From the NCBI GenBank assembly GCA_035593605.1, contig DAOSWS010000005.1, positions 52,834 to 116,833 of the forward strand: a stretch of DNA of 64,000 nucleotides. The letters are read 5' to 3'. How positions within the stretch are numbered: position 1 is the first letter of the stretch; each line of letters opens with the position of its first letter. Made by a program: the position numbers and the translations under genes. The notes below the pieces were generated by a model. The model had not been told where the DNA came from. It made no database searches and saw only the letters and a list, made by a program, of their open reading frames with translations. Below are positions 1-64,000 of the stretch, piece after piece. This DNA comes from Thermoanaerobaculia bacterium (GTDB taxonomy: Bacteria > Acidobacteriota > Thermoanaerobaculia > UBA2201 > DAOSWS01).

Positions 1-35
1 ATACTCCTTGTGAAATCTATTACAAGGAGGGGGTT

Positions 36-380
36 GTGAGACAACTTCGTTTTTTGCTGATTGTACTGATGGTGCTTGGTGTGGCCTTCGCGGGTCTGAC
101 CGCGGAAGGCGCAAAGTCCGGAAAGGAACTCTTCAAGTCAAAGTGCCGTGCATGCCATGGCAAGGAATCGAAAGATGGAGAGTTTACTCCGCTGACGTAC
201 ATCCAGGATCAGTGGACGCGGTTTTTCGAGAGGAAGTACACATCCAGGCATGATGGACTTCTCTTTCCCGATACCGATCAGAAGGTTCTGGATGTGGTGA
301 CCGAAGAGGAACTTCAAAAAATCAGGGAATTCCTCGTGGACCATGCCGCTGATTCCGAACAACCGGAAACCTGCGGCTAA
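36..380 (+). CDS. monoheme c-type cytochrome, secreted
   Basis: GTG start at 36 preceded by AAGGAGGGGG RBS (24-33). N-terminal signal peptide. Single CxxCH heme motif (CRACH). 114 aa. Confidence 0.7.
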   Translation: MRQLRFLLIVLMVLGVAFAGLTAEGAKSGKELFKSKCRACHGKESKDGEFTPLTYIQDQWTRFFERKYTSRHDGLLFPDTDQKVLDVVTEEELQKIREFLVDHAADSEQPETCG

Positions 381-413
381 ACCGACGCAATCAATACTGG
401 AGGATCAAATCAA

Positions 414-2060
414 ATGAAAACATGGATCATTCTATTTCTTTCTGCGCTGGTTCTTTCTGTCGGTCTGGTGCGGGCCGATGCTCCCACCTCCGACGAAATT
501 AAGAAGTTGAAAGATGAGATCGAAGATCTCGAGGATCGTCTCAACGAGGTCGAGAAGAAATCGGTCATGGATCGTTTAAGCTTTTATGGGGATTACCGCT
601 TTGAGGCTTCATCGATCGATGGTTCGGTTCCCGACCATTATGACGGCATGGTTCTTCAGAACCTGATGATCGGTACGATGTTTTACTACGGTGCCACGGG
701 CCAGTTTCCCATGGGAACCGGCGACGTGCAGAATTTTATCGCGACCAATTACGCGGACTGGCTCTATTTCACCAACAATCTGACCTTTGATCAGCTTTAC
801 TCCATGATGTCGCTGTTTCCTCCGGAGATGCAGCAGCAGCTCATGATGATGCTTCTTCCCGATGCCTACCGCCAGGGATACGATTACAGCAACGACATCA
901 TCTATACCAACCGTCTTCGCTTGAGCTTTAAAGCCGATGTCGCGAAAGATATTGAATTCTCGGGCCGCCTATCGATGTACAAGGCATGGGGGGATTCCAC
1001 CGGTGTGCAGGTTTTTAACGGTCAACCCACATCCATGAATATAGACGGCACGACAACGCAGGTACCCAACAGCGATATCCTCAGGGTCGAGCGGGCCTAT
1101 TTCAGTTGGAAAAATATCTTTGGGTCACCTCTCTATCTCTCCATCGGCCGTCGTCCCTCTTCCTCAGGCCCTCCGATGCATCTTCGTGAAGGTGAAATGA
1201 GAGGGGGGACCCCGCTGGGGCTGGCCGTGGAGTATCAATACGATGGTCTGACACTTGGTTATTCTTTTCTGGATCATCATTCCACATTCCGTCTTTGTTA
1301 CGGCGTAGGATTTGAATCGGGTTTCGGGCAGGCGGCGGAACTGAAGTCTCCCGCGGATCGTCTTGAGGACGTTCACATGGGGGGGATCAACTGGGATATT
1401 TATCAGGATGAATCGATGCTTGTCCAGACCACAATCATGCGTGCCTTTGACGTGACCGATGGGTTCAACGGACTGGTGGTAATGCCCGTGAATCCTCTGA
1501 CCGGTGAATCGGTCAATGCGCCGGTCGTTATGCGCTATACTCCATCCGCGAATCTCGGGAACATCGACCTTGCCGGATTCATGGTCCTGCGGCGGGACGG
1601 TCCCGTGGACTGGTTTATTAACTATGGATACATGAAGAGTCATCCTGATCCCATCACCACCCCCTTCGGCGGACTCTTCAGCGATCCCTTCGAAGTACCG
1701 GAGTCCCAGACCGGTCACGCGTACTATGCGGGCCTTCGATACAACTTTTCCAATGAAAAGACCATGCTTGGACTGGAATTCAACCACGGTTCCGAGTACT
1801 GGTTCAACTTCGCGCAGGGTGCTGACGATCTCGTTTCTCCCAAGCTTTCTACTCGAGGGGATGTTTACGAGGCTTATATCCTTCATCAGCCCAACAAGCA
1901 TGTTCTCTTGAAATTAGATTACATGCGCTACGATTACGACTATTCCGGTTCCGGCTGGCATGTGGGTGCCCCGAAGAAGCTGGATGAAACGCCGATCCTG
2001 GGATTTGCCACCTTTGATGAAGTGGATGTTCTTTCCTTCTCTCTGATCACCAGGTTCTGA
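414..2060 (+). CDS. outer-membrane beta-barrel (porin-like) protein with N-terminal coiled coil
   Basis: Signal peptide (MKTWIILFLSALVLSVGLVRA). Heptad coiled-coil segment (DEIKKLKDEIEDLEDRLNEVEKK). Long Gly/Tyr/aromatic-rich body ending in C-terminal Phe (…SLITRF), typical of OM beta-barrels. One Cys, no heme motif. Sits between two cytochrome c genes. Confidence 0.55.
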   Translation: MKTWIILFLSALVLSVGLVRADAPTSDEIKKLKDEIEDLEDRLNEVEKKSVMDRLSFYGDYRFEASSIDGSVPDHYDGMVLQNLMIGTMFYYGATGQFPMGTGDVQNFIATNYADWLYFTNNLTFDQLYSMMSLFPPEMQQQLMMMLLPDAYRQGYDYSNDIIYTNRLRLSFKADVAKDIEFSGRLSMYKAWGDSTGVQVFNGQPTSMNIDGTTTQVPNSDILRVERAYFSWKNIFGSPLYLSIGRRPSSSGPPMHLREGEMRGGTPLGLAVEYQYDGLTLGYSFLDHHSTFRLCYGVGFESGFGQAAELKSPADRLEDVHMGGINWDIYQDESMLVQTTIMRAFDVTDGFNGLVVMPVNPLTGESVNAPVVMRYTPSANLGNIDLAGFMVLRRDGPVDWFINYGYMKSHPDPITTPFGGLFSDPFEVPESQTGHAYYAGLRYNFSNEKTMLGLEFNHGSEYWFNFAQGADDLVSPKLSTRGDVYEAYILHQPNKHVLLKLDYMRYDYDYSGSGWHVGAPKKLDETPILGFATFDEVDVLSFSLITRF

Positions 2061-2067
2061 GGCTGTC

Positions 2068-3456
2068 ATGAAGCGAATTCCATTTCTTCTGGTGTTACTG
2101 GTTTTTACAGCCCTGCTGCCGGCTGGAACTCAATCGTACAGCCACCAGGAGTATTTCGAGCATTATGAAGGTACGCAGACCTGCCTGGAATGTCACAGGG
2201 CGGAAGCGGAAACCTTTTTCCACTCACAGCACTATCAGTGGAAGGGGGAGACCCCCAATCTCGTCAACTCCGGCGGGAAAAAGCTCGGCAAGATCAACAC
2301 GATGAACGATTTCTGCACGAACCCCTCGGGGACCTGGATCGGCAAATTCACCAATGCCGCGGGAAACGTGGTCTCCAGAGGATGCAGTCAGTGCCATGCC
2401 GGTCTTGGGCTCCTCCCTTCGGAGTCGATGTCGGAAAAACAGCTCCTCAACATCGATTGCCTGCAGTGTCATGCCATGGGCTACAGACGGGATGTCTATG
2501 AGGAAGAGAACGGCTGGGTCTGGAAACCCATTCTCTGGAACAACCCGGAGGGTCTCGATTCCGTTTCTAAACGCATTACTCTTCCCACCCGGGATATGTG
2601 CCTGCGGTGCCACGCGGGTGCGGGCGGCGGTCTCAATTACAAACGGGGAGACATCGAATATGCCATGAAAAAGGCCGACCGTTCCTATGACGTTCATCTG
2701 GGCAGCGGAATGGAATGCCTCGACTGTCACCGCGGAAAGGACCATCGCCTGATTGGAAGGGGTGCGGATCTCTCAGCCACCGATATGCCCGGTTATCGTC
2801 TGACATGTGATGAAGAGGGCTGTCACGTCAACCCGCCCCATCGTTCGGCCCAGATCAACGCTCACCTGAAACGGGTCAGCTGTACATCCTGTCATATCCC
2901 TGAATTTGCCAAGGTGGAAGAAACGGATCTATTTCGTGACTGGAGCAAAATTATCTACCACGAGGATCTCTCCAAGTATGAAGCGACGATGAAACACGGT
3001 CTCCACGTTCAGCCGGTCTATGCCTGGTGGAATGGAGACTCCACGGCGCAGTTTCTGGGGGATCCGGTAAAGTTGAAAGACGGCAAGATTCAGATGATGA
3101 TGCCGGTCGGATCCAGAAATGATCCCGGTTCCAAAATCTATGCCTTCAAAGCTCACGGTGCCATTCTTCCCGTGGAAAGAGAAACAAAGGTTCTACTCCC
3201 TATCAAAGTCACGACGGTTTTTACATCCGGCGATATTGATAAGGCCGTCCATGAGGGTGCGAAAGCCTTCTACGGGAAAGATATCAAGAACTATGACTGG
3301 GTGGAATCGATTCGGTACATGGGGCTGTTCCATGAAATCCCCAGAGCCGAAGAGGCACTGGAATGTCTGGACTGCCACGGTTCATCCGGTCGAATGGATT
3401 TTAAAGCGCTGGGATATGATGGAGATCCTCTCCTGAAAAAACTTACGCAGGAGTAG
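2068..3456 (+). CDS. multiheme (about 8 haem) c-type cytochrome
   Basis: Signal peptide. Heme motifs CLECH, CSQCH, CLQCH, CLRCH, CLDCH, CTSCH, CLDCH plus one CX4CH (CDEEGCH). 8-nt gap after the upstream porin-like gene, so same operon. Confidence 0.8.
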   Translation: MKRIPFLLVLLVFTALLPAGTQSYSHQEYFEHYEGTQTCLECHRAEAETFFHSQHYQWKGETPNLVNSGGKKLGKINTMNDFCTNPSGTWIGKFTNAAGNVVSRGCSQCHAGLGLLPSESMSEKQLLNIDCLQCHAMGYRRDVYEEENGWVWKPILWNNPEGLDSVSKRITLPTRDMCLRCHAGAGGGLNYKRGDIEYAMKKADRSYDVHLGSGMECLDCHRGKDHRLIGRGADLSATDMPGYRLTCDEEGCHVNPPHRSAQINAHLKRVSCTSCHIPEFAKVEETDLFRDWSKIIYHEDLSKYEATMKHGLHVQPVYAWWNGDSTAQFLGDPVKLKDGKIQMMMPVGSRNDPGSKIYAFKAHGAILPVERETKVLLPIKVTTVFTSGDIDKAVHEGAKAFYGKDIKNYDWVESIRYMGLFHEIPRAEEALECLDCHGSSGRMDFKALGYDGDPLLKKLTQE

Positions 3457-3522
3457 TCAATCCGAAAGAATTATCCAGATTTGCGTATCCATTTTCCCTC
3501 TATATGAAGTGATTTTATGATA

Positions 3523-3551
3523 AGCCCCGGGCAAGCCCGGGGCGTTTTTTC
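3523..3551. terminator. bidirectional rho-independent terminator
   Basis: GCCCCGGGC-AA-GCCCGGGGC perfect stem followed by TTTTTT on the + strand and an A/T-rich tract on the - strand. Lies between convergent gene ends 3456(+) and 3581(-). Confidence 0.75.
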
Positions 3552-3580
3552 ATACTGAAGGAGAAAATGCCTTACGGTTC

Positions 3581-5605
3581 TTACTTCACTACCTTCAGGG
3601 CCTCATCGGTCGCTTTCAGAATCGGTTGAGTTGAAATGGAAGCACCCACGGCATTCTTCATCCAGGCCTCGGGGATCAATCGGCCCGCCGCACACATGCG
3701 TGGCATCTCTTCTCCGAGGTTTTTTCCTTCCAGGTAATGGCTGATCTGAAACTCGATCAGCTGCCCCAGAGGATAGTCCGGGAGGTACATGGCTCCATCG
3801 ATCATGTGGGAGTAAATAGCCAGGATCGGTTCATCTTTTACGCCGAATATGTCGGAGTAATACTGATTCCAGACATCTTTGGCGATGGAAAGAACAGCTT
3901 CCCGAAGCTGGGCAGGTGTCGCACCGGGGTGGTCGTAGAGCCAGTGCCAGACCTTCATGTCCACCAGGGATACCCCCATGATTTCATAAGCGGCCCAGAC
4001 CTTGTCGAGGGTCTCCAGGTACTTCGCATTCGGATCGTCGACGTTGATGCCGAGAACCTGCAGATCCTTACCCTGAAAGACGAAGGCAAAGGCCTCGGTG
4101 AAGGCTGTATTGGGTACACCGCGTAGTTCATAGTAGTCCACATCGTGAAGCGTCAGGGTCTGCTCGACGTTGTGACCCAGCTCATGCATGGCAATGTTGA
4201 AACCCTTATAGTTCATCCCATCCTTTGGTACACGTGTCCGCAGGCGGGATTTTTCACTCTTCATTTCCGCACCCCAGGCGTGGCCGGCTCCCCGGGCGGG
4301 ATCGACGGCGATTTTCGATGCGATAAAGGAAGCTTTTCCCTTTTCAAAGCCGAGGGATGTGAGGATGTTTGGAATATCCTTTTCAAAGGCTGCGAGGGTC
4401 GGATATCGCGCTTTTACCTTCTTATCCAGGAGATCCTCCGAAATGGTGCTTCGCGATTTAAACCCGTCATACCAGATGTCAAAGGGTTCAAGATTCCTTC
4501 CCAGCCTTTTCTGGATGAGGGCACCGACCCTTCGTATCTCGGGGGAGGACATGAGATCGGTGAAGAGCTTTTCCACGGTTGCCTCGGGAATTTCCCGGTC
4601 CTGCTCAAAGCGCCGTGCAATGTGGGTCGGCAGGGTGGGGTAGTAGGGATCCAGGAGCCGCATGGCCTGATAAGTGGAGAGGAAGTGGCCGTACCGGGTG
4701 TCGGGCTCCCGTTCCGCAGTGGAAGGTTTTCCGTCCTTGAAGAGGGTATTGGAATAGGGAGCCCAGGTATCGTCCTCGTTGTTAATAACGGAGGCCGGGA
4801 TTTCCTGCTGGATGATCCGTTTCATGACCTGGTAGATCATCTTTTGCCGGGCGAGACCCTTATCGTCGGCATACTGGGCTTTCAGCTCATCTCTTAGGCC
4901 CCAGTGGGAGATCAGTTTCAGATCCGCCGGAAAGAGAGATTTACCGTCTTCGGTCCGGAGGTTCCCCATGTAGATGTTGTAGTCCGCAATATAGGTGTCC
5001 GCGTCTGTCGTGACCTGGGAGATCTTCTGGTAGACCTCGGCGGGTACCCGGGATATATACTCGTCCCCGACACGGGCATAGGCCCAGTCCAATCGTGACC
5101 ATTTGGGATACGTTTCAGATTTTTCCTCCAGGGTCATGAAGGGAAAGTTGAGAACGACCATAAAGGCAATCTTGTTCTGGAAAAGATCCTCGGTCAGATG
5201 GGCGGCCGGGTTGTACTGGCCGAAGAGCATATCGATCGGAAGGATGTCTCCCGTATCCAGATGAAGAGGGATCTTAAGATCGAGAAGCATCTTGTTAAAG
5301 TGGCCGCTCAGGACCTCCTCATGCTGCTGAAGGTGGAGGAAAGTCTGTTTCAGCTGATCTTTATCGCCGATGAAATTTTCCGAACAGAAGGTTACAAAAT
5401 CATCAGGAGTTCCATCCTGCTCCCGCCAGAGGGCCGCCACACCCTTCACTCCCTTTTGGATGCGCGCCGATTCTGCAGGGAAATGACTTACAATCGTGTT
5501 CATGGCGCGCAGAATCGTTGCGTCATCCACGGCGGAAGGCCCTCCGAAGAGAGGAATCCAGGTCAGCGTAACGAGTAGAGAGACAATGAACATGGTTCGA
5601 AACAT
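3581..5605 (-). CDS. secreted zinc metallopeptidase (gluzincin; M2/M3-like dipeptidyl carboxypeptidase)
   Basis: Signal peptide. HELGH zinc-binding motif with a Glu about 24 residues downstream (…TEAFAF), the spacing seen in ACE-like M2/M3 peptidases. 674 aa. Confidence 0.55.
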   Translation of the reverse strand: MFRTMFIVSLLVTLTWIPLFGGPSAVDDATILRAMNTIVSHFPAESARIQKGVKGVAALWREQDGTPDDFVTFCSENFIGDKDQLKQTFLHLQQHEEVLSGHFNKMLLDLKIPLHLDTGDILPIDMLFGQYNPAAHLTEDLFQNKIAFMVVLNFPFMTLEEKSETYPKWSRLDWAYARVGDEYISRVPAEVYQKISQVTTDADTYIADYNIYMGNLRTEDGKSLFPADLKLISHWGLRDELKAQYADDKGLARQKMIYQVMKRIIQQEIPASVINNEDDTWAPYSNTLFKDGKPSTAEREPDTRYGHFLSTYQAMRLLDPYYPTLPTHIARRFEQDREIPEATVEKLFTDLMSSPEIRRVGALIQKRLGRNLEPFDIWYDGFKSRSTISEDLLDKKVKARYPTLAAFEKDIPNILTSLGFEKGKASFIASKIAVDPARGAGHAWGAEMKSEKSRLRTRVPKDGMNYKGFNIAMHELGHNVEQTLTLHDVDYYELRGVPNTAFTEAFAFVFQGKDLQVLGINVDDPNAKYLETLDKVWAAYEIMGVSLVDMKVWHWLYDHPGATPAQLREAVLSIAKDVWNQYYSDIFGVKDEPILAIYSHMIDGAMYLPDYPLGQLIEFQISHYLEGKNLGEEMPRMCAAGRLIPEAWMKNAVGASISTQPILKATDEALKVVK

Positions 5606-5683
5606 GGGTCACCTCGAAAATTGGGTTCATTCGTGCGAGTCGATGCATACCGTTCACTCAGAAATACGATGGAATCGTCCTCC

Positions 5684-8600
5684 CTAAAATACGGGTCCGG
5701 GATTCGCCGCCACTTCCGTAAGGAGAACGTCGACCGCTTTATCCACCTGCAGATCCTTGTGATCCTTACCCCAGATTTCAGGAGGGTTCACTACGATGTA
5801 GTCGGGAACCGCCCCGTGGTCCTCCATGTTGATCCGGTCCTTGTATGTGTACCAGCCCCGTGTGGGGATCCGGAAATAGGAGCCGTCGAGCAGGGCTGTG
5901 CCGTCGGTGGAGATGACGGAGCCGTTGGTTTCGACACCGACGAGTTTGGCAAGTCCCAGGGTTTTGATTGCGTGGGAAAAGATCTCCGCGTTGGAAAAGC
6001 TGTCCTGGTTGCAGAGAACGATAAAGGGTTTTTTCCAGGTAAATATTTGTTTGCGTTCGATGTCAGGGTATCCCTTCCCGCCGCCGCGGGGAATCGTTAC
6101 GGCATGGGGTTTCTGAGCCAGATGGTTTAATACCAGATCGGTTGTCCATCCACCGCCGTTATTTCGCACGTCGATCAGGATTCCGTCCTTGTCATAGGCT
6201 TCCGCATAGAGCTCGGCGCTGAAAAGGTCAAGATTATCCTGGTCCATGTAACGCATGGCGATATATCCAAGTTTCCCGCCGGATTTATCATGGACGTAGG
6301 CTCTCATCTGGTCGACGTAGTCCTGAAAGAGAAGTTCACGCAGAGCACCGGAGGAAATCGGGATGAATGCCATCATGAGTTCTTTCCCGTCCCGCTGAAC
6401 GCCAAGGGCCACTCTCTGCCCGGCTGTTCCCTGGAAGGGATGGAAGAAATTGTCTTCGGCTGTGAAGGTGTGATCGTTGACTGAGGTGATTACGTCACCG
6501 GCCTTCAGGGGGGATACGGGATCATCTGCCGGAGATTTGGGAAGGACGCGAAGAATTTTGAACCCGGCACCCGAATACGCTGGATCAAGGTCGATCCCCA
6601 GATATCCAGTCCCGGGATAGGGACTGTCGTCATCCGGCGGATAGATACCCAGATGGGAAGCGTTAAGTTCCCCCAGCATATGCAGCATGACGGTGTCGAA
6701 GTCCCTTCGAGCCACGGCCTGTCGTGCCAGGGGAAGGTACTTCTCCAGCATCGCCTTCCAGTCCACACCGTGGAATTTTGGATCATAAAACCAGTTATTC
6801 AGAATCGACCAGCCCTCTTTGAACACTTCAGCCCGTTCTTCGGGAAGGTCGATCATCATTCCCGCTTTGAACGCGATCGATTCGTTTTTGGAACCGTCTG
6901 CGGAGATCTTGTTGATGGATCCGCCCTTGGCGAGAAAGTAGATGAAGCTGCCGTCCTTCGTGAAGGCCAGGTGAGACGGCTCTTTTCCTCCGTCGGTGAG
7001 TTTTTTCTCGTTCTTTCCGGTCCGGTCGATGATGTATAAATCCTTCTTGCCGTCGTTGTCGGAAACGTAGGCAATCTTTTTGCTGTCGGAAGAGATCGCA
7101 ATGTCCGTCTCTTCGCCGGGAGTTTCGGTCAGCCGACGAACGCGTTTCCAGATATCGTCTTTGTCTATCTTCACTGTGACAGCGGGTTTTTCATCTTTCT
7201 TTTCCTTATCTTTATCCTTGTCTTTTTTCTTCTTGTCCGTTCCCTTTTCGTCGTCTTCTTTGGCAGGTTTGGACTTGGCGGCTTCTTCTTCATCCAGCCT
7301 CTGTTCTTCCGTCTTGATGTCTTCTTCCTTCGTCAGCCAGACGTAGAAGACATCGTATTTATAGCCATAGCGGTTTGAGATGAAAGCAAGGTACTTTCCG
7401 TCGGGGGACCATCGGGGTCTGGAGTCGTACGCGGGATGGCGGGTCAGGTTGAAGGGGGTTCCATCTCCCTCGACCGGAAGGATGAAGATATCTTCATTAA
7501 AATCATTGTCTTCACGTGAAAAGGCGATGAACTTTCCATCGGGAGACCACGAGAAGGTTTTCACGTTCCAGCCGTCGACGAGGCGCCGCTTGTTGGCTCC
7601 GTCCTTCCCCATCACCCAGAGTTCTCCCGTACCCACAACGTAGAGGATCTTCTCCCCATCGGGGGAAAGGAGAAAGGAATGGTCGTCGTGGTCTTCCTCG
7701 GTAAGCGCTGTGGTTTTCGTCTTCAGGGCGTAGGCCAGGCGGGGTTCTTTGGGATCATCCGAGGTCATGGCGTAGATGTTCTGGGAGCCCTCACGGTCCG
7801 AAACGAAGTAAAGGGTCTTTTCATCCGGGGAGAAGGCGACATCATCATCCCGGGTGGATGACGCGGTCAGGCGCTGGGTCTTCGCGTCTTCGAGTAGTCG
7901 TTCTGCAAAGATATCACCCCTCACGCTGAGTGCGATCTGTGTTCCTTCTTCTCCAATCGCAAAGGAAGAGGCCTCCGATGTGAAGGTTTTGTAGATCTGC
8001 GGATTTTCTCCCGGATCTCTTCCTACCGTGACGTTCAGGGGGCGGGTCTCTCCGGAAGCCGTGTCGAAGAGGTGGATCCCCCCTTCGTATTCATATGCGA
8101 TGAGTGAGCCATTTCGCGCGATCCGGGGAAAGGTGATATCCCCCGTTGTATAAAAAGTTTTCTGTGTTGTGGTTCCTGACGCGAGATCCACAAACCATAG
8201 GTTGGACACGCGGTCGTGGTCGCTGATGTAATAGAACCCGGAGCCGTCAGGAAGCCACATGGCATGGACATCATCACCCTTCCAATCGGTAATTCGACGG
8301 TGGGTACCCGCGGATCGGTCCCACATAAAGATGTCCATCTGTGCAGCCCCCATGTATCCCTTGGTGAAGTAGTAATTGGTTCGGGGTACATAGGTGATGG
8401 TGGAGGAGGTCGGCCCATAGGTGGCATAGGCTCCGAAGTCCTGGAGAATTCGAAACGGAGTCCCGCCCCGGACATCGACTTCATAGAGGCTGGGCTGCCA
8501 GTGGTATCCGAAATCTCTCCAGGCATAAAAGAGCAGGTTCTTTCCGTCCGGAGACCAGTCGCAAAGCAGATCACGTGAAGAAGCAAAGGTGTGACGCTTC

Positions 8601-8884
8601 AGCTCCAGGCCTTCCCTGCTGATGGAGAAGAGATCGTCGTTCCCATAGCGATCGGATGAGAAAGCCAGGCGGGAACCGTCCGGGGACCATACGGGATTTG
8701 AATCGTACCCCGGGTTGGACGTCAGACGGACCGCCGTTCCACCTGCCGCATCCACGATCCAGAGATCACCCCGTGCGGAAAAGGCGATGGCCGTACCGTC
8801 GGGTGAGGGTGCGGGGAATCGAAGGTAGTCCGCGTAAGTTGCGGTAGAGAGAAATAGAATCACCAATGCCCTGAGTACATTCAT
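5684..8884 (-). CDS. tricorn protease homolog (beta-propeller + PDZ + S41 C-terminal peptidase domain)
   Basis: N-terminal signal peptide. Repeated TolB-like 'SPDG(K/S)…' propeller blades. PDZ-like segment (…GDVITSVN…). C-terminal S41/tail-specific protease domain. 1066 aa. Contains an atypical Lys/Asp/Glu-rich low-complexity insert. Confidence 0.8.
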   Translation of the reverse strand: MNVLRALVILFLSTATYADYLRFPAPSPDGTAIAFSARGDLWIVDAAGGTAVRLTSNPGYDSNPVWSPDGSRLAFSSDRYGNDDLFSISREGLELKRHTFASSRDLLCDWSPDGKNLLFYAWRDFGYHWQPSLYEVDVRGGTPFRILQDFGAYATYGPTSSTITYVPRTNYYFTKGYMGAAQMDIFMWDRSAGTHRRITDWKGDDVHAMWLPDGSGFYYISDHDRVSNLWFVDLASGTTTQKTFYTTGDITFPRIARNGSLIAYEYEGGIHLFDTASGETRPLNVTVGRDPGENPQIYKTFTSEASSFAIGEEGTQIALSVRGDIFAERLLEDAKTQRLTASSTRDDDVAFSPDEKTLYFVSDREGSQNIYAMTSDDPKEPRLAYALKTKTTALTEEDHDDHSFLLSPDGEKILYVVGTGELWVMGKDGANKRRLVDGWNVKTFSWSPDGKFIAFSREDNDFNEDIFILPVEGDGTPFNLTRHPAYDSRPRWSPDGKYLAFISNRYGYKYDVFYVWLTKEEDIKTEEQRLDEEEAAKSKPAKEDDEKGTDKKKKDKDKDKEKKDEKPAVTVKIDKDDIWKRVRRLTETPGEETDIAISSDSKKIAYVSDNDGKKDLYIIDRTGKNEKKLTDGGKEPSHLAFTKDGSFIYFLAKGGSINKISADGSKNESIAFKAGMMIDLPEERAEVFKEGWSILNNWFYDPKFHGVDWKAMLEKYLPLARQAVARRDFDTVMLHMLGELNASHLGIYPPDDDSPYPGTGYLGIDLDPAYSGAGFKILRVLPKSPADDPVSPLKAGDVITSVNDHTFTAEDNFFHPFQGTAGQRVALGVQRDGKELMMAFIPISSGALRELLFQDYVDQMRAYVHDKSGGKLGYIAMRYMDQDNLDLFSAELYAEAYDKDGILIDVRNNGGGWTTDLVLNHLAQKPHAVTIPRGGGKGYPDIERKQIFTWKKPFIVLCNQDSFSNAEIFSHAIKTLGLAKLVGVETNGSVISTDGTALLDGSYFRIPTRGWYTYKDRINMEDHGAVPDYIVVNPPEIWGKDHKDLQVDKAVDVLLTEVAANPGPVF

Positions 8885-8976
8885 GCAAAACCTCCTCTTT
8901 CAGGGAGTCGTCGACTCCTTCTGTTCAGGGTTATACGTTGAATAGGGGGCCGGGGTTCCGGCCACAGGATCGTCAA

Positions 8977-9558
8977 CTATTGTGTAGCTGCCGCCTTTTT
9001 GGACACCGTTACCTTCTTGATGATGACCTGCTCCACGGGCCAGTCACTGTGGGGGCCATGGTTCCCGGTCTTCACCTTGGCGATCTTGTCCACGACGTCC
9101 ATGCCCTCGACGACCTTACCGAAGGCCGCGTAGCCCCAGGTTCGTCCCGAGTCTTTGGACTTATGGTTCAGAAAGGTGTTGTCCACCAGGTTGATAAAAA
9201 ACTGGCTCGTGGCGCTGTGAGGGTCATTGGTGCGAGCCATGGCGATCGTACCCCGGGCATTGGAAACACCATTGTCGGCTTCGTTTTTAATCGGAGCATG
9301 GTTTTCCTTTTCGACGCCCTTCAGGTCGAATCCGCCGCCCTGAATCATGAATCCATCGATGACACGATGGAAGATCGTATTATCGTAAAAGCCCTCCTTC
9401 GCATAGGTAAGGAAGTTCTTCACCGTTTCGGGAGCTTTATCGGGGTAGAGTTCGATGACGATGGTGCCCATACTGGTCTCCAGCGAAACTTTCGGGTTCT
9501 CGGCAAAGACGGCTCCGGCGACGAGAGAAAAGGCGAGGAGAAGCAGAAATACTTTCAT
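8977..9558 (-). CDS. ppiA: peptidyl-prolyl cis-trans isomerase, cyclophilin type (periplasmic)
   Basis: Signal peptide. Cyclophilin signature [15 protein letters not shown]. 193 aa. Confidence 0.9.
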
Positions 9559-9808
9559 GATGACCTCCAGAAATAGTGGATGGGGAATAGTGTATCACTT
9601 GTTGCCTGCAGGGGGAAGAAAGGAATGGTGTCCGACTGTTCTGTGGGGGAAATACCTGGACTATTTTTAGAACTGGCGGCAATCCTTTCAAGATTTGTCA
9701 ACATTCAGTTTCCGACCCCGTTCTCTACTCAGACCCTTCTACAAGGATTAACCTTCCTCACCTGACAGTTCCACAGTCATAGCGAATGTTCCTGAGAATT
9801 GCTGACGG

Positions 9809-10732
9809 TTATGGTTTATGGAAGGGTATATCGTGCTTGTGATTGACCAGTTGGAATACAGATATGTGTGGATCATAGGGAATATATAGAAACGCATATA
9901 CTCGATCTTCTTGAGAGTTATACACCAATCTTGACCCACTCATGTCATCTTTGGACTGCACAATCTCGATTAAATACTCCCAAGAATAGTTATGAAAGAG
10001 AAGAAGATGCAAAGTTGTGACGTATAGGATACCTCCGTGTGCTGGTGAAAACACGCTTGCGAAATACTGATTGATAGGCGTACTCGGAGGATCAATTTCT
10101 GTCCATGTTGCTCCATCCCACATCCAGACATCAAATGCAGTGGGACCTCGTGGCAGAATGCATTTGTCAATAATGGGATCGTAGGAAAAAGCGGGATTTT
10201 CAGGTATTATAGTATCGAGATAGGTTGTAAGTATGGAAAGATCGTACTCCCATGTTTGGTAATAACCTGAATAGCCCATTCCGGGAAGAATATATACACC
10301 TCTATTTGAATCATATGCTACTACTTGTCCGCTTAGAGATAATTCCTCATGCAGTATCCAGTTCAATGCCTCATAATCCCAAATTAATACGTGGGTTTTA
10401 GCAATGGGATAAAGAGGACGTGAGCGGAAATCTACCATTGTCTGAAGCGTGGGATCAAAGAACATAGACATATCCAGCATGTCGTATCTGACAGAACCGC
10501 TATTCAATAGTGTCAACCTTCTTCCTTCCAGCATCCATGTGTCCACTCCGTCTGTACCATTCTGCACAGTAAGAATAAAGTGATTTTGGGCGGGATTAAA
10601 CGCAACATGAAATCTGCCTGACTTCACCATGGAATCACTTCCGAATGTGGTTACCTGCTCCCATTTCCATTCAGCAGACAGGAAGGTAGAGGCTAATAGG
10701 AGGATGATTAACAGAATCTTACGGTTGAGCAT
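9809..10732 (-). CDS. hypothetical secreted beta-rich protein (low-GC cassette)
   Basis: Signal peptide (MLNRKILLIILLLASTFLSA). Trp/Tyr-rich protein with no recognisable catalytic motif. Region GC is clearly lower than its flanks. Confidence 0.4.
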   Translation of the reverse strand: MLNRKILLIILLLASTFLSAEWKWEQVTTFGSDSMVKSGRFHVAFNPAQNHFILTVQNGTDGVDTWMLEGRRLTLLNSGSVRYDMLDMSMFFDPTLQTMVDFRSRPLYPIAKTHVLIWDYEALNWILHEELSLSGQVVAYDSNRGVYILPGMGYSGYYQTWEYDLSILTTYLDTIIPENPAFSYDPIIDKCILPRGPTAFDVWMWDGATWTEIDPPSTPINQYFASVFSPAHGGILYVTTLHLLLFHNYSWEYLIEIVQSKDDMSGSRLVYNSQEDRVYAFLYIPYDPHISVFQLVNHKHDIPFHKP

Positions 10733-11141
10733 TCTCTTCCTTTTTCCGTTTCCTATATTCTAGCCAAGATGTAACCCAGTATATGACTGCAGTGATACCC
10801 AAGATGCAGTAGAAAATCGGATTCAGCAGTGCTCCGTCTATTATCTGAAGGTTTTGAAACATTATAAGAAAGGCTATGGAAAAGAATATAGCACCTAATA
10901 AGTAGAAGGAGAGGAAGTTACCTTCACTGATATCCCCCCAATAGCGAAGAGGGAAATATAGCATCAGGTAAATTCCTGCCATGATGATAAACCCACCATA
11001 CGGGGTTGACCCAGTAACCATCTCTTTAGGAACAATGTTCATCCAGTGCAGAATCATCAGTGCCAGCCCTGGGTAACAAAGGACAAGACAGAAAATCAGG
11101 ATTATTCGAACTTGTTTGTGGGTATGAATTTCTTCTCCCAT
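10719..11141 (-). CDS. hypothetical small membrane protein (about 4 TM)
   Basis: Four hydrophobic helices and a KRKKEEN basic C-terminus. Overlaps the downstream gene by 14 nt, so coupled. Same low-GC cassette. Confidence 0.4.
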   Translation of the reverse strand: MGEEIHTHKQVRIILIFCLVLCYPGLALMILHWMNIVPKEMVTGSTPYGGFIIMAGIYLMLYFPLRYWGDISEGNFLSFYLLGAIFFSIAFLIMFQNLQIIDGALLNPIFYCILGITAVIYWVTSWLEYRKRKKEENAQP

Positions 11142-11321
11142 GGCAGGTCAATGATATCAGAGTCTCGTTTTTGATCTACAATTCCGGCGACACGATACCT
11201 ATTTCTTGGATTTTCTTCCTGTGGCTATTGCTGGGTCTCTTCGAATCCAGTTTCCATGGTTGGGGTTCATCCTGCAGTTTACTAATCTGGCTGCCCCGCT
11301 GGAGTGCTGGATCTCCTGATT

Positions 11322-11843
11322 TCAGACGGTGGTCTTCTTTGACTCCAGGTGGCGTTCGATCAGGTAGACGAGCTGGTCTTCCATCGTCGAGTCATAGCCG
11401 GAGAAGGTCATGATCAGAGAGCCCTTTGAATCCTGAACAAAGGTCGTGGGCAGGCTCTCAACACCTGCGGAGGAACTTCCCTCCATCAATCGATAGGCAG
11501 GCAGGGCTTCCAAGTCCTTCTTTTTAAGAAATTTCGTCACCACGGAAGATTTCGCGTCAAGACTGATGGTGATGAGCCGGACACCCCGGTCCCTGTAACG
11601 TTCGGCCACCTTCATCAGGACCGGAAGCTCCACACGGCATGGAGGGCACCAGGTGGCCCAGAAATTTACGATGGTGATCGTTCCCTGGAGATCCTCCAGC
11701 CGGTAAGTTTTCGTACCGTCCAGGTTGATCAAACGCATGCCGTTCAGGTTTGACGAAGCGCACAGGGAGGAAAATACGAGGAAAATCGAGAGTGTAATCA
11801 GAAGAATACGATGACGCATGGAGGAATTATAGCACGGGGCCAT
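11322..11843 (-). CDS. TlpA/ResA-like thiol-disulfide oxidoreductase (thioredoxin fold)
   Basis: Signal peptide or anchor. WATWCPPC active-site motif. 173 aa. Confidence 0.75.
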   Translation of the reverse strand: MAPCYNSSMRHRILLITLSIFLVFSSLCASSNLNGMRLINLDGTKTYRLEDLQGTITIVNFWATWCPPCRVELPVLMKVAERYRDRGVRLITISLDAKSSVVTKFLKKKDLEALPAYRLMEGSSSAGVESLPTTFVQDSKGSLIMTFSGYDSTMEDQLVYLIERHLESKKTTV

Positions 11844-11853
11844 TTGCGCGGAG

Positions 11854-12603
11854 TCAGCCCAGAAGGTCGACGATTCCGCCTACCGTGGGAATCACATGGT
11901 CCGGCCGGACTCCAGATTTTATTACGCGTTCCTCCCTGTATTTCCCGGTCTTGACAAGGATGCCGGTCATCCCCAGCCGCTGTGCGGCGCCTACATCGCT
12001 TTCGATATCGTCCCCCACCATGGTGGTAGTCTCCGGCGTTCCTCCGAGGAGGTCCATTGCGATTTTGAAATAGTCCGGGGAAGGCTTTCCAACGATTCGA
12101 GCTTCTGTCTGCGAGGCATATTCAAGGAGGGAGACATAGCCGCCCAGATCCAGATGAAATCTTCCGCCCGCCTGCCAGTATCGATTCTTATGGAGGGCGA
12201 TCAGAGTGGCTCCTTCGAAGAGAAGGTGAAAAATTTCTGTCAACCTCTGATGAGTAAAATCGCTTTGCAGATCGGCCAGTACAACCACCTCCGGAGGATC
12301 GGTTTCGCAGATCCCTGAAAAATCGGGTCTGAGGTTGTCCGGGATATAGAGCCTGCATCGCTTTCCATTTTCGAGCAGGAGCTGCCTTGCGACACGTCCG
12401 GGCGTCACGATACGATCACGGGTAATGCCCGGATCGATCGGCCTCAGACGTTCCAGGATCTGCTCCGTGGAGTAAAGGGTTGTATTGGTCAGATAGAGAA
12501 AGGAAATACCTTTCTTTTTGCAGGCGGCAATGGCATCCTTCGAACCGGGAATCGGAGCCCAGTCCTCCAGGAGTACGCCGTCGATGTCAAAGAGATAGTT
12601 CAT
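11854..12603 (-). CDS. HAD-superfamily hydrolase, subfamily IIA (NagD-like phosphatase)
   Basis: N-terminal FDIDGVL motif I. C-terminal GDxxxxD motif (MVGDDIESDV). 249 aa. Confidence 0.7.
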   Translation of the reverse strand: MNYLFDIDGVLLEDWAPIPGSKDAIAACKKKGISFLYLTNTTLYSTEQILERLRPIDPGITRDRIVTPGRVARQLLLENGKRCRLYIPDNLRPDFSGICETDPPEVVVLADLQSDFTHQRLTEIFHLLFEGATLIALHKNRYWQAGGRFHLDLGGYVSLLEYASQTEARIVGKPSPDYFKIAMDLLGGTPETTTMVGDDIESDVGAAQRLGMTGILVKTGKYREERVIKSGVRPDHVIPTVGGIVDLLG

Positions 12604-13486
12604 CCAGAGAGCGGAGAAAGGTCAAACCCTTCCACCATGCCAGGGTCATCCATATCCTTAGAATCATGAAGACCTCCTGTCCTGCAAAGCCAAATCCCGT
12701 CATTTCCAGAAGCTCCCGGCTGAGGGACCAGAGGATGTGGAGACCTGTCACCAGAAAAAGAATTGTGGCCAGGTAGAGGAGGGCCGAAGGGAAACGGCGA
12801 AAGGACGTTGCGATTCCATCCACGGCCGACACCCAGAATCCGTGGCTGTCGGGAGAGGCAATCGCCACGCGGGCAAAATCGAGTATGATTTTCAGCCATA
12901 GCATCAGGAGGAGGAAGAGAATCACGGGAATCCAGTGGAAGATGAGGTAGAGGAATTCCGTGGGTGCCGGGTCAAAGAGGTTTGAAATCAGTTCTCCGCC
13001 CCGGATCAAGACAATCTGGTAAAGAAGAATCAGAAGAAAGAGCTGCAGCAGAAAAATGAGAAAATATGACGGAAAGAGACGCATGCAGTCACACCCGAAG
13101 TCCTTCAGGTTGAGCCGGGTTCCACGTTGCCAGTGTCCGAGGATTCCACCAAGAATAAGGGCCCAGAAGATAAGGTAGAGGACTACGGTCACCGCTATGG
13201 AAGAAGGAATGGTTCCGTTGCGGAAAAAATCCCCGAGTACCTGCAACCCCTCAAAGGAGAGAAACTGCTGGAGAGGTTCCAACGACCCCAGTGCCTGTGG
13301 ATCCCTGTCCATCATCAGGGAAAGGGTGTCACCGTTGACCTGGGTTCCCGGGTGGGGAGCCAGAGTGTGATGGGCGTAGGCGTTCCAGAGGAGTGCGGGT
13401 ACGGCGGCCAGGAGGATGTTACCCACAAGGACCAGGAGGATGAAACGGACTTTGAATGCCAGGAGGATCTCTCTCAGAATACGCAT
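12587..13486 (-). CDS. hypothetical polytopic membrane protein
   Basis: Multiple hydrophobic helices. Overlaps the neighbouring gene ends, indicating operon packing. No recognisable motif. Confidence 0.4.
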   Translation of the reverse strand: MRILREILLAFKVRFILLVLVGNILLAAVPALLWNAYAHHTLAPHPGTQVNGDTLSLMMDRDPQALGSLEPLQQFLSFEGLQVLGDFFRNGTIPSSIAVTVVLYLIFWALILGGILGHWQRGTRLNLKDFGCDCMRLFPSYFLIFLLQLFLLILLYQIVLIRGGELISNLFDPAPTEFLYLIFHWIPVILFLLLMLWLKIILDFARVAIASPDSHGFWVSAVDGIATSFRRFPSALLYLATILFLVTGLHILWSLSRELLEMTGFGFAGQEVFMILRIWMTLAWWKGLTFLRSLDELSL

Positions 13487-15318
13487 GAGGCAACCTCCAT
13501 GACGTTCTGGACGGTAAAGAGGATCCAGCGGGTAAAGGTGAAGCCTGCAATTCGAGCCGGTCGGAACCTCTGGGAATTGTTGAGAGGATTATCATCCAGA
13601 AAGAGTATTCCGTCCGGGTCGATTTCGACACTGTGAAACGTCGCGTCGCTGTTGAGGCGATACCGTATCCACCGTGCCTGTCCGTTCCACCGTTTCTTAA
13701 TTCTTCGTCCGTCCGAGAGCGTGAAGGTGATGTCCACGGGTAATGTGATATCGCCCGTTCTCACAATCAGGGCTTCCGTCGGTTTCAGATCTTCCACCCG
13801 GAGATCAAACCCGTTCCTTGAACTCACGAGGGTGCGGAACAGTCTCGCCCACGAGTTTCCGGCCTTTTCTCCAACGATCCGGATGAAATCTTCCGGCGCA
13901 GGATGGGAAAAAGCGTAGCGTTGCGCGTAGGTGGAAAGAATGTCGATCATTACCTCTTCGCCTGCGAGGTTTTCAAGGGTCCGCAGGGCCATGGCCGGAC
14001 GATTGTAAGCATTGGCACGGTAGGAAGGCCAGTTGGCCATCCTGAATCCTGAGGTGTCCATCGTGTCGGTTTTCGGATCTTCGTAATATCTGGAATTGAT
14101 ACGCCGGAAAGGGTGCATGGGAAAGGCAGAAAAGGATACGGGGAATTCCCAGATTCTCAATGCGGGGGTGAGTTCCGGTTTCAGGCTTTCCATCAGCCGG
14201 GCTGAGGTGTAGGTTGTCAGTCCTTCATCCAGCCAGGGATGTTCCACCTCATCTGAACCCACGATGCCATAGAAATATTGATGTCCGAACTCATGGGCCA
14301 CGACATAGGCAGGATCCAGGTTTCCTTCCGACAGAAGATGACGGGTGGCGGCAATGATCATGGTCGGATATTCCATTCCGCCGCTGCCCCGTGTCGCGTG
14401 CCAGGGAGGAACCACAATGGAGAAGTGATCGTATGGATAGGGACCGACCCAGCGTGCATAGTGATCCATGCTGGCTTTGATGGCCCGGATGTACTCCTCC
14501 TCCTGGTAGCGGTACTCTCCCGGCATCAGGAGGGTGATTAGAATTGAATGCCCGGATAGGGGGGCATACTCGAGGGAGGTGGTTTCCAGACCCTTGCCGC
14601 ATACCCATGCAAAATCATGGATGGAATCCTGGGCGATGGTGACAAGTTCCAGCCCGGACTCCCCTGAACTCCGGCCGGTCACCTTTCCGGTAGCCGCCAG
14701 AACGTAGTCTCTGGGGATCTGGAGTGAAACCTGATAATCGGCATAGTCAGCAAAGAATTCGGTGGAAATATGGTACTGGTGACAATTCCATCCCTGATCT
14801 GAGAATACTCCCATTTTGGGGTACCACTGGGTGACCTGAAAATAGTCCTTTGCGTACCCGGAACGAAGGAGAATGGATGGCAGGACTGCGGTCCACTTGA
14901 TATGCAGGGAAATTGAATCTCCAGGCAGAACCGGACGGGGAGGGATGACTTCCATGACGGTTCGATCCGCTGGATTTCCATCGTCGGGTGAAATGAAACT
15001 GTATTCGAGGGGGTCGCCTTCCGTCTGTCGAACCTCATGAAGATCAATCCTGCCAAACCTTACGGCTCCGTGAGCTCTCATGTCCAGCCATGAGCCAGCC
15101 TCGACAGCCATGGTCGATTCGCCGTCGGCAAAGGCGTTCAGGTAGAGGTGAAGTCGAAGCGTTCTTGCCGGAATTGTGGCTGTGTTTGTCCAGACAATCT
15201 CTTCGTCGCAATCGAGACTATGAGAATCGACGTCGAGCCGGGCGTGAATCTCGTACGAAAGCGGGAGGATGCTGGACGCGGCCATAAACAGGAAAAGAGA
15301 GAATAGAGCCCGTACCAT
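13474..15318 (-). CDS. M1-family zinc aminopeptidase (secreted)
   Basis: GGMEYP (GxMEN-like) motif. HEFGH-X18-E gluzincin motif (VAHEFGHQYFYG…WLDEGLTTY). Start set at Met 15318 (MVRALFSLFLFMAASS signal peptide) because the longer ORF to 16038 overlaps the opposite-strand NfeD/SPFH genes. Confidence 0.75.
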   Translation of the reverse strand: MVRALFSLFLFMAASSILPLSYEIHARLDVDSHSLDCDEEIVWTNTATIPARTLRLHLYLNAFADGESTMAVEAGSWLDMRAHGAVRFGRIDLHEVRQTEGDPLEYSFISPDDGNPADRTVMEVIPPRPVLPGDSISLHIKWTAVLPSILLRSGYAKDYFQVTQWYPKMGVFSDQGWNCHQYHISTEFFADYADYQVSLQIPRDYVLAATGKVTGRSSGESGLELVTIAQDSIHDFAWVCGKGLETTSLEYAPLSGHSILITLLMPGEYRYQEEEYIRAIKASMDHYARWVGPYPYDHFSIVVPPWHATRGSGGMEYPTMIIAATRHLLSEGNLDPAYVVAHEFGHQYFYGIVGSDEVEHPWLDEGLTTYTSARLMESLKPELTPALRIWEFPVSFSAFPMHPFRRINSRYYEDPKTDTMDTSGFRMANWPSYRANAYNRPAMALRTLENLAGEEVMIDILSTYAQRYAFSHPAPEDFIRIVGEKAGNSWARLFRTLVSSRNGFDLRVEDLKPTEALIVRTGDITLPVDITFTLSDGRRIKKRWNGQARWIRYRLNSDATFHSVEIDPDGILFLDDNPLNNSQRFRPARIAGFTFTRWILFTVQNVMEVASCVF

Positions 15319-15375
15319 AAGCGTAGTGTAACACATGGAGTGCAATGATCGTGGAAAAATTTCGGAGGTGAATTC

Positions 15376-15810
15376 ATGAACTACACCCTTTGGGGCTGGT
15401 TGATCCTGGCCGCGCTTTTCTTTGTCGCGGAGATGTTCACGGCCGGGTTCTTTCTTGCCTGCTTTGCCGTTGGATGCCTGGGGGCGGCGGGATTGGGAGC
15501 CCTGGGAGTCGGGCTCTGGTGGCAGGTCGGCGCCTTTGCCGTTCTTTCGTTGATCACCTTCTTCTTTACCCGACGGATTGCGGAGAGGGTCACCGGTGAT
15601 CAGCCGATGGGAGTTGGCATTGACCGTGTCCTGGGTAAGCAGGGGCTGGTCCTCGAGACGATTGACACCGTGAGGGCAAAGGGAATGGTCCGTGTCGATC
15701 GAGAAGAGTGGCGCGCAATTACTGAAGATGGGAGTGTGATCGAAGCTGAATCGGTCATTCGGGTTACCGGCGTTGACGGTACCAAGCTTGTTGTCAAAAA
15801 GGAGGAATAA
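15376..15810 (+). CDS. NfeD-family membrane protein (short form, OB-fold C-terminus)
   Basis: Two to three N-terminal TM helices followed by a small soluble beta domain. Immediately upstream of, and coupled to, an SPFH gene, the canonical NfeD-SPFH operon arrangement. Confidence 0.7.
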
Positions 15811-15811
15811 G

Positions 15812-16762
15812 ATGCCTGTCATTTTCGCGTTTGCCCTATTCGTCATTTTCTTTGTCATGATGGGGGTCCGGGTTGTGAAACCCTTCCAGAAGGGTGTTGT
15901 AGAAAGGCTCGGGAAGTACAGGAGAACCGCACATCCGGGAATTACACTGCTCATTCCGATCTTTGACAAAATGCATAAGATAGACATGCGGGAGCAGGTG
16001 GTGGACGTTCCGCCCCAGGAAGTCATCACGAAAGACAACGTTGTTGTAACCGTGGATGCCGTGGTCTATTACGAGGCCACCGACCCGGTCAAGCTGGTGT
16101 ATAACGTCGCGGATTTTTATATGGCGGCTACAAAACTTGCCCAGACCAACCTTAGAAATGTTGTGGGTGATATGGAACTGGATCAGGCCCTCACCAGCCG
16201 GGATGCGATCAATACGAAACTGAGAGAAGTCCTGGATGACGCCACCGATAAGTGGGGAACCCGGGTTGTACGCGTCGAGATTCAGCGTATCGATCCTCCG
16301 GGAGATGTCACCCAGGCCATGCACCGCCAGATGAAGGCCGAGCGGGATAAACGTGCCCAGGTTCTCGAAGCGGACGGTGAAAAACAGGCGAAAGTCTTGC
16401 GTGCTGAGGGAGAAGCCGAAGCCATTCGAAAGGTCGCAGAAGCCAACCGTTTCAAGCTCCTTACCGAAGCCCAGGGTGAAGGGGAGGCGATCACGACGGT
16501 TTTTTCTGCTATTCGAAAGGCGGAACCCGATGACAAGCTGATTGCGATCCGCTATCTCGATGCCCTGAAGGTGATCGCGGATGGAAAAGCCAATAAGCTT
16601 TTTCTCCCCTATGAAGCTTCAGGGATCCTGGGAGCCCTGGGAGGAGTCAGGGAGATTTTTAAGGACCAGGATGAAGGAATGCCGACTCCTCCTGTACCTG
16701 AAAATAAGGGACAGCGTCAGAAGAAAAGCAGGGAAAGCTACAATTTCGAAGGGGAAAGTTGA
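15812..16762 (+). CDS. SPFH/band-7 (stomatin/prohibitin-like) protein
   Basis: GGAGG RBS at 15801-15805 and ATG at 15812, one nt after the NfeD stop. N-terminal TM anchor. Band-7 core (…[19 protein letters not shown]…). Ala/Glu-rich coiled-coil C-terminus. Confidence 0.85.
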
Positions 16763-16867
16763 TTCAATCGTCAGGCAAACACCGAACGGGGCCGCCGTGT
16801 GCGGCCCCGAATCGTTTCTGCCTGCCGAATGGTTAAGAAGGAGAATTGCCCGTCCGGGAATTCGGAT

Positions 16868-18319
16868 TTATTCTTTACCCGCCTGAATCGGGTAGGGGGA
16901 TAGAAGAAAGTCAATTACATCAGAGGCGGAATATGTGTATTCGCCGGGCCGGACAAGTTGCTGAATACTGGAAAAATCTTCTCCGCTCGTAAGCAGGGGA
17001 AGCTCGTCCTTATGGTCTTCCCGGACCTGTGCCATTCCAATGTTGGCCATGAGGCCATTGCAAAGGCACTTTCGTCCTACCGTATCTTCTCGCCTCCCTC
17101 CCTTGCGGACATAGGACTCAGGATCTTCGGCCGGGCAGCGCCATACCAGCGTTCCATCCGGAAGCTCGATGGCCTCCCGGAGGTAGCCCAGATCGCAATG
17201 ACGATAGCGCTTCTGGTAGATGTTTGATTCAGAGAGGGTACCCTTCAATACGAGAACTTTAAAGGGAAAGCCTGCCGGGGATGCGATAGGATCCGTAAAG
17301 ACCCGGAGTTGTCCCTGAAGGGCTCTCTGTATGATGTCGCGTTTAAGATCTTCTCGTAAACCGGACTCCTCACAGAACGCAAAGAGAAGACCTACCTGAA
17401 CTCCACTGGCACCTGCAGCGGTGGCTTCCTGAAGTTTTCGCGGGCTTCCGTAGGAACCGGCAAGCCAGAAGGGAAGTTCCAGAGACTGGATCGCTGTGAG
17501 GTCGATTTCATCCCGGACCCCGTATACGGGCTCACCCTCAGAACTGAGCTTTGGATGGCCTCGCGGCGGAGCGTTATGACCACCCGCTGAGGGCCCCTCA
17601 ATGATCAAGCCGTCCACCTTGCCCGAGCATTTTTTTATCAGCATGTTGGCCAGGGTGACCGAAGATAAAATGGGGAAAAACCCGGGGCGTCGTAAAGAAG
17701 GCACAGGACCGTCGAAGAAGCGTTTCGGATCAAACGTCATGGTGTGTTTCTGTTCGCCCTCCGCACCCCTGACAGTAAGTTCCAGGCTCGCTGACTCCAA
17801 CCGGCACAGGTTATCCAGGATCCCGGGAATTGCAACAGGAATTCCGGCACCCACGATGATATAGTCAACCCCTGCCAGAATGGCTCCGTAGAGGGAGGGT
17901 AACAGCGGTGTCTGAATCTTGTTCAGATAGTTGATCCCCACAACGCCATCATGACCCTCTTTTGCGAGATAGACCTCCACAAAGTTTGCGGCAACCAGTA
18001 ACTCCTCCAGGTGACGGCCAGGTTTAAGACCCACCATGGGTTTGCCTGCAAAAGGTTGATCGGGAGCCTTCCCTCCGGGAATAAAATATTGATCGAGGAT
18101 GCGCCGGGCCACATTGGGATCCGGAAGAGCGGAGAGGGCACGGCGCATATGACCGCCAGGGTCGCCTAACTGGAGGCGCCGGGTCAGGATTAGATCGATT
18201 ACCGTTCCTGAAACCACACCCAGCTGACCTCGCATGGAAACCGCACGGGCGAGCTGCCAGTTTGAAACTCCCGCCCCCATCCCCCCCTGAATGATTCTCG
18301 GGAAAATTCTGTCTACCAT
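16868..18319 (-). CDS. nitronate monooxygenase / 2-nitropropane dioxygenase (NMO/FabK-like) family flavin oxidoreductase with Cys-rich C-terminal extension
   Basis: N-terminal IQGGMGAGVS FMN-binding motif typical of the NMO family. 483 aa, with an additional C-terminal segment of about 120 aa containing several Cys. Confidence 0.65.
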   Translation of the reverse strand: MVDRIFPRIIQGGMGAGVSNWQLARAVSMRGQLGVVSGTVIDLILTRRLQLGDPGGHMRRALSALPDPNVARRILDQYFIPGGKAPDQPFAGKPMVGLKPGRHLEELLVAANFVEVYLAKEGHDGVVGINYLNKIQTPLLPSLYGAILAGVDYIIVGAGIPVAIPGILDNLCRLESASLELTVRGAEGEQKHTMTFDPKRFFDGPVPSLRRPGFFPILSSVTLANMLIKKCSGKVDGLIIEGPSAGGHNAPPRGHPKLSSEGEPVYGVRDEIDLTAIQSLELPFWLAGSYGSPRKLQEATAAGASGVQVGLLFAFCEESGLREDLKRDIIQRALQGQLRVFTDPIASPAGFPFKVLVLKGTLSESNIYQKRYRHCDLGYLREAIELPDGTLVWRCPAEDPESYVRKGGRREDTVGRKCLCNGLMANIGMAQVREDHKDELPLLTSGEDFSSIQQLVRPGEYTYSASDVIDFLLSPYPIQAGKE

Positions 18320-18606
18320 AGACAGGGATTGTCGATACCCGGAGTGTTCGCTTCGACCGTTCTTCTGCTCAAGCGAAAAAATTTAATGGATTGTGCAGAT
18401 TCCTTTTGAATACAGACACAGTCCTGTCGTGTACAAAGGATCGTGGGGACATTTCGGTGAGTGCACCTCCCATACCGTAACATGGATTCAGTCTACCGAT
18501 GGGAGTGCAAGAAGTCAATCTGTGATTGAATTTCAGGGCCAGGGTTCGCCTCCTGAGGTCCATTATTTCTGGCTAATTCAGATGATGTTAATGGAGTCCT
18601 TTTCTG

Positions 18607-19122
18607 TCAGTCCTGAAGACTCCCCTTCACCGGCGTGCCCATGAGGGCGACCCTGTAAGGGTGGAGTCTGGCGAGAAAAAGGCCGCTTTTCACCGCAGGA
18701 TCTCCCTCCATGATGGACCGGGCTTCCTCTTCGGTCTCGACGTTCAGAAGAACCAGCCCCATCGACTCCGCATCCTGTGTGCGTCCTGCGAGAATTAAAA
18801 GCCCCGCGGCCTGGAGTGACTTAAGGTAGGTCACATGCTGTTCCACGGTCTGGATCTGAGATTCGGTCCATGCCGACTCGTCAAGGGGGTCAACCGTGGA
18901 GGAGAGCACGATAAGGTACTGGATGGGAGGCCTTTCGGCTTCACCTTTTACAATACCCGGCTTTGAGTCCGGTGGGGAGTCGATGCATAACAGCGGAAAC
19001 GTAACCATCAGGATAAAAAGAAAAATGAATGTTGCTCGCAGCATGTCCATAATCTCCCGTAGTGAAAATTCAGTTCTGCGCTTCAATGAAAGGTAACTTA
19101 CCTGAATCCTTAATATTACCAC
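18607..19122 (-). CDS. YciI-like (Dabb-fold) small secreted protein
   Basis: Signal peptide. YciI-like core (…VEQHVTYLKSLQAAGLLILAGRT…GLVLLNVETEEEARSIMEGDP…). Confidence 0.45.
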   Translation of the reverse strand: MVILRIQVSYLSLKRRTEFSLREIMDMLRATFIFLFILMVTFPLLCIDSPPDSKPGIVKGEAERPPIQYLIVLSSTVDPLDESAWTESQIQTVEQHVTYLKSLQAAGLLILAGRTQDAESMGLVLLNVETEEEARSIMEGDPAVKSGLFLARLHPYRVALMGTPVKGSLQD

Positions 19123-19199
19123 TTGCAGGTGTTTCTATCGGCTCGAAATTGAATCATGGAAGGGCGCGTGGATCAAAGGACCCGGAAATGGATCCCGTG

Positions 19200-20075
19200 T
19201 CAGTGTCGAAGAGTCCCGATAGCTCGTGAAAGCAGGTTGGAAATCTGAATTCCTGCCTTCAGGTTACTGTCCATCCTGGGGTGATAGCAGGTCACATCCA
19301 TGCCGAGAACTCTTCCCGAGCAGAGAATTATTTTCATAAAGGTTTCGGCTTCGTCAAAGGAAAGCCCATCAAGCTCCGGAAAGCAGACCGGGACCAGCCG
19401 GGGGTCCAGGACATCGACATCGAAGTGAAGCCAGATATTTTCGTTTTTGTTGGAAAGGAAATCCAGTGCCCTTTCAGCGGCTACCTCAACACCATCCATT
19501 TTCATTCTGGCACGGTCTAGAACGGCAATGGAAGTACGGTCGACAAGATCTCTCTCCCGGATTCCGGCAATCACGATGTCACTGTCATCCAGCAGAGGGA
19601 AGTGACCCGGCCAGAGATGGCTCTTCGCCGGACCTCTTCCCGTAAGTAAGGTGGTGATAAGTTCTGCAGCCTCTCCCGAGGGGGAGAGATCCGGCATTCT
19701 GCAATCAGCATGAGCGTCAAAATAGACCAGTCCCGGTTTCCGATCCAGGAGAGCCAGGCCGGCTATGATGCCGTAGAGAATAGCGCAGTCGCCTCCCAGA
19801 ATGAGAAGAAAGTCATCTTTTTTCATCAGACGGGACGTTTCCTTGGCCAGATGTTGCGAAAATTTTTTCCATGCGCTGACGTGGAGGATTCTGGAATCAG
19901 GATCCCTGAATCCATCGCACTCCGGAACGGAGAGGTCTCCTTCGTCAATCACCGTAAGATCTTCTCTCTCGAGGTATTTCAGAATACCTGCCTCACGGAG
20001 TCCATACGCTGGATTTTCCTCCCTGGGTGATGTTCCATCACTGTTAAAGGGTGCGCCAAAGACTCGAACCTTCAT
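19200..20075 (-). CDS. arginase/agmatinase/formiminoglutamase-family ureohydrolase
   Basis: Mn-binding motifs GGDCAI, DAHAD and HFDVDVLDP. 291 aa. Confidence 0.7.
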   Translation of the reverse strand: MKVRVFGAPFNSDGTSPREENPAYGLREAGILKYLEREDLTVIDEGDLSVPECDGFRDPDSRILHVSAWKKFSQHLAKETSRLMKKDDFLLILGGDCAILYGIIAGLALLDRKPGLVYFDAHADCRMPDLSPSGEAAELITTLLTGRGPAKSHLWPGHFPLLDDSDIVIAGIRERDLVDRTSIAVLDRARMKMDGVEVAAERALDFLSNKNENIWLHFDVDVLDPRLVPVCFPELDGLSFDEAETFMKIILCSGRVLGMDVTCYHPRMDSNLKAGIQISNLLSRAIGTLRH

Positions 20076-20143
20076 GATCGCCTCTCCTCGGTTGAATTTC
20101 AGCCTGATCCCTGTCTATATTGTGCCCGCGGCCTGGTTTGAAG

Positions 20144-21418
20144 TCAACTTCCGCCGGACGGATAGGTCAATAGAGCTTCGTAGAGATTCCCGGGACGAAA
20201 CTTCGCATAAACCGTAACGTCGCCGGAAGTGAGGCGGACTTTCCCCTCGAAGAGTTCTCCACGCTGAACCAGAAAATGCCGTTTTGCCCCGGAAAGGACG
20301 ATAACTTCCATGGCTTCGGGAATAAAAATCTTGAAGTTTTGAGTTGTGTGGCCTGCCAGAGGAGCAAAGAAAGGAGAAATCAGCCGGGCCGCATGGGTGT
20401 GAAATGGCTCGAAATCCAGGGGAAAACGGCGATCTGCTGGTTTATCCGGGGAGGCTTCGATCCGGTAGTCCAGGGTCCATTCAAGGATACCGGAACTGTC
20501 CCGGGGGCGTGAGAAGATGCGCAGGGTAAATACTCCGACATGAGGGGGGAGAACGTGAATATCGTAGCCATCCCGGTTCCTCTGAGAAAAGATGTACCCT
20601 CGAGCCACTTCCCGATCTCCGGAGAGAAGAGAAGAAGTCAGGATGATTTCTTCGGGTACGCGAAGGTGTAATAAGAGCTGGTCCGAAACGCGGAGACTGG
20701 CTGAAGTATGACTGTCCAGTTCAATCCCGTAATGAAATAAAGGTGGTTTGACATAGACAAAGCGCTCAAACTCCTCCCTTGTCACGGGGGGAGTAAGGAG
20801 CTGCCATGCCGGATCTTCGGGAAAGTGGGTCAGGATGAGGGCTTCCGGTCTGGCAAGAAAATAAAAATCTTCAAATCTCCGAACATAGGTTCCCGTTTCA
20901 TCCAGATACCCCGATCCCCATGTGACATCGATGAGCTTCCAGGCTCCATCGATTCGAACGGCATTCCAGGCGTGGTTGGTCTGGTCTTGCGTGGATTGTC
21001 CGACCTGGTATCCGTACCCCTTGGAGAAGCCTCGGATCGTAACGGCCTCCAGTCCTGCCTCCGTCGCCAGGCGCTCAAAGAGATTTGCAAAACCTCCACA
21101 TACAGCTTTGCGCGTCTTCAAAACATCCTCAGCAGACACAGGCAATCTCTGTGAATGTAACAATCCCTCCAGGTCATAGGAAAGGTTGTTCGTGATCCAT
21201 GTGTAAAGGGCCCGGGCCTTTTCATTGTCGTTTTTTGCCGGAGTGATCAGGTAGAAAGCAAGGCTGTCAATTCTCCGGGTAACTTCGGGGGGAGTCCCGG
21301 CGGCCCACTGGTCGATCGCCTGATACTCTCCGGCAGGAAGAGATCCTCCCCACATGATGATCAGGAGGATCATTCCTCTCAGGATGTAGGACATCGTCTT
21401 TTCCGCCTGCATTCGCAC
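20144..21418 (-). CDS. transglutaminase-like (papain-fold Cys protease superfamily) secreted protein
   Basis: Signal peptide. Transglutaminase-core Cys motif (…KAVCGGFANLFERLA…) with downstream His/Asp. 424 aa. Confidence 0.65.
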   Translation of the reverse strand: MRMQAEKTMSYILRGMILLIIMWGGSLPAGEYQAIDQWAAGTPPEVTRRIDSLAFYLITPAKNDNEKARALYTWITNNLSYDLEGLLHSQRLPVSAEDVLKTRKAVCGGFANLFERLATEAGLEAVTIRGFSKGYGYQVGQSTQDQTNHAWNAVRIDGAWKLIDVTWGSGYLDETGTYVRRFEDFYFLARPEALILTHFPEDPAWQLLTPPVTREEFERFVYVKPPLFHYGIELDSHTSASLRVSDQLLLHLRVPEEIILTSSLLSGDREVARGYIFSQRNRDGYDIHVLPPHVGVFTLRIFSRPRDSSGILEWTLDYRIEASPDKPADRRFPLDFEPFHTHAARLISPFFAPLAGHTTQNFKIFIPEAMEVIVLSGAKRHFLVQRGELFEGKVRLTSGDVTVYAKFRPGNLYEALLTYPSGGS

Positions 21419-21530
21419 CTCTGTTCCTGCATTACTCTTTCCCGGATTGACATTGAAATGTCCGGGAAAAGAAATCTGTTATCATCCGCAAGTTCTTAAT
21501 GAGCCAAGTTCAGAAAGTGAGGTTCTTTTC

Positions 21531-22649
21531 ATGAAGATTATACGGTACACCCCCCTGGCCTGGTTTCTTGCCCTTCTGCTGGGGCTGCCTTCCCTGCCGG
21601 TCCTGGCCGGGATGTCCGACCCTGCTGAAGAAGAAATCACGGAAGAAAAGAGTTCAAGCTGGATCGTTCTGCCTGTCCTTTTTCGTACTCCCGAGACGGG
21701 TTTCGCGGCAGGGGTCATGGTAAACCACATCTTTCGCCTCTCACCCGCATACACGGACGGAAAACCCTCCTCTATGTTACCCATGGTCATTTACACGGAA
21801 GAGGAGCAGATGATCGCCCAGATGTTTGCGAATCTTTACCTGGCCAATGACGCTTATTGGATCAGGGGGCATGTCGGATATTATGATTTTCCCTCCCTGT
21901 TTTACGGGATCGGAAATGATACGGAGGAAACGAACGAAGAAGAATATACCTACCGCACTCTTCGGCTGGAGATGTCTTTTCAAAGGAGATTCGCGGACGA
22001 TCTCTATCTGGGCCTGGGGTTCGATTTCAAAGATCACGAACTGCTGGATGTTGAGCAGGGGGGCATTCTGGATCAGGGGGATATCCCCGGTTCGAATGGT
22101 GGAACCATCGGTGGGCTTCTTGCCCTGATGACCTATGATTCCCGCGATCATCACTTCTTCCCCTCCCGGGGCTTCCATGTCGAATTTCGTGCGGGACTTT
22201 TCGATTCGGCTCTGGGAAGTGATTTTCATTACCAGGAGTACAGGCTGGATGCCAGATCCTATCAAACTCTCGCGCCAAGGCATGTCCTTGCACTGCAGCT
22301 CTTTTCGCAAAGTCTCCATGGTTCTGCTCCATTCCAGGAGTACGCTGAAATCGGTGGCCAGTTCCTCCTGAGAGGAATCTATGGAGGACGGTTTCGAGAC
22401 AGGGCATCCCTGGTCGTTCAGGCGGAATATCGCCTTGAACTTGGAAAACGGTGGGGTCTTGCGGCCTTTGCCGGTGCGGGCAGGGTGGGGGAAGATCCAG
22501 GAGATCTGTTCTCCGGGGATTTAAAGATCGCAGGAGGAGGCGGAGTCCGTTACATGGTGAATCGGAAAGAACGAATGTATCTCCGCCTCGATGTCGGATT
22601 CAGTGAAGACGATACCGGTGTCTACCTCTCGATCGGCGAGGCCTTCTGA
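21531..22649 (+). CDS. outer-membrane beta-barrel protein (Omp85/surface-antigen-like barrel)
   Basis: Start moved to ATG 21531 (RBS AAAGTGAGG, signal peptide MKIIRYTPLAWFLALLLGLPSLPVLA). Alternating amphipathic beta strands. C-terminal …IGEAF aromatic terminus. Confidence 0.45.
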   Translation: MKIIRYTPLAWFLALLLGLPSLPVLAGMSDPAEEEITEEKSSSWIVLPVLFRTPETGFAAGVMVNHIFRLSPAYTDGKPSSMLPMVIYTEEEQMIAQMFANLYLANDAYWIRGHVGYYDFPSLFYGIGNDTEETNEEEYTYRTLRLEMSFQRRFADDLYLGLGFDFKDHELLDVEQGGILDQGDIPGSNGGTIGGLLALMTYDSRDHHFFPSRGFHVEFRAGLFDSALGSDFHYQEYRLDARSYQTLAPRHVLALQLFSQSLHGSAPFQEYAEIGGQFLLRGIYGGRFRDRASLVVQAEYRLELGKRWGLAAFAGAGRVGEDPGDLFSGDLKIAGGGGVRYMVNRKERMYLRLDVGFSEDDTGVYLSIGEAF

Positions 22650-22670
22650 ATCTTTATCCCGATTCCCGCA

Positions 22671-24104
22671 TCATTCCGGTTTTCCGGGGGCGATCAGGGA
22701 AATCACCGGGCAGGCCAAAAGGGAGATCATCATTCCGATCGTTCCGGCTTCGGGTGACGGCATGCCCTGAAAATAGAGGATCAGGCAGGTAGCCAGGGCC
22801 GCCAGGGAACCCAGGGTGGCTCCTGCACGGCTTGTTTTTTTCCAGAACAATCCCCAGAGAAAGGGCCCCAGGAAGGCCGACCCGATGGCGCCCCAGGAAA
22901 TCCCCAGGATCGCAACAATGGTTGCGGGCCGCATATAGGCAAGGAGAACGGAAATCAGAATAAAAAAGGCGCTGGCTGCTCGCATGAGGCGGGTCAGGGA
23001 CCGGTCGGATACCTCAGGATTCACGAATCCTGCATAGATGTCTTTGGCGACGGATGAGCTTGAAATCAGGACCAGCGCGGCGAGAGTGGACATCGATGCG
23101 GAGAGGATCAGAAGAAGAATCACGACGGAGAGGGAAGGATGGATGACGTTGGCGAGCAGTTCCGGCATCAGAGCGTCATATACGGGTTTCCCTTCTGCAA
23201 AGGCAGCGGGGGCGGTTTCCGGGCTGAGCAGGACCCGGGTTGTTGCCCCGGTAAAGTAGGCAACGCCGCATACCAGAAGGGCAAAGGCGGTGGAAGCCGA
23301 CATACCAATCCGGATCGCCCGTTCGTCCCGAATGGCGTAGAATTTCTGAATCAGCTGAGGCATGGCCATGGGGGCCACGCTTGTAAGAAACACAAGGGCA
23401 AAGAGCGGCCAGATGCCCGGAGGTCCCACCCATGATGAAAGGTCAGGATGGATGGCGGTCAGGGAAGAAGTTATCGATGCTACGCCCCCCGATTTCTCCA
23501 CGGTACTCCAGAGAAGCACCAGTACACCCACAGACATGATCATCCCGAAGATGACATCGATCATCGTCATCGATCGGTATCCCCCGAGGACGAGGTAGAT
23601 GGCGGTAAAGAGCCCCATGGAAATCATGGCCGCCCCATACTCGATTCCGAAGGTCGAGGTGAAGAGAAATCCCAACCCGATAAAAACCGCCGCACTGTAG
23701 GGAACGAAAAAGACAAAGATACAGAGCGGAGAATAGAGTTTTAGAAACCGGCTCTGGTACCGCTTTTCGAAGAACTCGGGCATGGTTGTGACGCCGTATT
23801 CCGATACCATCCTGCGGACGCGGGGAGCGATGGCCCACCAGACGAGAAGCACCCCGATAAGCGTATTGCCCAGGGCGATCCACAGGCCGGAATATCCGAA
23901 ATTCCATCCGATTTTCCCGGCGAAGCCGATGAAGAGTACGGCGGAAAAATAGGCGGTTCCATAGGTGAAGGCGGTCATCCATGGTCCCACCTTCCCGCCT
24001 CCAAGAAAAAAGTCGGAAAAGGTGCGGGTTTTTCTCAGTCCCATGATCCCGATTACGATAATCATGAGGGCGTACACTGCAAGGACGATCACTTTCAGGG
24101 CCAT
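22671..24104 (-). CDS. sodium:solute symporter family (SSF) transporter
   Basis: About 13 TM helices with SSF-like organisation. 477 aa. Reliable spurious GC-rich ORFs on the opposite strand. Confidence 0.8.
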   Translation of the reverse strand: MALKVIVLAVYALMIIVIGIMGLRKTRTFSDFFLGGGKVGPWMTAFTYGTAYFSAVLFIGFAGKIGWNFGYSGLWIALGNTLIGVLLVWWAIAPRVRRMVSEYGVTTMPEFFEKRYQSRFLKLYSPLCIFVFFVPYSAAVFIGLGFLFTSTFGIEYGAAMISMGLFTAIYLVLGGYRSMTMIDVIFGMIMSVGVLVLLWSTVEKSGGVASITSSLTAIHPDLSSWVGPPGIWPLFALVFLTSVAPMAMPQLIQKFYAIRDERAIRIGMSASTAFALLVCGVAYFTGATTRVLLSPETAPAAFAEGKPVYDALMPELLANVIHPSLSVVILLLILSASMSTLAALVLISSSSVAKDIYAGFVNPEVSDRSLTRLMRAASAFFILISVLLAYMRPATIVAILGISWGAIGSAFLGPFLWGLFWKKTSRAGATLGSLAALATCLILYFQGMPSPEAGTIGMMISLLACPVISLIAPGKPE

Positions 24105-24135
24105 GGGGCACTCCTTAGCGGAAGGGTATGGATGC

Positions 24136-25527
24136 TTAGAATTTCAGGAGACATTCAAAACGGAACCAGTCGTACCCGTCGGCGTCCTGGAAATAATAGT
24201 TGCCGGGGGAGAATCGTTCCCACAACAGGTGGCCGGTAAGATTCCGGGAAAAGGTCAGGTTAAGCTTTGTAATGAAAAGATCACCGCGCGTATGTCCCGA
24301 GCCCCCGGGAAAGGCCTGATCGGGTGGCGCATCTTGCGGCGCGCGGAGATGGTGATAGGTGAAATCCAATCGGGCCCGGGGCGTGAGTGAGAAGGTCAGT
24401 GAACCATAGAGGGAGGCAAAGTTGCTCCAGTAAGCCACCCGGCCGTTGTATTCCCGAATGAACGTGTAGATATAGGATTCACTCCACTTCGGCCAGCGGC
24501 TGAAGATTGGATCCCAGCCCTCCCAGTCCGCTGTGGCAGGATCGTCACCGGACAGATAGATCAATCCAAGGGAGAGCCTGGATGGCCGGATTCCCTTCCT
24601 TCCCGTATCCCACATGAGAGTGGAATAGCCCCCATAGGCTTTACGGTCCTGCTCTCCCAGAGACCCAAACTGGGCGGCCGTCTCGGTCGTCCATGACAAC
24701 GAGGAAGACAGGGGATGAATCCACCGAAGGCCTAATGTGGAAAAATCAGAAGAGAGGGTGTCCGGTTTCCCCTCATCCACCCATTTCTGGATCAGGTACC
24801 CTTCCAGCTTTCCATTAGCCAGGGTTCCAGAATAGTAGGCGCCCAGACCGCGCTCCGGCTGCTCAATCAGAGGTTGGTCCTGCTCATTCAGCAGAGGCAG
24901 CTGATCGTCGGTTTCGGTCTGATCCATGTAGAAAAAGGTCAGGGTGTGGTTACCCTTCTGATCAAGGTGCGCATCGACCCTGGCCGCATTGAAGTAGATC
25001 GATCGAGAGCCGTCGAGGGGATGGCCGTCCATGACCACAAACCCCTCTCCAAGAATGAGATTCTGCCTTCCCAGCGTCAGGGTGAACGGCAAACCGGAGG
25101 GCCTGTTCCAGCGGGCGTACAGGTTGTCAATGAAAATCTCATTGAACGTGAAATCGCGGTTGTCGGGTTTTATGTAATACCGGAATTCGTTGGTTACCTT
25201 CAGGAGAAACTCAAACTTCTCCGACGGCTTCCAGCGGCCCGCAAGGCTGGTAAGGGTCCGCGTGAAGGCCGTATCGCCCTTGGCGCCGGAGTCCAGCATG
25301 ACCGCATTATCCCAGCGGGTCAACCGTACACGTTCCACCAGGTTCAGGGTGAAGGTCGGCGAGGAATAGAGTGCGGGCGGAGCCTCCGCCGTGAGAAGTG
25401 CAGGAATCATACCCAGAAAAAGAGTCGGAAAAATAAGGCATATCTTGTTAAATATCAGTTCTTTAATTTTCATGTGAAAACCGTAACATAGCCTTTCCTC
25501 TTTGTAAAGATGGGAGACAGATGTCAC
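24136..25527 (-). CDS. outer-membrane beta-barrel protein (porin-like), function unknown
   Basis: Signal peptide after an internal Met (MKIKELIFNKICLIFPTLFLGMIPALLTAEA). Strand-rich body. C-terminal …ECLLKF. 4-nt ATGA overlap with the upstream membrane protein gene. Confidence 0.4.
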   Translation of the reverse strand: MTSVSHLYKEERLCYGFHMKIKELIFNKICLIFPTLFLGMIPALLTAEAPPALYSSPTFTLNLVERVRLTRWDNAVMLDSGAKGDTAFTRTLTSLAGRWKPSEKFEFLLKVTNEFRYYIKPDNRDFTFNEIFIDNLYARWNRPSGLPFTLTLGRQNLILGEGFVVMDGHPLDGSRSIYFNAARVDAHLDQKGNHTLTFFYMDQTETDDQLPLLNEQDQPLIEQPERGLGAYYSGTLANGKLEGYLIQKWVDEGKPDTLSSDFSTLGLRWIHPLSSSLSWTTETAAQFGSLGEQDRKAYGGYSTLMWDTGRKGIRPSRLSLGLIYLSGDDPATADWEGWDPIFSRWPKWSESYIYTFIREYNGRVAYWSNFASLYGSLTFSLTPRARLDFTYHHLRAPQDAPPDQAFPGGSGHTRGDLFITKLNLTFSRNLTGHLLWERFSPGNYYFQDADGYDWFRFECLLKF

Positions 25528-26348
25528 GATTCAATCAGCCACAGGCCGAACTGTTTGATCCATGCTCGATACCGGTAGAAGGCCCAGGTGAATCCCAGAG
25601 TCAGAACCGAATAGAAAAAGAAGAGCTGAGCGACAACCGAAAGGTCGACGCGAAGATAAATTTCCGCAAGCTGGCTGAAGTCCATCCAGTGCCCGCCGCC
25701 TTTCGCGGCATTTTCATAGTAATCCCTGAACTGCTCACTGTTGATGAGATCGTGGGCGAAGATGAAGTTCTGGATGTAGAGAAACCATCCACACATTCCG
25801 TAGAGGGGGCGTTCCAGGGGGACCTTGATCCCGGAACCGGAGAGAGCACGATAGAGGAAAAGGCTTCCAAACAGAATCTCCGTGCCGTGGCCCATGAAGA
25901 GGATCAGGGCGTCATGAAATCGTGAGAGGGAAAGGATAAGATGCAGAACGGCCAGGATCGTCAGGGCTCCAAGGAGCCTGCGGAAGGATCTCAGCCCATA
26001 CCCTGCCCCGACATAGACTGCAGCAATCAGAAAGAGGAGGATTGCGCTGCGGCCATGGTGGAAGGAGAGGCCTCCGCCGTATGAAAAGTCAAAGGCAGGA
26101 AATGCGGGATAGCCGAATAGCCAGAAAAAGACGGTATGCCCGAGCTCATGGATCAGGGTGTTGAGATAGTGAAGAATGAATCGAAGGGGAGGAATTGCGG
26201 ACACAATCACCGCAAGAAGAAACCCTGTTCCCAGGGCCTTCAGACCGTCCACCGAGAGGGGAACGGTCCTGGCCTGAAACGAATCCTGAGCAGGAGAGGG
26301 GAAGCGGGTCACACGTTCAGTATAGGTAAGCCGGTGGGGCTGCGTCAA
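25524..26348 (-). CDS. polytopic membrane protein with intramembrane HExxH (putative membrane-embedded metalloprotease)
   Basis: HELGH located inside a predicted TM helix (…LIHELGHTVFFWLFG…), followed by further helices. 274 aa. Family not assignable by eye. Confidence 0.4.
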   Translation of the reverse strand: MTQPHRLTYTERVTRFPSPAQDSFQARTVPLSVDGLKALGTGFLLAVIVSAIPPLRFILHYLNTLIHELGHTVFFWLFGYPAFPAFDFSYGGGLSFHHGRSAILLFLIAAVYVGAGYGLRSFRRLLGALTILAVLHLILSLSRFHDALILFMGHGTEILFGSLFLYRALSGSGIKVPLERPLYGMCGWFLYIQNFIFAHDLINSEQFRDYYENAAKGGGHWMDFSQLAEIYLRVDLSVVAQLFFFYSVLTLGFTWAFYRYRAWIKQFGLWLIES

Positions 26349-26396
26349 ATATCGATGCTTGGGGAACTAATCAACTTTGAAAAGGTCTTACAGTGT

Positions 26397-27335
26397 ATGG
26401 AAGGTAACAGGTCCTTCATTCATACGAGTCGCCCGCTGCCGATTCTACTGCTGACGGTAGTGATTGTTCTGGTCTGGATTATGGTACGAGGATTCATACA
26501 ATCGGAGCGAGTCACTGGAGAATGGGAGGCATTTGTTTCTATGGAGGGTGGGCATGTGGACCACTTTGTCTTTTCCCTCCGCCCATCCTGGAGAGGTTTG
26601 AAGGGGATTGTGCTCAGCTACCGTGATGGCCGGCGGATGCCGGACACCATGGTAAGCCGTATCCAATTCCACGACGATGTTGTGACCTTTCGGGTTCCAT
26701 CCAGTGGTGTTCGTTTTAAAGGAACACTGGATCAGGAAGAGGGTCTGATTTCCGGTGTTCTTTTCAACCCGGACGGATCTTCCCGCCCATTTGATCTCAT
26801 GCGGGTTAGGACCGTCTCAGGAGACCAGACAGGCAGGATCGTCGATTCCGCACCTCCTCCCGGGTATGAAACGCCCATGTTTCGGATTCGGACCCTCACA
26901 CCTGCCGATGCGGAAATCGATTATTTGGCGGTTATGAAAAGCCGCGGCAGGATTCGTCAGATTCTGGGAGGTGACTGGCCTCCTGAGGATTTTTCCGTGC
27001 AAAAAAATCGTCGGGAACTGTCCCGGAAAATGAAGGACATGGAGGAGGGTAGAGCCTATACGTACACCGTGATGACACCGGATGAGAGCCGGGCTCTTGG
27101 TTGCATCTACATTATCCCGGAACGGTACGGCAATGTGGATGCCCACATCTTCTTCTGGGCCGAAGAAGGGGCGTGGCAGGAGGGAATGGAACCCATCCTG
27201 GAGGTGGCCGTAAGGGAGTGGCTGGTCCAGTCCTGGCCCTTTGAAAGAATTGACTTTCCCGGCCGCCATGAAGGAGTGATTCACCTCCGAGACCAGGACA
27301 TTCCCGCGGCGGATCGTCTTATCCCCGTGCGATAA
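26397..27335 (+). CDS. hypothetical membrane-anchored protein
   Basis: Start trimmed to Met 26397 to avoid overlap with the divergent gene. N-terminal TM anchor (LPILLLTVVIVLVWIMV). No confident motif. Confidence 0.35.
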   Translation: MEGNRSFIHTSRPLPILLLTVVIVLVWIMVRGFIQSERVTGEWEAFVSMEGGHVDHFVFSLRPSWRGLKGIVLSYRDGRRMPDTMVSRIQFHDDVVTFRVPSSGVRFKGTLDQEEGLISGVLFNPDGSSRPFDLMRVRTVSGDQTGRIVDSAPPPGYETPMFRIRTLTPADAEIDYLAVMKSRGRIRQILGGDWPPEDFSVQKNRRELSRKMKDMEEGRAYTYTVMTPDESRALGCIYIIPERYGNVDAHIFFWAEEGAWQEGMEPILEVAVREWLVQSWPFERIDFPGRHEGVIHLRDQDIPAADRLIPVR

Positions 27336-27362
27336 AAAACCGCCCCCGGAAAGGGGGCGGTG
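27336..27362. terminator. bidirectional rho-independent terminator
   Basis: CCGCCCCC-GGAAA-GGGGGCGG stem. A-run or T-run (GATAAAAAA) on the side serving the minus-strand operon. Lies between convergent stops 27335(+) and 27393(-). Confidence 0.7.
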
Positions 27363-27392
27363 AAGGTTAATCAATTAATCGGAAGACCTTAC

Positions 27393-29000
27393 CTACATCC
27401 GAAAGATGCCAAACCTGTGGTCCGGAATGGGGGCGTTGAGACTCATCGCGATAGACAATCCCAGAACATCCCGCGTTTCCACCGGGTCAATGATCCCATC
27501 ATCCCACAGACGGGCGGTCGAATAATAACAGGAGGATTCGTAAGCATATTTATCCAGGATGGGTTTGCGGATCTCCTCCATCTCCTCCGGAGCCAGTGTC
27601 TTGCCCTTTGCTTCCAGTTGCTGCTGTTTGACCTGGGCCAGGACGTCTGCTGCCTGCTCGCCTCCCATGACGGATATTTTTGCCGTGGGCCACATGAAGA
27701 GCAGACGGGGAAGGTAGCCGCGGCCGCACATGGCGTAGTTTCCGGCACCGTGGGATGCCCCCACGATTACGGTGAACTTGGGTACCTGGGCCGTCGCAAC
27801 GGCATGGACCATCTTGGCGCCGTCTTTTGCGATCCCCCCGTGCTCGTAATCTTTTCCCACGATAAAACCGGTGATGTTCTGCAGAAAGATCAGGGGAGTT
27901 TTACGAACGGAACACATGGAAATAAAGTGAGCGCCCTTCTGGCTGCTTTCGGAAAAGAGTACCCCGTTGTTGGCAACGATGCCCACGGGGTATCCGTGGA
28001 TTCGTGCGAAGCCGGTTACCAGGGTGGAACCGTAGTAGGGTTTGAACTCGTGAAAGTAGGAGCCGTCGACGAGGCGGGCAATCACTTCCCGAATGTCGAA
28101 GGGTTTTCGAAAGTCCCTTGGCATGATCCCGTAGAGTTCCTCGGGATCGTAATAGGGATCTTCCGGCTCTTCACGATGAAGAGGAAACTTGATCGCCGGA
28201 GGGAGGTTCTCGATGATGTTCCGGGTGATTTCCAGGGCGTGCTCATCGTTCAGGGCATAATGGTCGGATACACCCGAGATCTTGCAGTGCACGTCGGCAC
28301 CGCCAAGTTCTTCGGGGGTGACGTCGACACCGGTGGCAGCCTTTACCAGAGGCGGGCCCCCGATGAAGATGGTCCCCTGTTCCTTCACGATGACTGCCTC
28401 GTCGCTCATGGCGGGAAGATAGGCCCCTCCCGCCGTACAGAATCCAAGAACCGTGGAGATCTGCGAAATGCCCAGGGAAGACATTACGGCCTCATTGTAG
28501 AAAATCCTGCCGAAGTGTTCTTTATCGGGAAATGTGCCGGCCTGTTCGGGAAGGAAAATACCCCCGGAGTCTACCAGATAGACGCAGGGGAGGCGGTTTT
28601 CCTGGGCGATTTCCTGGGCCCGGATATGTTTTTTGATCGTCTCCGGAAAGTAGGTTCCGCCCTTGACCGTCGCATCATTGGCAATCACCATGACTTCGCG
28701 TCCGTTCACGAATCCGATTCCTGTAATCATCCCGGCTGCGGGGGCTTCGTCGTTGTACATGCCATTCGCGGCCAGAGCCGAAAGTTCGAGAAAGGGGGTA
28801 CCGGGATCCAGTAATCGTTCAATTCGGTCCCTGGCCAGCAGCTTTCCCCGGGAAATGTGTTTTTCCCGATGATGAGGCGGTCCACCCTCCCTGGTTCGGT
28901 TCAGGACCTCCAGGTACTGAGTTCTGCGTTCCTGATAGAAATCCCGGTTCGCCCTGAATTCGGCGTCCGAGGTGTTGACGGTTGTCTTAAGCCGAAACAT
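27393..29000 (-). CDS. methylcrotonyl-CoA carboxylase beta-subunit-like carboxyltransferase (acyl-CoA carboxylase CT subunit)
   Basis: Full-length carboxyltransferase. Closely follows the MCCC2/LiuB pattern (…[27 protein letters not shown]…[19 protein letters not shown]…LVDSGG…). 535 aa. Confidence 0.85.
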
Positions 29001-29388
29001 CGGGAACGAACTTGTACCCGTAGCAGAGAACTCCGGATAATCCGGCCTGCTGTATTTTCCGGAATTCGGTCTTCACGGCCATTCCGATAGCTATGGAGTC
29101 GGGATCCACATCAACGAGCTGTGCAAAGATCCGGGCTCCATTTTCCAACTCCACTACAGCCATGGCATAGGGGCTTTCATCGTCAAAGGCGGTGGGTGGT
29201 GTATGGATAACCGTAAAGGTCACAACCTTCCCTTTTCCGGGAAGAGAGGTGGGCGTGAACTCGCGGCCTCCACAGGCGGAACAGACCAGGCGTGGAGGAA
29301 AGAATACCTTACCACAGCCCTTGCAGGCATTGGCTTCCAGTCTGTACCTCTGGGGCTTTTCTCTCCAGATCCTTGCCGAAGTTGTCAT
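28987..29388 (-). CDS. DUF35 zinc-ribbon/OB-fold protein (thiolase-HMGCS scaffold)
   Basis: C4 zinc ribbon ([20 protein letters not shown]) followed by an OB fold. ATG shares ATGA with the thiolase stop (29385-29388). Start chosen at Met 44 of the ORF. Confidence 0.75.
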
Positions 29389-30545
29389 GCGTTCACCTCC
29401 AGAATGTGTACGACGGCGCTTCCACCCGAGCCTCCCATGTTCTGGGCCAGGGCACGCCTGGCTCCCTGTACCTGGCGTTCGCCTGCTTCTCCCCGGAGCT
29501 GGGTGACGAGTTCGCAAATCTGGGCAATGCCGGTCGCGCCGACGGGATGTCCCTTCGATTTGAGGCCGCCCGAAGTGTTAATCGGTTTTTTCCCGCCGAG
29601 TGCGGTGTGTCCTTCGAGCTCAAAGGTGCCGCCCTTTCCACGTTCCGCAAAACCGAGGGCTTCGATCACCATGATTTCTGCGATCGTAAAGCAGTCGTGC
29701 ACTTCCGCGAAATCGATATCTTCTGGGCCGATCCCGGCCATGGTGTACGCCTGCTTCGCGGCCTCCTCTGTCGCATTAAGCCAGAGAAGGTCATCACGCT
29801 GATAGAGGGCGATCGAATCCGTAGCCTGACCCGATCCGGCAATCGTCACAATGGGTTTTTTGCAGATTCTTTTTGCGTTCTCCAGGGTGGTCACGATGCA
29901 GGCCGCCGCACCATCCGTGATCGGGGAACAGTCGAAAAGGTGAAGAGGATGGGCTACCAGCGGGGAGTTGACAACCGTATCTTCGTCGATCGCAAGGCGA
30001 TACTGGGCCCTGGGATTCTTCAATCCGTGGGCATGGTTTTTTATCGCAACCCTTGATAGCATTTGACGGGTCGTCCCGTACGCCGCCATGTGGGCGGTAG
30101 CCATCATGGCATAGAGTCCCGGAAAGGTAACCCCAAGGAAGGACTCGTAATCGGCATCCGCTGCCGTTCCCAGGGCGAAGGTCGCGTCTCCTCCGGAAAC
30201 GTCGGTCATCTTTTCAACGCCGCCCGCTAAGACGATTTCATGCATGCCGGATGCAACGGCGGCGGCCGCACAACGCAGGGCTGCGCCGCCTGAAGCGCAG
30301 GCGGATTCCACTCGTGTTCCGGCAATATACTTTTGCCCGAGGTAATCGGCCATAAGGGATCCGATGTGCTCCTGGTTGTTAAAGAGTCCCGGGCTCATGG
30401 ATCCGACGTAGAGCGCATCAACGTGATCGACGCCCGCATCCTTTACGGCTTCCAGGGAGGCTTCAACAAACAGGTCTCTCAGTGATTTTTCCCACAGTTC
30501 TCCGAACTGTGTCATTCCAATTCCGATAATGGCTATATCTTTCAT
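29385..30545 (-). CDS. thiolase (acetyl-CoA C-acetyltransferase, SCP-x/archaeal type)
   Basis: Thiolase fold with active-site Cys (…[11 protein letters not shown]…) and C-terminal …HDCF…GH…G catalytic residues. 386 aa. Confidence 0.85.
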
Positions 30546-30559
30546 GACTGTATCCCTTC

Positions 30560-31621
30560 CTAGCTCTCGTTGGCCTTACGGATCTTGTGACGGAACTTTG
30601 CATAGGATCCGTAGTCGAGATAGATCTGTCCCTTATCCAGGTAAAACCGGGTCGTCAACGCCTTTTTCTGGACAGCAGGAAGTTTATCTGTGGCGGTAAA
30701 AATGAACCCGTCGCTACCGGCACCGGAGCCGAACGAGGCCATGAAGATCTTGTCCCCGGGCCTGGCAACATCGAGAATGGCTGTCAGTCCAAGGGGTGAG
30801 GCTCCCGAGTAGGTATTTCCAAGGAGAGGCACAAGCCACCCGGTTTCCATCTGTTCCCGGGTGAAGCCGAGCATTTTTCCAACTCGCATCGGAAATTTTC
30901 CGTTGGGCTGATGAAATACGGCATAGGCAAAATCTGAAGGTTTCATTCCCGATTTTTCCAGCAGGGCTCTGGCGCAACCCGTGATGTGGTGAAAGTAAGC
31001 GGGTTCCCCGGTGAATCGGGCTCCATGCTGGGGATAGTGCTGATACTCCCTTCTCCAGAAATCGGGTGTGTCCGTCATGTAGGAATGGGTAAAGTCCACG
31101 GACGCAAGAACCCCTTCGCCTTTTCCGAAGATGAAGGCGGCCGCACCGGCTGCGGCTGAGTATTCAAGGGCATCACCGGGCGCTCCCTGACTGGTATCGG
31201 CTCCGATTCCCAGGGCAAAGTTCATCTCACCGGACTTAACGTGGGAATAGGCAATGTACATGCCTTCCGATCCTGCTTTGCATGCAAATTCAAGATCGGC
31301 ACAGTGTATGTGGGGCGTGGCTCCGATAGCATCTCCCACGACTGTTCCCGAAGGCTTGACAGCATAGGGGTGAGATTCCGATCCGATGTAAATCGCACCG
31401 ATGTCGGCAGGGTTGATTCCCGCCCGCTTCAGGGCGTTCCGCGCGGCTTCCACGGACATCGTGATGACGTCCTGATCTGGTGCAGGAACCGATTTTTGAG
31501 TAAGGGCAAGCCCACGTTTGTAGCTCTCCGCATCCGCACCCCAGACCTTGGCAATTTCGTCAGCCTTGATCCGGTATCGGGGAATATAAGAGCCGTAACC
31601 TATGATTCCGATCATGTACAC
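30560..31621 (-). CDS. hydroxymethylglutaryl-CoA synthase, archaeal type
   Basis: N-terminus [25 protein letters not shown]…[21 protein letters not shown]…[11 protein letters not shown] matches the short archaeal-type HMGCS. 353 aa. 14 nt upstream of the thiolase. Confidence 0.85.
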
Positions 31622-31731
31622 CTCCTTAGATTGCTTGCATTTCCCGAGTTGGCAAACTCAAAGGACAGTGGGCAGAGTATAGCATAGCCCGACGGGGGAT
31701 TTGCGTTGTTCTTTGATTCGTATTTCCAGTT

Positions 31732-32304
31732 TCAAGCTCTTCCTTTGCTTGCACCTGCACCGAATCCGCCGGCGATAAGATGCGCTGCCCGCAGTGCCTC
31801 CGGAATATGACCGCAAAGGGTTATTTCTGGAATAATGGATGCGATTTCCATTTCCTGTAATCCCGCCGTCTGAATGTAGAGCGGACCGACACGAAGGGGG
31901 ATGCCCGCCCTTTCTATGACTTTATATCGGGCGGAAGGGCGGGAGAGGTTTCCGAGTGCGGAGCGAATGGATGCAAAGTCGGGTTTCTTGCGCATCGTGA
32001 CAAGGACCGGCTTTCCGGTCATTCTGTGAAGGGTGTGGATGTCAACGATATTGAAACCGGCAAGGGTGATTCCATCGAGTACGACCAGGTCGATCTGGTG
32101 AAAAAAACGGCGGCCAATCATGGCCGCCAATTGTCTGGTTGCGTTCCATCCATCCTGGGTGATCGTGGTTGTAAGGACACCTTCCAGATAGTCACGTCCT
32201 CGATAGAGGGCACCCACGACCAGGACGTTGCGCGTCACGTCCCGTCGAAACGGGGCATCATCGATGCCCAGGACTCTAATTTGCTTTCTGTGCGGCGAAT
32301 TCAA
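31732..32304 (-). CDS. conserved hypothetical protein (DUF99/UPF0215-like)
   Basis: N-terminal RVLGIDDAPF motif and size about 190 aa resemble the mostly archaeal DUF99 family. Assignment from memory only. Confidence 0.35.
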   Translation of the reverse strand: MNSPHRKQIRVLGIDDAPFRRDVTRNVLVVGALYRGRDYLEGVLTTTITQDGWNATRQLAAMIGRRFFHQIDLVVLDGITLAGFNIVDIHTLHRMTGKPVLVTMRKKPDFASIRSALGNLSRPSARYKVIERAGIPLRVGPLYIQTAGLQEMEIASIIPEITLCGHIPEALRAAHLIAGGFGAGASKGRA

Positions 32305-33343
32305 GCTCCTGATCGATGATCTCCTTGAACTGTTCCAGCGGCTGTGCGCCCCTCAGCAAACGACCGTTAATGAAAAAAGAGGGGGTTGCCGTCGCTCCAA
32401 GTATCTGAGCCTGTACGACATCGGCATCGATCTGGGCGGCGTATTTGTGTTCATCCATGCATTTTGTGAAGGCGTCGACATCCATACCCAGAGAACCCGC
32501 ATACTCCTTGACTCCATCGGAATTCAGCTTGCTTCGGTTCTGATACATCCAGTCATGAAATTCCCAGAACTTTCCCTGATCCTTGGCACAGAGTGCGGCT
32601 TCAGCGGCAAATCGGGCGCTCTTGTGGAATTCGAGGGGCAGGTTTTTAAAAACGTGGAGAATCTTGCCGTCATAGTCTTTGGCGACCTGCTCGAGAGTAG
32701 ACTGAACCCTTCCACAGTAGGGGCATTCGAAGTCGGAGTATTCCACCAGGACGATGGGTGCATCGGCCGGACCTTTTTTAGGGTCGTTCTCTGTAATCTT
32801 GACATCCAGGCGGGGAGGCTGGATAAAGGTTTTATACTTTGCCTTCGAGAGCAGCTCATTCTTGAAGATCTCCTCCTGCTGCTGAATCTTCTGGCCATCA
32901 AGGAATTCCATGACTTTCTGTCGGGCTTCCTTCTCATCCTGGGGAAGGCGGGACCGATATTGATTCAATGTCTGGGAGATCTCTTCTTCCGTCGGTTTGC
33001 CGGCTTTATCCGTTACGTTCTGCTTGTAATATTCTTCAACGGAAATGTTGAGAGCCGCAGCCTCTTTCTCCTGGAGCTTTAGAAAGATGTAATCCTTTAG
33101 ACCTGAAGAGAGGATCTGATATTCCTGCTGACGGATCTGTCCCAGGGCGGGACCGAGAAATTCCTCCAGCTCAGACCGGGTAATGTCGGCGCCATTGAGT
33201 ACGGCGACGCGATTGTCATTTGCCTTCTGAGCGGGAGTTTTTTTCGCGGCAGCGGGAGCTGCAGGCTGAGCCGTCTGTGTGACTGTAGAACAGCTGACAC
33301 AGAGGAAAAGCATAAACATTCCGAAAAGACTTAGTACTTTCAT
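32276..33343 (-). CDS. DsbA-family thiol:disulfide oxidoreductase lipoprotein with N-terminal chaperone-like domain
   Basis: GGAGG RBS before MKVLSLFGMFMLFLCVSC (lipobox-like). C-terminal thioredoxin domain with CPYC (SDFECPYCGRV). Confidence 0.7.
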   Translation of the reverse strand: MKVLSLFGMFMLFLCVSCSTVTQTAQPAAPAAAKKTPAQKANDNRVAVLNGADITRSELEEFLGPALGQIRQQEYQILSSGLKDYIFLKLQEKEAAALNISVEEYYKQNVTDKAGKPTEEEISQTLNQYRSRLPQDEKEARQKVMEFLDGQKIQQQEEIFKNELLSKAKYKTFIQPPRLDVKITENDPKKGPADAPIVLVEYSDFECPYCGRVQSTLEQVAKDYDGKILHVFKNLPLEFHKSARFAAEAALCAKDQGKFWEFHDWMYQNRSKLNSDGVKEYAGSLGMDVDAFTKCMDEHKYAAQIDADVVQAQILGATATPSFFINGRLLRGAQPLEQFKEIIDQELEFAAQKAN

Positions 33344-33521
33344 CAAAACAACCTCCTGTGGTGCTCTGGCATGGGGCACATCATATCGGGTTTACCCATC
33401 CTTTGCAAGGATGACGGAACAATGGAAGGATCACCTCATACCCCGGACAGAAACGGATTCAGGGGGATGTCATTCCTTTGCTCCGATTGCAGGTACGTTC
33501 CGTCACATTGTACGGATTCGA

Positions 33522-35039
33522 TCACATAAGCGTTGCCAGGCCAATTCCTAAGAGCAATCCCCCGAGAAAATAAAAGATCTCTTTCATGGGCAGGGTGCGA
33601 TCGCTGATCTGAAGATATTGCCAGAACTTTTGAAGCCTCGTATTCGATGGATCGATGGAAAAGGCCTGTCTCATCGTCGTGTTGGCCTTGGCCTTCATCC
33701 CGTTTTCCCAGTAAAGAGAAGCAAGATCCGCCATGATATCTGTGCTCAGCGGGTCGAGATCCAGGGCCCGGCGATAGGAAAGTTCAGCCTCTTTCTGCTT
33801 TCCAGGAATTCGGCGCAGGATCTGTCCCATTTTGAAAAGGTAGAATGAGTTACCCGGGTCATTGTCTACGGACATCTGGATGGCCGTCATAGCATCGGCC
33901 AGCTTCCGATCGCTCAACATCCGCAGGGCATACTGGTAATTGGTCGACGCGGTCTTCAGCTTGACCTGGGTGTCTGAAGGGCTGTCAGCGGGTTCCTTTG
34001 AAGATTCTTTGGGGCGGGGTGCTTCCTTTCGGGTAAGGATATTGTAAGCACGGGTCAGTTCGAGGAAGATGGCTTCCAGCTGATGGGTCAGGTCGGTCAA
34101 TGTTTCCTTAGAACTCTGATCGGGGTGGTAAATGGATAAGAGTGTCTCATACTGTCGCCGGATGTCTATGGGAGTAAAAGTGTCAGGAAGTTCAAGGAAC
34201 TCATTGGGTTCCTGAATACCGATGTGATGGAATTTTTCGACAACCATTTTCCGGGTCAGGGTGAATTCTTCTCCCTCAGCCTTCTGCGGGATCGACAGTG
34301 AATCCCGGGCGGGAGGCGTGCTGGATACTTCAAGGAGGCCGGCCATGACCAGGCCGAAAATCGTTTTCAATAGCTGGAAACGATCGATTTGAGGATTGGA
34401 TTCCAGAATCTGCTCGATTCGAGGGCCTTTATCGGCGTGGTGCAGGATTGTCTTTTCCAGACGATTGGTGCTGGCCTGCTGATAACGCAACCGGACATCC
34501 TGGCTCAGGTGGAGGAATTTCTGCGGGTTGTCGATAACTCGGTCGATGGCCAATGGAGAGTCGATGGCACGGGAAGCTGCAAGAATCAGGTCCGCAGTTG
34601 TTTTTGAAGGCAGAATCTTCCAGCTTACGACCTGTACTTCCGGTCGGAAAGTGACATCGACTTTACGGGATTTGAAAAGCTGGACGAGGGTCTGTTCGAG
34701 TTTTCGGTTCAGCTGGTCTATGATCATTTCCTGCTGAGCCAGGCCCATATCAACCAGGAGACTGCCGAGAGGCCTTCCTTTTGTCGTATCAACCGCTTCC
34801 TGGGCCAGCTCGACATCCCAGGGGCTGATCAGGCCGGATTTAATGATCAACTGGGAGAGGGATTCCTCCGAGTTGGACGAAGAAAGGGCCATAATTCTTC
34901 CTTTGTCCAGGATGAAATTGTACGTTGTATCATCATCTTTGACCTCCACCTGGCCGCTTCGTCCTTCAATGTGCAGCTTGGAGAGGATGAGAGGGAAATA
35001 GGGAGTCGAACTCTGTTCAAAGATTTTCATGGTACACAA
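33522..35039 (-). CDS. J-domain / TPR-repeat protein with DUF4388-like N-terminus and C-terminal TM helix
   Basis: HPD-containing J-like segment (…LLSIYHPDQSSKE…LTRAYNIL). TPR-like repeats near the C-terminus. Terminal hydrophobic helix. 505 aa. Confidence 0.5.
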   Translation of the reverse strand: MCTMKIFEQSSTPYFPLILSKLHIEGRSGQVEVKDDDTTYNFILDKGRIMALSSSNSEESLSQLIIKSGLISPWDVELAQEAVDTTKGRPLGSLLVDMGLAQQEMIIDQLNRKLEQTLVQLFKSRKVDVTFRPEVQVVSWKILPSKTTADLILAASRAIDSPLAIDRVIDNPQKFLHLSQDVRLRYQQASTNRLEKTILHHADKGPRIEQILESNPQIDRFQLLKTIFGLVMAGLLEVSSTPPARDSLSIPQKAEGEEFTLTRKMVVEKFHHIGIQEPNEFLELPDTFTPIDIRRQYETLLSIYHPDQSSKETLTDLTHQLEAIFLELTRAYNILTRKEAPRPKESSKEPADSPSDTQVKLKTASTNYQYALRMLSDRKLADAMTAIQMSVDNDPGNSFYLFKMGQILRRIPGKQKEAELSYRRALDLDPLSTDIMADLASLYWENGMKAKANTTMRQAFSIDPSNTRLQKFWQYLQISDRTLPMKEIFYFLGGLLLGIGLATLM

Positions 35040-35863
35040 TATACAGGAATCTGGGTTCGGTTGACGACAAATTCGGCTGTCGATCCCAGGAGAAGCTCCC
35101 GAATGCGGCTATGGCCACGGAGCCCCAGAAAGAGCATGGAGGAAGGCTGGTCAGCAATGAACTCTACGAGACTTTCTTCGACAGGTCCCTTGAGAAATTC
35201 AGCTTGAATCTCCAGATGATAAGGTTCAAGGTAGGAGGAGGCTCCTTTCAGAATATCAGGAGCCTGTCTGTCATCTTCCCCCGCATGGACCACGGTAAGG
35301 GGAACATTCAGCTTTTCACCAAACCTTGCGGCGTGAGATAGTGCTTTATAGGAAGAATCTGATCCATCGTAAGCAACGATAAATTTCTCCGGCGGCGATG
35401 CTCGATCCGGGACAATAATAAGGGGGCGTGATGTCCGTCGAAGGATATATTCTGCGGTCGATCCCATACGATCGGGATGAAATGCCGCATTCACTCCCTT
35501 GCGGCCAAGAATCAGCAGGTCCACTTTACGAGAGGCTTCCAGGAGAGAGGTTCCAACGGTTCCAATTACACTGCTCACCGAGCACGACACTGAAAATCGT
35601 TCACAGAAGTCGATAAAATTCTGTACGATAAGATCTCCAAGATCAGAAAGAATTTTCTCTTCCTGAGCGGCGTAATTACCAAATGGCTCGAAACCCATGG
35701 ATCCCGCAATATCAGCCATATACTCGGCCTTCAGGTGCGTTGTGTCGACAACGTGAAGGGCGTCCACCTTCGCCCCCCATAGATCGGAAACCCAGAAGGC
35801 AAGGTTGCTCGCATTCCGGGCAATTTCACTTCCGTCGATCCCGAGAAGAAGATGCTTTATCAT
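35027..35863 (-). CDS. tandem universal stress protein (UspA x2)
   Basis: Two UspA halves, each ending in a G-x2-G-x9-G-S ATP motif. 278 aa. Confidence 0.7.
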   Translation of the reverse strand: MIKHLLLGIDGSEIARNASNLAFWVSDLWGAKVDALHVVDTTHLKAEYMADIAGSMGFEPFGNYAAQEEKILSDLGDLIVQNFIDFCERFSVSCSVSSVIGTVGTSLLEASRKVDLLILGRKGVNAAFHPDRMGSTAEYILRRTSRPLIIVPDRASPPEKFIVAYDGSDSSYKALSHAARFGEKLNVPLTVVHAGEDDRQAPDILKGASSYLEPYHLEIQAEFLKGPVEESLVEFIADQPSSMLFLGLRGHSRIRELLLGSTAEFVVNRTQIPVYCVP

Positions 35864-36087
35864 GTCGCCTCCTCCATAGTTCGTACTGCAGGCGTACCTG
35901 TTCTCCCTGGTTCGAAAATAATATGCTGTTTGTCATTATACAGGACTTTCAAAGCCCCGGGATAGTTGATTCGGAATTACCGGGAATATTTTTATTCATG
36001 CCATGTTTTCTTGATCCGGGTAACCGTGTATAATATGCGCTCGTGATTCGGTGCCAGGGCAATTGTCCGGCAGAGAGGAGGTGAATA

Positions 36088-36468
36088 TTGAAAGCGTTAG
36101 GCCTGCATCTGTTGATTGAACTCCATAACTGTGATTCTAAGCTTCTCAACAATGAAGCCATGTTGAGAAAGATCCTTTATACGATTGCGCGCCGAAGTGG
36201 CATGACCCCGTTGAAAGATTCTTTTCATGCCTTTACGCCCCACGGAGTGTCAGGTGTTGTACTCCTGGCGGAATCCCACGTCTCTGTCCACACGTGGCCG
36301 GAACTGGGTTACGCGGCGGTAGATTTCTTCACCTGTAATCTTGAGACCGATTTGTCCCTTGTTGAGAGGATGATGCTTGAATCCTTCAAGCCCTCTCACC
36401 ATGAAGTGATTGTCCAGGATCGGGGTGAGCATGTTCACGTGCCCCAGCGTGTGATCTGCGCTGACTGA
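36088..36468 (+). CDS. speH: S-adenosylmethionine decarboxylase proenzyme, class 1B
   Basis: Self-cleavage/pyruvoyl motif LLAESHVSVHTWPE. 126 aa. Confidence 0.85.
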   Translation: MKALGLHLLIELHNCDSKLLNNEAMLRKILYTIARRSGMTPLKDSFHAFTPHGVSGVVLLAESHVSVHTWPELGYAAVDFFTCNLETDLSLVERMMLESFKPSHHEVIVQDRGEHVHVPQRVICAD

Positions 36469-36471
36469 TTC

Positions 36472-37365
36472 ATGAACTCTTCCCCTCAAAGACATCAGGA
36501 TATCTGGTGGTCTGATATCGAAGGACCTGGAATGAAGGTTTCGATTCGGGTCAGAAAAGTTCTTCACCAGGAAGAGACTCCGTTTCAATCCCTTCTGATT
36601 TTTGAGTCTCTCGATCTCGGGAATGTGCTGGTTCTGGATGGAGCCCTGCAAACGACGCAGAAAGATGAATATTTTTACCATGAACAGTTGATCCATCCGG
36701 CGATCATGGTTGCACCGGATCGAGGGTTGGATGTTCTCCTGATCGGAGGAGGGGATGGGGGAGCGGCGAGGGAAATTCTCAAGCACCCCTCCATTCGAAA
36801 TCTCCATATGGTTGAGATCGATGAACGGGTCGTCACCATGTGCAGAGAGTACTTCCCTGAATTATGGAAGGATGCCAGGGGTCAGGACATTATGAAGGAT
36901 CCCCGGTACAGCCTGACCATCGGAGATGGTCTCGAGTGGGTAAGAAACATGAAGAATACGGGACAGAAGGTCGATATCGTCTATGCGGATGTGTCCGATC
37001 CTACGGGGCCGTCCCTGAGCATCTTCGGAACTGAATTTTACAGAAATGTTCAGGCTGTGTTGCAGGAAGACGGTATCTTTGCGTTCCAGGCCGAGAGTCC
37101 TCTCGGCATGGGATCGGTTCACGAACAGATTCTTACCTGCGCACGCAGTGTTTTTGGAAAGGTTTTTCGCTATACCGGTCCCGTTCCAACCTATCCGGGA
37201 GGGATGTGGTCTTTCGGATTTTGCAGTTCGAAAAATCCTTTACTGACGTCCCCACAATCCTTTGCTGAAGTCGTGGACCGCTATGAAGCCTTATTGGAGA
37301 GAGGAATCTCTTTACGTTTTTATGATCCGTGGTGGCATCGCCACGCCTTTACAGACTTTGTGTGA
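36472..37365 (+). CDS. speE: spermidine synthase (polyamine aminopropyltransferase)
   Basis: VLIIGGGDGG SAM/dcSAM motif. …DVSDPTGP… motif. 4 nt downstream of speH. Confidence 0.85.
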   Translation: MNSSPQRHQDIWWSDIEGPGMKVSIRVRKVLHQEETPFQSLLIFESLDLGNVLVLDGALQTTQKDEYFYHEQLIHPAIMVAPDRGLDVLLIGGGDGGAAREILKHPSIRNLHMVEIDERVVTMCREYFPELWKDARGQDIMKDPRYSLTIGDGLEWVRNMKNTGQKVDIVYADVSDPTGPSLSIFGTEFYRNVQAVLQEDGIFAFQAESPLGMGSVHEQILTCARSVFGKVFRYTGPVPTYPGGMWSFGFCSSKNPLLTSPQSFAEVVDRYEALLERGISLRFYDPWWHRHAFTDFV

Positions 37366-37512
37366 AATATATTTCACTTGAAGTGAAAAGTTTTTCATTT
37401 TAGTTCTTCGGGTAGGATTCGGAAAACGCCTTTCCTGGTTCATCCTGTTTTGATGGAAGTGATTTTTCCCCTCATAAAAAAACCTGGCATCTTTCTTGCT
37501 TAGTTCTTCAAC

Positions 37513-38037
37513 ATGTGGACATTGATCTGCAGGGCTCCCTCGGGTGAAAAGCACATTTATCTCGAGAATGAAGAGTACGCCATTGGATCAGACCCGACAT
37601 GTGACATCTATCTTCCATTTCCCGGCGTACGAAGAGTCCACGCGCTCCTGACTCGAGATACACACTCATATTTTATCCACCCGTTGAAGGGTGTCGCAAA
37701 GCCCATGCTGAACGAAAAGGCGATTCATGATCCTGTTTCCCTGAAGGATGGGGACCGGTTCAGCCTTGGTGACGTGGTGCTGGAAATTCAAATGAAAAAA
37801 GCAGAACCGCTGGCCATGGAGTCTCTGTGGCTCAGCGCGCTGGCGAAGATTCTGGAGCAATATGTGAGTGTCCTGGGTGTTCTGGATCTTGAAACGTTAC
37901 TGGACCTTGTCCGGCAAATCGCTCTCAAGGAGTCGTTGAAGAGGACAAATGGCAATATCCGGGCGGCTGCTGATCTTCTTGGCATATCCAGAAACGGACT
38001 GTACCACCTGATGGATCGACTCGACATTCATCGTTAG
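37513..38037 (+). CDS. FHA-domain protein with C-terminal Fis-type HTH
   Basis: N-terminal FHA fold (…YAIGSDPTCDIYL…GVRRVHALL…). C-terminal HTH_8-like (AAADLLGISRNGLYHLM). No AAA+ module. 174 aa. Confidence 0.6.
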   Translation: MWTLICRAPSGEKHIYLENEEYAIGSDPTCDIYLPFPGVRRVHALLTRDTHSYFIHPLKGVAKPMLNEKAIHDPVSLKDGDRFSLGDVVLEIQMKKAEPLAMESLWLSALAKILEQYVSVLGVLDLETLLDLVRQIALKESLKRTNGNIRAAADLLGISRNGLYHLMDRLDIHR

Positions 38038-38061
38038 GCCGAGAATTTCGAAGGAAATAAT

Positions 38062-41000
38062 TTAGTCGAAGAGAATAGTGGAAATGTCAAATTGCTTCAC
38101 GAAATCAGCAGCATCTCTGGCCGTCAGGGGACGTGAAATATGGTACCCCTGGGCATAGTTGCATCCCAGATCTTTTAGCGCACGGATCTGCTCGGCCATC
38201 TCGACGCCCTCTCCCATGACCTTCATATTCAGGTGATGGCCCAGCGAAATAATAGTAGATACGATTTCCGAACGGTCTTTGGGAGACTTCATCTTCATAA
38301 TGAAAGATCGATCAATTTTCAGAAAATCCAGAGGAAACTGATGCAGGTAACTCAAGGATGAATATCCAGTGCCAAAATCATCCACCAGGAGCTTGACTCC
38401 CAGTGCCTTCAGCTGAAACAGGGTGGATGTGACATCTTCTACCCGTTCCATGATCATACCTTCGGTGATCTCCAGGCCAAGAGAGTCGGGAGAAAGGTTG
38501 CATATGCGGAGGGTTTCACCGATGAATTCGGGAAGGTCAGGCTGGTAGAGAATGTGGTTGGAGAGGTTAACGGTGCAGGACAGATCTGCGCTTTCCTTCG
38601 TGAGGGATTTCCATTCCGAAAGTTGCCGGCATGTTTCTCCAATGACCCACCGATCAATCTCCGCCATATAGCCGGCATCGGTTGCGATCGTAAGGAAGTC
38701 ATCAGGTGTCATCAATCCCCGCTCCGGATGCTTCCATCGTATGAGGGCTTCAAAACCGTGAACTTTGGACAGATCCAGGTTAATAATCGGTTGGTAATGA
38801 AGGTTGAATTCCTTCCGGTTTAACGCGGATCGGAGCTCGTTCTCAAGCTTGAGGATGGATACGGCCCGGGCATGCATGCCGGCTTCAAAGATGGCGTAGG
38901 AGCCTCTGCCCAGAACTTTTGCCTTGTACATGGCTGATTCGGCATCCCGGAGATAGAGCTCCGGGCGGCTGTGAGCGATATGACTGAAGGAAATTCCGAT
39001 ACAGGCTGAGGTGTAGATTTCATGTTCGCCAATCGTGATGGGAGACTGGAAAGAGGTCAGGATCCGATCTGCCAGACGCGTAACCTCGGAAGGATCTTCA
39101 ACATCCTCGACCAGGATGGCGAACTCGTCTCCTCCGAGCCTTGCAACCGTGTCTCCGGGAAGGAGGCTGCCGCGGATTAATTCTCCGGTTCGTATCAACA
39201 GACGATCTCCGATGAGGTGCCCCAGGCTTTCGTTTATCACCTTGAATCGATCCAGATCGATGTGCAGAACAGCAAATGTGGTTTCTTCACTGCGACGGGT
39301 GCGCTCGATCGCCTGACCGAGACGGTCGGTGAAAAGTGCACGGTTGGGAAGAAGGGTCAGTGCATCGTGAAACGCGTCATGGAGAAGCTGCTCCTCTGCT
39401 CTCTTCCGATCGGTGATGTCGGTCTGGGACCCCGCCATTCGTATGGGACGGTTTTCCTCATCCCGCACGGCCATGCCCCTGGCAAGAACCCAGCGGTAGG
39501 TACCATCCCGATGGACGATTCGGAATTCTCTTTCAAAATGGGGCTCGAGGCCAGCCAGGTGAGCCTGAAAAGCACTTTCCACTTCCAGCCTGTCATCCTC
39601 ATGAATCCGTTCCAGCCATTCTCCAGGTTTGCTGCTTATCTCTTCCTCCGCAAATCCAAGCATCGATTTCCACCGGGGTGAATAATAAACCGTGTCATGC
39701 TTTAAATCCCAATCCCAGAGGCCGTCGTTGGCGCCTTTTGCAGCCAGTGCATAGCGGAGTTCACTTTCCTGAAGAGCCGTTTCAGATTTTTTCCGGTTTG
39801 AAGATTCTACCGCAAGGGAAACAAGGTCGGCCATCGATGCCGCGAAGAGTTCCTCATCAAATTCCCACGCTCTTCTTGGGCCAATATGTTCATGACAGAG
39901 GATCCCGATCACTTCTCCGCCGATACGGATCTGGGCATCGATCATGGAGGAAATGTGGTTTGGTTTCAGGTAGCCATTTGCAAATTCTCGCGTTCGGGGA
40001 TCGGTGAGCACGTCGTCGGTGGCTATCGTGCGGGATTCCCGGATCGATTTAAAATAGACCGGGAAATCCGCGACGGCGAGCTGGATACCGGAATCGTGAA
40101 AATCATCGCTTCGCGAATAGAGGTCAATACAGTCTAATTGTTTTCCGTCGCCCGAGAACATCCATACACTGACGCGCTCGACATCAAGGGTCTCTGCGGC
40201 TTTCCGGGTAACCTGACGGATGAAAGCAGGGAGATCGCCATGGGAAAGCTCGGCGCTTTTCGTCAGATCCAGCAGAACCCTGTTCTGGGTTCGAAGACGG
40301 TGATCACTGTCGCGAATAATGCTCTCCGCCCTTTTTCGATCCGTGATGTCGCGGCCGATTCCCTGTAAGGTTCCATCGGGTAGACGGACTGCGGAGATTT
40401 CCACGGGGAATTCCGTTCCATCTTTTCTTTTGAATGTCCGCTCAAGAAGGACCGCACGCTTTTCCCGTAAAGACGGTATCTGAAGGGGAAGGCGTTTCAG
40501 ATCTCGCTCTGGAATCAGTTCAGTGTACAATTTTCCGATTAATTCTTCCTTTGAATACCCTGTCATATTGCATGCAGCCTGGTTGACCTGGAGAATTCGG
40601 GCATCGTCACTGACAATGTAGATGGCATCGGAAGCCTGTTCGATGAGCGTCCGATAACGTACTTCACTTTCGATCACTGCACGCTGGGATTTGACGATCG
40701 ATGTAATATCTTCCACGGTTCCATCGTAGTACAGTACTTCTCCGGCGTCGTTCCGAACGACAGTCGAATTTTCCCTGACAAAGAGAGAGGAACCATCTTT
40801 CCTTTTCCACTCCGCCTCAAACCCCTGAATCGTTCCTGAAGCATGGATGACTTCCAGAAATTCTTTTCTGGTGCATGCATCTTTGTATCCCGATTCTCGG
40901 ACATCGATGGAAGAGAGGTCCTCAAACGATGAATAACCCAGCATGGAAACCAGCGCAGGATTCGCCATCAATACCTTTCCGTCAGGCGAAGTCCGATAGA

Positions 41001-43707
41001 TCCCGATGAGGGCGTTTTCATAGAGGCTTCGGAATCGTTCCTCCGATTCACGGATTCGTTCCTCCGAGAGCTTCTTTTCCGTAATGTCATCTTCGATCCC
41101 GATCATGTGCGTGATCGCGCCGTCATCATCTTTCAGAGGAGAAACGGTGAGGTGGACCCAGAATAGTTCACCGGTCTTTTTCCGATTCACAAGTTCTCCA
41201 GACCAGACGTCACCTGCTTTCACCGTTCTCCAAAGGTTCTCATGTACCTGCGGATCGTGATAGTCGGATTGAAGAATATCCGGTGTCTTCCCGATTGCCT
41301 CTTCTCGCGGCCAGCCGGTCACCTGGACGAAACGCTCGTTTACGTACTCGATCGCCCCTTCTGGATTGGTAATAATGATAATACTGCCACTTTGCTCCAC
41401 GGCACTGGAAAGCATGCGCAGTTGAGCCTGTGTCTTTCTTTCCCGGGTCGTATCTCGAATCGTTCCAAGGGTGGCAGGGGCGCCCATGTACTGGATTAAT
41501 CCTGCTGTGATGTGACAGTAAAGACGATGGCCCTCTTTGTGAATGAGGCGGATGTCATATTCAGAGGGAATGCTTTCCCCTGCCTGCCTTCGTGCATATC
41601 GGTCCAGCACCATCTCCTTGTCTTCGGGCGCGAGGATGTCTTCGTACGACACGGCCATAAACTCGGGGTGGGTGTAGCCCAGCATTTCGGCAAAGGCCTC
41701 GTTGGCGAAGATCATCTTTTGCCCCTGAAGGAGAAAAACGCCGTCGTGGATGTGCTCCACCAGAGTGCGGTAATGTTCTTCCGATTCCTTCAGCCTCTGT
41801 TCTGACCGCTTCTGATCCGTGATGTCTTTCAGGGTTCCCAGGCTGGCCACGCTGCCTTTGTAATTCAACAGACCGACGTGCATGAAAACATGGACGCGGG
41901 AACCATTCCGGTGGAGAAGCCTGAATTCGTATTCATCCGGAACGTCCTCTCCAGCCTGGCGTTTTGTGTACCGATCCACTACCCAGTCGTGGTCCTCCGG
42001 GGCGATGATGGAGTCGAAGGGGAGGGAAAGCAGGTCATTGGAACTCATTCCGACCATGCGGGCGAAAGCTTCGTTGACGTATTTGAAAATGTTGTCCTGG
42101 ATTAGAAAGACACCATCTTGGATGTTTTGAAGGAGAGTCCGGTAGTGTTCCTCCGATTCCCGAATTTTTTCTTCCGCCTGCTTCGACTCCGTGATATCAC
42201 GTACAATTCCGCAGATGGAGTGAACCCTGTCCCCTTCCATCTCCAGAGGGACCTGTACGGTATGAAAATAGTGGATTTTTCCACCAATGGTCAGTTCTCG
42301 AATTTCATCGACGATCTCTCCGCTGAAAGCCGCATTATCGACTTCCCGAATAATGGTGGCCGCTTCCGGAGGAAAGAGATCTTCAGGACACTTGCCCAGA
42401 AGCTCTCTCTGGGAGACTCCAAAGAGACGGGCCATGGAAGGATTGACAAAGGTGTACCTGCGGTCCATGTCCTTTATGAAGATGGAGTCTCGCGCGGTTT
42501 CGGTGATGGCTCTAAACCGCGCCTCGCTCTCTTTTACCTTCTTTTCGGCCCTGCGAAGTTCTTCAAGGTTTCTTACAAGAGCGACGGCAATGGGTTCATT
42601 TTTTCCCGTGCGCAGAACTTCTCCGATTCTCCGGAGGCGGACTTCCACGGGAAACTGCGTACCGTCGGCTCTTTTTGCCATCCATTCCACATCGACGGAT
42701 TCCCCGTCCAGGGCTCGTTTGACATATTGAAAGGCCTGCTCCTTTGTGCACCCGTCTCCCATGAACTGTTCGGGATCGTTCTGAAGGATTGCATCCTTAG
42801 AACATTGATACGCCTTCAGGACGTTGGCATTGACGTCGATCAGGCGTCCATCCGCTCCGTGGATAAAGATCATGTCGGGGGATGCATCGTAAATCGCCTG
42901 GAGAAAATCTCTCGCTTCCCTCAGGGATTCTTCCGCATGAACTCTCTCGGTCACATCCTCACCCGATGAGAGGGTGTGCGTGATGAACCCGTTCTCATCC
43001 CGGAGGTAGGTGTTGCGCCATTCGATCAGCCGCTCATCCCCCTTCCTGGTCCGGACCGGGTTGGCGTATTCAGTGAAGGCCTGGACCTGCCCGTGGATCA
43101 GGGATTCAAATACTCCCTTCAGCTCTCCCGCCATCCGGGAGGGAATAAAGGAGTCAAACCAGTTCTTTCCCACAATTTCAGAGACGGAATAGCCAAGAAT
43201 TTCAGCACCCTTCCTGTTGATATGGACAATTTGTGCCTGTGGATTCAGAATTAGAAGGATTACGTTTGCGACATCAAAATACTTCTGAGCCAGGTCGCGC
43301 TGGTGTTCCAGCTCCCGGATGACCGCGATCCTCTCGCTAATGTCTCGAAAAAGTCCCAGAACATGGGTCTTTCCCTCAATTACGAGATTTTTTGCGCTGA
43401 TTTCGACCGGGATGCGCTTTCCGCTGGAATGAACCACTTCCAGCGGCTCGGATATCGCTTTCCCTAAAGCCTTATGATCCTGGAAAATCTTTCTGTAGCG
43501 CTCCCGATCTTCGGGCGGGTGCAGTTCTGACTGATGCTTTCCCAGGATCTGGTCCCGGGGCAGTCCGAGCAGTTCCTCAGACCGGTGGTTGATTTCTACG
43601 ATCACGCCCCTGTCGTCGGCGATAAAAATGGCATCGTTCGCACTGTCCAGAAACGAACGTGCTTCCTCCGGCAGATGGAAGATTCCTGAATCAGACTCAG
43701 GGTCCAT
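38062..43707 (-). CDS. multi-PAS/GAF sensor diguanylate cyclase/phosphodiesterase (GGDEF-EAL)
   Basis: About 10 PAS/PAC units (recurring …NEAF…G(Y/W)…E(E/D)…G motifs) and a GAF. GGDEF (RLGGDEFAIL). C-terminal EAL domain (…QPI…EALIRW…, DDFGTGYSSL). 1881 aa. Confidence 0.85.
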   Translation of the reverse strand: MDPESDSGIFHLPEEARSFLDSANDAIFIADDRGVIVEINHRSEELLGLPRDQILGKHQSELHPPEDRERYRKIFQDHKALGKAISEPLEVVHSSGKRIPVEISAKNLVIEGKTHVLGLFRDISERIAVIRELEHQRDLAQKYFDVANVILLILNPQAQIVHINRKGAEILGYSVSEIVGKNWFDSFIPSRMAGELKGVFESLIHGQVQAFTEYANPVRTRKGDERLIEWRNTYLRDENGFITHTLSSGEDVTERVHAEESLREARDFLQAIYDASPDMIFIHGADGRLIDVNANVLKAYQCSKDAILQNDPEQFMGDGCTKEQAFQYVKRALDGESVDVEWMAKRADGTQFPVEVRLRRIGEVLRTGKNEPIAVALVRNLEELRRAEKKVKESEARFRAITETARDSIFIKDMDRRYTFVNPSMARLFGVSQRELLGKCPEDLFPPEAATIIREVDNAAFSGEIVDEIRELTIGGKIHYFHTVQVPLEMEGDRVHSICGIVRDITESKQAEEKIRESEEHYRTLLQNIQDGVFLIQDNIFKYVNEAFARMVGMSSNDLLSLPFDSIIAPEDHDWVVDRYTKRQAGEDVPDEYEFRLLHRNGSRVHVFMHVGLLNYKGSVASLGTLKDITDQKRSEQRLKESEEHYRTLVEHIHDGVFLLQGQKMIFANEAFAEMLGYTHPEFMAVSYEDILAPEDKEMVLDRYARRQAGESIPSEYDIRLIHKEGHRLYCHITAGLIQYMGAPATLGTIRDTTRERKTQAQLRMLSSAVEQSGSIIIITNPEGAIEYVNERFVQVTGWPREEAIGKTPDILQSDYHDPQVHENLWRTVKAGDVWSGELVNRKKTGELFWVHLTVSPLKDDDGAITHMIGIEDDITEKKLSEERIRESEERFRSLYENALIGIYRTSPDGKVLMANPALVSMLGYSSFEDLSSIDVRESGYKDACTRKEFLEVIHASGTIQGFEAEWKRKDGSSLFVRENSTVVRNDAGEVLYYDGTVEDITSIVKSQRAVIESEVRYRTLIEQASDAIYIVSDDARILQVNQAACNMTGYSKEELIGKLYTELIPERDLKRLPLQIPSLREKRAVLLERTFKRKDGTEFPVEISAVRLPDGTLQGIGRDITDRKRAESIIRDSDHRLRTQNRVLLDLTKSAELSHGDLPAFIRQVTRKAAETLDVERVSVWMFSGDGKQLDCIDLYSRSDDFHDSGIQLAVADFPVYFKSIRESRTIATDDVLTDPRTREFANGYLKPNHISSMIDAQIRIGGEVIGILCHEHIGPRRAWEFDEELFAASMADLVSLAVESSNRKKSETALQESELRYALAAKGANDGLWDWDLKHDTVYYSPRWKSMLGFAEEEISSKPGEWLERIHEDDRLEVESAFQAHLAGLEPHFEREFRIVHRDGTYRWVLARGMAVRDEENRPIRMAGSQTDITDRKRAEEQLLHDAFHDALTLLPNRALFTDRLGQAIERTRRSEETTFAVLHIDLDRFKVINESLGHLIGDRLLIRTGELIRGSLLPGDTVARLGGDEFAILVEDVEDPSEVTRLADRILTSFQSPITIGEHEIYTSACIGISFSHIAHSRPELYLRDAESAMYKAKVLGRGSYAIFEAGMHARAVSILKLENELRSALNRKEFNLHYQPIINLDLSKVHGFEALIRWKHPERGLMTPDDFLTIATDAGYMAEIDRWVIGETCRQLSEWKSLTKESADLSCTVNLSNHILYQPDLPEFIGETLRICNLSPDSLGLEITEGMIMERVEDVTSTLFQLKALGVKLLVDDFGTGYSSLSYLHQFPLDFLKIDRSFIMKMKSPKDRSEIVSTIISLGHHLNMKVMGEGVEMAEQIRALKDLGCNYAQGYHISRPLTARDAADFVKQFDISTILFD

Positions 43708-43847
43708 TGTACTTTAACCGCGGGTTGAGAATTTCATGTGCGCACATCCTGAACACTCGGGCCAGTATAGCACAGTGAGATGGCTTTCAATCCATTGCCG
43801 GGTACGGAACGAGTTGATATACTGGCTGAAACAAACGGGGGTGCTCG

Positions 43848-44663
43848 ATGCAATTTCTTCCCGAGATTTCTTTCGAAACGTTCCAGTGGGTAATCCTGCC
43901 TGTTCCCTTTGAAGCGACCACCAGCTACCTCAAGGGAACCGCCCGTGGGCCGGAGGCCATCATCGAATCCAGTGCGCAACTGGAGGATTTTGACACCATG
44001 GCCGGCCGTGAGGCAATACGGGACCATGGATTTTATACAGACGATACATGGGAATTTTCCGGGTCATTGATAGAGGTGGGGAAACGCGTAGAGTTCTGGC
44101 TGGAAAAGGGAAAAAAGATCCTGGCTCTTGGAGGAGAGCACTCCATCACGATTCCGATCGTACCGGCCTACAAAAAGTATTATCCCGACCTTGCCGTCGT
44201 TCACTTTGACGCTCATGCCGATCTTCGGGACGCCTATGAAGGATCCAGCCTCTCCCATGCCTGTGCCATGCGCAGGGTACTCGATCATGTTCCCATTTAT
44301 TCTCTTGGATTGAGAGCCTATTCCCAGGAAGAAAAGGACCTGATCCTGGAGCGCTCGATACCCGTGCTTCATGCCTGGGAAATGGATGATACAAGCCGTG
44401 TTATTGAGTTTCTGGATCAGGTTCCCCCGAATGTCTATATATCCTTCGATGTAGATGCCGTCGATCCCTCAGAAATTCCCACTACGGGAACGCCTCAGCC
44501 TGGAGGAATCTCGTTTCGGCAGTCGATTACAGCGCTCGGCCACCTTTTTGAACATCGTAATATCGTCGGGGCCGATGTAGTCGAAACGAGGCCGATCGCA
44601 GGGCTGGAATATGGTGTCTTTACCGTGGCCTCACTCTGCCATTTCATGCTTGGCAGGGGATAA
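43848..44663 (+). CDS. agmatinase-like ureohydrolase (arginase family)
   Basis: GGEHSITIP, HFDAHADL and SFDVDAVDP Mn-binding motifs. 271 aa. Confidence 0.7.
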   Translation: MQFLPEISFETFQWVILPVPFEATTSYLKGTARGPEAIIESSAQLEDFDTMAGREAIRDHGFYTDDTWEFSGSLIEVGKRVEFWLEKGKKILALGGEHSITIPIVPAYKKYYPDLAVVHFDAHADLRDAYEGSSLSHACAMRRVLDHVPIYSLGLRAYSQEEKDLILERSIPVLHAWEMDDTSRVIEFLDQVPPNVYISFDVDAVDPSEIPTTGTPQPGGISFRQSITALGHLFEHRNIVGADVVETRPIAGLEYGVFTVASLCHFMLGRG

Positions 44664-45407
44664 GTGGGTCTCGTTCGGGATCAGGCCATTATCCTGGCGA
44701 CCTATCCCATAGGGGAAAAGGATCTCATTGTTGTATTGTTCACCCGATTCTCCGGGAAAAGAAGGGGCGTAGCGCGGGGTGCGAGGGGGAGGAGGAGCCG
44801 CCTGGCCAGTGCGGTAACAACTCTGAACGAAGTCACTCTGACGTTTTACGAATCGGAGGGTCGAGATCTGATCCAGATCCGGGACATGGAGGTTCAGCAC
44901 TCCTCCATGCCTCTGGCTTCCAGGCTTTCCTGTCCAATGGTTCTTCCTTTTCTTACCGAACTTTCTGATCGTTTTTTCCATGAAGGACTGGCTTCGGAAA
45001 GGGGATTCAGGTTGCTGGGCCACGTCCTTTCCGGGTTACGCGGCGGAAATCATGAAGGGATTACGGTTCTTTACAGTGCCCTGTGGATGCTTGTGATTGC
45101 CGGAGTCTTTCCTTCCATACAACTTTGCACGAGTTGCGGCAGGGCTACCGCTGCGATCGATTTTGAAAAGATGGCGTTTCTTTGTTCTTCCTGCGCGGAT
45201 CCCAACTCTTTTCCCGTAAGCCCCGATGTCCTGGATCTGGTGACAACGATGCTGCATGCTCCCATTGACAGCATAGCTCTTCCGCAATCCGGGAGCACCC
45301 TTCGAGATATGGACCGGATCCTGGCGGGATGCAGAAGTCACTACCTGGGGTCTGAACTAAAAACCTACCGTTTCCTCTCAACGTGTGATAAACTCTTTTC
45401 TCCATGA
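44664..45407 (+). CDS. recO: DNA repair protein RecO
   Basis: GTG start. N-terminal OB fold (…RDQAIILATYPIGEKDLIV…). C-terminal CxxC…CxxC zinc finger (CTSCGR…CSSCAD). Confidence 0.8.
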   Translation: MGLVRDQAIILATYPIGEKDLIVVLFTRFSGKRRGVARGARGRRSRLASAVTTLNEVTLTFYESEGRDLIQIRDMEVQHSSMPLASRLSCPMVLPFLTELSDRFFHEGLASERGFRLLGHVLSGLRGGNHEGITVLYSALWMLVIAGVFPSIQLCTSCGRATAAIDFEKMAFLCSSCADPNSFPVSPDVLDLVTTMLHAPIDSIALPQSGSTLRDMDRILAGCRSHYLGSELKTYRFLSTCDKLFSP

Positions 45408-46261
45408 ATCTGCAGGATATCGTGAACGGTCTCCAGGCCTACTGGAGCCGCCAGGGATGCCTTATTGTCCAGCCCTACGACCTGGAAGTAGGGGCGGGAA
45501 CCATGCATCCTGAAACCTTTTTCAGGGTATTGAAACCAGCGCCATGGAGAGTTGCGTACACTCAGCCCTCGCGCCGACCTGCCGATGGAAGATATGGCGA
45601 CAACCCCTTCCGTCTCTACAAGCACCTTCAGTACCAGGTGATCCTGAAGCCCTCTCCCGAGAACGTTCAGGATCTCTACCTGGGGAGTCTGGAGCAGATC
45701 GGAATCGATTTAAAACGTCATGATATCCGTTTTGAAGAAGACAACTGGGAAGCCCCGACACTGGGAGCATGGGGGGTTGGTTGGCAGGTTATGCTCGATG
45801 GAATGGAAATCAGCCAGTTTACCTATTTTCAGCAATCAGGCGGTGTGGAATTGAACCCCATTTCCGTGGAACTGACCTATGGCCTGGAACGGATCACCAT
45901 GTACCTGACCAAGAGCCAGTCCATCTATGACATCCCTTACAATGATACCGTTGCCTATCGGGATGTCCGGTTATGGGAAGAGCGGGAAATGAGTGCCTAC
46001 TATTTTGACACTGCCGATGTGGAAGAGCTGTGGCATCAGTTTTCATTCTGGGAAAGGGAGTGTGAAGCCTGTTTAAGCGAAGAGCTTCTCTATCCGGCCT
46101 ATGAAGGCGTGTTGAAAATGTCGCATCTTTTTAATGTCCTGGATGCGCGGGGGGTCATATCGGTTACACAGCGTGCCTCCGCCATAGGACGAATCCGAAA
46201 CCTTGCCGTGCAGTGCGCCCACAGGTATCTGGACCGTGACAACGCAGACACTGGTTCTTGA
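45404..46261 (+). CDS. glyQ: glycine--tRNA ligase alpha subunit
   Basis: MNLQDIVNGLQAYWSRQGCLIVQPYDLEVGAGTMHPETF is near-canonical GlyQ. ATGA overlap with the recO stop. Confidence 0.9.
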   Translation: MNLQDIVNGLQAYWSRQGCLIVQPYDLEVGAGTMHPETFFRVLKPAPWRVAYTQPSRRPADGRYGDNPFRLYKHLQYQVILKPSPENVQDLYLGSLEQIGIDLKRHDIRFEEDNWEAPTLGAWGVGWQVMLDGMEISQFTYFQQSGGVELNPISVELTYGLERITMYLTKSQSIYDIPYNDTVAYRDVRLWEEREMSAYYFDTADVEELWHQFSFWERECEACLSEELLYPAYEGVLKMSHLFNVLDARGVISVTQRASAIGRIRNLAVQCAHRYLDRDNADTGS

Positions 46262-48329
46262 ACTCCTCCTGGAGGAGATGCCTGCAGGGGTCGTGACCCC
46301 TGCATCGAAGAATCTGAGCGATTCGATCGCACGGCAGCTTTCGGAATTTTCAATCCATTATGAGAGAATTCGGGCCATTTCCACCTCCCGTCGACTGGGA
46401 GTCATGATCGAGGGTCTCTCGGATCGTCAGGAGGATCGGGAGGAACTCGTTACGGGTCCTCCGTGGGATCAGGCGTTCGGTGAAGACGGTACACCGACGA
46501 GGGCGGCAGAAGGATTTGCCCGGTCCCGCCATATCGATGTGAGCGAGCTGGAAAAGGTCGAAACAGACAGGGGACTGTACGCGGGAATCCGTTGCCGGTC
46601 CACCGGGAAGATGACATCTGCGCTCCTGCCCGACATTCTGACCCGGGCTCTGTCAGGACTTCGATTCCCGAGAGAAATGCGCTGGGGAGCGGGGGTCGGA
46701 CCTTTTGTAAGGCCGGTTCACGGTATCCTGGCCCTCCTGGATAGAGAGGTGATTCCCCTTCAATTCATGAATAAGGAATCGACCCGTTCCACTGTCTCTC
46801 ATCGCCAGAAGTCATCACTTCCGCTTTCGATCGAATCAGCTTCGGATTACCCGTCTGTTCTTCAGGGAGCAGATGTGCTTGTATTTCATGAAGACCGAAT
46901 GAAATCATTTCTGGACCAGGTTCGGAACCACGCCTCCTCAGCAGGAGCCCAACCGCCGGAAGGGGATCCGCTTCTCGAGGAATGGGCTTCCATGGTGGAG
47001 TATCCGGGGCAGGTCCGGGGATCACTGAAAGAAGATCTTTTTACGCTCCCGGTTGAAATTCTGGAACAGACCCTGCGCCACCATCAGAAAGCGATACTTC
47101 TGCGAAATCCGGAAGGAAAGGCTATACCGGTTTTTCTGGCGGTCATGGATCGCAGGGAAGATCATGAGGGAGTCGTGCGCCAGGGGCAGGAATGGGTGAT
47201 CCAGGCCCGCCTGGAAGATGCCGGATTCTTTTTCCACGAGGATCGGAAGTTGCCCATGGTCGATCGTGTGGAAGGTCTGAAGGCCCTTTCGTTTCATGAT
47301 CGAGTGGGGAACTACCTTCAGAAAACCGGGCGGATCCAGGAACTTTCAGAATTTCTTGCTCATCAGGTAGGTCAGGGAGATCTTGTTCCCCTCATTCTGC
47401 AGGCGGCCCGCCTGTGCAAGGCTGACCTTGCCACACAGATGGTAGGAGAGTTCCCCGAGCTGCAGGGCATCATCGGAGGAATTTACACGCGGGATGAAGG
47501 TGTCGATGAACGGGTGTGGAAGGCGATCTACCAGCATTACATGCCCCGTTTCCCGGAAGATGCCCTCCCCGATGGTCCGGTAGGAGCCATCGTGGCCCTG
47601 GCCGACCGTATGGATACCCTGGCCTCGCTCTTTGCCGCAGGGGAGATACCCACGGGCTCCCGGGATCCCTTCGGCCTCAGACGCATTGGGAACGGTTTGA
47701 TCCAGATTTTAATGAAGTTCGCGTATGATATTGACCTCGACCTTGTTTTCGCGCGATCGCTCCAGCTTCTGGAGACATCAATTTCCGTAAGCGATGAAGT
47801 ACACAGGGAACTGCGGTCCTTCATGGAAGAGCGACAGGCCTATCTGATGGGACAAAAGGGGTTCTCCGAGGACGAGATCCGCTCGGTGCTGGAAGTCCGT
47901 GCCTCCCATCCCGTGGACGCCCTTGCGCGTCTGACCAGCATCCATGAGTTCAGGGATCAGCAAGATTTCCTGAAATTCATTCTGGCCTTTAAGCGATTGC
48001 GTAATATACTGGGTGATCGGGTCCCGTCAGATATTGACGCCGGCCGCCTGGTGGAGGATGAGGAAAAAAACCTCTACGCGGCCTTTATCCAGGCCAAGGA
48101 ATCGTATTTGAAGTACCTCAACGAGAGAAACTATACCGGAGCACTTCGTGTCATGGAATCTCTCAGCAATCCTTTGGATGTTTTCTTTGACAAGGTGATG
48201 GTAATGACCGAGGATAAGAGTCTCCAGACAAACCGTTTGGCTCTTCTGGGTCATCTCTATCGAGAATTTCTGAAAATCGCGCAATTTTCTAACCTTCAGG
48301 TAGAAAAAGCTCAATATCGGTCCACATAA
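46251..48329 (+). CDS. glyS: glycine--tRNA ligase beta subunit
   Basis: GlyS N-terminal motif LLLEEMPAG… then full-length beta subunit. Start ambiguous: non-ATG (CTG/TTG) near 46251-46257 overlapping the glyQ stop, or ATG at 46278. Confidence 0.8.
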   Translation: MVLELLLEEMPAGVVTPASKNLSDSIARQLSEFSIHYERIRAISTSRRLGVMIEGLSDRQEDREELVTGPPWDQAFGEDGTPTRAAEGFARSRHIDVSELEKVETDRGLYAGIRCRSTGKMTSALLPDILTRALSGLRFPREMRWGAGVGPFVRPVHGILALLDREVIPLQFMNKESTRSTVSHRQKSSLPLSIESASDYPSVLQGADVLVFHEDRMKSFLDQVRNHASSAGAQPPEGDPLLEEWASMVEYPGQVRGSLKEDLFTLPVEILEQTLRHHQKAILLRNPEGKAIPVFLAVMDRREDHEGVVRQGQEWVIQARLEDAGFFFHEDRKLPMVDRVEGLKALSFHDRVGNYLQKTGRIQELSEFLAHQVGQGDLVPLILQAARLCKADLATQMVGEFPELQGIIGGIYTRDEGVDERVWKAIYQHYMPRFPEDALPDGPVGAIVALADRMDTLASLFAAGEIPTGSRDPFGLRRIGNGLIQILMKFAYDIDLDLVFARSLQLLETSISVSDEVHRELRSFMEERQAYLMGQKGFSEDEIRSVLEVRASHPVDALARLTSIHEFRDQQDFLKFILAFKRLRNILGDRVPSDIDAGRLVEDEEKNLYAAFIQAKESYLKYLNERNYTGALRVMESLSNPLDVFFDKVMVMTEDKSLQTNRLALLGHLYREFLKIAQFSNLQVEKAQYRST

Positions 48330-48339
48330 GGAGGTCTTC

Positions 48340-51030
48340 ATGTCCGATCACGTCTATTTTTTCGGAGGTGGCAAGGCGGACGGCCACGCAGGCATGAAAA
48401 TGGTTCTGGGAGGCAAGGGAGCAAACCTGGCGGAAATGACCAATATCGGGATTCCCGTTCCTCCCGGATTCACAATATCCACGGCGGTCTGCACCTATTT
48501 TAATGAACACCATGGATCCTATCCCACTTCACTGCCTCAGGAAGTGGACAAGGCGCTTTCCAAGCTGGAAAAGCTACAGGGGAAGGGCTTCGGTGATCCG
48601 GAAAACCCGCTGCTCGTATCGGTTCGATCGGGTTCTGCTTTTTCCATGCCCGGAATGATGGACACGATTCTAAATCTGGGGCTGAATACCGACACCGTGC
48701 GTGGATTGATCATCCAGTCCGGAAATGAACGATTTGCATGGGATTGCTATCGCCGGTTCATCCAGATGTATGGAGACGTGGTGCTTGGAGTTCCTCATGC
48801 AAAGTTTGAAATCATTCTGGAAGAAGCCCGCGAAAAAGCGGGTGTCGAAAGCGATGCGGATCTTCCGGCCGATTCTCTCAAGAGAGTTGCGAACCGTTAC
48901 CTTGATCTCGTGAAAAAGGAAACCGGAGAGCATTTCCCTATGGATCCGGAGCGTCAGCTCTGGGGGGCCATCACCGCAGTCTTTAAGTCCTGGAACAACA
49001 AACGGGCCGTTGAATATCGCCGACTGCATCAGATCCCCGATCACCTTGGCACGGCCGTGAATGTCCAGGTCATGGTCTTTGGAAACACAGGGAACGAAAG
49101 CGCAACCGGTGTCGCCTTTACGCGCAACCCGGCCTCGGGGGAGAACGAATTCTACGGCGAGTTTCTGATCAATGCCCAGGGTGAAGATGTGGTTGCCGGT
49201 ATCCGGACTCCCAAGCCGATGGTGGAACTGAACGATTCAATGCCGCAGGTGTACAAGCAGCTTGAAAACGTGCGGCACAAGCTCGAATCCCACTACAAGA
49301 ACATGGAAGACCTCGAGTTTACCATCGAACACAAAAAGCTCTATATCCTGCAGACCCGCCACGGGAAGCGGACAGGGCAGGCTGCGATCAAAATTGCCGT
49401 CGACATGGTCAATGAATCACTGATTGAGCCGAAGGATGCGATAAGGCAGGTGGATCCGGCCATTCTGGTTCATCTTCTCTCCCCCGTATTTGATCTCGAT
49501 GAAAAGGAAAAGGCCCTTACGGAGGGAAGGCTGCTCGGGAAGGGATTGAACGCCGGCCCGGGAGCTGCTGCCGGGAAGATTGTCTTTACGGCGGAGAAAG
49601 CCGTGGAAATGGCGGCAAAGAAGGAGCAGGTCATCCTCGTACGCACCGAGACATCACCCGAGGATATTGCGGGGATGAATGCGGCTCGCGGAATCCTGAC
49701 TTCACGGGGCGGCATGACCTCACACGCGGCCGTTGTTGCCCGGGGAATGGGGAAACCCTGCGTTGTCGGGTTTGGAGAAATGGATGTTGACGAAGAGAAA
49801 AGAGTAGCCAAAATTAAGGGTATTACCCTGAAAGAGGGAGATTCCATCTCCATCGACGGCACTACGGGTGAGATCCTCAAGGGAAATATCAAAACAAAGC
49901 CGAGCGAAATCCTTCAGGTTCTGGTTCACGGAACGCTTAAAGAAGAAGATGCACCTCTTTATCAGTACTACAAGACCTTCATGGAGTGGGTGAAAGACAA
50001 CCGGCGGCTTAACGTTCGGACCAATGCCGATACGCCCTACGACTCCGACGTGGCCCGCAGGCTGGGAGCCGAAGGAATTGGTCTTTGCAGAACAGAGCAC
50101 ATGTTTTTTGCCGAAGACCGAATTCAGGCTGTCCGTGAAATGATCCTTTCGGAGACGACCGAAGACCGGGAAAAGGCGCTCGCCAAGATTGAACCGATGC
50201 AGGAAGAGGATTTTATAGGGATTTTCAAGGCCATGGACGGTCTCCCCGTGACGATTCGTCTCCTGGATCCGCCATTGCACGAATTTCTGCCCCATGAACC
50301 TGAAATCGTGGCCAAGGTGGCCAAAGAGATGAAGGTAAAGGCGGAAGAAGTGGAAGCCAAGGTGGAACAGCTGGCGGAAATGAACCCGATGCTGGGGCAT
50401 CGGGGATGCCGTCTGGGCGTCACCTTCCCCGAGATCTACGCCATGCAGGTCCGGGCCATCATCCGCGCGGCCTGCAAGGTCCAGAAAGAGGGCGTAGCCG
50501 TTCTCCCTGAGATTATGATTCCCCTGGTCGGGATCCGCAACGAATTTGACGTTATGGCGGAAATGACCCGTGCGGTTGCTTCGCAGATTATGGATGAAGA
50601 GCAGGAAAAGGTCGCCTACCTGGTGGGTACGATGATGGAAATCCCGCGTGCCTGCCTCGTTGCGGACCAGATAGCGCGGAAAGCCGAGTTTTTCTCCTTT
50701 GGAACCAATGACCTCACGCAGATGACCTTTGGATTCTCCCGGGACGACATCAATAAATTCCTTCCGGATTACCTCGATAAGGGCATCCTCCTGCAGGATC
50801 CCTTCGCCTCTCTGGATCAGGAAGGTGTCGGTCAGCTTGTGGAAATGGGAACCACCAAAGGAAGGGAGGGCCGGGAAAATCTGAAGGTCGGTGTCTGTGG
50901 AGAGCATGGGGGAGACCCGCACTCGGTCTATTTCTTCCATAAAGTCGGGTTAAACTATGTTTCCTGCTCTCCATACCGGGTTCCTGTGGCTTTACTGGCC
51001 GCGGCCCGTGCCCATTGCGAGGAATCGTAA
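48340..51030 (+). CDS. ppdK: pyruvate, phosphate dikinase
   Basis: MSDHVYFFGGGKADGHAGMKMVLGGKGANLAEM N-terminus. Phosphohistidine region (GGMTSHAAVVARGMG). PEP-utilising C-terminal domain. 896 aa. Confidence 0.9.
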   Translation: MSDHVYFFGGGKADGHAGMKMVLGGKGANLAEMTNIGIPVPPGFTISTAVCTYFNEHHGSYPTSLPQEVDKALSKLEKLQGKGFGDPENPLLVSVRSGSAFSMPGMMDTILNLGLNTDTVRGLIIQSGNERFAWDCYRRFIQMYGDVVLGVPHAKFEIILEEAREKAGVESDADLPADSLKRVANRYLDLVKKETGEHFPMDPERQLWGAITAVFKSWNNKRAVEYRRLHQIPDHLGTAVNVQVMVFGNTGNESATGVAFTRNPASGENEFYGEFLINAQGEDVVAGIRTPKPMVELNDSMPQVYKQLENVRHKLESHYKNMEDLEFTIEHKKLYILQTRHGKRTGQAAIKIAVDMVNESLIEPKDAIRQVDPAILVHLLSPVFDLDEKEKALTEGRLLGKGLNAGPGAAAGKIVFTAEKAVEMAAKKEQVILVRTETSPEDIAGMNAARGILTSRGGMTSHAAVVARGMGKPCVVGFGEMDVDEEKRVAKIKGITLKEGDSISIDGTTGEILKGNIKTKPSEILQVLVHGTLKEEDAPLYQYYKTFMEWVKDNRRLNVRTNADTPYDSDVARRLGAEGIGLCRTEHMFFAEDRIQAVREMILSETTEDREKALAKIEPMQEEDFIGIFKAMDGLPVTIRLLDPPLHEFLPHEPEIVAKVAKEMKVKAEEVEAKVEQLAEMNPMLGHRGCRLGVTFPEIYAMQVRAIIRAACKVQKEGVAVLPEIMIPLVGIRNEFDVMAEMTRAVASQIMDEEQEKVAYLVGTMMEIPRACLVADQIARKAEFFSFGTNDLTQMTFGFSRDDINKFLPDYLDKGILLQDPFASLDQEGVGQLVEMGTTKGREGRENLKVGVCGEHGGDPHSVYFFHKVGLNYVSCSPYRVPVALLAAARAHCEES

Positions 51031-51072
51031 TCCAACGGACGCCGGAGTATTTCCTGAGGTAGAGGGGTAGAT

Positions 51073-52773
51073 ATGGGTAATATACGTCTACTTCCTGACC
51101 ATCTCATCAATCAGATCGCAGCCGGGGAGGTTGTGGAACGGCCTGCCTCGGTCCTGAAAGAAGTCCTGGAAAATGCCGCGGATGCGGAAGCCTCCTCCAT
51201 TACGATCCGATTCAGCCAGGGAGGGCGATCCCTGATCCAGGTCGAAGATAACGGGACCGGTATGGGCAGGGAAGACGCTCTGTTAGCCCTGGAACGGCAC
51301 GCGACAAGCAAAATTACTTCGGTTGATGACCTGCTCCGGCTGGCAACGCTGGGCTTTCGTGGAGAAGCCCTTCCCTCCATCGCTTCCGTGTCTCGAATGA
51401 CGCTGCTGACGAGTGACGGATCGGGAGAAGGGACGCGAGTTCAGATCGACGGCGGCCGGATTACGAGTGTCGAACCCGCGTATCGTGAACGGGGAACCAC
51501 CGTAACCGTCAGGGATCTCTTCTTTAACTTACCCGGCAGGAGAAAGTTCCTTCGGAGTCCCGCGACGGAGACCCGCCATTTGTGGCGAATCATCCAGGGA
51601 GCCGCCCTGCCCAACCCTCAACTGGGATTCAAAGTCTACGATGGAAACGACCTTGCGGCGGATCTTCCTGCGGCGGAGTCTCTCCAGACCCGGATGTCGG
51701 ATCTTTACGGGGAAAGTCTGTTCAAGGATCTCGTCACCCTGGAATCAAGCCAGGGCCCCTGCTCCGCCGTCCTCTTTACCGCGAGAGAGCATTCCCAGTT
51801 CCACGGAGCTCACATCCAGTTTGCCTTTGTGAATCGGCGTCATGTGAGGGACCGCTTCGTTACCGGAGCCCTTTTGTCCCGGATCAAAAAGGTCTTTCCC
51901 CACCACCCTCAGCCGGTCTATCTGCTCTTTCTCGATCTTCCTGCGGAAGAAGTTGATTTCAACGTCCACCCGGCCAAGCTGGAAGTCCGGTTCCGGGATA
52001 CTGCGACACTTTTTACTCTCATGGATCGGTTCGTAGAGGGAAAAGTCGGTCAGATTACCGCACCCGGCCCGATTCCGGTGGTTCAGGGGCCAAAGGCGGG
52101 ATTCCATGGGATACCTTCGTCTCGATCCACCTCAGTCCCTTCCACTCCCGGCTTTCGCTCCGCCATGACCCGATTCGGGGAAGAGCTGAAAGAGCACTTT
52201 CAACACTCTATTTCACCGGACCTTCCGTTCCGGTATATCGGATCCTTCCGCGATGCCTTTCTCCTCTTTGATCATGAAAATGAACTGAAACTGGTCGATC
52301 AGCACGCGGCCCATGAGCGTATTCTCTATGAACGGTTGCTCCGGGGAATGGCAGACGGAGAAACAGGGAAGCAGCATCTTTTGCCTCCTGTGACCATTGA
52401 GCTCCTTCCTGAGGAACGGTCTATGGTTAAGGAAGCCACTGACGACCTGACAGAAATGGGGTTTGAAGTCGAAATATTCGGGGATCGAACCCTGAGCCTG
52501 CGTGCCCATCCAATCGGAATGACAAAGAGCGAATCGGTTGAGTTCATTCGAGCCTATCTCCGGGAATCGAAAGGGGACAGAAATACCCGGACAATTGCTT
52601 CGCTTGCCTGCCGGAGCGCCATCAAGATCCATTCTCCGCTTGCACCGGAAAAGGCCATCGAGCTCTACCGGAACCTGCTGGCCTGCGAGGATCCCCACCA
52701 CTGCCCGCATGGACGGCCGACCATCCTGGTTCTAAGCCAGGACCAGCTCTTCGCCTACTTCAAGCGCACCTGA
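51073..52773 (+). CDS. mutL: DNA mismatch repair protein MutL
   Basis: GHKL ATPase N-terminus (LPDHLINQIAAGEVVERPASVLKEVLENAADA). C-terminal dimerisation domain. 566 aa. Confidence 0.9.
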   Translation: MGNIRLLPDHLINQIAAGEVVERPASVLKEVLENAADAEASSITIRFSQGGRSLIQVEDNGTGMGREDALLALERHATSKITSVDDLLRLATLGFRGEALPSIASVSRMTLLTSDGSGEGTRVQIDGGRITSVEPAYRERGTTVTVRDLFFNLPGRRKFLRSPATETRHLWRIIQGAALPNPQLGFKVYDGNDLAADLPAAESLQTRMSDLYGESLFKDLVTLESSQGPCSAVLFTAREHSQFHGAHIQFAFVNRRHVRDRFVTGALLSRIKKVFPHHPQPVYLLFLDLPAEEVDFNVHPAKLEVRFRDTATLFTLMDRFVEGKVGQITAPGPIPVVQGPKAGFHGIPSSRSTSVPSTPGFRSAMTRFGEELKEHFQHSISPDLPFRYIGSFRDAFLLFDHENELKLVDQHAAHERILYERLLRGMADGETGKQHLLPPVTIELLPEERSMVKEATDDLTEMGFEVEIFGDRTLSLRAHPIGMTKSESVEFIRAYLRESKGDRNTRTIASLACRSAIKIHSPLAPEKAIELYRNLLACEDPHHCPHGRPTILVLSQDQLFAYFKRT

Positions 52774-52794
52774 TCTTTTCCCATCACTAGAGAT

Positions 52795-52824
52795 AAAAAA
52801 AACACCCCGGCATTGCCGGGGCGT
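52795..52824. terminator. rho-independent terminator (strong on - strand, weaker on + strand)
   Basis: CCCCGGCAATGCCGGGG stem flanked by AAAAAAAA (a T8 run on the minus strand, right after the stop of the 52846-58509 gene). Also lies 3' of mutL. Confidence 0.8.
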
Positions 52825-52845
52825 TGAAGTTTAATGATCTGGAAG

Positions 52846-55800
52846 TCAATTACAGGTAAAGGTGACCTGTATTTTCCAGGTTCCCCCGTCGTTGTACTTG
52901 TTGAGATAGATCGTGCAGTTCCCGACGAGCTCGTAGAAAACCAGCGGCCGTCCGTTGTCGGTCAGAACAGTAGGATCCGGGTCGACGTAGGGTGAGGTGA
53001 TATCGGCGGCGTAAAAGTCGTCGTCATCTTCGGAGCCGTTGGCTTCCATCATCGAGCCTTCCCCTTCGTCGGCAACCATGTTCGCCCCGGAGGGATCAAG
53101 GGCCGGGTCAGCAGGATGGGTCTGCACAAAGATCGCGTTCAAGGCTGTGGAGAGGGGATTCGTAGAAGCAATCTCGTCATTCCGGAGAAGGTCGGGAATC
53201 GGGATCGGTCCCGAATCGGGATCTAGGTAGTCGGGAATCCCGTCGTTATCCTGGTCGTCATCACTCCAGTCTCCATTCCCGTTGGTGTCCTCCTCCGAGG
53301 TGTCATAGCCGTCCCCGTCGTCATCCACATCCTGAAAGTCGGGTTTCCCGTCCGTGTCGGTGTCCTGAAGGGTCGCCGGGGTCGTCTCGTAGGAGTCATC
53401 CAGGCCGTTTCCGTTTGTGTCGGTAATCGTGTCGATCTGACCGTCGCCATTCGAGTCCACGACCGTCGTATTGTCGTTCACGCCGTCATGATCCGCGTCG
53501 TTCCCCTCGATCAGGTCTTCCACCCCGTCTCCGTCGGCATCAAGGTCCTGAAAGTCCGGGCTGCCGTCCCCGTCGGTGTCGACGGGCTTGGTTCCCAGAT
53601 CACTGTCTCCCGCTTCGTCCGCGTCGGGGATCCCGTCGTTGTCACAGTCCAGGTCGAGGTAGTTGGGTACTCCATCCCCGTCGAAGTCTCCGAAGGATTC
53701 GTCCTCGTCGGAGATCGTGTCCCCGTCGGAGTCCAGGTCCAGGTAGTTGGGAATTCCATCCCCGTCCGGGTCGCCCAGGCCTTCCTGACCGTCCGAGATT
53801 CCATCATCGTCGCTATCGGGGTCCCTGAAGTCGGGGATCCCGTCTCCGTCGGTGTCCACCGGGGGTGTGTCCGGGTTCCCGTCGCCCCCTTCCACGGAAT
53901 CGGGGATCCCGTCGTTGTCCGAGTCAAGGTCCAGGTAGTCGGGAATCCCATCGCCATCCGTGTCCCCCGCACCCTCATCGCTGTCGTAAATCCCGTCCCC
54001 GTCACTGTCCAGGTCCTGGTCGTTGGGGATCCCGTCTCCGTCCTGGTCATCCAGCGGGGCCGAATTCTCCGTCACGTCAGGAATCCCATCGTTGTCACTG
54101 TCCGTAAGGGCGTCGGGATCCAGAAAGTCGGGCTGTGTATCCCCGTCGCCGTCTCCCGTCCCTTCAATCCGATCAGGAATCCCGTCGTCATCGGAGTCCG
54201 GATCCAGGTAGTTGGGAATTCCATCACTATCCGTGTCGTCCCCGATCGGGCTCGTGTCTCCCCCGAAGCGGTCGTATTCGTTTGCGGTGGGGATCCCGTC
54301 GTTGTCATCGTCAGTGTCAAGGAAATCGGGATTGCCATCATTGTCGCTGTCCTGCAGTGCCGCCGGTGTCGTCTCATAGGTGTCATCCAGGCCGTTGCCG
54401 TTCGCATCGGTGATCGTGTCGATTCGGCCGTCGTTGTCGGCATCGGTCACGCCGGTGTTGTCATTGGCGCCATCCTGGTCGGCATCGTTCCCTTCGATCA
54501 GGTCCCACACGCCGTCGCCATCACTGTCCAGGTCGAGGTAGTTGGGAATTCCGTCTCCATCAAAATCTCCCGCTCCCTCCGCTGCATCCGGAATCCCGTC
54601 GTTGTCACTGTCAAGATCGAGATAGTCCGCGACGCCGTCCCCGTCACTGTCCCCCGATCCTTCTGTTACGTCAGAGATCCCGTCCCCGTCGCTGTCCGTT
54701 GGTACGTCGGGATCCAGAAAGTCCGGCGATCCGTCTGTGTCGGAGTCCGCCGTACCCTCAATCTGGTCCGGAAGTCCATCCGCGTCGGAGTCCAGGTCCA
54801 GGTAGTTGGGTATGCCATCCCCATCGTAATCATCGGTCCCGGTTCCGCTGTCTTCCACGCTGTCCGGAATCCCGTCGCCGTCGGAGTCGGGATCCAGGAA
54901 ATTGGGAATCCCGTCCCCGTCGATATCCCCGGTGCCTTCGATACTGTCGGGAATGCCGTCCCCGTCGGAGTCGTCATCGATGTAGTTCCCCAGCCCGTCT
55001 CCGCCATCCGCTGTGTCCCCTGTATGTTCCGTAGCGTCGGGGATGCCGTCGCTATCGGAGTCGAGGTCGAGGTAATTGGGGTTCCCGTTGGAGTTCGTGT
55101 CATCATCTGTGGGATCGCCGTTCCCGTTGGCGTCTTCGTCCGCCGTGGGGATGCTGTCCCCGTCATCGTCCGGATCGAGATAGTCAGGGAGGGTATCGCC
55201 GTCGAAGTTCTGCGTAACGGCCGGCGTGCCTCCTTCGCTGGGGTCGTAGTGGTCGTCCCACCCGTCTCCGTCTGCGTCGGTGATTGTGTCGATCCTGCCG
55301 TCATTGTCCGCGTCGGTAACTGCATAGTCGGTAACACCGTCAAAGTTTGCATCATTGCCTTCGATAAGGTCCCACACTCCGTCGCCGTCCGAGTCCAGGT
55401 CGAGGTAGTTCGGAATTCCGTCCCCGTCGGCATCTCCCGTTCCTTCCACTGCGTCCGCAATCCCATCGTTGTCCGCATCCAGATCTGGAGTGTCGGCAAT
55501 TCCGTCCCCGTCGGTGTCAGGTTCCAGTACGAAGTCATCCATGGCGGCCGCGTCCGGATCCGTTGGGGAATAAAGGGGCGGGATCGGTGCCCCGGTGGGA
55601 TAGATCACTGCGTGCCAGGTTCCTTCCGAGCCCAGGCTCGAACCGTCGACGCTCGTCGACAGCTCACCTGATCCGTTGGTGATCACGGTCTGGGTGAGTA
55701 CGAGGGTTCCGTCTTCATCGTAGTACACCACCGTATACGACGTTGTGGGCAGGAGGGGACTTCCGTAAAGATAGATCGTATCGGCCAGCGTAAAGTAATC

Positions 55801-58509
55801 TTCAGGGTCGGTCCAGGAGGCATCGGCGTAGGAAGCCAGGGCCGTGCCCACCGGGATGGGGAAGGTGGCCGTGGCGATCGTGTTGTCGCAGGACCCCAGC
55901 CAGTAGACCTGAATCGTGTAGATTCCCTCTACCGGGAAGGATACGTTGTTGACCGAGACTGTCTCCGTGGCCGAATCGCCCGCTGCAATCGTGTGGGGCA
56001 GGGTGATCCTTGTGAACAGGGCCGAATCATAGGAGGAAAAGGTCCCGGAGGAAGTAAGGTATTGTGTGCCATCCGGGTTGATGACCCGGTAGCGGTATGT
56101 GGTGTCGTAATAGACGGCTCCCGTGGATGTGTTATTGAATGTAGCCGTCACGGTGAGGTTGTTGCCCGTCAGGCTGTACGAGGCCCGGTTCGTCGTGATC
56201 GGACCGATTGTCGACGGTGTGGCGGCAGGGTCAAGGGTGATGAGAATCGTGTCAAGAAGCGTGCCGGACTGGTAGAGTCGAACCGTCCAGGTACCCAGCG
56301 TGTCTGTCGAGGTGAAGGTGTACTCGTCCAGGGCGTCCCCGCTTCCGTCCGTCGGTACCGTGTGGGACTGGATCGCCGTACTCGAAGAGGGGGGGAAGAT
56401 GTCGATCCGGTATGTGGTCGTCGTCGACAGGGTCAGCGATGCCCCCTGCAGGTATACCGTGTCACACCGGGCAAAGAAGGTCTGGGAGATCGTGCGGTTA
56501 GGATCAGCATACGCGGCAATGTAGCTGACCGTGAGCTGGTCCGTGACTGCCGCCGTGGCTCCAGTGCCCGACGTCGCCGTCACTGTGGTCGAGTTCTGCA
56601 CGGGATAACTGGTCGGGGCCAGATCGGGAACGATGATCTCCACCACAAGGTCCATTTCCCCACCATACGCAGGAAGGGAAAACGTACCTGTAATCTGGTT
56701 TCCATCGGACGGGTTTCCGTCCCCGTCCGGATCGGTGTAATACCGGACCGTCCATCCCTGCGTCGAGGTCTGGCTCAGCGTGATCGTTTCGGATGTAATC
56801 CAGGAATTGATCAGCGTGTGGGCAAAGAAGACCGAACGGCTGTCCCCGCTGAACTTGTTTGTGTTATTTGAAAAGAGGTAGGAAGGGGTCAAGGTCAGAC
56901 GGCTCCGGATCGTTGTCGTGAGCTGAGCGTCATCCGACGTGCCGTAAATGTCGCCTACGGCTGTAACGGAGGTTACATCCACGTCGTTCAGAGTTCCTGA
57001 ATAGACCCGTACACGGAAGGTTACCGGTGTGCCGTTGAAGACCGTCCCGAAATCGGGATAGCCGTTACTGTTCGTGTCATATCCGCTCTGGATCGATTCA
57101 AAGCTCCCGTCCCCGTTTGTGTCCTCCGCGACAAGGGCCCCGCCTCCGGTGTAGATCTGCAGGCGGTAGCCGAGAGACGAAAGGACGTACAGATCAAAAA
57201 CGTCGTCCAGACCGTTATTGGTCAGCGTCAATGTGTACTCGGCATATTGCCCCACGGCGGCTGCCCCTGTCTGGAGTGACGGCTGGAGTGTAACCTGGCC
57301 AATTCCTGTGATGTCGGTGACTGAATCGTACGAGTCCAGAGGCTCGGTCAGCGAAATTGCGGTAAGGATCGTTGTGTCGATCACGTCCGTGATCCCGGCC
57401 GCGGCCGTCAGTTCCAGGCGCAGGGAAAAGGTGTTTCCGGGAGAGGCCGTTGTCAGAATCGGCGTGTCGGGGCGTGTGTCCCCCGTTCCGGAATCGCTGT
57501 TATACACAGGGTTGACGTAGTCCCAGTCCCCGTCTCCATCGGTGTCCGAGGCCATCAGGGTGTTCGTGCCGTCATCGTAAAGATCGGCCGGAAGAGCCAG
57601 GCTGGAGGAAATCTCAAAGTTGTACTCGTCGTCCAGCGTGCCTGTGTTTTTGCAGGTATGGTAATAGGTAATCGTTGCGGGATTCCCCGGCGCCACCGTC
57701 TGGGATTCGTTGTCATAAAGATCCACCAGGTAAAAGGCGAAGGAGCCGATCCCTCCGTCTGGACCGCCGAGGTTGTCGTCAATCTGCGCCGGAACCGTGC
57801 CTCCGTTGGAATTGTTGCTGGAGGAAACGTGAAAGTAGACCGGCGTCCCGGCGGGGACCCCCAGGTTTGTCCAGGGAAGGCGGCATTCGAAGCCGCGGCC
57901 GTCGGCAAAGCCGCCGATTGTGTTGGTATAGATCGTGACAGGAGGATAGGGCGCCTTGGTGTAGAGTGTTCCCGGCAGTGTATAACCGTCAGCGTACCCG
58001 GAGGCATCCACGAGGCTGTCCCCGTTGGTGTCATCCACGGCGTTATAGGTGAAGAGGTACGCTTCCGTGTTCCGGTTGGAACCATTAAGGACAACCTGAA
58101 AGACCTTTTCCCCGTCGTTCATACGCTTGTTCCGGCTGGTATCGCAGTAAAAATAGTAGGTCTGCGTGTTGGTAGAACTTCCGTACCGGGATACGTACAT
58201 GTAGATATTGGAGCCGTCATATGTCCAGGCAAAACGGTTCAGGTCCCGTCCCGAAATGTTTGTATTATTCGTGCAGTCCCGGTCCAGGGGCGGAACGTTG
58301 CACTGTGGAGAAAACTCTCCGTCGTTCGTCACCTGGAGCGGATTGGAAAGGATCGGAGCCCAGTCCGTTGCCACGCCATCCACGGTGATCGTCTTCAGGG
58401 TCGGTCCGGCCGCAAAGAGTGACAGCGCGGTGAGAATCATCAGAAGTACAAAAACCGAACATCGATACAAAAATGCGCCTGCCAGTACATGTGATTTCAT
58501 AAAATTCAT
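52846..58509 (-). CDS. giant secreted calcium-binding repeat protein (thrombospondin type-3-like Asp-rich repeats) with conserved C-terminal tail
   Basis: Signal peptide. About 950-aa beta-rich N-terminal region. Then dozens of D-x-D-x-DG-(I/V)-x-D/DLDSDGDGIPD repeats of TSP3/OmpA-associated type. C-terminal …PLVFYEL…KIQVTFTCN. 1887 aa. Confidence 0.7.
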   Translation of the reverse strand: MNFMKSHVLAGAFLYRCSVFVLLMILTALSLFAAGPTLKTITVDGVATDWAPILSNPLQVTNDGEFSPQCNVPPLDRDCTNNTNISGRDLNRFAWTYDGSNIYMYVSRYGSSTNTQTYYFYCDTSRNKRMNDGEKVFQVVLNGSNRNTEAYLFTYNAVDDTNGDSLVDASGYADGYTLPGTLYTKAPYPPVTIYTNTIGGFADGRGFECRLPWTNLGVPAGTPVYFHVSSSNNSNGGTVPAQIDDNLGGPDGGIGSFAFYLVDLYDNESQTVAPGNPATITYYHTCKNTGTLDDEYNFEISSSLALPADLYDDGTNTLMASDTDGDGDWDYVNPVYNSDSGTGDTRPDTPILTTASPGNTFSLRLELTAAAGITDVIDTTILTAISLTEPLDSYDSVTDITGIGQVTLQPSLQTGAAAVGQYAEYTLTLTNNGLDDVFDLYVLSSLGYRLQIYTGGGALVAEDTNGDGSFESIQSGYDTNSNGYPDFGTVFNGTPVTFRVRVYSGTLNDVDVTSVTAVGDIYGTSDDAQLTTTIRSRLTLTPSYLFSNNTNKFSGDSRSVFFAHTLINSWITSETITLSQTSTQGWTVRYYTDPDGDGNPSDGNQITGTFSLPAYGGEMDLVVEIIVPDLAPTSYPVQNSTTVTATSGTGATAAVTDQLTVSYIAAYADPNRTISQTFFARCDTVYLQGASLTLSTTTTYRIDIFPPSSSTAIQSHTVPTDGSGDALDEYTFTSTDTLGTWTVRLYQSGTLLDTILITLDPAATPSTIGPITTNRASYSLTGNNLTVTATFNNTSTGAVYYDTTYRYRVINPDGTQYLTSSGTFSSYDSALFTRITLPHTIAAGDSATETVSVNNVSFPVEGIYTIQVYWLGSCDNTIATATFPIPVGTALASYADASWTDPEDYFTLADTIYLYGSPLLPTTSYTVVYYDEDGTLVLTQTVITNGSGELSTSVDGSSLGSEGTWHAVIYPTGAPIPPLYSPTDPDAAAMDDFVLEPDTDGDGIADTPDLDADNDGIADAVEGTGDADGDGIPNYLDLDSDGDGVWDLIEGNDANFDGVTDYAVTDADNDGRIDTITDADGDGWDDHYDPSEGGTPAVTQNFDGDTLPDYLDPDDDGDSIPTADEDANGNGDPTDDDTNSNGNPNYLDLDSDSDGIPDATEHTGDTADGGDGLGNYIDDDSDGDGIPDSIEGTGDIDGDGIPNFLDPDSDGDGIPDSVEDSGTGTDDYDGDGIPNYLDLDSDADGLPDQIEGTADSDTDGSPDFLDPDVPTDSDGDGISDVTEGSGDSDGDGVADYLDLDSDNDGIPDAAEGAGDFDGDGIPNYLDLDSDGDGVWDLIEGNDADQDGANDNTGVTDADNDGRIDTITDANGNGLDDTYETTPAALQDSDNDGNPDFLDTDDDNDGIPTANEYDRFGGDTSPIGDDTDSDGIPNYLDPDSDDDGIPDRIEGTGDGDGDTQPDFLDPDALTDSDNDGIPDVTENSAPLDDQDGDGIPNDQDLDSDGDGIYDSDEGAGDTDGDGIPDYLDLDSDNDGIPDSVEGGDGNPDTPPVDTDGDGIPDFRDPDSDDDGISDGQEGLGDPDGDGIPNYLDLDSDGDTISDEDESFGDFDGDGVPNYLDLDCDNDGIPDADEAGDSDLGTKPVDTDGDGSPDFQDLDADGDGVEDLIEGNDADHDGVNDNTTVVDSNGDGQIDTITDTNGNGLDDSYETTPATLQDTDTDGKPDFQDVDDDGDGYDTSEEDTNGNGDWSDDDQDNDGIPDYLDPDSGPIPIPDLLRNDEIASTNPLSTALNAIFVQTHPADPALDPSGANMVADEGEGSMMEANGSEDDDDFYAADITSPYVDPDPTVLTDNGRPLVFYELVGNCTIYLNKYNDGGTWKIQVTFTCN

Positions 58510-58780
58510 CCTTTCGTAACAGCCTTAATCTGATAGACCGGACTGAAGTCTTTGGTTGTCCTTTGTCTCGAATTGTCGAGATTGAATACTCCAAACAACT
58601 TCGCAGTAAGGAATATTTCCTCTTTTCCCGAGTCTTGACACCTTTCGGCAACGATAAACCGGATAGATATCAAAACATATAGTTATGCAATACGTATGCC
58701 ATATTGGGGATTTAGTCAGGATAAGTGCAGGAAACAAGAAGAAAAATCTTGGAAAATTGATCAGGTAAGTAGTATCGAAA

Positions 58781-58803
58781 ATGGCGTTTTTGAAAAACGC
58801 CAT
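58781..58803. promoter_or_regulatory. perfect 11-1-11 palindrome ATGGCGTTTTTGAAAAACGCCAT in an intergenic region
   Basis: Read directly from the sequence. Lies in the 395-nt AT-rich spacer between the two giant genes, about 275 nt upstream of the 58509 start. Confidence 0.4.
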
Positions 58804-58850
58804 GGGTAGTAACTACTCACTTTTCTGGGTTCCGGTCAGACGATCTCGTT

Positions 58851-58881
58851 TTAAAAAAAACGCCCCGGCAAAGCCGGGGCG
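58851..58881 (-). terminator. rho-independent terminator of the 58905-64000 gene
   Basis: GCCCCGGCTTTGCCGGGGC hairpin on the minus strand followed by T8 (A8 at 58853-58860 on +). Lies 20 nt 3' of the TGA stop. Confidence 0.85.
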
Positions 58882-58904
58882 CTGAAGTTCTGCGGGAGAA
58901 AAGA

Positions 58905-61900
58905 TCAGTTGTAGGTAATGACGACCTTTCCGCCGGATTTGGTGACCATGACCGTATCCAGACCCTTGGTCAGTTCATAGAAGATCAACGGCTCAGCGCC
59001 CGGGTCAAGGTCATTGGTTTCATTGGGAAATGGATCGTTGGATAGGAATTGGGCCTTTTCCAGGTCACGCCCGGGGTTAAGACCGGGGTCGCCGGGGTAG
59101 GGCCGGAAGTTGAAGATCTCGGCGAAGGTTAATGTGGCTGCATCGTCGTTACGCAGGAGCCAGACGTCATCGACCCGAACCGTCTTGGTATCTGACGTGA
59201 CACATCCGTGAACGTCCGTGAACGTATAGGTAATGACGAATGTACCAACTCCCGCCAGAGTTGGACTGAATGTACCCAGTGAGCCATTGGTGATCCCGGT
59301 TCCAGACCAGATTCCTGACGCGGGAGAAGCGCCGCTCAGGTTGAAGGGATCGGCACCGAGCCACGTAATCTCATCGGCTCCCGCTTCGGTCGTGGTGTAG
59401 TACCACTGGCCGGTTGACGCCAGGGGATCCATATTGAAACAGGCCCCCGAAGCCGTGCCGCGGTCGGTGACCAAACAGTTGTAGGTGTGGGTTTCCGCGC
59501 CGCTGTGGGTTACGGAAAGAACGGTGTTGACCGACATGAAGATATCGGATATGTCCGCAACTCCACCGCCACCACATCCGCTCAGTTCAAAGATGTAGAG
59601 CTTGTAGTTCCCGGGACCGTGTGCCGGATCGTTGTAGAAAAGGGTGATGTCATAGGGTGCGGCTGAAGGAACGCCATAATCCTTCAGGACGATTCGATCC
59701 AGGTTTGGGGCTTCCAGTTCAATCCGCACACAGTTAAGAAGGTCGGTGGTTCCGCCAAGGATGTAGTAGACCCTGGCGATGTCGGCAGGCGGTGCGATGG
59801 TAAAACCGTTCAGGGTAAAGGCCTGTCCACCCGAGAGATCGTTATCCACGATGCCTGCCTGACCGGCTCTCCATGCTGCTTCTCCAGCTTCTCCGGGCAT
59901 GTCTGAGCCGTCTTCCTGCCACTGGGTGGTGTAAATTCCCGTCCCGCCCGTGGCGCGGACGATGAAGTCCAGGTACTCATCATAGCAGGTGGATGTCGTG
60001 GCGTTGGGTGTGACGTCAACTGAGACGCCCGTCACAACGGTAACGCTGGTGGTTTCGCTGTCGGAACATCCGTATCCGTCTTCCACGGTCAGGAGGTACG
60101 TTCCGCTGTTGGCTGTCGAAGCTCCGACGATCGTTGGATTCCTGTCAAAGGAGTCGAATCCGTTGGGACCGGTCCAGTGGTAGGAAACCATTCCGTCCGG
60201 GCCGCCGAATAGTTCGATGGTTTCACCTTCGCAGTAGGCGCCCGTGTTTGTAGCTGTGGCTACCGGGTCGGAGACTCGCACGTTCTTTGTGTCAGCGTTG
60301 AAGCAGGTACCGTCGAAGATCGTGTAGGTGAGGGTGTGAATCCCGGCTCCAGCCACGGCAGGGTTAAAGGTACCCAGGCCGGGGTTTGTGATTCCCGTAC
60401 CGCTCCAGACTCCGCCCGCAGGAGAAAAGCCGGTCATGTTGTAGGGCGGAGTGTTAATGCAGACATTATCATTGGAGCCTGCATCGACGGCCGGAAGCGC
60501 ATTGACGATAACGGTGGTTGATGTGCTGGCAATGCAGCCGTTGCTGTCTGTTACCGTCAGAGAGTAAGAACCGGCCTGTGCCAGGGTGATTCCCACGATC
60601 TGGGGGCTCTGTTGTGAACTCGTGTATCCATTAGGTCCTACCCAGCTGTATATGGACATACCCGCGGGGCCGCCAGTAAGCTGGAGGATTCCTCCTTCAC
60701 AAACCGGACCGTTATTGGAGGCGGTCACGGCCGGTGGAGCATTAACTGTTACCGTTGTCTGGGCCTGATCGGTGCAGCCTGCAGCATTGGTCACGGTCAG
60801 CGTGTAGACGCCATTATGAGAGGAAGTCGTTACGAGAATGGTTGGGCTCTGGAGTGAACTCGTGTATCCATTCGGTCCTGTCCAGCTGTAGGAGCTCATA
60901 CCGGCGGGACCGCCGATGAGTTGAACCGGAAATCCCTCGCAGACCGGGCCTGTGTTGGAAGCCGTGGCTGTGGGAGATGCATTAACCGTAACGGAGGTCG
61001 TCGTCTGATCGGTACAGCCATTGGCATCGGTTACTGTGAGCGTGTAGACACCCGCAGCCGCGGATGTGGCATCGGCAATGGTCGGGCTCTGGAGAGATGA
61101 CGTGAAGCCATTCGGTCCTGTCCAGGCATAGGAAGCCATGCTGTCGGGTTCACCGGTCAGGTCGATCGTATCACCTTCACAGTACGGTCCGCCGTTGGAG
61201 GCGGCAGCTGTTGGAGGTGTATTGACCACGACGGTCGTCGTATCCTGTCCGGTACATCCTCCGGAATTGGTTGCGGTCAGCGTGTAGTCTCCACCCATCG
61301 CCGCTGTTGCGGCCGGGATTGAAGGATTCTGTTCACTGGATGTAAATCCGTTCGGGCCGGTCCATGCGTAGGATGCCATGCTGTCCGGTGAACCGTTCAG
61401 CTGAATCGTGTCCCCCTCACAGTAGGGTCCGGTGTTCGAAGCTGTAGCCGTGACGCCAATATCGACAGTTACCGAAGTTGTTGCGTCATCGGTGCATCCA
61501 TCGGCATTCGTTACGGTAAGAGTATATACACCGGCCATTGCGGTTGTCGAAGAGAGAATCGAAGGACTCTGTTCACTGGAGGTATACCCGTTGGGACCTG
61601 TCCATGCGTAAGAGGACATCCCATCCGGACCGCCCGTGAGCTCGATGGTCTGGCCTTCGCAGTAGGGGCCGCCGTTGGAGGCCGAAGCCACCGGTGCGGT
61701 ATTCACCACCACCGTGGTTGTGTCCTGATTCGTGCATCCATCACCATCGGTGACGGTCAGCGTGTAGTCACCCGCCATGGCGACCGTTGCGGAGAGAATG
61801 GAAGGACTCTGTTCGCTGGATGTGTACCCGTTCGGACCCGTCCATGCATAGGTTGTCATGCCGTCGGGAGCACCGGTCAGCTGGATCGTGTCTCCTTCGC

Positions 61901-64000
61901 AGTAGGGACCGCCGTTCGTGGCCGTGGCTGTCGGCTGTGTCCATTCACCGGTGTTGCTGGTCAGGTCGGACGTGGCGCAGCCGGAGGTGGTGCCCAGGTC
62001 GCTGATGAGGCAGTTGTAAGCGTGACTCTGGGGCGTGGAGTAGGTGAGGGTCAGCTTGTGGTTGACCCCCATGAAGATATCGGAAATGTCCGCAGAACCG
62101 GTGTCGCATCCGGAAAGTTCCAGGACAATCAGATTGTAGTCGCCGGGGCCGTACGTATTGTAAAACCCCGTGATATCGAAGGGGGAAGCTGCGGCAACGC
62201 CGTAGTCTTTCACCACCAGACGGTCAAGCGTGGGGGCTTCCAGCTCGATCCGGACACAGTTCAGCAGGTCGGTGGTCCCGCCCAGTGTGTAGTAAAGTTC
62301 GGCAAGATCCGCAGGGGAAGCAATCGTGAAACCGTTCAGGGCAAAGGACGCACCGGCGGGATCGTTGTCGATCAAACCGGTAGCTCCCGTGTTCCAGGCG
62401 GCTTCACCCGTCTTGCCCGCCAGATCACCGCCATCTTCCTGCCACTGGAGACCGTAGATTCCCGATCCGCCGGAGGCAAAGACGTTGAAGGTGATGTTTT
62501 CATCGACGCAGGCCGAAGACGTGCCGTCGGGCGTGGCATCGACGGTCATCACCGTGTAGACAGATACCGTGGTTGTCTCAGCGTCAGAGCAGCCGTTGGC
62601 ATCGGTTACCGTCAGTGTGTAGACTCCTGCCTCTGCAGTGGTAGCGGATGCAATCGCGGGGCTCTGTTCCGAAGAGGTGAATCCGTTGGGGCCTGTCCAG
62701 GCATAGGTGGTCATTCCGTCGGGTCCGCCCGTCAGCTGGATCGTTTCCCCTTCGCAGTAGGGACCGCCATTGGAGGCCGTGGCCACCGGGGCTGCGTTCA
62801 CGACGACATCCGTCGTGTCCTGGCCGGTACAGCCGTTGGTGTCCGTGACCGTCAATGTGTAGGTGCCGGCTGCAGCCAGTGTCGCTGCCAGCGTTGGACT
62901 CTGCTGGTCGGAGGTGAATCCGTCCGGTCCGGTCCAGGCATAGATCGCCATGCTGTCCGGGGCGCCGGTGAGCTGGATCGTGTCACCCTCACAGTAGGGT
63001 CCGCCGTTGGAGGCCGCAGCCACCGGGGGCGTATTGACGACAACATCCGTCGTATCCTGACCCGTGCAGCCGCTTCCGTCCGTAATCGTCAGGGTATAGG
63101 TGCCTGCAGCCGCCAGGGTCGCGGGAACGGTTGGATTCTGTAATGCTGACGAGAATCCATCCGGTCCGGTCCAGGCATAGATCGCCATGCCGTCGGGAGC
63201 GCCGGTCAGCTGGATCGTGTCTCCCACGCAGTAGGGCCCGCCGTTGGTGGCCGTAGCTACCGGAGCCGCGTTCACGACAACGGTAGTCGTGTCCTGATTC
63301 GTGCATCCATCACCATCGGTGACGGTCAGCGTGTAGTCACCCGCCATGGCGACCGTTGCGGAGAGAATGGAAGGACTCTGTTCGCTGGATGTGTACCCGT
63401 TCGGACCCGTCCATGCATAGGTTGTCATGCCGTCGGGAGCACCGGTCAGCTGGATCGTGTCTCCTTCGCAGTAGGGACCGCCGTTCGTGGCCGTGGCTGT
63501 CGGCTGTGTCCATTCACCGGTGTTGCTGGTCAGGTCGGACGTGGCGCAGCCGGAGGTGGTGCCCAGGTCGCTGATGAGGCAGTTGTAAGCGTGACTCTGG
63601 GGCGTGGAGTAGGTGAGGGTCAGCTTGTGGTTGACCCCCATGAAGATATCGGAAATGTCCGCAGAACCGGTGTCGCATCCGGAAAGTTCCAGGACAATCA
63701 GATTGTAGTCGCCGGGGCCGTACGTATTGTAAAACCCCGTGATATCGAAGGGGGAAGCTGCGGCAACGCCGTAGTCTTTCACCACCAGACGGTCAAGCGT
63801 GGGGGCTTCCAGCTCGATCCGGACACAGTTCAGCAGGTCGGTGGTCCCGCCCAGTGTGTAGTAAAGTTCGGCAAGATCCGCAGGGGAAGCAATCGTGAAA
63901 CCGTTCAGGGCAAAGGACGCACCGGCGGGATCGTTGTCGATCAAACCGGTAGCTCCCGTGTTCCAGGCGGCTTCACCCGTCTTGCCCGCCAGATCACCGC
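58905..64000 (-). CDS. giant repeat-containing surface protein (SprB-like about 80-aa Ig-like repeats with Cys pair), 5' end beyond window
   Basis: At least 11 repeats of …NGGPYCEGDTIQLTG.PDGM..YAWTGPNG(F/Y)TS….P.I……AG.YTLTVTD.(N/D)GC…TTV.V… Three copies of a separate 150-aa module. C-terminal tail homologous to the neighbouring giant protein. The ORF is still open at the window edge. Confidence 0.7.
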   Translation of the reverse strand, partial: GDLAGKTGEAAWNTGATGLIDNDPAGASFALNGFTIASPADLAELYYTLGGTTDLLNCVRIELEAPTLDRLVVKDYGVAAASPFDITGFYNTYGPGDYNLIVLELSGCDTGSADISDIFMGVNHKLTLTYSTPQSHAYNCLISDLGTTSGCATSDLTSNTGEWTQPTATATNGGPYCEGDTIQLTGAPDGMTTYAWTGPNGYTSSEQSPSILSATVAMAGDYTLTVTDGDGCTNQDTTTVVVNAAPVATATNGGPYCVGDTIQLTGAPDGMAIYAWTGPDGFSSALQNPTVPATLAAAGTYTLTITDGSGCTGQDTTDVVVNTPPVAAASNGGPYCEGDTIQLTGAPDSMAIYAWTGPDGFTSDQQSPTLAATLAAAGTYTLTVTDTNGCTGQDTTDVVVNAAPVATASNGGPYCEGETIQLTGGPDGMTTYAWTGPNGFTSSEQSPAIASATTAEAGVYTLTVTDANGCSDAETTTVSVYTVMTVDATPDGTSSACVDENITFNVFASGGSGIYGLQWQEDGGDLAGKTGEAAWNTGATGLIDNDPAGASFALNGFTIASPADLAELYYTLGGTTDLLNCVRIELEAPTLDRLVVKDYGVAAASPFDITGFYNTYGPGDYNLIVLELSGCDTGSADISDIFMGVNHKLTLTYSTPQSHAYNCLISDLGTTSGCATSDLTSNTGEWTQPTATATNGGPYCEGDTIQLTGAPDGMTTYAWTGPNGYTSSEQSPSILSATVAMAGDYTLTVTDGDGCTNQDTTTVVVNTAPVASASNGGPYCEGQTIELTGGPDGMSSYAWTGPNGYTSSEQSPSILSSTTAMAGVYTLTVTNADGCTDDATTSVTVDIGVTATASNTGPYCEGDTIQLNGSPDSMASYAWTGPNGFTSSEQNPSIPAATAAMGGDYTLTATNSGGCTGQDTTTVVVNTPPTAAASNGGPYCEGDTIDLTGEPDSMASYAWTGPNGFTSSLQSPTIADATSAAAGVYTLTVTDANGCTDQTTTSVTVNASPTATASNTGPVCEGFPVQLIGGPAGMSSYSWTGPNGYTSSLQSPTILVTTSSHNGVYTLTVTNAAGCTDQAQTTVTVNAPPAVTASNNGPVCEGGILQLTGGPAGMSIYSWVGPNGYTSSQQSPQIVGITLAQAGSYSLTVTDSNGCIASTSTTVIVNALPAVDAGSNDNVCINTPPYNMTGFSPAGGVWSGTGITNPGLGTFNPAVAGAGIHTLTYTIFDGTCFNADTKNVRVSDPVATATNTGAYCEGETIELFGGPDGMVSYHWTGPNGFDSFDRNPTIVGASTANSGTYLLTVEDGYGCSDSETTSVTVVTGVSVDVTPNATTSTCYDEYLDFIVRATGGTGIYTTQWQEDGSDMPGEAGEAAWRAGQAGIVDNDLSGGQAFTLNGFTIAPPADIARVYYILGGTTDLLNCVRIELEAPNLDRIVLKDYGVPSAAPYDITLFYNDPAHGPGNYKLYIFELSGCGGGGVADISDIFMSVNTVLSVTHSGAETHTYNCLVTDRGTASGACFNMDPLASTGQWYYTTTEAGADEITWLGADPFNLSGASPASGIWSGTGITNGSLGTFSPTLAGVGTFVITYTFTDVHGCVTSDTKTVRVDDVWLLRNDDAATLTFAEIFNFRPYPGDPGLNPGRDLEKAQFLSNDPFPNETNDLDPGAEPLIFYELTKGLDTVMVTKSGGKVVITYN
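61720..62431. repeat. exact intragenic direct repeat copy 1 (partner 63289-64000, period 1569 bp)
   Basis: 61722-62431 is nucleotide-identical to 63291-64000 as far as the window allows. Identity is confirmed by the identical 72-aa frame-artifact ORFs 61787-62005 and 63356-63574. Sequence upstream of the left boundary differs. Confidence 0.85.
63289..64000. repeat. exact intragenic direct repeat copy 2 (truncated by window edge)
   Basis: See copy 1. Confidence 0.85.

Follow-up and report, generated by a model that had tools for sequence, protein, structure and literature searches.

What kind of protein is encoded at the end of the 64,000-nt stretch analysed here (the window), where an unbroken minus-strand reading frame, whose stop codon is at 58905-58907, extends up to the last position, 64000? 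The 1697 codons and stop seen in this part (58905-64000) are the C-terminal portion of a gene of 9471 nt and 3156 aa, which we recovered intact on ~150-kb contigs from ENA, JGI and NCBI (positions 135-9605 of contig L001); the 1459 N-terminal codons lie beyond the window, and a full-length residue number is the window residue number plus 1459. The initial annotation had correctly seen that the gene runs off the window, and the fragmentation of the frame upon re-assembly, which would have spoken against it, did not occur, the frame being whole in other assemblies. The source is a metagenome-assembled genome (MAG) of an uncultured Acidobacteriota bacterium (Thermoanaerobaculia). The protein is present with identical architecture in three MAGs (HPR63143.1, HXK67442.1, and HUM29002.1), where it is annotated as "hypothetical protein", as is every named relative.

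The main reading, to which we assign a probability of roughly 60%, is that this protein is a cell-surface fibril or adhesin of uncultured Thermoanaerobaculia, composed of a signal peptide, a head, a stalk, three nested jelly-rolls, and a tail. Its surface location and adhesion role are inferred from this architecture. The N-terminus of the 3156-aa protein reads by eye as a signal peptide, and the earlier description of a giant, repeat-built surface-type protein is supported for what appears to be a Sec-exported product. No peptidase domain was found by Pfam in residues 1-1022, 1406-1622, and 1460-3156. The protein represents a modest variation on a familiar protein kind, and its individual parts are considered below.

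The stalk consists of 21 small repeat domains, all shown or read as beta-sandwiches: 15 PKD/Ig-like domains with two Cys, three repeats of a second kind, and three Ig_3-type domains. The first class comprises the ~80-aa repeats of the C-EGDTIQLTG...Y-WTGPNG...AG-YTLTVTD-NGC type, of which 11 are located in the window: four at 62553-63506 (full-length residues 1624-1941) and six at 60498-61937 (2147-2626), both blocks recognised by Pfam and alignment, and one more at 60030-60269 (2703-2782), all on the minus strand. The 11 aligned units have a mean column identity of 73% and two invariant Cys. The count of at least 11 tandem repeats given in the initial annotation is therefore exact for the window, and its description of them as Ig-like with two invariant Cys is borne out by the alignment and by Pfam, which matched Ig_2 (6.7e-38), PKD_4 (4.4e-31), Ig_7 (1.4e-26), and PKD (2.8e-21) in the window part. 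A single isolated repeat passes the cut-off of PKD (PF00801; 25.0 bits against 23.5), with the other families just under theirs. On these matches, the ~80-aa repeats are best classified as generic PKD/Ig-like domains, members of the PKD/Ig superfamily. The repeats of the second kind, two of which lie in the window, are read as Ig-like from their motifs: GGVWSGTGI...GTFNP...AG-G-H-LTY at 60267-60488 (minus strand; Pfam matches marginal, none significant) and GIWSGTGI... at 59169-59390 (minus strand; marginal Pfam matches only).

The Ig_3-type domains are unusual in that each of the three is interrupted, after a YxWQxDG..G segment, by a nested jelly-roll of ~125 aa (the module). It was noted earlier that a QWQEDG...GEAAW segment precedes each module, which holds within the window part; however, this segment does not stand by itself, as it forms one domain with the C-terminal flank of the module. 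By alignment, the QWQEDG...GEAAW stretch before the module and the ...YNCL stretch after it are two halves of one Ig_3-type domain. When the module is spliced out, the joined flanks align over their full length with three unbroken Ig_3 domains of another protein, P0045 (E 2e-16, 3e-16, and 6e-15; 36-40% identity over 94-96 residues), while in the unspliced host the N-terminal flank, the module, and the C-terminal flank match separate places in P0045. Pfam recognises Ig_3 in the matching stretch of P0045 in two segments (the best at residues 649-716, 4.7e-13), and the spliced host is assigned to the Ig_3 type by this route; it has no direct Pfam match itself. Compared with the ~80-aa repeats by hhalign, the spliced host aligns in the final strands only (E 0.12), which sets it apart from the stalk repeats as another type of Ig domain. 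The same module lies within an Ig-like repeat also in P0040, an unrelated metagenomic protein. The single-sequence AlphaFold model of host plus module (pLDDT 38.6) was unusable.

A module profile matches the window three times, at 63621-63992, 62052-62429, and 59517-59906 (E about 1e-35 each), all on the minus strand. Copy 1 extends over 63621-63998 (full-length 1460-1585; profile E 2e-35), its Ig_3 host having the N-terminal half outside the window. Copy 2 with its host occupies 61935-62555 (1941-2147), the module proper corresponding to the second profile match, and copy 3 with its host occupies 59412-60032 (2782-2988), the module proper corresponding to the third. Copies 1 and 2 do not differ at the DNA level, and copy 3 is 65% identical to both. 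The thrice-repeated 150-aa module of the initial annotation was thus found in three copies, but its length is ~125 aa, and copies 1 and 2 do not count as independent (see below).

The predicted structure of the module is a confident all-beta sandwich (pLDDT 89.2, pTM 0.82), the structure prediction having been proposed in the initial annotation. In a Foldseek search of the PDB with this model, the top 27 matches all belonged to furin, Kex2, or Aeromonas ASP (E 3e-5 to 1.5e-3), with a TM-score against furin of 0.47-0.62 only, the jelly-roll fold being generic; the search against the BFVD viral models returned generic jelly-roll matches only. Kexin/furin-type proteases are thereby the structures nearest to the predicted fold of the module, presumably by way of their P-domain. 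The structural match is assigned to the P-domain because the module is all-beta, unlike the alpha/beta catalytic domain of such proteases, and the model and Foldseek results place the module within the P-domain jelly-roll fold. Both the module and the P-domain of kexin/furin convertases (PF01483) are jelly-roll beta-sandwiches of ~125-130 aa. Kinship at the sequence level was considered, with a negative outcome: hhalign of the module alignment against the furin P-domain (the furin sequence having been confirmed against the PDB) gave E 0.041 with a probability of 1.3%, which is not significant, and Pfam was blank for the isolated module at E<=1. In this weak alignment, the module stretches v.V.L.aP.gt..LK and GpGtY.i.L.E were paired with furin laihlvspmgtrstll and sgewvleien. 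Unlike PF01483, the module has no adjoining subtilase (S8) catalytic domain and is found nested in an Ig domain or, in other proteins, after a CARDB-like domain.

By sequence, the module matched no Pfam, NCBIfam, or PDB entry (its profile gave nothing below E 0.2 against PDB sequences), and its relatives matched no Pfam family at E<=0.1; the literature searches returned nothing specific to the family. The earlier view of the module as unrelated to the repeats is supported. A word-indexed homologue search gave zero matches, and an exhaustive HMMER search of 1.84 billion representative proteins yielded 52 remote relatives, self-matches excluded. The domains accompanying the module in these relatives include a trypsin-like protease with fn3, BNR, PKD, and Baseplate_J; in the protease-bearing relatives, fn3 and Ig domains lie between the trypsin-like protease and the module. 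The closest genomic relatives (contig search, seven-sequence alignment) all come from Acidobacteriota or Thermoanaerobaculia MAGs. The module is a rare, uncatalogued domain family with a confident fold, and a candidate for a Pfam/InterPro entry.

A possible origin of the composite domain is suggested by P0045, which comprises a trypsin-like protease region, fn3, three unbroken Ig_3 domains, and one module (E 2e-13), so that both building blocks are present apart from each other in a protein of the same lineage. At 90% identity, P0045 falls into one cluster with P0091 (HPR62637.1; PK014_00310), a protein whose PK014 locus-tag prefix is that of the target's MAG. The composite host-module domain could have been put together from components which are found separately in this protein of the same genome. 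P0045 and its relatives in contigs L004-L006 differ from the target in their N-terminal region, which is trypsin-like (Pfam Trypsin_2 in L004 and L005) and followed by fn3; in the P0045-type proteins, the module comes after a CARDB-like domain rather than being nested, and the head-tail frame of the target is lacking. The locus represents a clean case of a domain nested in an Ig domain, the parts of which are still separate in the same genome.

This frame is formed by a family-specific head of ~1000 aa, for which 26 homologues were found (E down to 3.7e-185), and a family-specific C-terminal tail of ~87 aa (LLRNDD...PLIFYEL...KVVITYN; 58908-59168, minus strand; profile E 2e-29). Most of the head homologues inspected are ~1060 aa long and bear the tail; other homologues have different middles. 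The target belongs to this family both by its head homologues and by its tail profile. In the tail alignment, L-L-R, F, L, and Y are invariant, and the motif is LLR...(I/V)FY(E/Q)(L/V)...(I/V)(T/S)(Y/F). A paralogue of 1887 aa is located next to the target (52846-58509, minus strand) and shares both the head and the tail (tail profile E 5e-24), with Asp-rich TSP3-like repeats (TSP_3 match) in the middle; BLASTP gives 32% identity to the target over 1054 aa (E 5e-104). At least one further paralogue, P0001, is encoded in the same MAG. The middles of the family are interchangeable and comprise Big_13, TSP3-like, or Ig domains. The head matched nothing in the PDB by sequence search, and the tail had no match in Pfam (last 401 aa, E<=1) or NCBIfam (tail alignment). 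A role of the tail as a general sorting tag was rejected: its search returned only 10 short fragments, and therefore it is unlike a widely used sorting tag.

That the stalk grows through segmental duplication, in tandem, of a unit of 523 aa is shown directly by the nucleotide sequence. The window contains an exact direct repeat of 712 nt (61720-62431 versus 63289-64000, up to the window edge; 100% identity), and in the full gene it expands to a tandem duplication of a 1569-nt unit, including four repeats and a module, with 96.9% identity over 1540 nt. This duplication is the reason why module copies 1 and 2 are identical, and two of the three module copies stem from a single recent event. One may suspect that the repeat structure, notably the second of the identical modules, was created by the assembly and that the true number of the 1569-nt units differs. 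The units have zero mismatches across ~1 kb, which exceeds the span of short reads and inserts; this leaves some uncertainty in the number of 523-aa units. Moreover, the three MAG versions of the protein differ at two residues only (1413 and 1936), which correspond to each other in the two units, a pattern expected under repeat-copy ambiguity, and all 11 nucleotide differences between contigs L001 and L002 are inside the repeat region. However, the first ~514 nt of the units hold 43 differences, which requires a minimum of two distinct units; the frame stays intact throughout, and the length of 3156 aa is common to three MAG assemblies and to the JGI and ENA contigs obtained from different samples. 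We consider the artefact improbable and regard the recent 1.57-kb duplication as an illustration of stalk growth.

The role of the protein may be interpreted in other ways than as a surface fibril or adhesin. The initial annotation compared the repeats to SprB and the architecture to the gliding/adhesin proteins of the FCB group, which would make the protein a T9SS-secreted product of the SprB/CHU_C type. The giant Bacteroidota adhesins of this type do resemble the target in their arrays of ~80-aa PKD/Ig domains (Y-W-GPNG...G-Y-L-V-D-NGC), signal peptide, and huge size; the ~80-aa repeats match also Ig_7, the Pfam "Ig-like domain CHU_C associated" (1.4e-26), and P0065, which contains Ig repeats of the host's type, has a C-terminus that reads by eye like a gliding-motility C-terminal domain. 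Nevertheless, the Pfam scan of the 1697-aa window part that recognised the PKD and Ig families did not detect the 37-aa SprB repeat (PF13573) at E<=0.01, nor CHU_C. The score of TIGR04183 (22.5 bits against a cut-off of 23) falls inside an Ig repeat (window residues 974-994) and not at the C-terminus, so that neither the type A (TIGR04183) nor the type B (CHU_C) signal of T9SS cargo is present at the extreme C-terminus, where the actual last 87 aa have neither a Pfam nor an NCBIfam match. The head and tail of the target are absent from the SprB/CHU_C adhesins, its host is a member of Thermoanaerobaculia (Acidobacteriota) and lies outside the FCB group, and no T9SS genes were seen in ~90 kb of the MAG (window plus L001-L003). 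These data make secretion by T9SS and the SprB/FCB assignment very improbable.

An alternative that deserves more weight, yet in our opinion is still unlikely, is that the protein is a structural component of the envelope (S-layer, sheath, or matrix scaffold), in which the modules bind no external ligand and serve as spacers or as knobs for oligomerisation. This is consistent with the conserved head and tail combined with swappable middles (Big_13, TSP3-like, Ig), with the two tandem paralogues and the additional one in the MAG, and with the structural role which the P-domain plays in kexin-type proteases. However, the module is found at varied positions in very different proteins (with Baseplate_J or a trypsin-like protease), which better fits a portable binding domain.

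We suggest that in the fibril or adhesin the PKD/Ig-like repeats would form an extended rod, from which the three nested jelly-rolls may project sideways as binding knobs for a glycan or protein ligand, while the conserved head and tail may supply, at either end, a distal function and an attachment or export signal. A similar design logic is known in MpIBP, LapA, and SiiE, where a rod of Ig-like "extender" domains carries a few ligand-binding modules and the repeat number changes via tandem duplication. These proteins are T1SS substrates with RTX C-termini and without a Sec signal peptide, and their binding modules are arranged in series, whereas the target has a putative Sec signal peptide and its modules are nested in Ig domains.

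The analysed locus does not overturn current ideas, since giant Ig-repeat surface proteins with accessory jelly-rolls are a familiar theme, but for the poorly studied Thermoanaerobaculia, known here from MAGs alone, it gives the architecture of their largest surface proteins. It is conceivable, although we regard the whole combination as rather doubtful, that the nested jelly-roll founds an undescribed ligand-binding (e.g., glycan-binding) family, centred in Acidobacteriota and distantly derived from the P-domain, and that the head-tail frame with its unrelated stalks represents an unrecognised display system in which the 87-aa tail is a new anchoring or export signal.

Scans for tRNA and Rfam families gave no matches in the window. 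A terminator-like hairpin was detected by a consensus scan at 58859-58883 (minus strand), 22 nt past the stop codon of the gene, with an 11-bp stem including nine G-C pairs and followed by a T run.

The giant gene lies on the minus strand of the window (58905-64000), where it forms a single open frame of 1697 codons ending with the stop codon at 58905-58907; the "TTG start" given by the ORF lister at 63944 merely marks the window edge. The initial annotation proposed to recover the complete gene and considered that the frame might break on re-assembly. By looking up the adjoining gene on public contigs, we retrieved the whole gene (contig L001, 135-9605), which encodes 3156 aa, with window residue n corresponding to full-length residue n+1459, and starts with MITLLNRKSVSIVIFSLLLLISGISLAQ, which by eye resembles a signal peptide. 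The 3156-aa protein is also present in three Thermoanaerobaculia MAG records (HPR63143.1, HXK67442.1, and HUM29002.1, all annotated as "hypothetical protein") and is encoded on ~150-kb contigs from both JGI and ENA; therefore, the ORF stays intact in other assemblies.

Most of the recognisable repeats follow the pattern C-EGDTIQLTG...Y-WTGPNG...AG-YTLTVTD-NGC, with 15 units in the full gene. The previously suggested minimum of 11 Ig-like units of about 80 aa proved to be the exact number in the window; when aligned, they have a mean column identity of 73% and two invariant Cys. In Pfam, they match Ig_2 (6.7e-38), K319L-like PKD (3.3e-33), PKD_4 (4.4e-31), Ig_7 "CHU_C associated" (1.4e-26), and PKD (2.8e-21), and one repeat scanned in isolation passes the PKD cut-off. 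Judging by these matches, the repeats belong to the generic PKD/Ig superfamily, and the term "SprB-like" should be abandoned: the Pfam SprB repeat profile has no match in the window part of the protein. The gene also contains three units of a second kind (GG-WSG-GI...G-F-P...AG-G), two of them inside the window, which we read as Ig-like, their Pfam matches being marginal.

The "QWQEDG...GEAAW" segment and the module were previously presented as separate units. The segment is real, but together they constitute one Ig_3 domain with a nested module, as is indicated by P0045, a protein clustering at 90% identity with HPR62637.1, whose locus tag has the same prefix (PK014) as that of the MAG studied. 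P0045 holds both parts apart, with three uninterrupted Ig_3 domains (Pfam, 4.7e-13) followed further along by one module. In BLAST against P0045, the unspliced segment gives separate matches for the N-flank (1e-7), module (2e-13), and C-flank (3e-5), and, once the module is taken out, the joined flanks match all three Ig_3 domains from end to end (E 2e-16, 3e-16, and 6e-15; identity 36-40%). On this alignment, therefore, a single Ig_3 domain is split into "QWQEDG-D--G" and "...L-V-THS---HTYNCL-TD", with an insert of about 125 aa in between. P0065 has 13 uninterrupted repeats that match the N-flank as well, and the unrelated metagenomic protein P0040 carries the module twice, nested behind the "YEW" of an Ig-like repeat.

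The three module copies (63621-63992, 62052-62429, and 59517-59906, all on the minus strand) are each matched by the module profile at E ~1e-35, as was anticipated, although copies 1 and 2 arose from one duplication, and copy 3 is 65% identical to them. The duplicated unit of 1569 nt (523 aa) comprises four repeats and one module-bearing domain. Nucleotides 3561-5100 and 5130-6669 of the full gene are 96.9% identical, all except five of the 48 mismatches falling into the first ~514 nt, and about 1 kb is free of any mismatch; in the window, 61720-62431 and 63289-64000 are 100% identical. By its sequence, this is a tandem segmental duplication, which would be either recent or homogenised. Since the exact part is beyond the short-read span, the copy number of the unit is provisional. 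Between the three MAGs, the protein varies solely at residues 1413 and 1936 (T/A; the latter is window 62568-62570), which correspond to each other in the two duplicated units, suggesting repeat-copy ambiguity or gene conversion.

The module could not be assigned to any catalogued family: in the giant protein it is covered by none from Pfam or NCBIfam, in its relatives by none from Pfam, and a profile search of PDB sequences and a word-indexed one of 5.8 billion proteins were both empty. Exhaustive HMMER analysis of 1.84 billion representatives revealed 52 non-self proteins with the module at E<=1e-3 (16 at E<=1e-10), which have a common ~100-aa core, F-PAFT...A-LSY-L-G-TDLVNCV-V-L--P-G---LK-YG-----PYDVT-FY---GPGTY-L-L-E--GCG...M-V. 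Structure prediction, as suggested initially, was performed with AlphaFold on a 40-sequence alignment and gave a confident all-beta sandwich (pLDDT 89.2, pTM 0.82). Its top 27 Foldseek matches are furin, Kex2, and Aeromonas ASP (E 3e-5 to 1.5e-3; query-normalised TM-scores 0.47-0.62). The catalytic domain of these enzymes is alpha/beta, and we therefore infer that the match falls in their P-domain. The hhalign link to the furin P-domain is not significant (E 0.041), although its register is that expected from the fold match. Homology to PF01483 is plausible, and we conclude that the module represents a new sequence family, its predicted fold being a P-domain-like jelly-roll.

The position of the module in its relatives varies, being often C-terminal, often after a CARDB-like "CGDGD-VEPGE-W" domain, and sometimes with a shorter second copy behind. 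Its partners include trypsin-like protease and fn3 domains (L004, L005), BNR repeats (P0044), PKD domains (P0038, P0050), and Baseplate_J with Hint/intein (P0047). Such a distribution is consistent with a portable extracellular domain. A scan of 185,579 species-representative genomes found three relatives, all in Acidobacteriota or Thermoanaerobaculia MAGs, using a single narrow peptide pattern that carries little information on more distant ones. Three unannotated plus-strand proteins from Acidobacteriota MAGs (L004 2066-6696 and L005 1301-5779, with Pfam Trypsin_2; L006 2815-8310, with a trypsin-like region read by eye) have the common order of N-terminal trypsin-like protease region, fn3, Ig, CARDB-like domain, module, and further repeats; the L004 gene apparently falls into two overlapping ORFs of 792 aa, perhaps through a frameshift. 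In P0047, a metagenomic protein of 1914 aa, the module is N-terminal to a Baseplate_J-like domain, which is interrupted by, or ahead of, Hint/intein; therefore, the module also occurs in a phage-tail-like or contractile-injection-type protein.

The giant protein itself is real and was well described, but its attribution to the SprB/T9SS/FCB type should be replaced by membership in a small Acidobacteriota head-tail family. For its N-terminal ~1020 aa, Pfam gave no convincing match and PDB none, and the head relatives give just weak MG2-like matches; the head has 26 homologues, with E as low as 3.7e-185. Most inspected homologues are of ~1060 aa and consist of the head and a conserved ~87-aa tail (LLRN...IF...DP-L-P...DL-P---P(L/I)(I/V)FYEL---TLR--K-GGKIVITY), while others have Big_13 or TSP3-like repeats inserted between them. 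The downstream neighbour (52846-58509, minus strand, 1887 aa) is a paralogue (E 5e-104, with 32% identity across 1054 aa) that has the same head and tail, and in place of an Ig/PKD stalk its middle holds Asp-rich repeats of the TSP3-like (calcium-binding) type over ~800 aa. Stalks appear to be exchanged within the family, the head and tail staying constant; judging by the common PK014 prefix, P0001 (1064 aa) is a third paralogue in the same MAG. The tail has no match among Pfam and NCBIfam models, and its profile search gave 10 short fragments and nothing more, so it looks family-restricted. Its identification as a T9SS C-terminal domain was rejected, the sole TIGR04183 signal being sub-threshold and internal.

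Jelly-rolls of this kind usually serve in binding, and by this analogy the module may be a binding domain. We infer, with a probability of about 0.6, that the protein functions as a surface fibril or an adhesin, with binding knobs that project laterally. A specialist would be surprised neither by the uncatalogued domain family nor by the neat nesting.

The two giant genes form a tandem pair. A strong terminator-like hairpin (58859-58883, minus strand; 11-bp stem with nine G-C pairs and a T run) lies 22 nt past the stop codon of the larger gene. The two are probably transcribed separately. On one side of the pair are MutL, pyruvate phosphate dikinase, GlyQS, and RecO genes, and on the opposite side is a divergently transcribed SLT/SBP protein gene. 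Diguanylate-cyclase-type genes occur on either side, encoding on one a protein of 1881 aa that combines some ten PAS domains with GAF, GGDEF, and EAL (38062-43707, minus strand) and on the other two Y_Y_Y-GGDEF proteins (L003, 1-2356 and 3374-6535); the pair therefore lies between genes for c-di-GMP signalling, which is compatible, if circumstantially, with biofilm-linked regulation. Two long plus-strand ORFs opposite the giant genes (62022-63143, 373 aa; 53488-55671, 727 aa), for which we found no support, are probably shadow ORFs of the G+C-rich repetitive coding sequence. Elsewhere in the window (33522-35039, minus strand), a 505-aa protein has an unusual combination of DUF4388, DnaJ, and TPR repeats.

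Follow-up and report, generated by a model that had tools for sequence, protein, structure and literature searches.

Why are two long segments of one coding region identical base for base? The question is raised by the end of a 64,000-nt stretch of DNA from a Thermoanaerobaculia bacterium (hereafter, the window), where positions 61722-62431 and 63291-64000 match at 710/710 bases and the match reaches 2 nt further left (61720/63289). Exact identity over 710 nt rules out chance as the origin of the match. An earlier note on this DNA reported the identity and its period of 1569 nt, both of which we confirm, and offered as causes a very recent duplication, ongoing gene conversion in an adhesin of variable phase or size, or an assembly artefact from mis-joined repeats. 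The best explanation that we have is a joint one: the duplication is old, 1013 nt of it were later converted, and the perfection of the match is a product of assembly. We put the probability of this explanation at about three in four. Taken as a whole, the finding is real but ordinary.

The gene and its domains

The repeat lies in a gene that runs past the end of the window. The whole gene is present in contig NODE_31 of ENA assembly ERZ795048 (L001 below), to which the window is 100% identical across 21,155 nt; a window position is obtained as w = 68510 - L001 position. The gene has 9471 nt (L001 135-9605), starts 4.4 kb past the window end, and encodes a product of 3156 aa. The following features lie in the window:

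58905..64000, minus strand: 3′ 5.1 kb of the giant-protein gene (open frame and translation), with the last 1697 codons and the stop codon (58905-58907)
60242..63479, minus strand: array of ~80-aa Ig-like repeats (Ig_2/PKD/Ig_7) with a G-P-Y/V-C motif
59250..60050, minus strand: split Ig-like repeat and its putative nested jelly-roll domain, in a third, old copy
58859..58883, minus strand: intrinsic-terminator-like hairpin directly past the stop codon (11-bp stem, 9 G-C pairs, T run)

NCBI labels the identical protein as a hypothetical protein from a Thermoanaerobaculia bacterium (MAG). Its N-terminus (MITLLNRKSVSIVIFSLLLLISGISLAQ) resembles a Sec signal peptide, as judged by eye from the translation, and scans with Pfam and NCBIfam recognised no anchor domain in the protein. 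The Pfam matches are to Ig_2, PKD, and Ig_7 repeats. The N-terminal ~1000 aa and the C-terminal ~85 aa are found elsewhere only in the neighbouring paralogue. We infer that the protein is secreted and is a putative surface protein with an adhesin-like role. (An Rfam scan of the window gave zero matches.)

The whole protein has 15 Ig-like repeats at a spacing of 79-81 aa, and gaps of 285 aa hold a split repeat and a nested domain. Apart from the duplicated unit, the ~80-aa repeats have 60-76% DNA identity. The nested domain is predicted to be a P-domain-like jelly roll that sits within an Ig-like repeat and outside the coverage of Pfam. An alignment-based structure model of this insert reached a pLDDT of 88.8. 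(A single-sequence AlphaFold model of the 212-aa module core had a pLDDT of 33, and a PDB sequence search with the core gave no meaningful match.) The third copy has 60% protein identity to the duplicated copies (121/202), much as had been estimated before.

An old duplication with a probably converted tract

The period of 1569 nt equals 3 x 523, so the repeat is in frame, on the minus strand. Each 523-aa module contains three Ig-like repeats, an Ig_3/SprB-type repeat with the predicted nested jelly roll, and one further Ig-like repeat. The repeat was expected to continue past the window edge, and it does: in L001, the perfect tract is 1013 nt long (4209-5221 versus 5778-6790), which corresponds to window 64301-63289, partly past the window, versus 62732-61720. 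This tract encodes half of an Ig-like repeat, the split Ig_3/SprB-type repeat with the putative jelly-roll domain nested in it, and another Ig-like repeat. The parts of the two copies are:

63289..64000, minus strand: copy 1, part within the window (whole unit, L001 3696-5221; 1013-nt tract, L001 4209-5221)
63246..63288, minus strand: junction of copy 1 and copy 2, unique sequence within a hybrid Ig-like repeat
62733..63245, minus strand: diverged 5′ part of copy 2 (L001 5265-5777), 91.8% identical to copy 1
61720..62732, minus strand: near-identical tract of copy 2 (L001 5778-6790), 1013/1013 identical to copy 1 here and 1006/1013 in JGI assemblies

None of the 31-mers of the junction (L001 5220-5264) recurs in the locus. 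The 1569-nt module is a genuine in-frame tandem duplication, and it is old.

The two units have 91.8% identity over 513 nt and 99.3-100% identity over 1013 nt. In counts, the copies have 0-7 differences in the 1013 nt, depending on the assembly, versus 42 in the 513 nt (30 synonymous and 7 non-synonymous codons), and these 42 copy-specific differences are the same in all five of the full-length contigs, which come from four samples. For the 5′ part (L001 3699-4205), dS is 0.284 and dN is 0.026, and the dN/dS ratio of about 0.09 indicates purifying selection. For the 1013-nt tract (L001 4212-5219), dS is at most 0.024, which is the value for the JGI configuration described below. Divergence falls 12-fold at L001 4208/4209, within one unit, and 7 of the 49 differences sit in the 1013-nt part (binomial P = 7e-14).

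Because the 5′ 513 nt have reached a dS of 0.28, the duplication must be old rather than recent, and because the step in synonymous divergence lies inside the unit, the near-identity of the 1013 nt is better explained by gene conversion than by recent duplication. In a blastn search against the locus and the window, the two 5′ parts are each other's best match (92%), and other matches are below 80% at any substantial length. The abrupt change in dS and the lack of an alternative donor in the locus or window both support gene conversion, probably by recombination between the two copies. Conversion from a third donor was considered and rejected, as the blastn search of the locus and window found none. 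To this extent the earlier note was right to suggest conversion, but the variation in size or phase that it attached to the suggestion was not seen (every full-length assembly has 3156 aa). What is seen here is the footprint that a conversion event would leave.

Perfect identity as a probable product of assembly

Assemblies of the same clone from different samples have three configurations at nine paralogous sites in the repeat. In the remainder of the 64-kb window, there are 0 mismatches to the other assemblies (L007-L014, L012, and L016-L019). The sites are:

62508..62628, minus strand: six clustered sites in copy 2 (62628, 62580, 62577, 62570, 62553, and 62508; L001 5882-6002)
L001 4313-4433, past the window end: copy-1 partners of the six clustered sites
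62375..62376, minus strand: dinucleotide site, paralogous or polymorphic (L001 6134/6135; partner 63944-63945)
61785, minus strand: variant site (L001 6725; partner 63354 = L001 5156), with G in both copies in the window

ERZ795048, which has the sequence of the window, has ATGAGC, TT, and G at these sites in both copies. The complementary set (GGAGAT, CC, and A) is found in both copies of ERZ795057. In three JGI contigs, copy 1 has GGAGAT, CC, and G, and copy 2 has ATGAGC, CC, and A. Each alternative allele is the allele that is present in the paralogous copy. The two ENA assemblies, both with SPAdes-named contigs, hold opposite homogenised versions, and it is only in SPAdes-named ENA contigs that homogenisation is complete. 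In the JGI assemblies, the copies differ at 7/1013 positions and match without interruption for at most 722 nt. (One of these differences falls within the 710 nt: window 63354, G, versus 61785, A.) As JGI assemblies of the same clone differ in this way, the base-perfect identity is most likely a bubble-collapsed consensus and not a biological property.

We propose the following history. An in-frame tandem duplication of the 1569-nt multi-domain module would have occurred long ago. Later, intragenic homologous recombination between the direct repeats would have homogenised the 3′ 1013 nt, to about 99.1-99.3% identity, and the 5′ 513 nt would have retained their older divergence of 8%. During assembly, the residual copy-specific variants (7-9 sites) would form bubbles in the de Bruijn graph. 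The assembler would merge these bubbles into one consensus repeat edge and walk it twice, so that the copies would be identical by construction. The behaviour of the assembler behind the ENA contigs is presumed from the naming of the contigs and from default settings.

The size of the shared stretches is consistent with this history. In the JGI configuration, the stretches beside the variant sites that the copies share are 104 and 65 nt long. A k of 55 merges them and a k of 127 keeps them apart, and the central 722 nt, also shared, merge at any k. Small-k merging would put the ends of the perfect tract exactly where they are (L001 4209 and 5221). (The dinucleotide at 62375-62376 is too distant from the other differences for phasing by k-mers of up to 127.)

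The ends of other contigs point the same way. We predicted beforehand that a k = 141 contig would break at a variant site, and such a break was then found: the MEGAHIT contig k141_325499 (ERZ27257410) starts at window 61926, one 141-mer before site 61785, and has A at that site; over 13,022 nt, it differs from the window nowhere else. If the copies were truly identical, this contig would start near window 61860. A second MEGAHIT contig has the same cut point. At site 61785 of copy 2, the three JGI contigs also have A, in agreement with the MEGAHIT contig. Window 61749, which lies 30 nt inside the 3′ boundary of the repeat, is the end point of three Logan contigs (k = 31), each from a different sequencing run. 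Two signs of a consensus artefact are present: the disagreement among assemblies is confined to sites in the repeat, and contigs break at k-sized distances.

Two other observations concern the variant sites. First, a protein identical to that of the window is found on three contigs and under two NCBI MAG accessions. If these were independent, then arriving at the same three bubble branches by chance would be somewhat unlikely (1/8 each). Unless shared reads drive the choice of branches, its repetition would then speak for a real homogenised strain. Second, no assembly has a dinucleotide (62375-62376 and 63944-63945) that differs between the copies: here both have TT, and in the JGI assemblies and ERZ795057 both have CC. 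This could be a real concerted change.

Alternative explanations

Another possibility is that the perfect identity is real in the sample. Frequent conversion would then give either homogenised version (X/X, as in the window, or Y/Y, as in ERZ795057) or a mosaic of the two among clonal populations of different reactors or samples. Conversion would lead to the same pattern as collapse, in that the assemblies differ solely at paralogous sites and the alleles are those of the other copy. Also, the change from TT to CC is in both copies wherever it is found, the X/X protein recurs across contigs and MAG accessions, and conversion has left a mark on this gene before, as the step in dS shows. However, starting from the JGI configuration, each lineage would need at least 2-4 separate conversion events to arrive at X/X or Y/Y, during which zero point mutations would have arisen between the assemblies and the window over 64 kb. 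Also, full homogenisation is seen only in SPAdes-named ENA contigs, the copy-specific alleles are the same in all three contigs from JGI and in the MEGAHIT contigs built at k = 141, and the limits of the tract match small-k merging exactly. We consider this explanation unlikely. We would likewise give only a small chance to all three configurations being real, in which case a clonal population would be diversifying here only by rapid conversion and perhaps unequal crossing-over. Concerted evolution would then be visible in situ before any point mutation in 64 kb, and the homogenisation would be specific to a putative ligand-binding (P-domain-like) module.

A second alternative is that the gene has more than two copies of the module, or a variable number of them, and that short-read assembly gives the minimal traversal of a loop. 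This seems improbable because the diverged 5′ part is known in only two versions and because only 3156-aa versions were found among about 15 billion proteins. Still, when a de Bruijn graph contains a loop, the copy number is left unfixed. The 1.0-1.5 kb at 99% identity or more is also an ample substrate for unequal crossing-over, which would maintain the frame, and length variation has been associated with highly identical repeats of surface proteins (PMC8201768). No length variants were found among the three protein variants and the full-length contigs, which come from short-read assemblies of apparently one clone. A homologue search for relatives with another copy number returned the protein's own 3-member cluster; other homologues had at most 45% identity over parts of the protein. 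Searches of contig collections gave little more: an exact 30-nt pattern from the repeat had no match in metagenome contigs or genome contigs, protein queries scanned against genome contigs gave, for the N-terminal domain, a distant relative from Porticoccaceae and nothing else, and a protein-query scan of metagenome contigs had no match; neither further copies of the locus nor a GTDB representative came out.

Third, the whole unit could have been duplicated so recently that it has had no time to diverge, as the earlier note suggested. A recent event would account for the long exact match and for the exact in-frame period, but the first 513 nt of the unit are 8.2% diverged, by 42 mostly synonymous differences that accumulated under purifying selection, and blastn of the locus and window gave no closer donor that might have overwritten this part. 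A very recent duplication is highly improbable.

Finally, short-read metagenome assemblies can mishandle repeats, and the duplication could itself be false (a tandem expansion, or mis-joined strain alleles of a gene that is truly single-copy), but we give this almost no weight: the two-copy structure and the 42 differences recur in five contigs from four samples, both SPAdes-named and JGI, the junction is unique and in frame, the clone has no strain variation elsewhere in the contigs that could supply a second allele, and the contigs built at k = 31 and k = 141 fork at the places predicted for a real repeat. So, although an artefact had been suspected, mis-joining of repeats is not supported; the probable artefact is the collapse of paralogous variants.

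Comparison with known systems

Highly identical tandem repeats are typical of the Periscope Proteins, such as SasG/Aap, Rib/alpha C, Esp, CdrA, and Sgo_0707 (Whelan et al., 2021, PMC8201768), and the high DNA identity of such repeats makes them an expected substrate for intragenic recombination (PMC8201768). Like these proteins, the product of this gene is large and presumably secreted, with tandem Ig-like domains and a long, near-identical, in-frame DNA repeat. Unlike them, it has only two copies of the repeat, the unit is a five-domain super-module of 523 aa rather than a single domain, and divergence is 8% over one third of the unit. The rest of its Ig-like repeats, with their 60-76% DNA identity, follow the usual rule that neighbouring domains are diverged. 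The host also differs, being from an uncultured lineage of Acidobacteriota.

The gene had been described as SprB-like, which is loosely right. The best non-self homologues of the protein are Bacteroidota proteins annotated as "gliding motility-associated" or as PKD proteins (27-45% identity over parts), and like the giant T9SS adhesins of Bacteroidota it has Ig_7 ("CHU_C-associated"), PKD, and Ig_2 repeats. Three units align to Ig_3-type repeats of SprB-motif proteins (module-core residues 5-55 and 155-205). However, the SprB repeat itself (PF13573) had no match at E <= 0.01 in the 1697-aa part within the window or at E <= 1 in the module core. T9SS sorting domains, whether type B (CHU_C, PF13585/TIGR04131) or type A (PF18962/TIGR04183), were not found when the full protein and its C-terminal 164 aa were scanned with Pfam and NCBIfam. 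Also, the host is a MAG from Thermoanaerobaculia (Acidobacteriota), not from Bacteroidota. The locus is a further case, from Acidobacteriota, of a giant, putative surface protein made of Ig repeats, and it has a multi-domain module that was probably homogenised by recombination; a module of this kind can grow or shrink in frame. Neither this example nor a nested jelly roll outside Pfam, if the model is correct, would surprise specialists.

As for the assembly, metaSPAdes masks small variants as bulges on purpose, to arrive at a consensus (Nurk et al., 2017, PMC5411777). The pattern here resembles this bulge collapse: small variants between near-identical sequences appear to be masked, the repeat edge appears to be walked twice, and unresolved contigs break at forks. 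It differs from the collapse of strain variants by metaSPAdes in that the masked variants lie between paralogous copies in one genome and in that the copy number is consistently rebuilt. We see the main value of this case as a caution. Long perfect intragenic repeats in short-read metagenomes are identical by construction where the assembler collapsed them, so in the absence of read-level checks they are no evidence of a very recent duplication or active homogenisation. Here, contigs from other assemblies of the same clone sufficed to reveal the collapse.

Concerted evolution by gene conversion between paralogues occurs in rRNA operons, in tuf genes, and in repeat-rich adhesin genes, among others. 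The gene described here resembles these cases in that one duplicated unit contains a homogenised tract that gives way sharply to an older, diverged one.

The repeat and its full length

The perfect repeat described in the earlier note is a property of the sequence as given: on direct comparison, window positions 61722-62431 and 63291-64000 are equal at 710 of 710 positions, and the match reaches 2 nt beyond, to 61720/63289, at an offset of 1569 nt. The sole long open frame across this region lies on the minus strand (58908-63998) and leaves the window at its end. Exact look-up of a neighboring gene product yielded two metagenome contigs of 150 kb, L001 (ENA ERZ795048 NODE_31), which matches the window at 100% identity across 21,155 nt, and L002 (JGI 3300025611). 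(A window position is 68510 minus the L001 position.) In L001, the full gene has 9471 nt and encodes 3156 aa, and the perfect tract is 1013 nt (4209-5221 versus 5778-6790), so the repeat is indeed longer than the window edge shows. The claim that a third copy of the module has about 60% protein identity also holds (121/202). Comparison at offset 1569 gives one duplicated unit in the gene, which keeps the reading frame because 1569 = 3 × 523:

L001 3696-5221, copy 1
L001 5265-6790, copy 2
43 nt of unique sequence, the junction joining the copies

Is the identity of the copies perfect?

Contigs from different assemblies differ from each other only at nine sites in the 1013-nt tract (L001 4313, 4361, 4364, 4371, 4388, and 4433; 4565/4566; 5156) and at the partners of these sites 1569 nt away. 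All but one of the nine changes are synonymous, and three allele configurations occur across the assemblies.

Alleles at the six clustered sites, the dinucleotide site, and the single site
ERZ795048 (the source matching the window): copy 1 ATGAGC, TT, G; copy 2 ATGAGC, TT, G
ERZ795057: copy 1 GGAGAT, CC, A; copy 2 GGAGAT, CC, A
Three JGI contigs: copy 1 GGAGAT, CC, G; copy 2 ATGAGC, CC, A

The base-perfect quality is most likely a product of assembly, and probably not real. With the JGI alleles, the copies share 104 nt (4209-4312) on one side of the variant sites and 65 nt (5157-5221) on the other, stretches that a de Bruijn graph merges at k = 55 and keeps apart at k = 127; the tract's central 722 nt merge at any usual k. 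This pattern is as expected for a genome with copy-specific variants. Assembly with small k or bulge masking would fold such variants into one edge and traverse that edge twice, and metaSPAdes, by its own statement, masks bulges aggressively toward a consensus (PMC5411777).

A MEGAHIT assembly provided a test, as the start of a contig was foretold from record coordinates alone, before its sequence was seen. The predicted start of ERZ27257410 k141_325499 was window 61926, one 141-mer ahead of the variant site at 61785. Look-up of the predicted truncated product (1006 aa) returned k141_325499 and a second contig with the same cut. The variant site falls at position 142 of k141_325499, where the base is A, as in JGI copy 2; over 13,022 nt the contig departs from the window nowhere else. 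Had the copies been identical to the end of the repeat, the contig should have started near window 61860 rather than at 61926. With a mixture of two homogenized strains, both alleles would be joined to the downstream flank, and a break right after the site would be expected. The start and the A at position 142 therefore indicate that, in this sample, G belongs to copy 1 and A to copy 2. The most fitting reading of the G shown by the window at 61785 is that the copy-1 allele was written into copy 2. The TT/CC site, which no k-mer of up to 141 can phase to the distal flank, is also a candidate for a hidden variant.

Alternatively, frequent conversion could have produced real, sample-specific homogenization. 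We consider this unlikely: it needs several conversion events without one point mutation across the 64-kb window, and a coincidence of full homogenization with SPAdes-style contig naming. Thus, base-perfect identity stands for the given sequence but probably not for the organism, as the JGI and MEGAHIT assemblies carry copy-specific alleles; the sequence with better support is identical at 709 of the 710 nt.

Age and reality of the duplication

The unit itself is divided. Its first 513 nt have 42 differences between the copies (91.8% identity), 32 of them at third codon positions, with 30 synonymous versus 7 non-synonymous codons (dN 0.026, dS 0.284). The other 1013 nt have 0-7 differences (dS at most 0.024), and finding only 7 of 49 differences in two-thirds of the unit's length has a chance probability of 7e-14. 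Across the gene and the window, neither 5' part matches anything more closely than its counterpart, and all remaining hits fall under 80% over any substantial length. From these comparisons we infer that the duplication is old and under purifying selection and that the 3' kilobase was homogenized later, as the footprint of gene conversion between direct repeats. Of the origins that had been suggested, gene conversion is thus favored, on the strength of this footprint, and a very recent duplication is contradicted by the dS of 0.28 in the 5' part.

The evidence also contradicts a mis-join or false expansion of the repeat. The duplication is real because the two-copy structure and the 42 differences recur in five full-length contigs, which come from four samples (ENA ERZ795048, ENA ERZ795057, JGI 3300025611, and JGI 3300010350); the junction sequence occurs once; three k = 31 Logan contigs, drawn from as many sequencing runs, stop at window 61749, exactly 30 nt inside the repeat's 3' boundary, as expected of a true fork; and other assemblies equal the window outside the repeat over all 64 kb, so no second strain allele was on hand for mis-joining.

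Ordinary SNPs relative to the window were found in one assembly only, L015 (JGI 3300009772 Ga0116162_10000075), with four in 21.4 kb (window 33279, 31848, 18303, and 13044), so a slightly different strain is present in that sample. All remaining contigs that were fetched seem to come from a single clone.

The protein

The product is identical to one recorded at NCBI (hypothetical protein, Thermoanaerobaculia bacterium MAGs). A signal-peptide-like N-terminus, as read from the sequence, is followed by ~1000 aa without a Pfam family, which are 32% identical (E 5e-104) to the product of the adjacent gene (window 52846-58509). (This region is at L001 135-3134, outside the window, with L006 10001-10741 listed with it. 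Its sole relative in species-representative genomes is in Porticoccaceae MAG JBFIKF010000008.1, 33% over residues 8-275.) Then come 15 repeats of ~80 aa that score as Ig_2/PKD/Ig_7, broken by three larger inserts. By exhaustive profile search, each insert consists of a ~90-aa Ig_3-type repeat, whose relatives lie in proteins with SprB-motif hits as well, and a nested ~110-aa domain that no Pfam model covers. The split Ig_3/SprB-type repeats are:

window 61926-62561, minus strand
window 63495-64000, minus strand
window about 59250-60050, minus strand

For the nested domain, AlphaFold gave a confident model from an alignment (pLDDT 88.8). Among solved structures, this model is matched best by the furin/Kex2 P-domain jelly roll and next by carbohydrate-binding modules (E 7e-4, TM about 0.5), which makes a binding role plausible. 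The search of representative proteins returned about 25-30 relatives; in the alignment, the nested domain has C47, L52, P55, K63, Y79, and G85 invariant.

The gene had been called SprB-like. The closest non-self homologs are Bacteroidota T9SS giants (27-45% identity over parts), and Pfam and NCBIfam scans found neither PF13573 (Pfam) nor a T9SS C-terminal domain, so the name describes a loose resemblance rather than membership.

The underlying biology is an ordinary recombination-homogenized tandem module in a giant Ig-repeat surface protein. RecA-type homologous recombination between the 1.5-kb direct repeats would leave non-reciprocal conversion tracts and would thereby explain the homogenized kilobase. 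In principle, it would also permit unequal crossing-over, so that 523-aa modules are gained or lost in frame. The protein's reach and its count of putative binding domains would then change, and highly identical repeats in surface proteins have been linked to such length variation (Periscope Proteins, PMC8201768). Only two-copy, 3156-aa versions are on record, all from short-read assemblies of apparently one clone, so copy number could still vary, with a small chance that the true array exceeds two copies.

Neighboring genes

Three nearby features are on the minus strand:

window 52846-58509, adjacent gene, 1887 aa, paralog of the repeat-bearing gene
window 58859-58883, strong terminator-like hairpin (11-bp stem, 9 G-C pairs, T run)
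window 38062-43707, multi-PAS sensor, 1881 aa, many PAS domains (Pfam), unrelated to the repeat

The hairpin lies 22 nt past the stop codon of the repeat-bearing gene, so the two giant genes are probably transcribed separately. Pfam and NCBIfam scans recognized no sorting or anchor domain in either paralog, so their common C-terminus might be an undescribed one (~85 aa, weakly similar, 'LLRND...PL(I/V)FYEL...', E 0.33). The center of the adjacent paralog differs, with Asp-rich thrombospondin-type-3-like repeats (15-19 copies of a 31-46-nt motif). In contig L009 (JGI 3300009772 Ga0116162_10000726), whose fetched positions 1-862 are identical to window 52846-53707, the annotation splits this paralog into two products (225 aa, and 1334 aa truncated at the contig end) and the contig stops inside its repeat region, which hints at an indel or an assembly fault among the Asp-rich repeats, upstream of the stretch that was fetched.
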